Below are positions 1 to 32,000 of a stretch of DNA of 32,000 nucleotides, in pieces. Source of the stretch: Longivirga aurantiaca (GTDB lineage: Bacteria > Actinomycetota > Actinomycetes > S36-B12 > CAIYMF01); assembly GCF_042660085.1 (NCBI RefSeq), contig NZ_JBHSTI010000002.1:120001-152000 (forward strand), read 5' to 3'. The position numbers and the translations under genes were made by a program. The notes below the pieces were generated by a model. It did no database searches. It had not been told where the DNA came from and saw only the letters and a program-made list of their open reading frames with translations. Each line of letters opens with the position of its first letter. Positions within the stretch are counted from its first letter, which is position 1.

Positions 1-2
1 GC

Positions 3-611
3 CTGAGGCTCATCCTCGACGGCTCCGCGGTGGAGGTCGTGGGCGAGGCGGGCGACGGGCTGGACGCGCTCGAGCTCGCCCGGCGCTGCCGGCCGCGCGT
101 GCTGCTGGCCGACCTCCGCATGCCTCGGATGGACGGGATCGAGCTGACGCGCCGCATCCGGCACGACCCGGAGCTCGACGACGTGCGCGTCGTCGTCCTG
201 ACGACCTTCGCCGAGGACGACTACCTGGTCCGTGCCACTCAGGCGGGAGCCGACGGCTACCTGCTCAAGTCGATGCCGCCGGAGGACATCGTGGCAGGGG
301 TGGCTGCGGCGGCACGCGGTCAGACGGTCCTCGCGCCCGCGCTCGTGCAGCGACTCCTCGCGGAGCACGTCCATGGCAGGGTGACGGCGTCACCGGCGAT
401 GGAGCGGCTCACGGCGCGGGAGATCGACGTCCTGCGCCTCATCGCGGTGGGCAGGTCCAACCTCGAGATCGCCCACACCTTGTTCGTCGGTGAGGGGACC
501 GTGAAGACCCACGTCGCGTCCATCCTGCGCAAGCTCTCGGTCAGGGACCGCGTCCAGGCCGCCATCGCCGCCTACGAGCAGGGCCTGGTGAGGCCGGGTG
601 AACAGGGCTGA
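3..611 (+). CDS. NarL/FixJ-family (LuxR-type HTH) two-component response regulator, 5' end cut by window edge
   Basis: The reading frame is open from the window edge (LRLILDGSA precedes the track ORF). Receiver-domain motifs are LLADLRMPRMDG (phospho-acceptor Asp region), VVVLTTF and DGYLLK. The C-terminal LuxR HTH reads LTAREIDVLRLIAVGRSNLEIAHTLFVGEGTVKTHVASILRKL. Stop TGA at 609-611. Confidence 0.9.
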   Translation: MRLILDGSAVEVVGEAGDGLDALELARRCRPRVLLADLRMPRMDGIELTRRIRHDPELDDVRVVVLTTFAEDDYLVRATQAGADGYLLKSMPPEDIVAGVAAAARGQTVLAPALVQRLLAEHVHGRVTASPAMERLTAREIDVLRLIAVGRSNLEIAHTLFVGEGTVKTHVASILRKLSVRDRVQAAIAAYEQGLVRPGEQG

Positions 612-623
612 GGCACCACCGAG

Positions 624-685
624 CGCCTCACGCACCGAAGTCCCAGAAAACCGTTGCGGTTTGTGGCACTTCGGTGCGTGAGGCG
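624..685. terminator. 62-nt nested hairpin, probable bidirectional intrinsic terminator between convergent genes
   Basis: Perfect 18-bp inverted repeat CGCCTCACGCACCGAAGT (624-641) / ACTTCGGTGCGTGAGGCG (668-685). It encloses an inner AAACCG-TTG-CGGTTT hairpin (648-662) with T-rich runs after it on both strands. It sits between stop 611 (+) and stop 690 (-). Confidence 0.7.
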
Positions 686-689
686 TGGG

Positions 690-1436
690 TCAGTGCACCT
701 CGTGCCCGCCGGACACGTTGACCGCCTGGCCCGTCACGAACGACGAGCGCTCGTCGACGAGGTGGGCGACCGCGTGGGCGACGTCGTCCGGCGTGCAGGC
801 CCGCCCGAGCGGGATCTCGGCCACGAACCGGTCGCGCCAGCCCGCGGTGTCGACCTCGGCGTATGCGTGCGCGAAGTCCTCGGCCAGGCTCTCCATCATC
901 GCGGTGTCGCAGATGACCGGGCAGACGCAGTTGACCGTGACCCCGGTGCCCACGAGCTCGAGCGCGAGCGACTGCGCGAACCCGATGACGCCGAACTTGG
1001 ACGCGCAGTAGTGGGCGATCCCGGGCTCGCCCGTCTTGCCGGCGTCCGACGAGATGCACACGACGCGGCCGCGCGGCGAGCGGCGCAGCAGCGGCAGGCA
1101 GGCCTGCACCGCGAGGAAGGTGCCGGTGAGGTTCACGGTGAGCACGCGGTCCCACTGCGCGCGGCTCATCGTCTCGACAGGCGCGACGTCGATGACGCCC
1201 GCGCAGGTGATGACGGCGTCGAGCCTGCCGAGCTCGGTCTCGACGGTGCTCGCGAGCGCGGCCACCGACGCCTCGTCGGTGACGTCGCACGCCACCCACC
1301 GGTCCGGCCCGGGCACCGCGTCGGCGCGGTCGCTGCCCACGACGAGCCAGCCGTCGTGCTGCAGCCGGGCGGTGATGGCGCGGCCGATGCCTCCGGCGGC
1401 GCCGGTCACCACGGCCACGGGCGGCGAGGTGCTCAT
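690..1436 (-). CDS. Short-chain dehydrogenase/reductase (SDR), classical type
   Basis: ATG at 1436 (cat 1434-1436), stop tca 690-692. Motifs: VAVVTGAAGGIGRA (TGxxxGIG cofactor site), NLTG, SSDAG, YCASKFG (YxxxK). The 121 upstream residues of the track ORF (to 1799) are Arg/Pro/Gly junk overlapping the BVMO gene. ATGA overlap with the BVMO stop (1433-1436). Confidence 0.9.
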   Translation of the reverse strand: MSTSPPVAVVTGAAGGIGRAITARLQHDGWLVVGSDRADAVPGPDRWVACDVTDEASVAALASTVETELGRLDAVITCAGVIDVAPVETMSRAQWDRVLTVNLTGTFLAVQACLPLLRRSPRGRVVCISSDAGKTGEPGIAHYCASKFGVIGFAQSLALELVGTGVTVNCVCPVICDTAMMESLAEDFAHAYAEVDTAGWRDRFVAEIPLGRACTPDDVAHAVAHLVDERSSFVTGQAVNVSGGHEVH

Positions 1437-2908
1437 CGGACCTCGACCGAGCGGAACCGCGCGAGCTTGGTGCGCAGGATGTACGAGCTCGCCGAGAACG
1501 GCCACTGCGACACCACCCTGCCGGTGCCGGCCTTGAAGTAGCTGGTCGTCTCCGCCCACACCGTCCGGCGCAGCTGGGCCTGGACCCAGTCGTTGAACTT
1601 CCGGAACGCCTCCGGGTTCACCGTGATGAGCGACCGGGAGGGGTCCTTCAGCTTCGCGATCAGCGAGGCGGCGAAGTCCGCCTGGGCCTCGTAGAACGAC
1701 ACGAGGGGCACGGCGTTGGTGTTGGGGCCGTACATCATGAAGAAGTTCGGGAAGCCGGGGACCATCATGCCGAGCAGGGCCTCGGGCTCGCCGTCCCACA
1801 CCTTCTGCAGGTCCGCGCCGCCCTCACCCGTGACCTGGTAGCTGCTGAGGTAGTTCGCGGCATCGAACCCCGTGGCGAAGATGACGATGTCGACGGGGTG
1901 CTCGGTGCCGGAGGCGTCGACGACCCCGGTGCGCGTGAGCGACGTCACCGCGCGGGGCACGAGGTGCACGTGGTCCTGCTTCAGCGTGGGGTAGTACGTG
2001 TCGCTGATGACCGTGCGACGTCCCTCGAACGGGAACTCGGGCGTGCAGGCCTCGACCAGGTCGGGCCGGTCGCCGAGCGACTGGCGCAGGTACTCGAGCG
2101 AACGCACGCGGCGCTCACGGTGGGCCTTGCCGTCGGTCCGGGCGTGCTGCGACCGTGCCTGCCGCAGGTCGTATTCGGCATACAGCTTGAACCGCTTCCA
2201 CCGGTAGACGAGCGGGTTCCTGCTCGCCTCGCGCTCCTCGGGGGTGAACGCCCGGCTGTTCTTGGGCAGCAGCCAGTTGGGCTCGATCTGGAAGATCGTG
2301 ACGTCGCTCGCCACGGCGGCGGCCTCGACGATGATCTGGACCGCGGACGAGCCGGTGCCGAGCACCGCCACCCGCTTGCCCGTCATGTCCAGGCCCTCCG
2401 GCCACGTCGACGTGTGGCACATGACGCCCTCGAACTCCGTCTCGCCGCGCGCGAACGGCGGGATGAGCGGGACGTTGAGGAAACCGACGGCGCTGATGAC
2501 TGCGCTGAAGGTGCCGAAGTCCTCCCCGGAGGCCGTCGTGAGCGACCAGGTGCGGGTGTCGTCCGACCACGTGACCGACTCGACCTTCTCCTCGAACCGC
2601 ATGTGCTCGAGGAGGCCCCACTTGGTGGCCACGCGGCGGAGGTAGTCGAGCAGCTCGTGCCACTCGACATGGGTGCGGGTCCAGTCCGAGTGCTCGAACG
2701 AGAACGAGTAGATGTGCGACTCGAGGTCGACCTCGGCCCCGGGATAGCGGTTGGCCCACCACGTGCCGCCGACGTCCGGGTACTTGTCGAAGATGACGAA
2801 GTCCTCGATGCCCTTGCGGCGGAGCTCGACACCCGCGGCGATGCCGCTGAAGCCGGCACCGATGACGGCGACCCGCGGGCGGCCGGGCGTGGGGAGCGGT
2901 GGTGTCAC
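1433..2908 (-). CDS. Type I Baeyer-Villiger monooxygenase (class B flavoprotein monooxygenase)
   Basis: FAD Rossmann VAVIGAGFSG, GGTWWANRYPGAEVD, BVMO fingerprint FxGxxxHxxxWP = FEGVMCHTSTWP, second Rossmann VLGTGSSAVQ. I place the start at GTG 2908, which has GGGAGGA (2914-2920, minus strand) 5 nt upstream. The track start at 3001 adds 31 residues with no RBS. Confidence 0.9.
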   Translation of the reverse strand: MTPPLPTPGRPRVAVIGAGFSGIAAGVELRRKGIEDFVIFDKYPDVGGTWWANRYPGAEVDLESHIYSFSFEHSDWTRTHVEWHELLDYLRRVATKWGLLEHMRFEEKVESVTWSDDTRTWSLTTASGEDFGTFSAVISAVGFLNVPLIPPFARGETEFEGVMCHTSTWPEGLDMTGKRVAVLGTGSSAVQIIVEAAAVASDVTIFQIEPNWLLPKNSRAFTPEEREASRNPLVYRWKRFKLYAEYDLRQARSQHARTDGKAHRERRVRSLEYLRQSLGDRPDLVEACTPEFPFEGRRTVISDTYYPTLKQDHVHLVPRAVTSLTRTGVVDASGTEHPVDIVIFATGFDAANYLSSYQVTGEGGADLQKVWDGEPEALLGMMVPGFPNFFMMYGPNTNAVPLVSFYEAQADFAASLIAKLKDPSRSLITVNPEAFRKFNDWVQAQLRRTVWAETTSYFKAGTGRVVSQWPFSASSYILRTKLARFRSVEVR

Positions 2909-3179
2909 GAGGATCCTCCCGGGCCTCACGTCCGTGCATGCGTCGCTCGCCGACGGTGGGTGCGGGCCCAGGGCGAGGGTAAGGCCCACAATGTAGACCA
3001 AAGTGCCGGGCTGTCAACCCTTTCCCAGATCGGAACGGACGCAACGCCATCGACCCGCCTGCGCAACCTGTGCGCAACCCGCAGGAAGCCCCTGACCGCG
3101 GGTAATGGTCCATTCTCTTGCTGTTTTGTTCGACGCAGGATAGGAAAGCCTTCTCACATCCCGACGCCGAGGAGCGTGC
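2909..3179. promoter_or_regulatory. Divergent promoter/operator region shared by the BVMO-SDR unit and the 11-gene plus-strand operon
   Basis: 271-nt gap with an AT-richer core (about 3101-3160). TGCGCAACC direct repeat at 3060-3068 and 3071-3079, plus CGCAAC at 3040-3045 (offsets of 22 and 11 nt). Inverted repeat AATGG-T-CCATT at 3104-3114. TTGCTG at 3118-3123 is a weak -35 candidate. SD GAGGAG 3169-3174 lies 5 nt before ATG 3180. Exact promoter elements are not resolved. Confidence 0.55.
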
Positions 3180-3902
3180 ATGTCTACGGTCGTGGTCACG
3201 GGCGGCGCCGGCGGGATCGGCATGGCGATCTGCCGCCGTGTGGTGGAGGCAGGTCACCTCGCGGTGGCGGCCGACGTCGCGGTCGCGATCGAGGCTCACG
3301 GCGGTGCTGACGAGCCCGGCGTGAGCTTCGTCGAGATGGACGTGACCGACCGCGCGAGCATCGAGCGGGCCGTCGCCTCGATCGTCGCCGAGGGGCACAC
3401 CGTCACCGGGCTGGTGAACTGCGCCGGGGTCCTGCGCGACACGTTCCTCGGGTCGCTGTCGGACGACGACATGCGCTTCATGTTCGAGGTCAACGTGGCC
3501 GGCATGGCACGCGTGACCGACGTCGTCGCCCCGCACCTCGTGGACGGCGGCGCCATCGTCAACATCGGGAGCCTCACCGGCCAGATGGGCCGGTTCGTGG
3601 GCGCCTCGGTGTACGGCGCGACGAAGGCGGGCGTGGCCGGCTACACGCGCTACCTCGCGATGGAGCTCGCACCGCGCGGGATCCGCGTGAACAACGTCGC
3701 CCCCGGGGTCATCGACCTCCCCATGAGCCGGTCGATGGACGCGATCTCGGGCGGGCCGGTGGAGTCGGCGAAGCACGTCCCGCTCGGCCGACTCGGCACG
3801 GCCGAGGAGGTCGCCGAGGTCGTCGAGTTCCTCCTCTCGTCCCGGGCGTCGTACGTCACGGCCCAGACGCTGCTCGTGGACGGCGGGTTCATCGCATGGT
3901 GA
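3180..3902 (+). CDS. SDR family oxidoreductase
   Basis: VVVTGGAGGIGMA cofactor motif, NCAG, NIGS, YGATKAG (YxxxK), PGVIDLPM. Good SD upstream. First gene of the plus-strand operon. Confidence 0.9.
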   Translation: MSTVVVTGGAGGIGMAICRRVVEAGHLAVAADVAVAIEAHGGADEPGVSFVEMDVTDRASIERAVASIVAEGHTVTGLVNCAGVLRDTFLGSLSDDDMRFMFEVNVAGMARVTDVVAPHLVDGGAIVNIGSLTGQMGRFVGASVYGATKAGVAGYTRYLAMELAPRGIRVNNVAPGVIDLPMSRSMDAISGGPVESAKHVPLGRLGTAEEVAEVVEFLLSSRASYVTAQTLLVDGGFIAW

Positions 3903-5155
3903 CCCACGCGGACATCGACGCGGCCAATGCGCGCGCGCTCGAGCTGCTCGGCGCCGCGGACCCCGTGGTCGTCGACGTACGCACCGCCGGGGAGGTGCTG
4001 CCGGGCTACCGGCCCAACCTGATCCTCACCTCCGGCGCGCCCATGCCGTGGTCGGAGTACGTCGGCGGGCAGCGGGACGCCCTCATCGGGGCGGCGCAGT
4101 TCGAGGGCCTGGCCGCGAGCCGCGAGGAGGCCATCGAGGGGTTCGAGTCCGGCGACATCGAGGTCGGCTCGTGCCACGACCACGGCGCCGTCGGGTCGTT
4201 GGCCGGCGTCTACTCCGCGTCGATGCCCGTGTTCGTGGTGGAGAACCGGGCGACCGGGGCGCACGGCTACTGCAACTTCTACGAGGGCAAGGAGCCTCGC
4301 CGGCTCAACTACGGCTGCTACGACGAGGGCGTCCACGAGCGGCTGCTGCACGTCAACCGGGTGCTCGCCCCCGTGGTCGGCGAGGCGATCCGCCGCACCG
4401 GCGGCGTGGCGCTGAAGCCGCTGATCTCGCGCGCGCTGCGCATGGGCGACGAGGTGCACAGCCGCAACGCGGCGGCGTCGATGCTGTTCAGCCGCGAGCT
4501 CCTGCCCGCGTTCCTCGACCAGGTCGCGACCGACCGGGACGGTGTCACGGAGACGGCGACGCACCTGGCCGAGAACGACTACTTCTTCCTTCGCCTGTCG
4601 ATGGCCGCGGCCAAGGCCACCGCCGACTCGATCATCGGGCTCGAGAACTCGACCGTGGTCAGCGCCATGGCCTTCAGCTGCCAGGGGTTCGCCATCCGCG
4701 TGGCCGGCACCGGCACACAGTGGTTCACCGGACCGCCGCCGGTCCACGAGGGCCGGCTCTTCGCCGGCCACACCGAGGACGAGATCACGTGGATGGGCGG
4801 GGAGAGCCCCATCACCGAGACGATCGGCCTCGGCGGGTTCGCCCAGGCCTGCGCACTGTCGCTGCAGGAGTACCAAGGAGGGTCGCCCGAGGTCATGATC
4901 GAGCGCAACAAGGAGATGTACGGCATCACGGTCGGGGAGAACCCCGACTACCGCATCCCGCTCTTCGCGTTCCGCGGCACGCCCACGGGCATCGACGTCC
5001 GCAAGGTGCTCGCGACCTCGGTGCTGCCGGTGATGGACGTGGGCCTCGCGGGGCGCGACGGCGGCCAGATCGGCGCCGGGGTGATCCGGGCCCCGCGCGA
5101 GTGCTTCGAGTCAGCTGCGTCCGGGTTCGAGGCGCAGTACGGGATCGCGCTGTGA
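3896..5155 (+). CDS. DUF1116 (YlbE-like) domain protein
   Basis: The N-terminal ANARALE..., LILTSGAPMPW, GAAQFEGLA, IEVGSCHDHGAVGSLAGVYSASMPVFVVEN and CNFYEGKEP..LNYGCY pattern matches my recollection of the YlbE/DUF1116 family. The ATG at 3896 overlaps the upstream stop by 7 nt. The alternative GTG at 3899 would give a GTGA overlap. Confidence 0.75.
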   Translation: MVTHADIDAANARALELLGAADPVVVDVRTAGEVLPGYRPNLILTSGAPMPWSEYVGGQRDALIGAAQFEGLAASREEAIEGFESGDIEVGSCHDHGAVGSLAGVYSASMPVFVVENRATGAHGYCNFYEGKEPRRLNYGCYDEGVHERLLHVNRVLAPVVGEAIRRTGGVALKPLISRALRMGDEVHSRNAAASMLFSRELLPAFLDQVATDRDGVTETATHLAENDYFFLRLSMAAAKATADSIIGLENSTVVSAMAFSCQGFAIRVAGTGTQWFTGPPPVHEGRLFAGHTEDEITWMGGESPITETIGLGGFAQACALSLQEYQGGSPEVMIERNKEMYGITVGENPDYRIPLFAFRGTPTGIDVRKVLATSVLPVMDVGLAGRDGGQIGAGVIRAPRECFESAASGFEAQYGIAL

Positions 5156-5910
5156 CCCGCGACCTCGAGGGCCTCCGCGCCCTCGTCACGGGCGGCACCC
5201 GCGGCATCGGCCGGGGCATCGTCGACACCCTCGTCGCGCGCGGCGCGACGGTGGTGGCCTCGGGCCGTGACACGGAGGCGGGCGAGGCTCTCGCTGCGGC
5301 CGTGCCCGAGGTCAGCTTCCTCCCGGCCGACCTGCGCGACACGGCGTCGGTCGCCGGGCTCGTCGACGGTGCCGTGCGCGCGCTCGGCGGCCTTGACATC
5401 CTCTGCCACTGCGCGGGCATCTACCCCGAGCACCCGATCGGCTCGATGCTCGACGGCGACTGGCACGACGTCATCGACACCAACCTGACCAGCGCCATGG
5501 CGCTGGTGCGCGCCGCGCTCCCCGCCCTGCAGGCCTCCGGCTCGGCGCGGGTCGTGCTGGTCAGCTCGATCTCCGGACCGCGCACGGGCATCAGCGGTCT
5601 GACCCACTACTGCGCGTCCAAGTCCGGCCTCGAGGGGTTCGCGCGCGCGGCCGCCGTGGAGCTCGCGGGCTCCGGGATCACCGTCAACTGCGTGGCACCC
5701 GGGACGATCCTCACCGAGGGGCTCGCCGCCCTCTACTCCGAGCCCGGCGTCATGGACGACGTCATCGGCCGCATCCCCGCAGGCCGCATCGGCGCACCGT
5801 CGGACATCGGCAACGCCGTGGCGTTCCTCGCCTCACCGGCGTCGTCCTTCGTGACGGGCCAGTCGATCACGGTCGACGGCGGGCAGACCCTGCCCGAGGT
5901 GCAGGGCTAG
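5152..5910 (+). CDS. SDR family oxidoreductase
   Basis: GTG 5152 overlaps the upstream TGA (GTGA). Motifs: ALVTGGTRGIGRG, HCAG, SSISG, YCASKSG, PGTILT. The upstream 368 residues of the track ORF 4048..5910 are an Arg-rich alternate frame of the DUF1116 gene. Confidence 0.9.
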   Translation: MTRDLEGLRALVTGGTRGIGRGIVDTLVARGATVVASGRDTEAGEALAAAVPEVSFLPADLRDTASVAGLVDGAVRALGGLDILCHCAGIYPEHPIGSMLDGDWHDVIDTNLTSAMALVRAALPALQASGSARVVLVSSISGPRTGISGLTHYCASKSGLEGFARAAAVELAGSGITVNCVAPGTILTEGLAALYSEPGVMDDVIGRIPAGRIGAPSDIGNAVAFLASPASSFVTGQSITVDGGQTLPEVQG

Positions 5911-5912
5911 AC

Positions 5913-6692
5913 GTGGCGGGCACCTCGCGCATCGAGCTGGAGCTCTCCGGGGCGACCGCGCTCGTCACCGGCGCCGCCTCGGGGATCGGGCTCGCGACCA
6001 CGCGCATGCTCGGCGCCGCGGGCGTCCGGGTGCTCGCCGTCGACGTCGCCGCAGGGCTCGAGGACTCGGTGCGCGACCTCGTGACCGCCGGCTGCGACGT
6101 CGTCGCCGTGCGCCACGACATCACCGACGAGGAGGGTCTCGTCGCCGCGCTGGAGGCGGCGGGCGCGGACGGCCTCGCCTACGTCGCCAACTGCGCCGGG
6201 ATCCATCAGCAGCGCTCGTTCGACGACATCACGCTCGACGAGTGGCGCCGCATGCTCGAGGTGAACCTGCTCGGCGCGTTCGCCGTCACGAGGGCCGCGG
6301 CACGCTGGCTGAGGGCCAGCGGCGGCGGCGCCGTCGTCAACGTCACCTCGACCGAGGCCGAGCGCGTCATCGCGCTCGTGAACCCGGACGCCGTGCCGCA
6401 CTACGCGGCGTCCAAGGCGGCCCTCGCGATGCTGACCCGGAGCGAGGCGCACGCGCTCGCCGCCTACGGCATCCGCGTGAACGCCGTCGCACCCGGCTTC
6501 GTCGCGACGCCGATGACCCGGGGCAACCACGACGCATCCGATCTCCCCGAGCCCGCGCGGGCGCGAGCGCTCATCCAGCGCTACGCCGAGCCCCAGGAGA
6601 TCGCCGTAGCGGTCTGCTTCCTGCTCTCGGACGGGGCCGGCTTCATCACCGGCACGACGCTGCACGTGGACGGCGGCTACCTGGTCACGTGA
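5913..6692 (+). CDS. SDR family oxidoreductase
   Basis: GTG 5913 lies 2 nt after the upstream TAG. Motifs: ALVTGAASGIGLA, NCAG, YAASKAA, PGFVATPM. Confidence 0.88.
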   Translation: MAGTSRIELELSGATALVTGAASGIGLATTRMLGAAGVRVLAVDVAAGLEDSVRDLVTAGCDVVAVRHDITDEEGLVAALEAAGADGLAYVANCAGIHQQRSFDDITLDEWRRMLEVNLLGAFAVTRAAARWLRASGGGAVVNVTSTEAERVIALVNPDAVPHYAASKAALAMLTRSEAHALAAYGIRVNAVAPGFVATPMTRGNHDASDLPEPARARALIQRYAEPQEIAVAVCFLLSDGAGFITGTTLHVDGGYLVT

Positions 6693-6756
6693 CCGGCGAT
6701 GTGGCTCGATCTCGCGCTGCCCTGACGGGCGGCACCCCTGAGCGGTAGGAAGAGGC

Positions 6757-7803
6757 ATGGCGGACACCACGCGGTTCGAGGCGTTCCTCGGACGTGACGC
6801 GCGCGCGGGCTCCTGGGAGGAGCTCTCCCGCGGCACGTACCGCGTGATCCTCGAGGCCCTCGACTCCGGTGAGTGGCACGTGGCCGAGGAGCTGCTGCCC
6901 GTGACGATCCTCGAGGCCGAGGAGCTGCACGGCATCTACGGCGTCTGGCCGGGCCAGATCGCGCAGTTCCTCCTGGCCGAGGGCGCCGGGACGGACGAGG
7001 TGGACGCCGGGAGGCGGCGCCTCTGGACCGCGATCGGCGACGGCACCGAGCCCGACTGGGAAGGGGCCTGGCAGCGGTACCTCGAGCACACCGCCACGGC
7101 AGCATCGCTGGCCGCGGTCCGCGACGAGGGCACTCGCGAGGCGGTGCTGCGCGCGCACGAGACCTGGCGGGCGGCGCACGACCAGGCCGTCGACCACGTC
7201 TACGGCCTGGTCGACCTCTGCTTCCGGCTGCTGGGCGAGGGCTCGGTGCCGCGGGTCTGGGACCACCTCATGTCGCCCTGGTACGACGACCACGCCACGA
7301 GGCTGTCCACGGCGAACCAGCCGTGGTCGGAGTCGGCGCGGCAGCTGAAGCTCGCGATCGTGGACGGGTTCCACGCGCACCTGTCGGGCACCGACCGCCT
7401 CGGCGACGTCGAGCTGATCACCGAGCCGGGCCGCACCGGCTTCCGGTTCGCCCCCTGCGGATCCGGCGGGCGCGTGCTGCGCGACGACACCACCGGCGGC
7501 CGGCCGCGGGTCGAGGAGCCGTTCGCGTTCTCCGTGACGACCGAGCCGCACGACTGGTCGTTCGGAGAGGCCGGCGTCTGCACCTACTGCGTGCACTGCT
7601 GCCTGCTCAACATGACGATGCCGATGGACCGGCTCGGCTACCCGACCCGGGTCATCGAGCCGCCGACGTGGCCGGACGCCCGGGAGGGCGGCACCTGCAC
7701 CTGGTGGGTGTACGACGACCCGTCGCTGGTGCCCGATTCGGTGTACGAGCGGGTCGGGCGCACACCTGACCGGCGACCCCGTCCCCAGGAGGAGCAGCAG
7801 TGA
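6757..7803 (+). CDS. Hypothetical protein, helical N-terminal half and Cys-rich C-terminal half (CxxCxxCC), possible Fe-S or metal site
   Basis: 348-aa ORF with normal, non-junk composition and G/C-dominated third positions. SD GGAAGAGG at 6748-6755. Cys residues: PCGSGG (7456), CTYCVHCC (7579-7602), GTCTWW. Its stop overlaps the GTG of the next gene (GTGA at 7800-7803). I recognise no family. Confidence 0.75.
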   Translation: MADTTRFEAFLGRDARAGSWEELSRGTYRVILEALDSGEWHVAEELLPVTILEAEELHGIYGVWPGQIAQFLLAEGAGTDEVDAGRRRLWTAIGDGTEPDWEGAWQRYLEHTATAASLAAVRDEGTREAVLRAHETWRAAHDQAVDHVYGLVDLCFRLLGEGSVPRVWDHLMSPWYDDHATRLSTANQPWSESARQLKLAIVDGFHAHLSGTDRLGDVELITEPGRTGFRFAPCGSGGRVLRDDTTGGRPRVEEPFAFSVTTEPHDWSFGEAGVCTYCVHCCLLNMTMPMDRLGYPTRVIEPPTWPDAREGGTCTWWVYDDPSLVPDSVYERVGRTPDRRPRPQEEQQ

Positions 7804-9116
7804 GCCCCGTCCCCCTCACCCAGCTCGAGGTGCCGGACTACGACCTCGGCCTGCGCGGGAAGCTCGTGCGCAGCGAGAAGCTGACCCGTTCCGGCAAGGC
7901 GGCGTTCTGCACGATCATCTACGGGCTCGACCCCGCGGACGGCGTCGCCGACACGCCTCTGTCGTCGGCGGCGAACGGCTACCCCGACGCGTTCGCCGTG
8001 CCGGACGAGTCGACCCGCGTCCAGCTGCCGTGGCGCCGCGCGACCGAGGCCGTGATCGCGGACATGGTCGACGACGACGGCGCACTGCTCGAGGAGTCGC
8101 CGCGCACGGTGCTCGCTCGGGTCGTGGCCGGCTTCGCCGAGCTCGGCCTCGTGCCCGTGCTCGGCTTCGAGTACGAGTGCTACGTGCTGCACGCGGACGA
8201 CGACGTCCTGCGTCGCGGCGACTACGCCTCGCTGCGCGCGCTGGGCCGGGTCGACAACGCGTACAGCATCGGGCGGCACACCGAGAGCGCCGACCTGCTC
8301 GGCGAGTTCATCGACCGGATGGACTCGATCGGCATCCCGGTGGAGGCCGCGCACTCCGAGCTGGGCCCGGGCTTCTTCGAGTTCGCGATGTCGCCGATGG
8401 ATGCCATGCGGGCCGCCGACAGCGCCGTCCGCGCACGCCAGTACTTCCGCGACCTGTGCGCCGAGCGAGGGCTGGTCGCGACCTTCATGGCCAAGCTGCG
8501 GATCGAGGCGTCGGGCTCCGGCGGCCACGTGCACCAGAGCGTGACGCGCGACGGCGTCAACCAGTTCTCCGACGGCGCGAACGGCCTGTCGGACACCGGC
8601 CGCGCCTACCTCGGCGGGCTCGTGCGCAGCATGGGCGACTACACGGTGCTGCTCAACCCGCTCCTCAACTCCTACAAGCGCATCAGCGCCGGCTTCTTCG
8701 TCGCCGAGAGGGCGACGTGGGGCTGGGACAACCGCAACGCCGCCTGCCGCGTGGTGCACAACGCGGGGTCGGCCGCGACGCGGGTGGAGCACCGGCGTCC
8801 AGGCGCCGACGCCAACCCGTACCTCGTGGCCGCCGCGCTGCTCGCGGGCGGGCTCGAGGGGCTGCGCGACGGCCTCGACCCGGGCGACCCGCTCGAGGTC
8901 GGGTCGGACATCGCGACGGCAGGGGACGCGCTGCCCTCGACCCTGCCGACGGCCATCGCGGCGTTCCGGGGCTCGAGCCGGGCCCGCTCGATGCTCGGCG
9001 ACCGGTTCGTCGACTGCTACGCCGCCACCCGGGACGCCGAGGTGGCCGCGTTCGAGACCTGGTGGAACACCTCCATCACCGACTGGGAACTTCGCCGCTA
9101 CGTGGAGCACCTGTGA
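7800..9116 (+). CDS. Glutamine synthetase-like ATP-dependent gamma-glutamyl ligase (type I GS catalytic domain), paralog 1
   Basis: GS catalytic motifs GFEYECYV (ExE), ELGPGFFEF, GSGGHVHQS, NSYKRI, RVEHRRPGADANPYL. Confidence 0.88.
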   Translation: MSPVPLTQLEVPDYDLGLRGKLVRSEKLTRSGKAAFCTIIYGLDPADGVADTPLSSAANGYPDAFAVPDESTRVQLPWRRATEAVIADMVDDDGALLEESPRTVLARVVAGFAELGLVPVLGFEYECYVLHADDDVLRRGDYASLRALGRVDNAYSIGRHTESADLLGEFIDRMDSIGIPVEAAHSELGPGFFEFAMSPMDAMRAADSAVRARQYFRDLCAERGLVATFMAKLRIEASGSGGHVHQSVTRDGVNQFSDGANGLSDTGRAYLGGLVRSMGDYTVLLNPLLNSYKRISAGFFVAERATWGWDNRNAACRVVHNAGSAATRVEHRRPGADANPYLVAAALLAGGLEGLRDGLDPGDPLEVGSDIATAGDALPSTLPTAIAAFRGSSRARSMLGDRFVDCYAATRDAEVAAFETWWNTSITDWELRRYVEHL

Positions 9117-10489
9117 CCTCATCGCCCCTGATCACGTACGTCGAACTGCTGGAGCTCGCCCGCCAGGGCGAGGTCGACACCGTCGTCTGCGGCACGCCCG
9201 ACCCGGTCGGGCGCATCGTCGGCAAGCGCCTCACGGTGCCGGCGTTCACGACGCTCTGCGTCGAGGGCGAGGGGATCGGCGCGAGCACGTTCGTCTTCGC
9301 CGTCGACGTCGAGATGACACCGCTCGACCTCCCGGTGTCGAGCGCGGAGAACGGCTGGGCCGACTTCCGGCTGGTGCCGGACATGGCGACCATGCGCCGC
9401 ATGCCGTGGGAGCCGCGCTCGGTCTTCGTCCTGTGCGACGCGTACGAGATGGGGAGCGACGACCTCGTGGCGGTCGCGCCCCGGACGATCCTGCGCCGGC
9501 AGATCGAGCGGGCCGAGGCGCTCGGCCTCCGGTTCAAGTTCGCCTCCGAGCTCGAGTTCTTCCTGTCGAGCACGCCGCAGGCCGAGGCGTGGAGGCGCCG
9601 CTACCGCGACCTCGAGCCGCTCACGCCGTACCGCAACGACTACCAGGTGCTGCAGGGCGGCCGGGACGAGTGGTTCATCTCCCAGGTCCGCAACCACATG
9701 AGCGACTGGGGCATCCCGATCGAGTCGTCCAAGCCCGAGTGGGGGCTCGGCCAGCAGGAGGTCACGCTCGACTACACGAGCACCCTCGAGATGGCCGACC
9801 GGCACGTGCTCTTCAAGTACGGCGTGAAGGAGCTCGCCCACCGCGCCGGGCTCACCTGCACGTTCATGGCGAAGCCGGCCATCGACGAGGTCGGCTCGTC
9901 GTGCCACCTGCACGTGAGCATGTGGGACCTCGACGACAACCCGGTCTCGTGGGACGGCACCGGGCCCGCCGGCATGTCGGCCAGGTTCGGGAGCTTCCTG
10001 TCGGGCCAGCTCGCCCACGTGCTCGACCTCGGTCTGCTCCTCGCCCCGACGGTCAACTCCTACAAGCGGTTCCAGCCCGACCAGTTCGCCGGCACCGCGA
10101 TCGCGGTCGGTGTCGACAACCGCTCGTGCGCGTTCCGCCTCGTCGGCCGGGGCCCGTCGTTCCGCATGGAGAACCGCATCCCGGGCGCCGACGTGAACCC
10201 GTACTACGCCTACTCCGCCACGATCGCCGCCGGTCTAGCCGGGATCGAGGCGGGCGCCGCGTCGCCGGAGCTGCACTCGGGCAACGCGTGGACCGACGGC
10301 GACCTCGCGACGATGACGACGTCGCTCCACCGCTCGGTCGACCGGTTCGCCGCGGCCGAGGTGGCGCGCGACGCCTTCGGTGACGACGTGTTCGAGCACC
10401 TGCTGCAGAGCGCCCGCGCCGAGGTGCTGGCGTTCGACTCCGGCTGCGTGACGGACTGGGAGCTCGTCCGCTACTACGAGCGGGTCTGA
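9113..10489 (+). CDS. Glutamine synthetase-like ATP-dependent gamma-glutamyl ligase, paralog 2
   Basis: GTG 9113 overlaps the upstream TGA (GTGA). Motifs: PDPVGRIVGKRL N-terminal domain, ASELEFFL (ExE), EWGLGQQEV, GSSCHLHVS, NSYKRF, RMENRIPGADVNPYY. The upstream part of the track ORF 8030..10489 is an alternate-frame artefact. Confidence 0.88.
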   Translation: MTSSPLITYVELLELARQGEVDTVVCGTPDPVGRIVGKRLTVPAFTTLCVEGEGIGASTFVFAVDVEMTPLDLPVSSAENGWADFRLVPDMATMRRMPWEPRSVFVLCDAYEMGSDDLVAVAPRTILRRQIERAEALGLRFKFASELEFFLSSTPQAEAWRRRYRDLEPLTPYRNDYQVLQGGRDEWFISQVRNHMSDWGIPIESSKPEWGLGQQEVTLDYTSTLEMADRHVLFKYGVKELAHRAGLTCTFMAKPAIDEVGSSCHLHVSMWDLDDNPVSWDGTGPAGMSARFGSFLSGQLAHVLDLGLLLAPTVNSYKRFQPDQFAGTAIAVGVDNRSCAFRLVGRGPSFRMENRIPGADVNPYYAYSATIAAGLAGIEAGAASPELHSGNAWTDGDLATMTTSLHRSVDRFAAAEVARDAFGDDVFEHLLQSARAEVLAFDSGCVTDWELVRYYERV

Positions 10490-10490
10490 G

Positions 10491-11222
10491 GTGGGCGGCC
10501 GTCGTCCGGTCATCGGCGTCACGGGCTTCCACGAGCAGTGGGCGTTCGAGCACGGCAGCTACCTGTTCACCGCGACCGAGCGGGTCTTCACCGACGGTCT
10601 GCTCGAGGCCGGCGGGCTCCCGGTGCTGCTCATGAGCGCGGCCGAGACGACCGACGACGCGGTCGCGATGCTCGACGGGCTGCTGCTCACGGGCGGTGCC
10701 GACGTGGAGCCGTCTCACTACGGGCGGGAGGTGGCGCCGGAGACCGGGACGCCCGACCACGAGCGCGACGCGTTCGAGATCGCACTCGTCCGGGCAGCCG
10801 TCGACCGGGGCCTGCCCGTGCTGGCGGTCTGCCGGGGCAACCAGGTCGTCAACGTGGCGCTCGGTGGCGAGCTCGTGCAGCACGCACCGACGCACCAGGG
10901 CTACGGCCACCCCACGGTCGGCTTCCACGACGTCGACGTCGCCGCCGGCTCGCGGCTCGCCTCCGTGCTGGGCGCAGGGAACCATCCGGTGAACTCCCTG
11001 CACCACCAGACCGTAGGCAGCACGGCCCCCTCGCTGCGTGCCGTCGCGCACACGGCCGACGGCTCGGTCGAGGCGACCGAGCACCCCGACCAGCCGCTGA
11101 TCACCGTGCAGTGGCACCCCGAGCGCCAGCTCGACAACGACTACTGGTCGCGCCTCGCGTCCTGGCTCGTGCGCGAGGCCAGGACGTACTCGTCCCGCAC
11201 GCCCGAAGGTCAGGAGCCCTGA
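10491..11222 (+). CDS. Gamma-glutamyl-amide hydrolase, class I glutamine amidotransferase-like / peptidase C26 (PuuD-like)
   Basis: LLLTGGADV, AVCRGNQVVNVALGG (nucleophile Cys elbow), NSLHHQ, VQWHPE. GTG lies 1 nt after the upstream TGA. Confidence 0.88.
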   Translation: MGGRRPVIGVTGFHEQWAFEHGSYLFTATERVFTDGLLEAGGLPVLLMSAAETTDDAVAMLDGLLLTGGADVEPSHYGREVAPETGTPDHERDAFEIALVRAAVDRGLPVLAVCRGNQVVNVALGGELVQHAPTHQGYGHPTVGFHDVDVAAGSRLASVLGAGNHPVNSLHHQTVGSTAPSLRAVAHTADGSVEATEHPDQPLITVQWHPERQLDNDYWSRLASWLVREARTYSSRTPEGQEP

Positions 11223-12148
11223 TGCCGCTGCACCCCGTCGCCGCCCAGATGGTCGAGGACGCCAAGACCGGGCGGCCGAACGCCCACCTGCTGCCCGTCG
11301 AGGAGGCCCGCGCCAACTTCGAGAGCGACTTCGGCTCGCTGCCCAAGCCGGCCATCGCCCGCAGCGAGGACGTCGAGATCCCGGTGCGGGACACCGTGAT
11401 CCCCGGCCGGGTCCTCTCGGACACGACCGAGCCGGGCGCGCCGCTGCTCGTCTTCTTCCACGGCGGAGGCTGGCTGCTCGGCAGCATCGACAGCCACGAC
11501 ATGATGGCGCGCAAGATCGCGATCGCGACCGGCTGCGTCGTCCTCAGCGTCGGCTATCGGCGCGGCCCCGACTCGCGGTTCCCGACCGCCACCGATGACG
11601 CGCTCGACGCCGTGCGGTGGGCCGTGGCGAACGCCGACATGCTGGGTGCGGACGCGTCGCGGCTCGTCCTCGCGGGAGACAGCGCCGGCGGCAACCTCGC
11701 CGCGGTCACCGCGATCCGGTGCCGGGACGAGGGCGGCCCCGCGGTGACGCACCAACTGCTGGTCTACCCGGTGACGACCTGCGACCTGGAGATCGGGTTC
11801 GACCCGGAGTGGGAGGGCGTCATGCTCTACCGCGACGAGATGCTGTGGCACCAGGAGCACTACCTGCCGGGGCCCGAGGCCCGGACCGACCCGCACGTGG
11901 CGCCGCTGCTGGCCGATCTCGCCGGTCTCCCGGCCGCCACCGTCGTCCTCGGCGAGTGCGACCCGATCCGTCCGCAGGGCCGCCTCTATGCCGAGGCGCT
12001 GGCGGCAGCGGGCGTGCCCGTGCAGGTCGAGGAGTACGCGAGCCTGGTGCACGGGTTCTTCGGCCTCGAGATGCTCTTCCCCGAGGCCGCCGCGGCGATG
12101 GACTTCGCCGGCGCTGCGGTGCGCGCTGCCGTCGGGACGACGGCATGA
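11222..12148 (+). CDS. Alpha/beta hydrolase, hormone-sensitive-lipase (family IV) type esterase
   Basis: ATG 11222 shares one base with the upstream TGA (TGATG). Motifs: FFHGGGWLLGS oxyanion-hole HGGG, AGDSAGGNLAA nucleophile GDSAG, CDPIRPQG, LVHGFF. Confidence 0.88.
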   Translation: MPLHPVAAQMVEDAKTGRPNAHLLPVEEARANFESDFGSLPKPAIARSEDVEIPVRDTVIPGRVLSDTTEPGAPLLVFFHGGGWLLGSIDSHDMMARKIAIATGCVVLSVGYRRGPDSRFPTATDDALDAVRWAVANADMLGADASRLVLAGDSAGGNLAAVTAIRCRDEGGPAVTHQLLVYPVTTCDLEIGFDPEWEGVMLYRDEMLWHQEHYLPGPEARTDPHVAPLLADLAGLPAATVVLGECDPIRPQGRLYAEALAAAGVPVQVEEYASLVHGFFGLEMLFPEAAAAMDFAGAAVRAAVGTTA

Positions 12149-12894
12149 GCGAGGCCCGGCGCCCGACCGCTGTGGTCACCGGCGCAGGCGGGGGCATCGG
12201 CCTCGTAACGGCGCTGCGGCTCGACCGCGACGGCTACCGCGTGTGGGCCGTCGACGTGAAGGACGCGGCGCCCGAGCTCGCCGGGACAGGGATCGTCGCC
12301 GTACGTGCTGATCTCACCGACCCGGCCGCGCCGGCCGCGCTCCTCGCGGAGCATCTGGGCGACGACGGGCTCGATGCGCTGGTCAACGCGGCCGGCGTCG
12401 CGTTCTTCGACCGGGACGTCTCCGCCCTCGACGTCGACGAGGAGCTCTGGAGCCGCACGTTCGCGGTCAACCTCGACGGCATGCGCCGGATGAGCGCCGC
12501 GGCGGTGCCCTACATGCGACGCACGGCGGGCGCCGCGATGGTGCACGTCGCGAGCATCGCCGGCCTCCGCGGGATGGACTCGCCGATGGACGCCTACCAG
12601 GTGAGCAAGGCCGGCGTCGTGTCGCTCTCGCGCAGCATCGCCGTGCAGCTCGGGCCGGAGGGCATCCGGTCCAACACCGTGTGCCCCGGCGCGGTGCTCA
12701 CACCGATGATCGCCCACCTGTACGACGAGGCGCCGGAACGCCGGACGCGGATGGAGGGCAAGACCCCGCTGCGCCGGCTCGGCAGGCCCGAGGACATCGC
12801 CGCGGCGGTCCGCTGGCTGCTCTCGAGCGAGGCCTCGTTCGTCACGGGCACCGACCTGGTGGTGGACGGCGGATGGATCGCGCAGATCGTATGA
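12145..12894 (+). CDS. SDR family oxidoreductase
   Basis: ATGA overlap at 12145-12148. Motifs: AVVTGAGGGIGLV, NAAG, ASIAG, YQVSKAG, PGAVLTPM. Confidence 0.9.
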   Translation: MSEARRPTAVVTGAGGGIGLVTALRLDRDGYRVWAVDVKDAAPELAGTGIVAVRADLTDPAAPAALLAEHLGDDGLDALVNAAGVAFFDRDVSALDVDEELWSRTFAVNLDGMRRMSAAAVPYMRRTAGAAMVHVASIAGLRGMDSPMDAYQVSKAGVVSLSRSIAVQLGPEGIRSNTVCPGAVLTPMIAHLYDEAPERRTRMEGKTPLRRLGRPEDIAAAVRWLLSSEASFVTGTDLVVDGGWIAQIV

Positions 12895-13691
12895 GCCCAG
12901 CCTCCGTCCCGCGGCGCTCACCTATGCTTCCGAGAACTGCAGGCATCGACGAAGGGCGCTCTGTGACGACGTCGCCGTACGGACTCCAGCCCGTGCGCAC
13001 GCGGTCCGCCCACGAGCTGGTGCTGCAGCAGATCGAGACCGCGATCAACCTGGGCCGGTTCCGGCCCGGCGACCGGCTCCCCACCGAGCGCGACCTCGCC
13101 GACATGCTGCACGTCTCGCGCACCACGGTGCGCGAGGCGATCGCGGTGCTCGAGAACCGCGGCGTCATCGAGGTACGTCGGGGCCGCAACGGCGGGGCGA
13201 TCGTGCTCGACGTCGTGCGCACCAAGGCCGATCTGCGCAAGCTCCTGCGCGCCAACCGCGACCAGCTGCGCGACACGTTCGACTTCCGGGTGGCCGTCGA
13301 GTCGGCCGCCGCGCGCCTCGCGGCCGAACGCCGTACGGCTGCGGACATCGACACCCTGCGGCGCCTCGTCGACATGCTGTCGCTCGTGGTCGAGAGCCCT
13401 GCCGAGGTGAGCGGGTCGGCCCGCTTCGCGCAGTTCCAGAACCTCGACTCGCAGTTCCACCTCGCCATCGCGCACGCGGCCGGGAGCCAGCGGCTCGCGA
13501 CCGCGATCCTCGAGTCGCGCAGCGCGATGTTCCTGCCGGTGGGTGCGGTCTTCACCGATCTCGAGCCCACGGCCAACGACCTGCACGAGGCGGTGGTCGA
13601 GGCGATCGTCGCCGCCGACGGCGACGAGGCCGCGCGCGTGATGGCCGAGCACATCAACGTGACCCGGTCGACGGTCGAGGGCTGGCTCTGA
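12891..13691 (+). CDS. GntR-family transcriptional regulator, FadR subfamily (FCD ligand domain)
   Basis: Winged HTH LPTERDLADMLHVSRTTVREAIAVLENRGVIEVRRGRNGG. FCD-type helices FRVAVESAAARLAA and FHLAIAHAAGSQRL. I prefer the start at ATG 12891 because it forms an ATGA overlap like the rest of the operon. ATG 12924 or GTG 12963 remain possible. Confidence 0.8.
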   Translation: MSPASVPRRSPMLPRTAGIDEGRSVTTSPYGLQPVRTRSAHELVLQQIETAINLGRFRPGDRLPTERDLADMLHVSRTTVREAIAVLENRGVIEVRRGRNGGAIVLDVVRTKADLRKLLRANRDQLRDTFDFRVAVESAAARLAAERRTAADIDTLRRLVDMLSLVVESPAEVSGSARFAQFQNLDSQFHLAIAHAAGSQRLATAILESRSAMFLPVGAVFTDLEPTANDLHEAVVEAIVAADGDEAARVMAEHINVTRSTVEGWL

Positions 13692-13713
13692 CCCGACCGC
13701 TTCGTCGCACTCG

Positions 13714-13992
13714 TCAGGCGACGACCAGCACCGCGTTGTCGCCGTTGCGCTCGGGGGCCTCGGGCTCGTCGAGCCAGGTGCCGCCCTCGCCGAGGTAGCG
13801 GAACTCGAACCGCCCCTCGGCGACCTCCACCTTGGCGCTGCGGGTGCCGTTCCACCGGCGGACGAGCGGGTTCGCGCCCGGCGTCCAGCCGTTGAAGTCG
13901 CCGACCACGCTCACCGGCCCGTCGTGCACGTCGCCGGGCAGCACGAACGTCACCGTCGTGCCGCCCTTGCGGGACCTCGCCACCTTGATCAT
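13714..13992 (-). CDS. Small stand-alone glycogen-binding (CBM48 / AMPK-beta GBD-like, early-set) domain protein
   Basis: 92 aa. VTFVLPGDV...VSVVGDFNGWTP...PLVRR..G....VEVAEGRFEFRYL is the typical CBM48 pattern. SD GAGAGGTG lies upstream of ATG 13992. Confidence 0.75.
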   Translation of the reverse strand: MIKVARSRKGGTTVTFVLPGDVHDGPVSVVGDFNGWTPGANPLVRRWNGTRSAKVEVAEGRFEFRYLGEGGTWLDEPEAPERNGDNAVLVVA

Positions 13993-14223
13993 CGCTGCAC
14001 CTCTCGGAGTCTGGACGGACGGCCGGAGGCCGCCCGCGTGCCCAGGGTGCTCGACCGTCGACGTCGGCCGCGCGGCGGCACGCGCACGAAACCTGTTGTT
14101 TGCACGGGGTTCACGATGGTTTACACAGAGTGAGGGCCTGACTGCGGTACGTCGCCACTCACCCGTTCGTGGTCACCCGTGCGGTCGATTCGAAGTGACG
14201 CACAGTTCCGGCATCCTCATCGC

Positions 14224-14928
14224 ATGACGCCGTACGGGGTTACGGACGTCCTGGCCGAGCGCGATCTCATCGTGCCCGGGTCGGTCGTCGATGTGGACAG
14301 TGTGCGCCGCGAGCCGGCGCTCTTCGCCGATGCTGCGCTCGCGCTCGGATGGCTCGACTCGTTCGTGCTGCAGCCGAACGACGGCCTGGGAAGGCCAGGT
14401 CACGTGTGCCCGCGCCTCGGCCCGGTCGTGAGTGCCAACCGGCTCACCTTCGTGACGATGCAGACCCCCGACGCCGAGCTGGGCACCGCGTACGCCGCGG
14501 GCCAGCAGCTCGCCACCCTCTACCGGTCGCTGTACCCGGACACCTCCGACCACAAGAGCGCCGCGCTGATCGCGATGTTCCCGGACCTCCCCGAGGCCGA
14601 GGCAGGCACCTTCATCGACGGCGGTCACAAGCTGCTGCGCATGGAGTACGTCGGCCAGGGCCTCATGCTCGGGGAGTTTCACCCCACGAGCGGCGTGGCC
14701 AGCGTGCGCAACGACCAGCTGCCGGTGATGCAGGCGCCCGTGCCGATGTACGCGATCCGCGGCATCACGCCGCACGACATCATGTTCCTCGACCGTCCCA
14801 CCGAGGACCCGCAGCGCCGCATCTCGTACCTCGAGCACTACCTGCACTTCGTGGGGCCGCAGCTCGCGGCCTCGGCCCGGATCCGCGTCTCGGCCACCCT
14901 CGAGGAGCTCAAGGCCGCTGCCGGCTGA
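14224..14928 (+). CDS. Hypothetical protein (family not recognised)
   Basis: Protein-like composition and high GC3. Conserved-looking GRPGHVCPRL and GEFHP segments. ATG 14224 is preferred over the track GTG 14179 because the 15 intervening codons are rich in A/T-ending codons, which is atypical for this genome. Confidence 0.65.
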   Translation: MTPYGVTDVLAERDLIVPGSVVDVDSVRREPALFADAALALGWLDSFVLQPNDGLGRPGHVCPRLGPVVSANRLTFVTMQTPDAELGTAYAAGQQLATLYRSLYPDTSDHKSAALIAMFPDLPEAEAGTFIDGGHKLLRMEYVGQGLMLGEFHPTSGVASVRNDQLPVMQAPVPMYAIRGITPHDIMFLDRPTEDPQRRISYLEHYLHFVGPQLAASARIRVSATLEELKAAAG

Positions 14929-14935
14929 CCCGCGC

Positions 14936-15988
14936 TCAGAGCGCGAGGTCGACGACCGTCATCCCCGACGTCGTCGCCGGCTCGCTCATCGCCGCCAGCG
15001 CCGCAGGGGCGTCCTCCAGTGCGATGACCCGTCCGACGAGGCGTCGTACGTCGAGCCGCCCCGACGCGACGAGCGCGAGCATCTCGGGGTAGTCGTGCGC
15101 CGGCATCCCGTGGCTGCCGTAGATCTCGAGCTCCTCGGCGATCGCCCGCCCCATGGGCACCGGCGCGACGGCGGAGTCCTCGAGCATCAGCCCCACCTGC
15201 ACGTGCCGGCCGCGACGACGCAGCGACCCGATCGACGCCGTCATGGTGGCGGTGCCGCCGAGTGCGTCCACCGACACGTGCGCGCCGCCGCCGGTGGAGT
15301 CGCGGACTGCGGCCGCGACCTCGTCGGGCGTCAGCCCCGTCGCGTCGACCGTGGCGGCCGCTCCGAGAGCGCGCGCGGTCGCGAGCGCCTCGGACGACAC
15401 GTCGACCGCGATCACCTGCGCCCCGAGCGACACCCCCACGACGACGGCCGACAGCCCGACACCGCCGCACCCGTGGACGGCGAGCACGTCGCCCTCGGTG
15501 GTGCGCCCCTGGTGCACGACCGCGCGGTACGCCGTCGCGAAGCGGCATCCGAGCGAGGCGGCGTCGACGAAGGAGAGGTCGTCCGGCAGGCGCACGAGGT
15601 TTGTGTCGGCGGCGTGCAGCGCCACGAGGTCGGCGAACGAGCCGTGGTGCGTGAAGCCGGGCTGCGTCTGGTCGGGGCAGACCTGGGTGTCGCCCGCGGC
15701 GCACTGCTCGCAGCGCCCGCACCCGCACGCGAACGGCACGGTGACGCGGTCGCCGACCTCCCACCGCGTGACGTCTCGACCGACGACGGCCACGGTCGCC
15801 GCGAGTTCGTGCCCCGGCACCCAGGGCAGGAACGGCACGGGATCGTGGCCGAGCCAGGCGTGCCAGTCGGATCGGCAGACCCCGGTCGCGCCGACGCGGA
15901 CGACCACCCCGTCGTCCGGGCAGACCGGCTCGGGGAGCTCGCCGAGCACGGGCATCTCGCCGTACGCCGACCACACCACTGCTCGCAC
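14936..15988 (-). CDS. Zinc-dependent alcohol dehydrogenase (medium-chain dehydrogenase/reductase)
   Basis: GVCRSDWH and PGHE catalytic-Zn ligands, structural-Zn CGCGRCEQCAAGDTQVC, NAD site VHGCGGVGLS. GTG 15988 has AGGAGG (15995-16000, minus strand) 6 nt upstream. The track start at 16015 adds 9 residues. Confidence 0.9.
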   Translation of the reverse strand: MRAVVWSAYGEMPVLGELPEPVCPDDGVVVRVGATGVCRSDWHAWLGHDPVPFLPWVPGHELAATVAVVGRDVTRWEVGDRVTVPFACGCGRCEQCAAGDTQVCPDQTQPGFTHHGSFADLVALHAADTNLVRLPDDLSFVDAASLGCRFATAYRAVVHQGRTTEGDVLAVHGCGGVGLSAVVVGVSLGAQVIAVDVSSEALATARALGAAATVDATGLTPDEVAAAVRDSTGGGAHVSVDALGGTATMTASIGSLRRRGRHVQVGLMLEDSAVAPVPMGRAIAEELEIYGSHGMPAHDYPEMLALVASGRLDVRRLVGRVIALEDAPAALAAMSEPATTSGMTVVDLAL

Positions 15989-16266
15989 CGCGCGCCTCCT
16001 CGTCGTCGGCCACATCCTGCCGTGGTCGGGAGGTCGACGGCCGATAGCACCCGTGCCTGTCTCGACCGTCGCGGTGCCAGCACCCTGCGCCCCCGGATCG
16101 GTCGGAGCGCCACATCAGGCGCGGAACGTGCCGGCGGCTTCGCTCCCTGACAGAAGACAGGACAGCCCGAGAAAGAACCGGCAAGATGCGCGGACATCAA
16201 CGGCCTCGGGAAGCGCCGCCGAAACGTGGACGATAGCCTCCGCCGACTGCCGAGCGGAGGAGTCCC

Positions 16267-17070
16267 GTGAGCGCCGCATCCGGAACGACCGGAACATCGA
16301 ACCCGAGGTCGGAACGCCGTCATCTGGGGTGGATCGGTGTTGCCGCCCTCTGGGTTGCCTTCGCCTTCCTGCCCGCGATCGTCGACAACGTCGTGCACGG
16401 GAACTTCGACAACTACTTCCCCGACATCGCCCGGGCCACCAGCCTGCTTCCCGGGCGTGTCACCGAGTTCGTCCTCATCGTCGTGGTCATCTCGGCGCTG
16501 CGATGGTGGCCGGTGGTGTGGCGCGAGCGGCTCCGCGCTCGCGCCTGGGTGTGGGTCGTGGTCGTCGTCCCGCTCGCCATGTCGCTGTGGTTCATCGACC
16601 GCGACAACGTGGCGGCGTCGGGCTGGGCCCTGGCCCTGGGCGTTCTCGCCATCTCGTTGCTCATCGGCTTCTCCGAAGAGCTGTTCTTCCGAGGCGTGAT
16701 CCTCACGGCTATGCGTGACCGCTACGGCAGGGAATGGCTCGCCGCGCTCATCACCACCGTCATCTTCGGCCTGTCGCACTTCTCCGGTGGCGTCCCCAAC
16801 ATCCTGTCGACGCTGGTCACCGGCTTCCTCTTCTACTGGATGCGCCGCGTCTCCGGGGGCATCCTCGTCCCGGCGCTCGTGCACTCCCTCTACGACTTCG
16901 CCATCTACACCAGCTACACGGGCCCGCACCCCGCCGACACAGATTCGTTGAGCCTGTCGGTGTTCTTGGTCGGGGCGCTGCTCTCGATCGTCCTGCTCGC
17001 GCTGCACCGGTACGCCGCACCGGCCGGGACGACCCCGTTCACACCTGATGTGGGCGTGGAGGGCAGTTGA
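16267..17070 (+). CDS. CPBP family intramembrane glutamic endopeptidase (CAAX protease / Abi family)
   Basis: Multi-TM protein with the diagnostic EELFFRG (motif 1), FGLSHF (motif 2) and ALVHSLYDF (motif 3). SD GGAGGAG lies 5 nt upstream of GTG 16267. Confidence 0.85.
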   Translation: MSAASGTTGTSNPRSERRHLGWIGVAALWVAFAFLPAIVDNVVHGNFDNYFPDIARATSLLPGRVTEFVLIVVVISALRWWPVVWRERLRARAWVWVVVVVPLAMSLWFIDRDNVAASGWALALGVLAISLLIGFSEELFFRGVILTAMRDRYGREWLAALITTVIFGLSHFSGGVPNILSTLVTGFLFYWMRRVSGGILVPALVHSLYDFAIYTSYTGPHPADTDSLSLSVFLVGALLSIVLLALHRYAAPAGTTPFTPDVGVEGS

Positions 17071-17178
17071 CCGCAACCGAGGCAGAAGCGGCCGATAGCT
17101 GAGTCAGGCCGGGCGGGAACACACCGCCGATTCAACATCCCTGCCGATAGCACCCGGTTCGTCCGGCACGATCGTCAC

Positions 17179-17403
17179 GTGATCAGGGGGGCGCTGGGAT
17201 GGCCCCTCGTAGTGGGACTCATCCTCTGCATCCCTGTTTCGCTGGTCGTCCAAGCCGCCACCGACGACAGTGCCGCAGGTACGGCGTTCGGGTGGGTCTG
17301 GTTCGCCCCGATCGTCGTCGCGGACCTGATCTTGCGTCGGCGCGGACCACGCGCCGACCAGGAGGATCCGCCTCGGGGACGACGCGAACGCAGCAGCGGC
17401 TGA
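17179..17403 (+). CDS. Possible small two-TM membrane protein
   Basis: 74-aa ORF with two hydrophobic segments (WPLVVGLILCIPVSLVV; FGWVWFAPIVVADLIL) and a basic tail. No SD, and weaker GC3 than its neighbours. The competing antisense ORF 17104..17442 looks like junk. Confidence 0.3.
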   Translation: MIRGALGWPLVVGLILCIPVSLVVQAATDDSAAGTAFGWVWFAPIVVADLILRRRGPRADQEDPPRGRRERSSG

Positions 17404-17542
17404 CGCGTCGAGGTGCCGATCGCGCTCGTGCTCCGGGGTCACGGTAGAGGCTCGAAACGGTGAGATCCGTGGTGGCCCAACGGATCCAAGGAATCCGTGG
17501 AAACCCCTTGCGTTCGTACATGTGTACTATTACACTCCTCGC

Positions 17543-19087
17543 ATGGACCTGACCCGCGTCGATGTGATCCCCGCCCCGGCGGGGGTCCCGGTGTCGTACG
17601 TGGAGTCGCAGTGGCACCGCATCTCCGCCGAGCTGGAGGCCGACCGCGCGTTGACGCGCCTGGCGGGCATGCTCGACCGCGACCCCTGCTGGGACGACCT
17701 GCGGACGTTGGCGGGCGTGCGGGACGTGCCGCTGGACCAGGCCGGGCGGTTGATGCGCCTGATGGCGACCCAGCGGGTGTCGAGCTTCCTGAGCGGTCAG
17801 ACGGTCCTGGGCATCGTCGAGATCGCTGACGAGGGCGAGGCCCCCGAGGCGATGGACGAGCGCACCGCCCGGCACGAGGTCGGGCTGGCACTGGGCCGAT
17901 CCAAGGACCAGGCCGCGTTCCTCATCACCACCTACACGCGGCTGGTGCAGGAGTTCCCCGACTTCGTCACCGCGCTCACCGCCGGCCGGATCACCCTCGG
18001 ACACTGCTACGTCCTGCACGAGGAGACCGTGGTCGTCACCGACCCAGCCGCCCTGGCCCGGATCGCGGGCAAGGCCCTCCCGCTCGCGCAGGCGCAGTCC
18101 GCCACCCGGTTCCGCACCGCGCTGCGCCGCCTGATCCAGCGCCACGACCCCAACGCCGCCGAGCGCCGCCGCCAGGCCCGCCTCGCGCGCCGGGTCACCT
18201 ACTCCAACCTCGGCGACGGCGTCTCCTCGATGACCGTGGTCGCGCGCACCGAGGACGTCGAGGCGATGCGCGAGAGCATCGACGACGCCGCCATCTCCCT
18301 CATCACCGCCGACCGCGCCGCCGCCGACGCCGAAGCAGCTGCAGCGAGTGACACTGGAAGTGACGCCGGGCAGGGCGCCACGCAGTCACGCCCCCGCCTG
18401 ACCACCGCGCAGGCCCGCTCCGACGCCGTCGTGGCCGCGCTGCTCGGGGAGGTCGACGACGACGGCATCGTCACCTACGCCCCGCGCGAGCACCGCCAGA
18501 GCCGCCTCGAGCTCGTCATCGACGTCGCCACCGCCGCCGGCATCAAGGACAACCTCGCCCGCCTGGGCACTGACCCGATCTGCGCCGGCGTCGCCCGCGC
18601 CCTCATGGTCGACGTCGAGGTGATCGCCCGCGCCCTGGTCGCCGACGGCACCGCCCACCTGCTCGACCTCGGCCAGGACACCTACCTCTCGGCCAAGCAG
18701 CGCGCCCACATCCGCACCCGCGACCGCGCCACCTGCCGCTGCTGCGGGCGACGCGCCACCCGAGGCGAGATGGACCACCTCGTCGAGTTCCTGCGCGGCG
18801 GCCCCTCCGCCCCCTGGAACGAATGGTGGCTCTGCCGCGAATGCCACCAACGCAAGACCGCCGGCCAGCTCGACGTCGACGGACGCACCGACCACGCCGT
18901 GCAGATCACCACCCCGCACGGGATCGTCTACTGCTCCACCCCACCGCCCTACCTCGACGACCCCGACCGCGACTCCGTCCTCGCCGCCCGAACCACACCC
19001 GTCCGGTTCGTCCTGCCCCCACGCAGACGACCCCGACCCGCACCCACCCCCGCACCCGACCCTGCCGACGACACCCCACCCTTCTGA
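17543..19087 (+). CDS. DUF222-domain HNH endonuclease (actinobacterial 13E12-repeat-type family)
   Basis: C-terminal HNH/zinc motif [19 protein letters not shown]...[15 protein letters not shown]. Long Ala-rich DUF222-like N-terminal region and a Pro-rich tail. ATG 17543 is preferred. The track GTG 17522 adds YYYTPR, encoded by A/T-ending codons inside a promoter-like low-GC patch. Confidence 0.85.
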
Positions 19088-19209
19088 CCACCCCGCCCCG
19101 CAGCCCCCACCCACCCGGTGAGGGCCCCGAGGCATGTCCGGAGCCGGATGCCACTGGATGTGCGCGCCCCGGAAGGCGCGGGCGGGCGGGATGCGGCCAG
19201 AATGACGGC

Positions 19210-20055
19210 ATGAGCGAGCAGGCAACGGCATCCGGCGGCATCGAGTGGGTCGCGAGCGGCGACTACACCGACATCCTCTACGCGACCGCCGAGGGCATCG
19301 CGAAGATCACCATCAACCGGCCCGAGGTCCACAACGCCTTCCGGCCCGAGACGATCATGGAGATCTCGCACGCCATCGAGGCCGCGCGCCAGGACAGCAC
19401 CGTCGGCGTCATCATCCTGACCGGCGCGGGCGGCAAGGCGTTCTGCTCGGGCGGCGACCAGCGGGTGCGCGGCGACGCCGGCTACGAGTCGGACGAGGGC
19501 CAGGTCGGCCGCTTCCACGTCACCGACCTGCAGGTGCAGATGCGCCGCTGTCCCAAGCCGATCGTCGCGATGGTCGCCGGCTGGGCGATCGGCGGCGGCC
19601 ACGTGCTGCAGGTGGTCTGCGACCTCACCATCGCGGCCGACAACGCGCGCTTCGGTCAGACCGGCCCCAAGGTCGGCTCGTTCGACGGCGGCTTCGGTGC
19701 CGCGGTGCTGTCGGACCTCGTCGGCCCGAAGAAGGCCAAGGAGATCTGGTTCCTCTGCCGCCAGTACGACGCCCAGCAGGCGCTCGACATGGGCCTCGTC
19801 AACACGGTCGTGCCGCTCGACGAGCTCGAGGCGACGACCGTGCAGTGGTGCAAGGAGATGCTGCAGCAGTCGCCGTTCGCGCTCCGCCTGCTGAAGGCGA
19901 GCTTCCACGCGGCCGAGGACGGGTACGCCGGCATCCAGCAGCTCGCGCACGACACCAACCTGCTGTTCTACGGGTCGGCCGAGGCGCGCGAGGGCCGCGA
20001 GGCCTTCAAGGCCAAGCGAACCCCCGACTTCGACCAGTTCTCGCGCCGCTCCTGA
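19210..20055 (+). CDS. menB: 1,4-dihydroxy-2-naphthoyl-CoA synthase (crotonase superfamily)
   Basis: [83 protein letters not shown]. Together these give the MenB signature including the C-terminal tail. The upstream 129 residues of the track ORF are non-coding read-through. Confidence 0.9.
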
Positions 20056-20064
20056 CCGAGCCCG

Positions 20065-21447
20065 CTACGCCACCGGCTCGAACACCGCGGTGAAGTGCCG
20101 GAGGGTCGGCGGCTCCTCGACGATGCGGTAGCCGGTCAGCCGGTCCGCATGCGCGGCCACGTGGCGGCACGCCTCGATGACGTAGTCCATGTGGCTCTGC
20201 GTGTAGGTGCGGCGCGGGATCGCGAGGCGCACCAGGTCGCGTGCTGCGGGCACCTCGCTGCCGTCGGGCTGTCGGCCGAACATCGCGGTGCCGATCTCGC
20301 AGGTGCGTACGCCGCCGGCCTCGTAGAGCGCGACGGCGAGCGACTGGCCGGGGTACTGCAGCGGCGGGATGCCCGGCAGCATCGCGCGTGCGTCGATGTA
20401 GACCGCGTGGCCGCCGATCGGCGTCACCACCGGGATTCCCGCGTCGCGCAACGACTCTCCGAGGTACGCGGTCGAGCGGATGCGGTAGCGCAGGTAGTCG
20501 TGGTGCACGACCTCGCGCAGGCCCTGCGCGAGCGCCTCGAGGTCGCGGCCCGCAAGACCGCCGTACGTCGGGAAGCCCTCGGTCAGCACGAGCAGGTCGC
20601 GGCACCGCCGCGCGAGGTCGTCGTCGTCCATCGCGAGCCAGCCGCCGATGTTGCCCATCGGGTCCTTCTTCGCGCTCATCGTCATGCCGTCGGCGAGACC
20701 GGCGATCTCGCGCACGATGTCGGGCACCTCGCGGTCGGCGTGGCCGGGCTCGTACTCGCGGATGAACCACGCGTTCTCGGCGAAGCGGCACGCGTCGAGG
20801 AACAGCGGCTTGCCGTGCCGGTCGCAGATGTCGCGGACGGCGTGCAGGTTGGCGAGCGACACCGGCTGACCGCCGCCGCTGTTGTTGGTGATCGTCATCA
20901 TCACGAGCGGCACGTCGTCGCCGCGCTCCTGCAGCAGCGCCTCGAGGGCCTCGAGGTCCATGTCGCCCTTGAAGGCGTACGTCGAGATCGCGTCGAGCGC
21001 GGCGCCGCAGACGAGGTCGAGCGCCAGGGCGCCGGTGTACTCGACGTTGGCGCGCGTGGTGTCGAAGTGCGTGTTGTTGGGCACCACCTTGCCCGCGCCT
21101 CCGAGGACGCTGAAGAGGATGCGCTCGGCCGCGCGGCCCTGGTGCGTCGGGATCACGTGCTCGAACGGGAACAGCTCGCGGACGGCGTCGCGGAAGATGA
21201 AGTACGACGGCGACCCGGCGTACGACTCGTCGCCGTGCTGCAGCGCGGCCCACTGGTCGCGGCTCATCGCGCCGGTGCCCGAGTCCGTGAGCAGGTCGAC
21301 GATGACGTCCTGCGCGTGCACCTGGAAGAGGTTGTAGCCCGCGGAGCGCACGGCGGCCCGGCGCTGCTCGGGCGTGGTCATCCGCAGTGGCTCCACCGAG
21401 TGGATGCGGAAGGGCTCGATGATGGTGCGGAACTCGGGTGCGTCCAT
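20065..21447 (-). CDS. tnaA: Tryptophanase (beta-eliminating lyase family, PLP-dependent)
   Basis: EPFRI, DLLTDSGTGAM, PTHQGR, TITNNSGGGQPVSLANL, ARFAENAWFI, MSAKKD (PLP Lys), EGFPTYGGL, TYTQSHMD, LRHFTA. By recalled comparison these segments sit closer to E. coli TnaA than to Citrobacter tyrosine phenol-lyase (MSGKKD, EGMPSYGGL, LRFFTA). Confidence 0.8.
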   Translation of the reverse strand: MDAPEFRTIIEPFRIHSVEPLRMTTPEQRRAAVRSAGYNLFQVHAQDVIVDLLTDSGTGAMSRDQWAALQHGDESYAGSPSYFIFRDAVRELFPFEHVIPTHQGRAAERILFSVLGGAGKVVPNNTHFDTTRANVEYTGALALDLVCGAALDAISTYAFKGDMDLEALEALLQERGDDVPLVMMTITNNSGGGQPVSLANLHAVRDICDRHGKPLFLDACRFAENAWFIREYEPGHADREVPDIVREIAGLADGMTMSAKKDPMGNIGGWLAMDDDDLARRCRDLLVLTEGFPTYGGLAGRDLEALAQGLREVVHHDYLRYRIRSTAYLGESLRDAGIPVVTPIGGHAVYIDARAMLPGIPPLQYPGQSLAVALYEAGGVRTCEIGTAMFGRQPDGSEVPAARDLVRLAIPRRTYTQSHMDYVIEACRHVAAHADRLTGYRIVEEPPTLRHFTAVFEPVA

Positions 21448-21566
21448 GGCTCCAGCGTGGCCGTCGCGCGGCCCTGCCGGAATGGTGTGCGTCAGGGGAT
21501 CGGACCTGTCAGCCTGCTGATCGTGAGGCGATTCGCGCCTTCAGGCTCACGGACGGAAGACGGCCC

Positions 21567-22001
21567 ATGGACCGCACCGACTGGCACATCCTCGGCGAGC
21601 TGCAGGCCGACGCCCGGCTGTCGATCAACGAGCTCGGGCGGCGGGTGAGCCTGTCGGCGCCGTCGACGGGCGACCGCGTGCGCCGGCTGCAGGACTCCGG
21701 GGTGGTCACCGGCTACCACGCGCACGTGGACCCGGCGTCGGTCGGTCGCAGCGTGCGCGCCTTCGTGCGGATGCAGTGCTACGGCCCCACCTGCGTGCTG
21801 CGCGACCCGGCGGTCGCGGCATGGCCGGAGGTGCTGACCATGCACCGCGTCACCGGCGTCGACTGCACGGTGATGCTCGTGGCCGTCGACGACATCACCG
21901 CGTTCCAGGCGCTGCTCGACCGCCTCGCCGACTACGGGCGCCCGGAGAGCAGCATGGTGCTCGAGGACGTCGTCGCCTGGGCTCCCGTCCGCCCGCTGTG
22001 A
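21567..22001 (+). CDS. Lrp/AsnC family transcriptional regulator
   Basis: MDRTDWHILGELQADARLSINELGRRVSLSAPSTGDRVRRLQDSGVV HTH, followed by an RAM-like C-terminal domain. Divergent from tnaA. The 43 upstream residues of the track ORF were rejected. Confidence 0.85.
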   Translation: MDRTDWHILGELQADARLSINELGRRVSLSAPSTGDRVRRLQDSGVVTGYHAHVDPASVGRSVRAFVRMQCYGPTCVLRDPAVAAWPEVLTMHRVTGVDCTVMLVAVDDITAFQALLDRLADYGRPESSMVLEDVVAWAPVRPL

Positions 22002-22040
22002 GCCGATCGGCATGATGGGCCACGACCCGGAGGGACGACG

Positions 22041-22985
22041 ATGAGCGATCGATCCGACCGCGTGACCCTGCGGTTCCTGGCGGCACCTACCGACCTCGGC
22101 TACTCCGGCACCGTCGATGCCGGTCGCGTGCTCGAGTGGATCGACAAGGCGGGCTACGCCCTCGCCGCGCAGTGGAGCGGCAGGTACTGCGTCACGGCGT
22201 ACGTCGGCAACGTGCACTTCTCGCGCCCGGTGCTCGTCGGCCAGCTCGTCGAGGCGACCGCGCGGATCATCCACACCGGGCGCAGCAGCATGCACATCGA
22301 GGTGTCGGTGACCTCGCACGACCCTCGTGGCGGCGAGCCGGTCGAGGCGACGAGCTGCCTCATCATCTTCGTGGCCGTCGGCGACGACGGCCGCTCGGTC
22401 GAGGTGCCCGTGTGGACGCCGTCGACCGAGCACGACGTCGAGGCGCAGCAGGGCGCCGTACGCCGGATCGACCTGCGGGCCGCGATCGAGGCCGCGATGG
22501 CCGAGCAGCACTACACGTCGGCCGGCACCGCGCCGCGCGAGGTGCTGCGCTTCCTCGCCGCACCCACCGACGTGAACTGGGGCGGCAAGGTGCACGGCGG
22601 CATCGTCATGCGCTGGATCGACGAGGCCGCGCACGTGGTGGCCTCGCGGTGGACCGGCTCGACGCACAACGTCGCGGTCTACTCCGGCGGCATCCGCTTC
22701 TACCAGCCGCTGTTCATCGGCGACCTGGTTGAGGTAGAGGCCCGCCTCCTGCACACCGGCACGTCAAGCATGCACATCAGCGTGCACGTGCGCTCGGGCG
22801 ACCCGAAGGACGGCGAGCTGCGGCTCACCACGCACTGCCTCACCGTCTTCGTCGCGCTCGACGACGACGGCGCCGCTGTGCAGGTTCGCGCGTGGGTGCC
22901 GGCGAGCGACGAGGACCGCGCGCTGGCGGCGCATGCCCTCGACCTCGTCGCCCTGCGCAGCGCCGTCGACCGCTCCACGATCTGA
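22041..22985 (+). CDS. Acyl-CoA thioesterase with two tandem hotdog domains
   Basis: Internal duplication. First copy: LRFLAAPTDLGYSGTVDAGRVLEWIDKAGYALA...HTGRSSMHIEVSV. Second copy: LRFLAAPTDVNWGGKVHGGIVMRWIDEAAHVVA...HTGTSSMHISVHV. SD GGAGGGA upstream. Confidence 0.85.
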   Translation: MSDRSDRVTLRFLAAPTDLGYSGTVDAGRVLEWIDKAGYALAAQWSGRYCVTAYVGNVHFSRPVLVGQLVEATARIIHTGRSSMHIEVSVTSHDPRGGEPVEATSCLIIFVAVGDDGRSVEVPVWTPSTEHDVEAQQGAVRRIDLRAAIEAAMAEQHYTSAGTAPREVLRFLAAPTDVNWGGKVHGGIVMRWIDEAAHVVASRWTGSTHNVAVYSGGIRFYQPLFIGDLVEVEARLLHTGTSSMHISVHVRSGDPKDGELRLTTHCLTVFVALDDDGAAVQVRAWVPASDEDRALAAHALDLVALRSAVDRSTI

Positions 22986-22988
22986 GTC

Positions 22989-23327
22989 TCAGCCCCAGAA
23001 TAGCGCGGTGGGGTCGCGATCGATCTCGTCCAGCAGGTCGGCGACGGTCGATGTCGGTGACGAGTACGGATAGAGGTGGAAGGCCTCGTGCTGGTCGCAC
23101 CAGTACAACGACCACAGGCCGGTTGACTTCGTGTACCTGAGACGAGCGATGGGGGACCGCGTCCATTCGCCGTCACCCCGCCATGGTGGCCGGCACTCGA
23201 CGAGCGTGATGTGTCGGGGAGCGACGTCGCACTCGACCGTCACCTGATCCTGCATCTCGGCTGGCACGCGCTGCTCGCACCAACGTCGCACGCGGACGAC
23301 GTCAAGCTCCGGGAGACCACCAGGCAT
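22989..23327 (-). CDS. DUF3024 domain protein
   Basis: 112 aa. ...ITLVECRPPWRGDGEWTRSPIARLRYTKSTGLWSLYWCDQHEAFHLY matches my recollection of DUF3024. ATG at 23327. The rest of the 305-aa track ORF is Arg/Pro junk. Confidence 0.7.
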   Translation of the reverse strand: MPGGLPELDVVRVRRWCEQRVPAEMQDQVTVECDVAPRHITLVECRPPWRGDGEWTRSPIARLRYTKSTGLWSLYWCDQHEAFHLYPYSSPTSTVADLLDEIDRDPTALFWG

Positions 23328-23353
23328 ACGCCGAGCCTGGCACACGCGAGCGG

Positions 23354-23767
23354 TCACGCGGCGATGGCGCGGCTGCCGTCGAGGGTGACCACGTGGGCGC
23401 TGCTCAGCGTCCAACCGGTGCCGGCGATGGCCGCCTGGGTCGCTGCGATCCAGGCGTGGTCGTCGGGGGTCGGCGTCAGGCCACGCGCGCGGGCGGCTGC
23501 GACGATCACCGTGCCGCCCTCCAGGTCGGCTAGGCCTTCGCGCATCGCGTCGAAGAAGGCACGGACTGTCTGCGGGTCGCACGGGCCCGGGTCCGGCCCG
23601 ATCACGCACGGCTGTACGAGCCGGACGTCGGAGTCGCACGCCAGGACGACGAACGACTCGTCGACGCGGTCGTGATGGCCGACGACGAGGTCCAGCACGT
23701 CGGCGAGCAGCTGCGGCTCGGTGAGGGGAAGGGTGGGCCAGTTGTCGGGGAGGTCCTCGAAGGTCAT
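23354..23767 (-). CDS. Hypothetical protein (137 aa)
   Basis: Balanced, protein-like composition and high GC3. It ends 26 nt upstream of the DUF3024 gene on the same strand, so the two probably form a bicistron. No family recognised. Confidence 0.6.
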   Translation of the reverse strand: MTFEDLPDNWPTLPLTEPQLLADVLDLVVGHHDRVDESFVVLACDSDVRLVQPCVIGPDPGPCDPQTVRAFFDAMREGLADLEGGTVIVAAARARGLTPTPDDHAWIAATQAAIAGTGWTLSSAHVVTLDGSRAIAA

Positions 23768-23934
23768 GGCGGGAGGGTGCCCGAGCGGGCGATGAGTGCG
23801 CGGACGTCATCCACAGGCACGGGTCTCGTCGTCCGTCGGGCTGACGGGCTGACCACCGGAAGTACGACGTCGGCGGCGCAACGCCCGGCCCGCGGACCGA
23901 TGGCATACGTCGGCGCCGTGCCTACGGTCGAGGG

Positions 23935-24660
23935 ATGCCTCAGAACGACGCGGGCGACAACCTGCGCACCAGCCTGTCCAGACTCCTCACGTCCGGCACT
24001 GACACCAACCCCGCGCTCAACGCGCTGCTGGCCGACTACACGTCGTACCACCGGGTGCTCGCGATCGTGGGCGGCGCGTTCCTGCTCGCCCTCACCACGC
24101 TCAGCGTGATGCTGTGGGGGCGGTTCCGGCGCTCACGCACGCCCGGTCGGGGCTGGAGCTTCGAACGCCGCACGTACTTCGGGCTGGGGCTCGTCGCATT
24201 CGGCGCCGCGCTGTTCCTGGGGCTCGTCGTCGCGGCGAACGTCAGCACCGTCCTCGACCCGCGGCACGGGTTCGGCGGAGCGATGGGCCTGCTCGGTACG
24301 CCGAGGGCCGGGACGTCGGCTGCGCAGCTGCAGGACGCATTCGCGACGTGGCTGCAGTCGGGTGCGCCCTCAGTGCCGCCGGAGGTCACCCGGGCGATCG
24401 ACGAACGGCTCGCGTGGCAGCGGCCGAAGGCGATCATCACCAGCACGCTGCTGCTGGGGTTCGTGGCTGTCTCGGCGGTGACGTGGCGCTCCCTTATCCG
24501 GCGCTCGCACGGTCGAACGGGGAGGCGCTCGCTGCGCGGGTGGGGCCTGCTCGGCGCGGGCGTGTTGTCGGTCGCCGTCGGCCTGGTGCTGATGCTCATG
24601 GTGCTCGGCAACACCCAGGGCTCGCTGGCGCCGCTGTCGCTCACCCTCTTCTTCGGGTAG
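23935..24660 (+). CDS. Hypothetical integral membrane protein (about 4 TM helices)
   Basis: Hydrophobic segments VLAIVGGAFLLALTTLSVMLW, YFGLGLVAFGAALFLGLVVAANV, AIITSTLLLGFVAVSAVTW and GLLGAGVLSVAVGLVLMLMVLG, separated by basic loops. Confidence 0.65.
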   Translation: MPQNDAGDNLRTSLSRLLTSGTDTNPALNALLADYTSYHRVLAIVGGAFLLALTTLSVMLWGRFRRSRTPGRGWSFERRTYFGLGLVAFGAALFLGLVVAANVSTVLDPRHGFGGAMGLLGTPRAGTSAAQLQDAFATWLQSGAPSVPPEVTRAIDERLAWQRPKAIITSTLLLGFVAVSAVTWRSLIRRSHGRTGRRSLRGWGLLGAGVLSVAVGLVLMLMVLGNTQGSLAPLSLTLFFG

Positions 24661-24674
24661 CGATCGCACCGTGG

Positions 24675-25277
24675 TTAGAGGGTGAGCCGCCCACGCTCGA
24701 GCCCCAGCTCCAGCTCGGCGGACCGGCGCATCCAGCGCTCGGCGTCGGCGGGGCTGATCGCGCCGCGGTGCGCGACACCCTGAAGGGCGAGGCCGTCGAG
24801 CATCGAGAGGAGGCGCCACGCGGCCGCGTCCGGCTCGTCGCACCTCATGGACCCGTCGGCGACCCCGTCGCGGATGAGCTCGACGAGCAGCGCGTGCCAC
24901 TCCTCGTTGAGGCGGCGCGAGGTCTGCTGCAGGGCCGGACGTCGTACGGCGTCGGCCCAGGCGTCGAGCCAGAGCTGCATGGCGACGTCGTCGTCGCCGC
25001 GCGAGTAGGTCGCGAGGAACTGCTGGAGACGGTCCATCGGTTCTGGACCGACCAGGGCGGCGCGAACCGCGCGCAGGTCGTCGCCCGCCGCGCGCTCGAA
25101 GGCGTCGGCGAGCAGGTCGTCCATCGATGCGTAGTAGTGGTGGACCAGCCCGCTCGAGGTGCCCATCTCGGCAGCGACGTCGCGCACCGTGGTCGCGGCG
25201 ATCCCGTGGCGCTGCATCACGGCCAGCGCGGCGTCGACGATCGCCGTACGACGCCGGTCGGGCGACATCCTGGCCAT
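24675..25277 (-). CDS. TetR/AcrR family transcriptional regulator
   Basis: N-terminal HTH RRTAIVDAALAVMQRHGIAATTVRDVAAEMGTSSGLVHHYYASMDDLL. Divergent from the GcvT-like operon. There is no SD before ATG 25277, so it is possibly leaderless; ATG 25268 is an alternative. Confidence 0.85.
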   Translation of the reverse strand: MARMSPDRRRTAIVDAALAVMQRHGIAATTVRDVAAEMGTSSGLVHHYYASMDDLLADAFERAAGDDLRAVRAALVGPEPMDRLQQFLATYSRGDDDVAMQLWLDAWADAVRRPALQQTSRRLNEEWHALLVELIRDGVADGSMRCDEPDAAAWRLLSMLDGLALQGVAHRGAISPADAERWMRRSAELELGLERGRLTL

Positions 25278-25372
25278 GACAGGAGGTTACGCCTATTGCG
25301 CGTCTGTCCAACAACAACCTAGGGTCTGGTCACCGTGCCGGACTCCGTCGGCACCGCGAACGGAGCATCCCG

Positions 25373-26572
25373 ATGGTCCTCACGACGCCGTTCCATCCGC
25401 GTCTCGTCGAGCTCAACGAGTCGCAGCTCTGGCAGCACTGGGCCGGCTACCTCTCCGCCGACCGCTTCGACCTGTCGGCGCGGCAGGAGCACACCGTGCT
25501 GCGCAACGCTGCCGGGTGGTTCGACACGTCGCCCCTCAACAAGTACGCGATCCGCGGCCGCGACGCCGAGCGGTTCCTCGCCGGCGTGTTCGTGCGCGAC
25601 ATCCGCACCTGCCGGCCGGGCCGGGCCCAGTACACGGTCTGGTGCGACGACCGGGGGCACGTGCTCGAGGACGGCGTCGTCTTCCGCCACGCATCCGACG
25701 ACTTCCTCCTGACGGCCGCGAAGCCGAACGCGGGCTACCTGTCGTCGCTGATCGGCAGGCTCGACGTCGAGGTGGTCGACGTGTCGACGCAGTGGGCGTC
25801 GGTCGCCGTGCAGGGGCCGAAGTCGCGCGAGATCCTCGCAACCCTCGCGCCCGACGTGCTCGACCTGTCGTTCTTCGCCATGACCCCGGCGAAGGTGGCG
25901 GACGTCCCCGTCACCATCAGCCGCACCGGGTTCACCGGCGACCTCGGCTTCGAGGTGATGATCCCGGCCGACGCAGCGCTCGCCGTCCTCGACGCGATCG
26001 TCGCCGCGGGGGCCCCCTACGGCATGAAGCCGTTCGGGAACGTCGCCCTCGACATGGCGCGCATCGAGGCCGGGCTGCCGCTCTACGGGAAGGAGTTCAC
26101 CTCGGCCCGTTACGCCTACACGGACCACGACCGGTTCACGCCGCAGGAGCTCGGCCTGGGCTGGCTGGTGAAGAACCTGGACGACGACTCCCGCCCCTTC
26201 GTCGGGCGACGGGCCCTGCAGCGCGAAGCGGCCGAGGGCTCCGCGCGCTGGTCCACCGTCGGCATCGTCGTCGACTGGAGGGCGTACCACGACACCTTCG
26301 AGGCCGCCGGTCTCGTGCCGCCCAAGGACCCGGAGCCGGTGGGCTGGGAGACGATGCTGTACGACGACGAGCGCGAGCGCGCCGGCTACGCGACGAGCTT
26401 CATGTACTCGCCGATGATGCAGGGCCACATCGGCATCGCACGAGTGCGGCCCGAGCTCGCCGCGGTGGGCACCACGGTGCACGTCGAGACGTCGGTCAAC
26501 CACCGCTACGTGAACGTCCCGGCACGCGTGACCACGCTGCCCTTCTTCAAGCCCGAGCGGAAGGTCGCCTGA
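25373..26572 (+). CDS. Aminomethyltransferase (GcvT) family protein, probable tetrahydrofolate-dependent C1-transfer/demethylase component
   Basis: GcvT-fold pattern: FDTSPLNKYAIRGRDAERFL, YTVWCDDRGHVLEDGVV, VAVQGPKSREIL, ISRTGFTGDLGFEV, ARIEAGLPLYG. GGAG lies 7 nt upstream of ATG 25373. Confidence 0.8.
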   Translation: MVLTTPFHPRLVELNESQLWQHWAGYLSADRFDLSARQEHTVLRNAAGWFDTSPLNKYAIRGRDAERFLAGVFVRDIRTCRPGRAQYTVWCDDRGHVLEDGVVFRHASDDFLLTAAKPNAGYLSSLIGRLDVEVVDVSTQWASVAVQGPKSREILATLAPDVLDLSFFAMTPAKVADVPVTISRTGFTGDLGFEVMIPADAALAVLDAIVAAGAPYGMKPFGNVALDMARIEAGLPLYGKEFTSARYAYTDHDRFTPQELGLGWLVKNLDDDSRPFVGRRALQREAAEGSARWSTVGIVVDWRAYHDTFEAAGLVPPKDPEPVGWETMLYDDERERAGYATSFMYSPMMQGHIGIARVRPELAAVGTTVHVETSVNHRYVNVPARVTTLPFFKPERKVA

Positions 26573-26573
26573 C

Positions 26574-28163
26574 ATGGCCGGCACCCAGTACGACGCCCTC
26601 GTCATCGGCGGTGGCCACCAGGGACTGATCCACGCCGCCTATCTCGCCAAGGGCGGCCTGCGCCCGCTGGTGCTCGAGCAGCGCTCGTTCGTGGGCGGCG
26701 CCGCCATCACCGAGCCGCTCCACCCCGGCTTCTCGTTCACGACGTTCTCCTACGGCCTCTCGCTCCTGCGCAACGAGGTGATCCAGGAGCTCGAGCTGGT
26801 GAAGTTCGGCTACCAGCCGCTGTTCATGCCGACGTCGTTCACGCCCATGGACAACGGCGACTACCTCTACCTGTCCGACGACCACGACCTGAACATCAAG
26901 GAGATCTCGCGGCACTCGGTGCGGGACGCCGACGCCTACGACCGCTTCCAGCACGACTTCTCGCGCGTGAAGCAGCTCGTGAAGCCGATCTTCGACCGGC
27001 GGCCGCCGAACTTCTGGTCGGACCGCGCCGATGACCGCGACGAGATCACCTGGCTCCTCGGGCACCTGGGGTCCGCCGACAAGAAGGTCATCCACGACGC
27101 CGTCCGTCTCATCACCGGGAGCACCGCGGACTTCCTCGACGACTACTTCGAGTCCGAGATCCTCAAGGGCGCCCTCGCCGGCTCGGGCATCATCGGCACC
27201 AAGGTCGGCCCCATGTCCCCGGGCTCGGGTCTGGTGATGCTCTACATGGGCATGGGCGAGCACGACGGCGACATGGGCGGCTGGTCGTTCCACAAGGGCG
27301 GCAACGGCGGGCTCACGCAGGTGATCGCCCGTGCCGCGCAGGCCGTCGGGGTCGAGATCCGCTACGACTCCGTCGTCGACCAGGTGCTCGTGGAGAACGG
27401 CCGCGCCGTCGGCGTGGTGCTCCGTGACGGCGTCGAGCTGCGCGCCGGCACGGTGGTGAGCTCGCTCGACCCCCGCCACACGTTCCTCGACCTGGTCGAC
27501 CCGCGCGAGCTGCCGACCGATCTCGTCGACGACGTGCGCCGGTTCCGCTTCCAGGGCACGGCGTCCAAGGTCAACTTCGCGCTCGACGACCTGCCGAGGT
27601 ACCCGGCGCTCGGGGACCGCACCGACATCTACCGCGGCTTCGTGAGCGTCAGCCCGTCGATCGAGTACCTCGAGCGGGCGTTCGACGCCGCCAAGTACGG
27701 GTGGTACTCCGAGAAGCCCTACCTCGACGCCTGCTTCCAGTCGGTCATCGACCCGGACATGGCACCGCCGGGGAAGCACGTGCTGTCGTGCTTCACGATG
27801 TACACGCCGTACGAGCTGCGTGGGAGCGACTGGGACACCGAGCGGGAGAACCTGGGCGACACGGTCCAGCGCCGCCTCGACGAGATCTTCCCGGGATTCT
27901 CCGACCTCGTGCTCCACCGCGAGGTCGTGACACCGCTCGACATCGAGCGCACCACCGGGCTCTCCGAGGGCAACATCTACGCCGGCGAGTTCCTGCTGCC
28001 GCAGATGTGGGCCTTCCGCCCGGCGCCGGGCTACACCGACTACCGCACGCCGATCGAGGGCTACTACCAGTGCGGCTCCGGCACCCACCCGGGCGGCTGC
28101 GTCATCGGCTCGCCGGCCCGCTTCGCCAGCCAGGCGGTGCTCGCCGACCGCGCGGAGCGCTGA
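26574..28163 (+). CDS. NAD(P)/FAD-dependent oxidoreductase, phytoene desaturase (CrtI)-related family
   Basis: N-terminal dinucleotide fold YDALVIGGGHQGLIHAAYLAKGGLRPLVLEQRSFVGGAA. About 530 aa with the C-terminal GSGTHPGGCVIG motif typical of CrtI-like amine/desaturase flavoenzymes. ATG lies 1 nt after the upstream TGA. Confidence 0.85.
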   Translation: MAGTQYDALVIGGGHQGLIHAAYLAKGGLRPLVLEQRSFVGGAAITEPLHPGFSFTTFSYGLSLLRNEVIQELELVKFGYQPLFMPTSFTPMDNGDYLYLSDDHDLNIKEISRHSVRDADAYDRFQHDFSRVKQLVKPIFDRRPPNFWSDRADDRDEITWLLGHLGSADKKVIHDAVRLITGSTADFLDDYFESEILKGALAGSGIIGTKVGPMSPGSGLVMLYMGMGEHDGDMGGWSFHKGGNGGLTQVIARAAQAVGVEIRYDSVVDQVLVENGRAVGVVLRDGVELRAGTVVSSLDPRHTFLDLVDPRELPTDLVDDVRRFRFQGTASKVNFALDDLPRYPALGDRTDIYRGFVSVSPSIEYLERAFDAAKYGWYSEKPYLDACFQSVIDPDMAPPGKHVLSCFTMYTPYELRGSDWDTERENLGDTVQRRLDEIFPGFSDLVLHREVVTPLDIERTTGLSEGNIYAGEFLLPQMWAFRPAPGYTDYRTPIEGYYQCGSGTHPGGCVIGSPARFASQAVLADRAER

Positions 28164-28222
28164 CCGAGGTTCGGGACGTCAGCGGGGACGTCGACCGCAG
28201 CCGAACGTGGTGAGAGATGACC

Positions 28223-28251
28223 AGAGGCCCGAGCCGTGGGCTCGGGCCTCT
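28223..28251. terminator. GC-rich hairpin, probable terminator for the oxidoreductase operon (+) and tRNA-Phe (-)
   Basis: 13-nt arms AGAGGCCCGAGCC (28223-28235) / GGCTCGGGCCTCT (28239-28251) around GTG. Located between convergent 3' ends. Confidence 0.65.
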
Positions 28252-28287
28252 CGGTGTCTGTCAGGTGCGGGACCTGTGGTGATGCTG

Positions 28288-28361
28288 TGGCCAGGGGCGG
28301 GGTCGAACCGCCGACCTTCCGATTTTCAGTCGGACGCTCGTACCAACTGAGCTACCTGGCC
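28288..28361 (-). tRNA. tRNA-Phe (anticodon GAA)
   Basis: The reverse complement reads GGCCAGGTAGCTCAGTTGGTACGAGCGTCCGACTGAAAATCGGAAGGTCGGCGGTTCGACCCCGCCCCTGGCCA. It has a 7-bp acceptor stem, D arm GCTC/GAGC, anticodon loop CTGAAAA and T arm GGCGG-TTCGACC-CCGCC. 74 nt, CCA not encoded. Confidence 0.95.
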
Positions 28362-28557
28362 TCCGCTGCCGTGGGCAGCCCGGAGATCGTAGCCGACGCA
28401 CAGGGAGCAGCAGAAATCCACCGGGCTGTGACGGCGCCGACACGCTCCGTCGAAAGTCGGAGGAGATTGCCCCCGGGGTGCATCCAGGCCGCAGAGGTGG
28501 GCAGAAGAGAGGTCGACGCCCGGAACAGCCGGGCCCGCACAGTCCCCGGGAGCCCCC

Positions 28558-29199
28558 GTGCGCCTTCGCCGTACCACTGCCTCGCTCGTCGTCGCCGCCG
28601 CCGTCGCGACGGGCGCCGTCACAGCTGCACCCGCCGCCACCGCCTCCGCGCCCGGCACCAACTCGCTCGCCAACGTCCTGCTCTCGGACGGCGACACGTT
28701 CGACGACAACCGCAACGACTTCGACATCGTCACCCAGGCCGCGCTGGCGGTCCTCGCGGAGAAGCCGGACTCGGCCGTCAAGGTCCTCACCGACGGCACC
28801 GTGCCGGTCACCGCGTTCATCCCGCGCGACCAGGCCTTCCGCCTGTTCGTCTACTCGACGACCGGCAAGTGGATCACCAGCGAGCAGGGTGTCTTCGAGG
28901 CCGTCGCGAGCTTCGGCATCCCCACCGTCGAGACGGTGCTGCTCTACCACGTCGTCGCCGGTGCCACGATCGACCGGGCGGGCGCGCTGATGTCCGACGG
29001 CGCGGTGCTCGACACGGCTGCCGGAGCTCCGCTCACGGTCGACATCGTGCCGAACCGCAAGATCGAGCTCCGCGACCTCGACCCCGACGCCACCGACGCC
29101 CGCGTGCGCTGGGACGCCTACGACATCAACAAGGGCAACCTGCAGATCGCGCACGGCATCGACCGCGTCCTGCGCCCGCTCGACCTGCCGAAGGCCTGA
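28558..29199 (+). CDS. Secreted fasciclin (FAS1) domain protein
   Basis: Signal peptide MRLRRTTASLVVAAAVATGAVTAAPAATASA. FAS1 motifs TAFIPRDQAF, LLYHVV, HGIDRVLRP. GGGAG lies 5 nt upstream of GTG 28558. Confidence 0.8.
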   Translation: MRLRRTTASLVVAAAVATGAVTAAPAATASAPGTNSLANVLLSDGDTFDDNRNDFDIVTQAALAVLAEKPDSAVKVLTDGTVPVTAFIPRDQAFRLFVYSTTGKWITSEQGVFEAVASFGIPTVETVLLYHVVAGATIDRAGALMSDGAVLDTAAGAPLTVDIVPNRKIELRDLDPDATDARVRWDAYDINKGNLQIAHGIDRVLRPLDLPKA

Positions 29200-29244
29200 C
29201 GCCTGCAGCAGCACCAAGCCCGCCGGGGCTGACCGGCGAACGAC

Positions 29245-29278
29245 GGTGGCCCGTCCCCTCGCGAGGGGACGGGCCACC
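29245..29278. terminator. Perfect 34-nt palindromic hairpin, bidirectional terminator between convergent genes
   Basis: GGTGGCCCGTCCCCTCG/CGAGGGGACGGGCCACC is fully self-complementary. Located between stop 29199 (+) and stop 29296 (-). Confidence 0.75.
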
Positions 29279-29295
29279 GCCATGACGTGCCTGCG

Positions 29296-31776
29296 CTACA
29301 GGTAGCCGCGCTTGCGCATGCCCTTGAGCGCCACCGCGCCGTACAGCGGCGGCACGTAGAACGTCGCGATGCGGTAGACGATCGCGGCTGACAGGGCTGC
29401 CGACTGCGGGATCCCGACCGCGGTGAGACCGGCGGTGAGCGCGGCCTCCGAGACCCCGATGTTGCCAGGGATCGGCATGAGGCCGGCGAAGAGCGAGACC
29501 AGGGTGTTGATGAGGATCAGCTCGGCGAACGTCGCGGTCTGGTCGAACGCGCGCAGCGAGGCGCCGAGCGCCATCGCAGCGATCACGTTCCAGAGCACGC
29601 TGCCGAACAGGATGAGCAGCAGCTTGGTCGGGGAGCGCAGCACCTTCAGCGCATCGATGCTGTCGGCGGCGCGGTCCTGCACGAAGCGACGTACTTTCGG
29701 CACCGCGAGGTAGAGCAGCACCGCCAGCACGATGAGGACGACGAGGACGATCAGGACGAGCGTCCAGTTCACGCTCGCGAGCGCCCCGCCGACGGTGCTG
29801 GTCGATCCCGACGACGGCGACGACGGCGTCAGCACGACGAGGCCGGTGAGCAGCGTCAGCACGATGACGAGCACCTGCACCAGCAGCCCGCCGAGGGTGT
29901 TGATGACGCTGATGGCCACGGCGGCGGTCGGGTTGCTGCCGACGAGCTGCAGGTGCCTGATCGTCAGCGCGATCTTCGCGGCCGACCCGGGGACCGCCAG
30001 GCCGAGGAAGCTGATGGCGTACTGCAGACCGAGGACCGGCATGAACCGCAGCCTGGCCATCGAGGCGCCCAGCGTCGCGATCGCCTGACCCACCTGGATG
30101 AACGGCGCGATGAGGATCGCCACCAGCACCCACGACCAGTCGGCGCCCTTGAACTCGGCGATCAGCGTGTCGATCCCGATGCCGGCGACGGCGCTGATCA
30201 CCGACCAGGCGACGAACCCGAGCACCACGATCATGAAGACCGAGGCGATCGTGACGCGCTGGAGCTTCTCGAGCGGCGGCTCCTCGACGCCGGTCGCCTC
30301 CGCGACCGCCGCCCGAAGCTCGGCCATCTTCCACTCCGCCGCCTTCGTCGCCGTCTTGGTCTCGGCGTCGAGAGCGGCCGGCTGCAGGAAGGGCATGAGA
30401 CCGACGAGGTCGTCGTGCGGGAGCGCGGCCTTCGCGACGCGCACCGCGGTCTCGACATCGGTGACCGTGGCCGTGCAGACGAGCATCTGCGCGTTGTCGG
30501 CGACCACGTCGTTGGCGTCGGGCGAGCTCGTGCCCGATGCGAGGTCGGAGAGAGCCTCGGTGCCGTCCTCGCGCACGACCAGGGCGTGCGGGCGCACCTG
30601 CCCGTGCGCGACACCGGCGGCATGCAGGCTCGTGAGCGCGGCCCAGAACCCGTGCAGCATCTCGTCGGTGACCTCGTCGCGCGCGAGGTCGGGCAGCGCC
30701 CGGCCGTCGTCGCGCCGCACGAGGAGCGCGTCCTTGCCCCAGGCCGTGCCGGCAGCCAGGACCGGCTGCACGGGCACGCCCGCGCGCTCGGCGTACAGGG
30801 TGAGGAAGGCCTCGTGCTCCACCTGCGTCTGGCGTCCGACCGAGGTCGCGGGGGCGCCGTCCTTGTAGAGCAGGCGCGACCACGCCGACGCGATGAGCGA
30901 GCCCTCGAAGGCGTCGCGCCCGTAGATGCGCACGAGGATGCGGCGTCCGGAGTCGTCGGTGCCCGTCGCGGTCACGACGCCACGCCGGTCTGTCGGCGCG
31001 TGCTCGAGCTCGCGGACATGCACGCCGAGGTCCTCGAGCTCGTCGACCACGAGCTCGAGCGGCACGCGCCCGCCCGGCGACCCGAAGGCGACGTGGACCG
31101 CGGACGCGGCGGCGACTCCCAGCACCACGCCGGCGATGGCGCCGACGAGGAGGTCGATCTCCAGCGCGACCCCGGCGACCGCGCCGAACGACACGAGCAG
31201 CCAGCCGAGGCGGCGGTAGGGGCGTGCGAGGTGCGGGGAGGACACCGCGACGATCGCGACCACCAGCGAGAGGCGCACCGCCGGGTAGATGCGGCCGGTG
31301 TCCTGCGAGGTCAGGGCGTCCCAGACGCCGCTCCACGTGCCGCCCTCGGCGTAGGCGAGGGCTGTCGCGATGCCGAGCGCGAGGATCGCGGCGACGAGCT
31401 GCACGAGGAGCAGGCGACGTCGCGAACGGCCGAACGCGGCGAGCACCACGAGCAGCAGGGCCCATCCCAGGGCCAGGGTGTACGCCGTCTCCCAGAACCA
31501 GCCGAGCAGGCCCGGCAGGGCGTCGAGCAGCTGCGTGACGGCGTTGTCGACGGTGCCCGGGCCGGGGGCGGGGACGGAGAGCAGCGCGAGGGTGACCACG
31601 GTGACGACCATCAGCACGACGTCGGTGGGACGCCGCTCGAGCGGCGCGTCGGCCGCCGACGACCACAGCTGGCCCGCTCCACGGCGCCAGACCCGCGGGT
31701 CCAGCCGGCCGACGGCCCGGGGGGTGGTGGCGGGATCGACCGTCGAGTCGCCGCCGTGCTCCGTCGTCCCCGACAT
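29296..31776 (-). CDS. Large membrane protein: N-terminal multi-TM block + central protein-kinase-like domain + C-terminal MprF-type (LPG synthase TM / flippase-like) domain
   Basis: ATG 31776 has GGAGGGG 6 nt upstream; the track start TTG 31779 is one codon earlier. At least 5 N-terminal TM helices. Kinase-like segments ILVRIYGRD, EHEAFL, HAAGVAHGQVRPHALVV, SDLASG. C-terminal multi-TM region with LFAGLMPIPGNIGVSEAAL (the PGGxGxxE-type motif of flippase-like domains). Confidence 0.8.
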   Translation of the reverse strand: MSGTTEHGGDSTVDPATTPRAVGRLDPRVWRRGAGQLWSSAADAPLERRPTDVVLMVVTVVTLALLSVPAPGPGTVDNAVTQLLDALPGLLGWFWETAYTLALGWALLLVVLAAFGRSRRRLLLVQLVAAILALGIATALAYAEGGTWSGVWDALTSQDTGRIYPAVRLSLVVAIVAVSSPHLARPYRRLGWLLVSFGAVAGVALEIDLLVGAIAGVVLGVAAASAVHVAFGSPGGRVPLELVVDELEDLGVHVRELEHAPTDRRGVVTATGTDDSGRRILVRIYGRDAFEGSLIASAWSRLLYKDGAPATSVGRQTQVEHEAFLTLYAERAGVPVQPVLAAGTAWGKDALLVRRDDGRALPDLARDEVTDEMLHGFWAALTSLHAAGVAHGQVRPHALVVREDGTEALSDLASGTSSPDANDVVADNAQMLVCTATVTDVETAVRVAKAALPHDDLVGLMPFLQPAALDAETKTATKAAEWKMAELRAAVAEATGVEEPPLEKLQRVTIASVFMIVVLGFVAWSVISAVAGIGIDTLIAEFKGADWSWVLVAILIAPFIQVGQAIATLGASMARLRFMPVLGLQYAISFLGLAVPGSAAKIALTIRHLQLVGSNPTAAVAISVINTLGGLLVQVLVIVLTLLTGLVVLTPSSPSSGSTSTVGGALASVNWTLVLIVLVVLIVLAVLLYLAVPKVRRFVQDRAADSIDALKVLRSPTKLLLILFGSVLWNVIAAMALGASLRAFDQTATFAELILINTLVSLFAGLMPIPGNIGVSEAALTAGLTAVGIPQSAALSAAIVYRIATFYVPPLYGAVALKGMRKRGYL

Positions 31777-31867
31777 CAAGCCCCTCCACCCTCACGTGCA
31801 CGCTGCGCAGCCGCCCGTGCACCCACTGGCAGGAACCGTAGCGCCGCCCGCCCGCTGAGACCGACGA

Positions 31868-31900
31868 ATCCGTCGCTACCGGGCCCGGGAGACGACGGAT
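31868..31900. terminator. Imperfect GC-rich hairpin downstream of the truncated minus-strand gene
   Basis: ATCCGTC (31868-31874) / GACGGAT (31894-31900) flank the CCGGGCCCGG palindrome (31879-31888). The inner and outer symmetry centres are offset by half a base, so the stem is imperfect. Confidence 0.35.
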
Positions 31901-31924
31901 CGATCAGTGCGAGCGCGAAGGTGA

Positions 31925-32000
31925 TCAGGCGGGTTCGGCGACGGCGCCGAGGGGGTCGGTGAGCACCTCGCGCAGGGCCGACCGCGCGGCACCGACGACT
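31925..32000 (-). CDS. 3' end of an unidentified gene continuing beyond the window
   Basis: The minus-strand frame reads ...VVGAARSALREVLTDPLGAVAEPA* with stop tca at 31925-31927, and nearly all third positions are G/C. Too short to classify. Confidence 0.4.
   Translation of the reverse strand, partial: VVGAARSALREVLTDPLGAVAEPA

Follow-up and report, generated by a model that had tools for sequence, protein, structure and literature searches.

We analyzed a 32-kb window, i.e. the whole stretch of Longivirga aurantiaca DNA under study. Calling genes and coordinates from third-position GC, we observed a tightly packed cluster of 13 open reading frames at 690–13691, and the coordinates, families and motifs that the original prediction had given for them were all borne out, with Pfam assignments matching every family it had named (Table 1). 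Overlaps of 1–7 nt occur at 8 of the 11 gene junctions: the plus-strand spacings from g03 to g13 are −7, −4, +2, +64, −4, −4, +1, −1, −4 and −4 nt, and on the minus strand g02 and g01 overlap by 4 nt. Position 2908 is the most likely start of g02; for g13, alternative possible starts lie at 12924 and 12963.

Table 1. Features of the cluster and their family assignments
Feature	Coordinates	Strand	Assignment (E-value)
g01, classical SDR	690–1436	−	Pfam adh_short_C2, 2e-52
g02, type I BVMO, short, 491 aa	1433–2908	−	Pfam FMO-like + Pyr_redox_3
Divergent control region, common to both units	2909–3179		
g03, SDR, opens plus-strand operon	3180–3902	+	Pfam adh_short_C2, 4e-54
g04, stand-alone AllG/DUF1116	3896–5155	+	Pfam AllG, 2.7e-74
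g05, SDR	5152–5910	+	Pfam adh_short_C2, 4e-59
g06, SDR	5913–6692	+	Pfam adh_short_C2, 2e-56
g07, orphan protein, 348 aa	6757–7803	+	No Pfam or NCBIfam match
g08 (GS1), GS-like ligase	7800–9116	+	Pfam Gln-synt_C, 1e-79
g09 (GS2), GS-like ligase	9113–10489	+	Pfam Gln-synt_C, 1e-78
g10, peptidase C26/class I amidotransferase-like gamma-glutamyl hydrolase	10491–11222	+	Pfam Peptidase_C26, 5e-58
g11, hormone-sensitive-lipase (HSL)-type esterase	11222–12148	+	Pfam Abhydrolase_3, 6e-66
g12, SDR	12145–12894	+	Pfam adh_short_C2, 4e-53
g13, FadR-subfamily GntR regulator	12891–13691	+	Pfam GntR, 7e-19; FCD, 2e-21

The promoter scan returned a sole sigma-70-like match across 400–14300 (1 observed versus 0.1 expected), located in the control region at 3017–2990 on the minus strand. 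The same region holds TAGACCAAAG at 2994–3003 and the palindrome ATGGTCCAT at 3105–3113, a candidate FadR-type operator that occurs once in the window. In most related loci similar, GACCAA-containing elements, e.g. TTGACCAATAGGTC, were found about 80 nt 5′ of the g03 orthologue, and the regulator gene g13 (orthologues in 49 of 60 loci) is usually divergent from g03.

Conservation was evaluated in two samples, one of 60 related loci and one of 42 loci in which g07 is flanked by 8 kb or more on each side. In the latter, GS1 was observed in 41 loci, GS2 in 40, AllG/DUF1116 in 39, the esterase and the GntR regulator in 38 each, and C26 or GlsA in 35; the BVMO is orthologous in 37 and a displaced classical BVMO is present in 3 more. 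Loci lacking the orthologous BVMO have a different type I BVMO nearby. Reached from the BVMO side, 3 of 3 loci (M. goodii, Methyloligella and Mesorhizobium) share the set, so that the predicted co-conservation of the BVMO and esterase genes with the two GS-like genes, and with g07, is seen from both the g07 and the BVMO side. Shuffled versions occur in Alphaproteobacteria, e.g. in an alphaproteobacterial MAG (L053), and the whole set is co-conserved across phyla, in Actinomycetota as well as in Alphaproteobacteria, despite changes in gene order. The cluster occurs in many soil and freshwater bacteria; Rhodococcus megaplasmids carry it, one copy being flanked by IS elements. Of the originally proposed genes, the minus-strand SDR g01 has an orthologue (at least 55% identity) in just 2 of the 60 loci; it is a lineage-specific accessory gene, translationally coupled to the BVMO gene and outside the conserved set. 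Orthologues of the SDRs g03 (59–82% identity), g06 and g12 were found in 49, 50 and 52 of the 60 loci, and in most relatives a g05-like copy, about 45% identical, adjoins an APC permease gene instead. The cluster contains no transporter, as had been noted, and tblastn with APC permease and glutaminase as probes found no homologue of these two anywhere in the window. Orthologous clusters carry the APC permease in 36 of 42 loci.

Reading the translations, we found the ExE, GSxxHxH, NSYKR, NR..R and ExR motifs in both GS-like ligases, and these catalytic motifs are kept in 54 orthologues of GS1 and 54 of GS2. The two proteins are 31% identical to each other, and the N-terminal region of GS1 is divergent. 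Taking the curated NCBIfam cut-offs as threshold for family membership, both lie below all of them: GS1 and GS2 score 188 and 185 bits with the GlnA profile TIGR00653 (cut-off 429), 199 and 199 bits with the type III GS profile (cut-off 470), and 179 and 185 bits with the PuuA profile (cut-off 650). Assignment to GlnA, type III GS or PuuA was rejected on these scores, which are far under the cut-offs, and the ordinary GlnA identity that had been set beforehand as the test of the prediction is contradicted by them. The top PDB match of GS1 reaches 188 bits; GS2 matches 11zs with 320 bits and 5dm3, presumably the C. salexigens enzyme, with 288 bits. The hydrolase g10 has the CRGNQ, HHQ and WHPE motifs in its translation but shares only 33–43% identity with its C26 counterparts in most related loci, which vary in position and are often joined by a glutaminase. 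The C26 gene is the least faithful member of the cluster, and the C26 genes are not orthologous between lineages.

The translation of the BVMO g02 contains two Rossmann motifs as well as GGTWWANRYPGAEVD (residue 47) and FEGVMCHTSTWP (residue 159). Its closest PDB entries are CHMO, STMO and PAMO (E ~1e-62), the similarity covering mainly the N-terminal half, and orthologues with 57–66% identity were found in 48 of the 60 loci. Type I BVMOs are also known to oxidise heteroatoms. The esterase g11 shows the HGGG and GDSAG motifs in its translation and has orthologues in 50 of the 60 loci; the usual order is esterase–SDR–BVMO, and in most loci these genes lie directly 3′ of the GS genes in one operon, whereas in this window the BVMO gene belongs to a separate divergent transcription unit.

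For g07 no match was found in Pfam, NCBIfam, PDB sequences, PDB profiles or Foldseek, and it represents an orphan Cys/His-rich family, which comprises 659 clusters at 50% identity. The predicted model (AF2 mean pLDDT 86) is a helical bundle with a Cys-rich C-terminal part; C234, C278, C281, C314, H141, H179, H206, H208, H280, D142, E53 and E56 are invariant in the family, and g07 always lies directly 5′ of GS1, overlapping its start. The protein g04 is the most conserved of the cluster (orthologues in 50 of the 60 loci, 72–84% identity across actinobacterial loci) and matches the uncharacterized protein 3clq of the PDB with 254 bits. Its family, DUF1116 in the original prediction, is termed ‘AllG’ in current Pfam naming and is shared with E. 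coli AllFGH, an oxamate carbamoyltransferase (PMC11326118). Pfam assignments revealed no AllF/FdrA or AllH (DUF2877) partner among the cluster genes, and the allantoin context is absent as well; therefore, the cluster was rejected as an OXTCase.

A literature search found no paper on a pathway joining GS-like ligases to Baeyer–Villiger chemistry, in line with the original prediction that such a gamma-glutamyl pathway is undescribed. Because no described pathway fits the cluster, it probably encodes an unstudied degradation route for a small amine. The FadR-type repressor, the APC permease, GlsA, the location on Rhodococcus megaplasmids and the IS-flanked copy point to a catabolic character, and the combination of gamma-glutamylation with a Baeyer–Villiger step is supported by GS-like ligases that are not GlnA and by the co-conservation of BVMO and esterase with this pair. 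On balance, we favour GntR-controlled catabolism of a small primary amine with a secondary alcohol or methyl ketone adjacent to or near the nitrogen, with an order of steps that we infer. Our first guess would be that a vicinal amino alcohol or an amino-ketone, e.g. 1-aminopropan-2-ol or aminoacetone, serves as substrate.

After uptake through the APC permease, which related clusters encode and this window lacks, the amine would be gamma-glutamylated by the two ATP-dependent GS-like ligases, which may handle two enantiomers or two related substrates; GS1 may have g07 as its partner. An SDR would oxidise the alcohol to an N-protected amido-ketone, the masked nitrogen stabilising an otherwise self-condensing alpha-aminoketone. 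Baeyer–Villiger oxygen insertion would then yield an acetate ester, from which hydrolysis by the HSL-type esterase would set acetate free and leave a gamma-glutamyl carbinolamide or alcohol. Further SDR oxidation could follow and, speculatively, the AllG-like protein might cleave the resulting N-acyl/N-formyl glutamine, before the C26 hydrolase and/or glutaminase would recover glutamate and ammonia. Acetate is the likely product because an acetate–CoA ligase (Acs), scoring above the equivalog cut-off, lies directly 3′ of the BVMO gene in three Rhodococcus loci; this adjacency, limited to Rhodococcus, agrees with a route from methyl ketone to acetate ester. The glutaminase seen in 22 of the 60 loci is consistent with glutamine as end product. 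The conserved set includes neither an aldehyde dehydrogenase nor a gene for formaldehyde handling, and the 4–5 SDRs exceed the needs of this simple scheme. The originally proposed scheme was supported overall, although it gave no role to the AllG-like protein and g07, each of which could alter the chemistry entirely. One locus (L003) is a BVMO-less variant in which a g07–GS1–C26–GS2–SDR module lies beside two APH kinases, matching 6ef6 of the PDB with 308 bits, and a class III aminotransferase closest to ethanolamine-phosphate phospho-lyase. Entry 6ef6 is presumably the 1-amino-2-propanol kinase of M. smegmatis, and together with the similarity of GS2 to 5dm3 these kinases give a hint of an amino-alcohol substrate, drawn from one MAG locus and two PDB entries.

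Plain alkylamines such as propyl- or butylamine are an unlikely alternative substrate, although they keep more weight than the readings below. Here g07 would be a new metallo-oxygenase that hydroxylates the glutamylated chain, a task that falls to a P450 in Ipu and Pip, with SDR, BVMO and esterase finishing subterminally. The helical bundle with invariant H141/D142, H179, H206/H208, E53/E56 and four Cys, the constant position beside the GS genes and a cluster with no other oxygenase would suit this role, and these genera commonly oxidise alkanes subterminally via BVMO and esterase (see also PMC13609444). However, the predicted g07 structure matches no known oxygenase, its metal site is read from sequence alone, and a reductase or ferredoxin partner is not conserved. 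We consider it improbable that an alicyclic amine (e.g. cyclohexylamine) or an inosamine-type aminocyclitol is glutamylated, oxidised at its ring hydroxyls by the several SDRs, lactonised as ring ketone by the BVMO and ring-opened by the esterase as lactonase. Such substrates were among the classes originally suggested, numerous SDRs suit a poly-hydroxylated ring, and the closest solved BVMOs are cyclohexanone monooxygenases; yet the BVMO is of the short 491-aa type with PDB similarity mainly in its N-terminal half, HSL-type esterases are atypical as lactonases, Acs in Rhodococcus indicates acetate and hence an open-chain methyl ketone, and the permease is of the APC amino-acid/amine type. Still less probable is that the GS-like proteins, rather than masking a catabolic amine, join glutamate to some different nucleophile, e.g. 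a hydrazine, hydroxylamine or amino acid, or that the set makes a small metabolite: scores below every curated family cut-off, the AllG-like protein and g07 leave scope for unusual chemistry, but biosynthetic core enzymes are absent and repressor, permease, glutaminase, Acs and plasmid/IS context indicate catabolism. That a ketone/ester unit merely neighbours an unrelated gamma-glutamyl amine unit, as the divergent BVMO unit of this window might suggest, is very improbable and strongly disfavoured by the operon that esterase, SDR and BVMO share after the GS genes in most loci, by a set that survives rearrangements and spans phyla, and by the replacement of an absent BVMO with another.

Several known systems resemble the cluster in part. 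Acetone (AcmA/AcmB, Gordonia sp. TY-5), MEK (MekA/MekB, P. veronii) and subterminal alkane routes share the enzyme order secondary alcohol dehydrogenase, type I BVMO, esterase, but their ketones contain no nitrogen, and they lack genes for GS-like ligases and gamma-glutamyl hydrolases. The Puu (putrescine), Ipu (isopropylamine), Pip (piperidine) and Tdn/Atd/Npa (aryl amine) pathways have the same pair of GS-like ligase and C26/GATase-like hydrolase and a common protect–oxidise–deprotect logic; they oxidise by an oxidase, P450 or dioxygenase (for the Npa pathway see PMC11335346). Unlike this cluster, none of them is known to have a BVMO plus esterase. Glutamylation-type ethanolamine utilisation in S. 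coelicolor involves GlnA4 (SCO1613), the repressor EpuRI and SCO1611/1612/1615 (PMC6529630), and a similar pathway predicted for C. salexigens is cited in the same paper. By gene type this system shares with our cluster a GS-like ligase masking a small amino alcohol, a repressor encoded close by (in most loci related to ours, transcribed divergently from the operon), a dehydrogenase proposed to act on a gamma-glutamyl intermediate, an amidohydrolase freeing glutamate and an amino-acid/ethanolamine-type permease, here found in related clusters. In contrast, our cluster has two GS-like genes, no aldehyde dehydrogenase, a C26 hydrolase in place of the formylglutamate-amidohydrolase type, and additionally BVMO, HSL esterase, 4–5 SDRs, AllG-like protein and g07. 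The substrate class suspected for our cluster is handled by the M. smegmatis aminoacetone/1-amino-2-propanol pathway with SDR dehydrogenase, APH-type kinase, phospho-lyase and RMM microcompartment (Mallette and Kimber 2018, in PMC8007038). It proceeds by phosphorylation and elimination to propionaldehyde, with neither glutamylation nor a BVMO. Kinase, lyase and shell genes are absent from this window, while homologues of this kinase and phospho-lyase adjoin the g07–GS–GS–C26 module in L003.

Because the G+C content of the window is ~71%, we called genes from third-position GC. These calls, Pfam assignments and motif reading confirmed the divergent cluster of 13 open reading frames in the original prediction, with the protein families and motifs it had named: a minus-strand unit of 2 genes and a plus-strand unit of 11 (see table). 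The junctions of the plus unit measure, in order, -7, -4, +2, +64, -4, -4, +1, -1, -4 and -4 nt, a spacing that indicates an operon with translational coupling. Between 400 and 14300 we observed a single sigma-70-like promoter match, on the minus strand at 3017-2990 within the shared intergenic region, which favours the BVMO start at 2908. The sequence TAGACCAAAG overlaps this promoter, and the palindrome ATGGTCCAT occurs once in the 32 kb, at 3105-3113 in the same intergenic region. The regulator g13 combines an N-terminal GntR winged helix with a C-terminal FCD domain and thus belongs to the FadR subfamily of GntR proteins. An exact-palindrome operator search across related loci had little yield; k-mer enrichment across the loci found a GACCAA-type element, and in most of the loci from mycobacteria and rhodococci a GACCAA-containing inverted repeat, TTGACCAATAGGTC, precedes the g03 orthologue by ~80 nt. 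The arrangement fits one FadR-type repressor that would control both units at these candidate operator elements.

Genes of the cluster, their positions in the window and their occurrence in related loci (empty cells, no value given)
Gene	Position	Strand	Assignment	Loci (of 60)	Full loci (of 42)
g01, SDR	690-1436	-	overlap of 4 nt with BVMO	2	
g02, BVMO	1433-2908	-	Pfam	48	37
g03, SDR	3180-3902	+	Pfam	49	
g04, AllG/DUF1116	3896-5155	+	Pfam	50	39
g05, SDR	5152-5910	+	Pfam		
g06, SDR	5913-6692	+	Pfam	50	
g07, 348-aa unknown protein	6757-7803	+	no Pfam match		
g08, GS-like GS1	7800-9116	+	Pfam 1e-79	57	41
g09, GS-like GS2	9113-10489	+	Pfam 1e-78	55	40
g10, peptidase C26	10491-11222	+	Pfam		
g11, Abhydrolase_3 esterase	11222-12148	+	Pfam 6e-66	50	38
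g12, SDR	12145-12894	+	Pfam	52	
g13, GntR/FCD regulator	12891-13691	+	Pfam GntR 7e-19, FCD 2e-21	49	

The two GS-like proteins had been predicted to be distinct from ordinary GlnA, and their scores bear this out: GS1 and GS2 reached 188 and 185 bits against the GlnA model TIGR00653 (cut-off 429) and 199 bits each against the type III GS model TIGR03105 (cut-off 470), far under both cut-offs, so that a GlnA identity of type I or type III could be ruled out. Their scores against the PuuA model NF045547 (179 and 185 bits) also fall below its equivalog cut-off of 650. Both carry a Gln-synt_C domain with the intact metal, ATP and glutamate motifs of PuuA-, GlnA2-4- and IpuC-type enzymes (ExE, GSxxHxH, NSYKR, NR..R and ExR), and they are 31% identical to each other. 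Because all catalytic motifs are kept across 54 orthologues of each, GS1 and GS2 look like active ligases. GS1 is the more divergent, with 188 bits to the PDB and an unaligned N-terminal part; GS2 matches the PDB entries 11zs (320 bits) and 5dm3 (288 bits), the latter of which we take to be a GS-like enzyme of Chromohalobacter salexigens. PMC6529630 cites a glutamylation-based ethanolamine pathway for C. salexigens. With g10, which has the motifs CRGNQ, HHQ and WHPE, the cluster unites GS-like ligases and a C26/GATase-type hydrolase, the combination found in gamma-glutamyl pathways. All four type I BVMO motifs (two Rossmann motifs, FxGxxxHxxxW[P/D] and [A/G]GxWxxxx[F/Y]P[G/M]xxxD) are present in g02, the last two as GGTWWANRYPGAEVD and FEGVMCHTSTWP, and its best PDB matches are CHMO, STMO and PAMO. 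The esterase g11 has the HGGG oxyanion and GDSAG nucleophile motifs of the family IV hormone-sensitive-lipase esterases and scored 296 against NCBIfam LipP1, under the cut-off of 350. For the SDRs g03 and g12, PDB and NCBIfam gave only generic FabG/alcohol-dehydrogenase matches, with no substrate information.

As an anchor for the locus search we used g07, the most specific gene. The protein collection contained 215 g07 homologues, all unnamed and mostly from Actinomycetota. Scanning one genome per GTDB species gave 57 loci, or 60 with three plasmid loci added; 42 of them, in which the sequence extends at least 8 kb either way from g07, were treated as full loci. By tblastn with all 13 window proteins we observed a recurring order in which GntR is divergent from g03-AllG-g06-g07-GS1-GS2-esterase-g12-BVMO, often followed by C26. 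The four genes for BVMO, esterase and both GS proteins were all above the identity thresholds in 34 of the 42 full loci. The BVMO and esterase genes are linked: esterase, SDR and BVMO are consecutive in most related loci and lie in divergent units in the window. A C26 or glutaminase gene was present in 35 full loci. C26 is the least faithful member, non-orthologous between lineages and variable in position, with 62% and 55% identity to g10 in the closest relatives (L001 and L003) and 33-43% outside them. The only genome locus arranged like the window is L001, from a Candidatus Nanopelagicales MAG (JBBQAY010000005.1), where BVMO-SDR is likewise divergent, the C26 gene separates GS2 from the esterase, GntR comes last at the 3' end and protein identities are 62-86%; a Logan contig encodes a 99% identical g07 (P0001). 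An alphaproteobacterial MAG has the same set in another order. In three of the full loci where these four genes do not all pass the thresholds (L015, L017 and L018), a different classical type I BVMO lies a few kb upstream, beside a third GS-like gene; its motifs FAGDAFHTAQWP and GGTWYWNRYPGARCD were read directly in L015 and L017, and in L018 it was recognized by tblastn similarity alone. The Baeyer-Villiger step is thus kept by non-orthologous displacement.

Starting from the BVMO side, we inspected the surroundings of three orthologues (62-63% identity). The cluster is complete in M. goodii and dispersed, but including AllG, in Mesorhizobium; in Methyloligella an SDR, an ORF resembling g07, a GATase, the two GS genes, GntR, esterase and BVMO are accompanied by a creatininase-family gene, with no AllG. 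The loci collected from the g07 side and from the BVMO side agree with the expectation that BVMO and esterase co-occur with the GS pair and the unknown ORF, and this co-conservation from both sides indicates that the two GS genes, the BVMO and the esterase form one set. We also recognized that a classical type I BVMO of ~540 aa followed directly by a third GS-like gene recurs in loci without the orthologous short BVMO (L015:300-3750, L017:341-3700, L048:673-3800, and also L011, L014 and L018); L048 shows GGTWYWNRYPGARCD only, L015 and L017 both FAGDAFHTAQWP-type and GGTWYWNRYPGARCD motifs. The creatininase-family amidohydrolase of the alphaproteobacterium Methyloligella sp. 2.7D, which is without AllG/DUF1116, lies at L061:3134-3886 and may be a functional substitute for AllG.

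The g07 protein had no match in Pfam, NCBIfam, PDB sequences or PDB profiles, and Foldseek found no PDB match for its AF2 model (pLDDT 86, pTM 0.86), which consists of a long helical bundle and a C-terminal part poor in regular elements. Its invariant residues, among them C234 (FAPCGSGGR), C278/C281 (YCVHCC), C314, H141/D142, H179, H206/H208 and H280, suggest one or two metal sites. That g07 might be a new oxygenase, with plain alkylamines as the substrates, we regard as unlikely. In the window its stop codon overlaps the GS1 start, and g07 precedes GS1 in nearly all loci. A full HMM search returned 659 clusters at 50% identity, many of which have the C-terminal part alone or with other N-termini. 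The 688-aa protein P0319, whose N-terminus matches g07, contains a Gln-synt_C fragment at 511-563 and represents either a fusion of g07 with GS or a gene call with a frameshift. A distant paralogue on the R. jostii RHA1 plasmid pRHL3 (L060:9839-10606) is 30% identical over the C-terminal 200 residues; it adjoins an IS3 element inside an acetoin/2-oxoacid-dehydrogenase-like E1-alpha/E1-beta/E2/E3 cluster that also has an ADH, an SDR and an AMP-binding enzyme, and this setting is another alpha-substituted methyl ketone context of the g07 family. The most conserved member is the AllG-like protein g04 (72-84% identity). Neither AllF (FdrA) nor AllH (DUF2877) was found among the cluster ORFs or the annotated Rhodococcus clusters, and because these partners are missing and the AllG domain alone is present, we ruled out that g04 is the oxamate carbamoyltransferase AllFGH, which in E. 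coli consists of AllF, AllG and AllH (PMC11326118).

Further genes accompany the cluster in its relatives. An APC-family permease is present in 45 of the 60 loci and the glutaminase GlsA (280 bits; TIGR03814 cut-off 255) in 22, both being absent from the window; an acetate-CoA ligase (Acs), above both curated cut-offs, directly follows the BVMO in three Rhodococcus loci. The cluster is carried on plasmid pR1CP1 of R. opacus 1CP and on a plasmid of R. pyridinivorans SB3094, where it is flanked by IS elements. One variant, L003, is without BVMO, esterase and AllG; its g07-GS1-C26-GS2-SDR module sits beside two APH kinases (308 bits to PDB 6ef6, presumably the M. smegmatis 1-amino-2-propanol kinase) and a class III aminotransferase closest to ethanolamine-phosphate phospho-lyase. 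N,N-dimethylformamidase-family genes lie beside the cluster in two unrelated genera (L058:1-2203 on pR1CP1; L065:1-1401 and L066:11935-14792 in Mesorhizobium sp. CO1-1-8), which may reflect a chemistry of N-formyl or N-acyl amides or may be coincidence.

Several features point to catabolism: a repressor of the FadR type, the permease, glutaminase and Acs genes, and the setting on plasmids and near IS elements. On balance, the cluster probably encodes a gamma-glutamyl-type amine pathway with an oxidative module running from SDR to BVMO to esterase. This combination is the part of the model that we regard as firm; its oxidising enzymes are co-conserved with the ligases and would act on a gamma-glutamylated intermediate. 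With more doubt than confidence we propose as substrate class small amines that carry a secondary alcohol or methyl ketone near the nitrogen, such as 1-aminopropan-2-ol or aminoacetone. A small amino-alcohol or amino-ketone is favoured because the nearest solved relatives of GS2 include a likely ethanolamine-type ligase, and because the L003 module sits with APH kinases and a class III aminotransferase; the position of Acs behind the BVMO speaks for an acetate ester and hence a methyl ketone, and the glutaminase suggests glutamine as a product. Since free alpha-aminoketones self-condense, masking of the amine would be chemically sensible. Baeyer-Villiger insertion beside the nitrogen-bearing carbon would be followed by ester hydrolysis and by collapse or oxidation of the carbinolamide, giving glutamine. 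The substrate and the regiochemistry are putative, as are any roles of the extra SDRs, of AllG and of g07. An alicyclic amine or aminocyclitol as the substrate seems quite unlikely. That the ligases act on a non-amine nucleophile, or that the set is biosynthetic, appears very improbable beside the pointers to catabolism, and a chance meeting of two modules is hardly credible, being strongly disfavoured by the co-conservation data.

The gamma-glutamyl pathway with its Baeyer-Villiger module could further amount to a new C-N bond-breaking route, although that all of its steps hold jointly is improbable. Masking of the amine as its gamma-glutamyl amide would allow an alpha-amido ketone to form; the BVMO would put oxygen between the carbonyl and the nitrogen-bearing carbon, and ester hydrolysis would yield a carbinolamide. 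Its oxidation would give an N-acyl or N-formyl glutamine, cut by the stand-alone AllG-like enzyme or, in some Alphaproteobacteria, by a creatininase-family enzyme in its place; nitrogen would exit as glutamine, hence the glutaminase, and the GS-like ligase would have in g07 a metalloprotein subunit of a new kind. If true, this would give first functions to two uncharacterised families and a new deamination logic.

Bacteria that break down amines without amine oxidases or transaminases do so mainly by gamma-glutamylation, and to our knowledge the oxidative step in every characterised gamma-glutamyl pathway is an oxidase, P450 or dioxygenase. Among known systems, those nearest to the cluster are the ethanolamine pathway of S. 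coelicolor with GlnA4 and EpuRI (PMC6529630) and the Puu, Ipu, Pip and Npa pathways, which glutamylate without Baeyer-Villiger chemistry, and on the ketone side the AcmAB- and MekAB-type routes, which lack glutamylation. Literature searches on GS-like or gamma-glutamyl enzymes with Baeyer-Villiger, esterase, amino alcohol, aminoacetone or DUF1116 returned no description of the cluster; one paper among the matches, on Dietzia proteomics, proved unrelated. If glutamylation is indeed coupled to Baeyer-Villiger and esterase cleavage, this pathway class would gain a new oxidative module, the abundant short BVMOs of biocatalysis interest a natural role, unstable amino-ketones an ATP-dependent N-protection strategy, and the orphan g07 family and lone DUF1116/AllG proteins their first functional contexts. 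With loci in 57 distinct GTDB species, hundreds of metagenomic homologues, copies on Rhodococcus megaplasmids and culturable carriers (R. opacus 1CP, R. pyridinivorans SB3094, M. goodii and M. aurum), this candidate pathway, which includes two unassigned protein families, is widespread, mobile and accessible to experiment.

Elsewhere in the window, a DUF6875 protein (14179-14928) and an 827-aa protein with a lysyl-phosphatidylglycerol synthase TM domain (29296-31779, minus strand) are not conserved with the cluster. The same holds for a Zn-dependent alcohol dehydrogenase (14936-16015, minus strand), whose best match, scyllo-inosose 3-dehydrogenase, is sub-threshold and which we rejected as a formaldehyde dehydrogenase (126 bits; mycothiol-dependent FDH cut-off 513). 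A 521-aa protein with a C-terminal HNH endonuclease domain (17522-19087) precedes an enoyl-CoA hydratase (19210-20055), in a region where long ORFs overlap in the raw ORF list. A beta-eliminating lyase of the tryptophanase/tyrosine phenol-lyase family (20065-21447, minus strand) is divergent from an AsnC/Lrp regulator (21567-22001). Finally, a BetI-type TetR regulator (24675-25277, minus strand) is divergent from a GCV_T aminomethyltransferase-like gene (25373-26572) followed by a flavin amine oxidase (26574-28163), and this stretch resembles another unit for amine or N-methyl oxidation, unrelated to the cluster.
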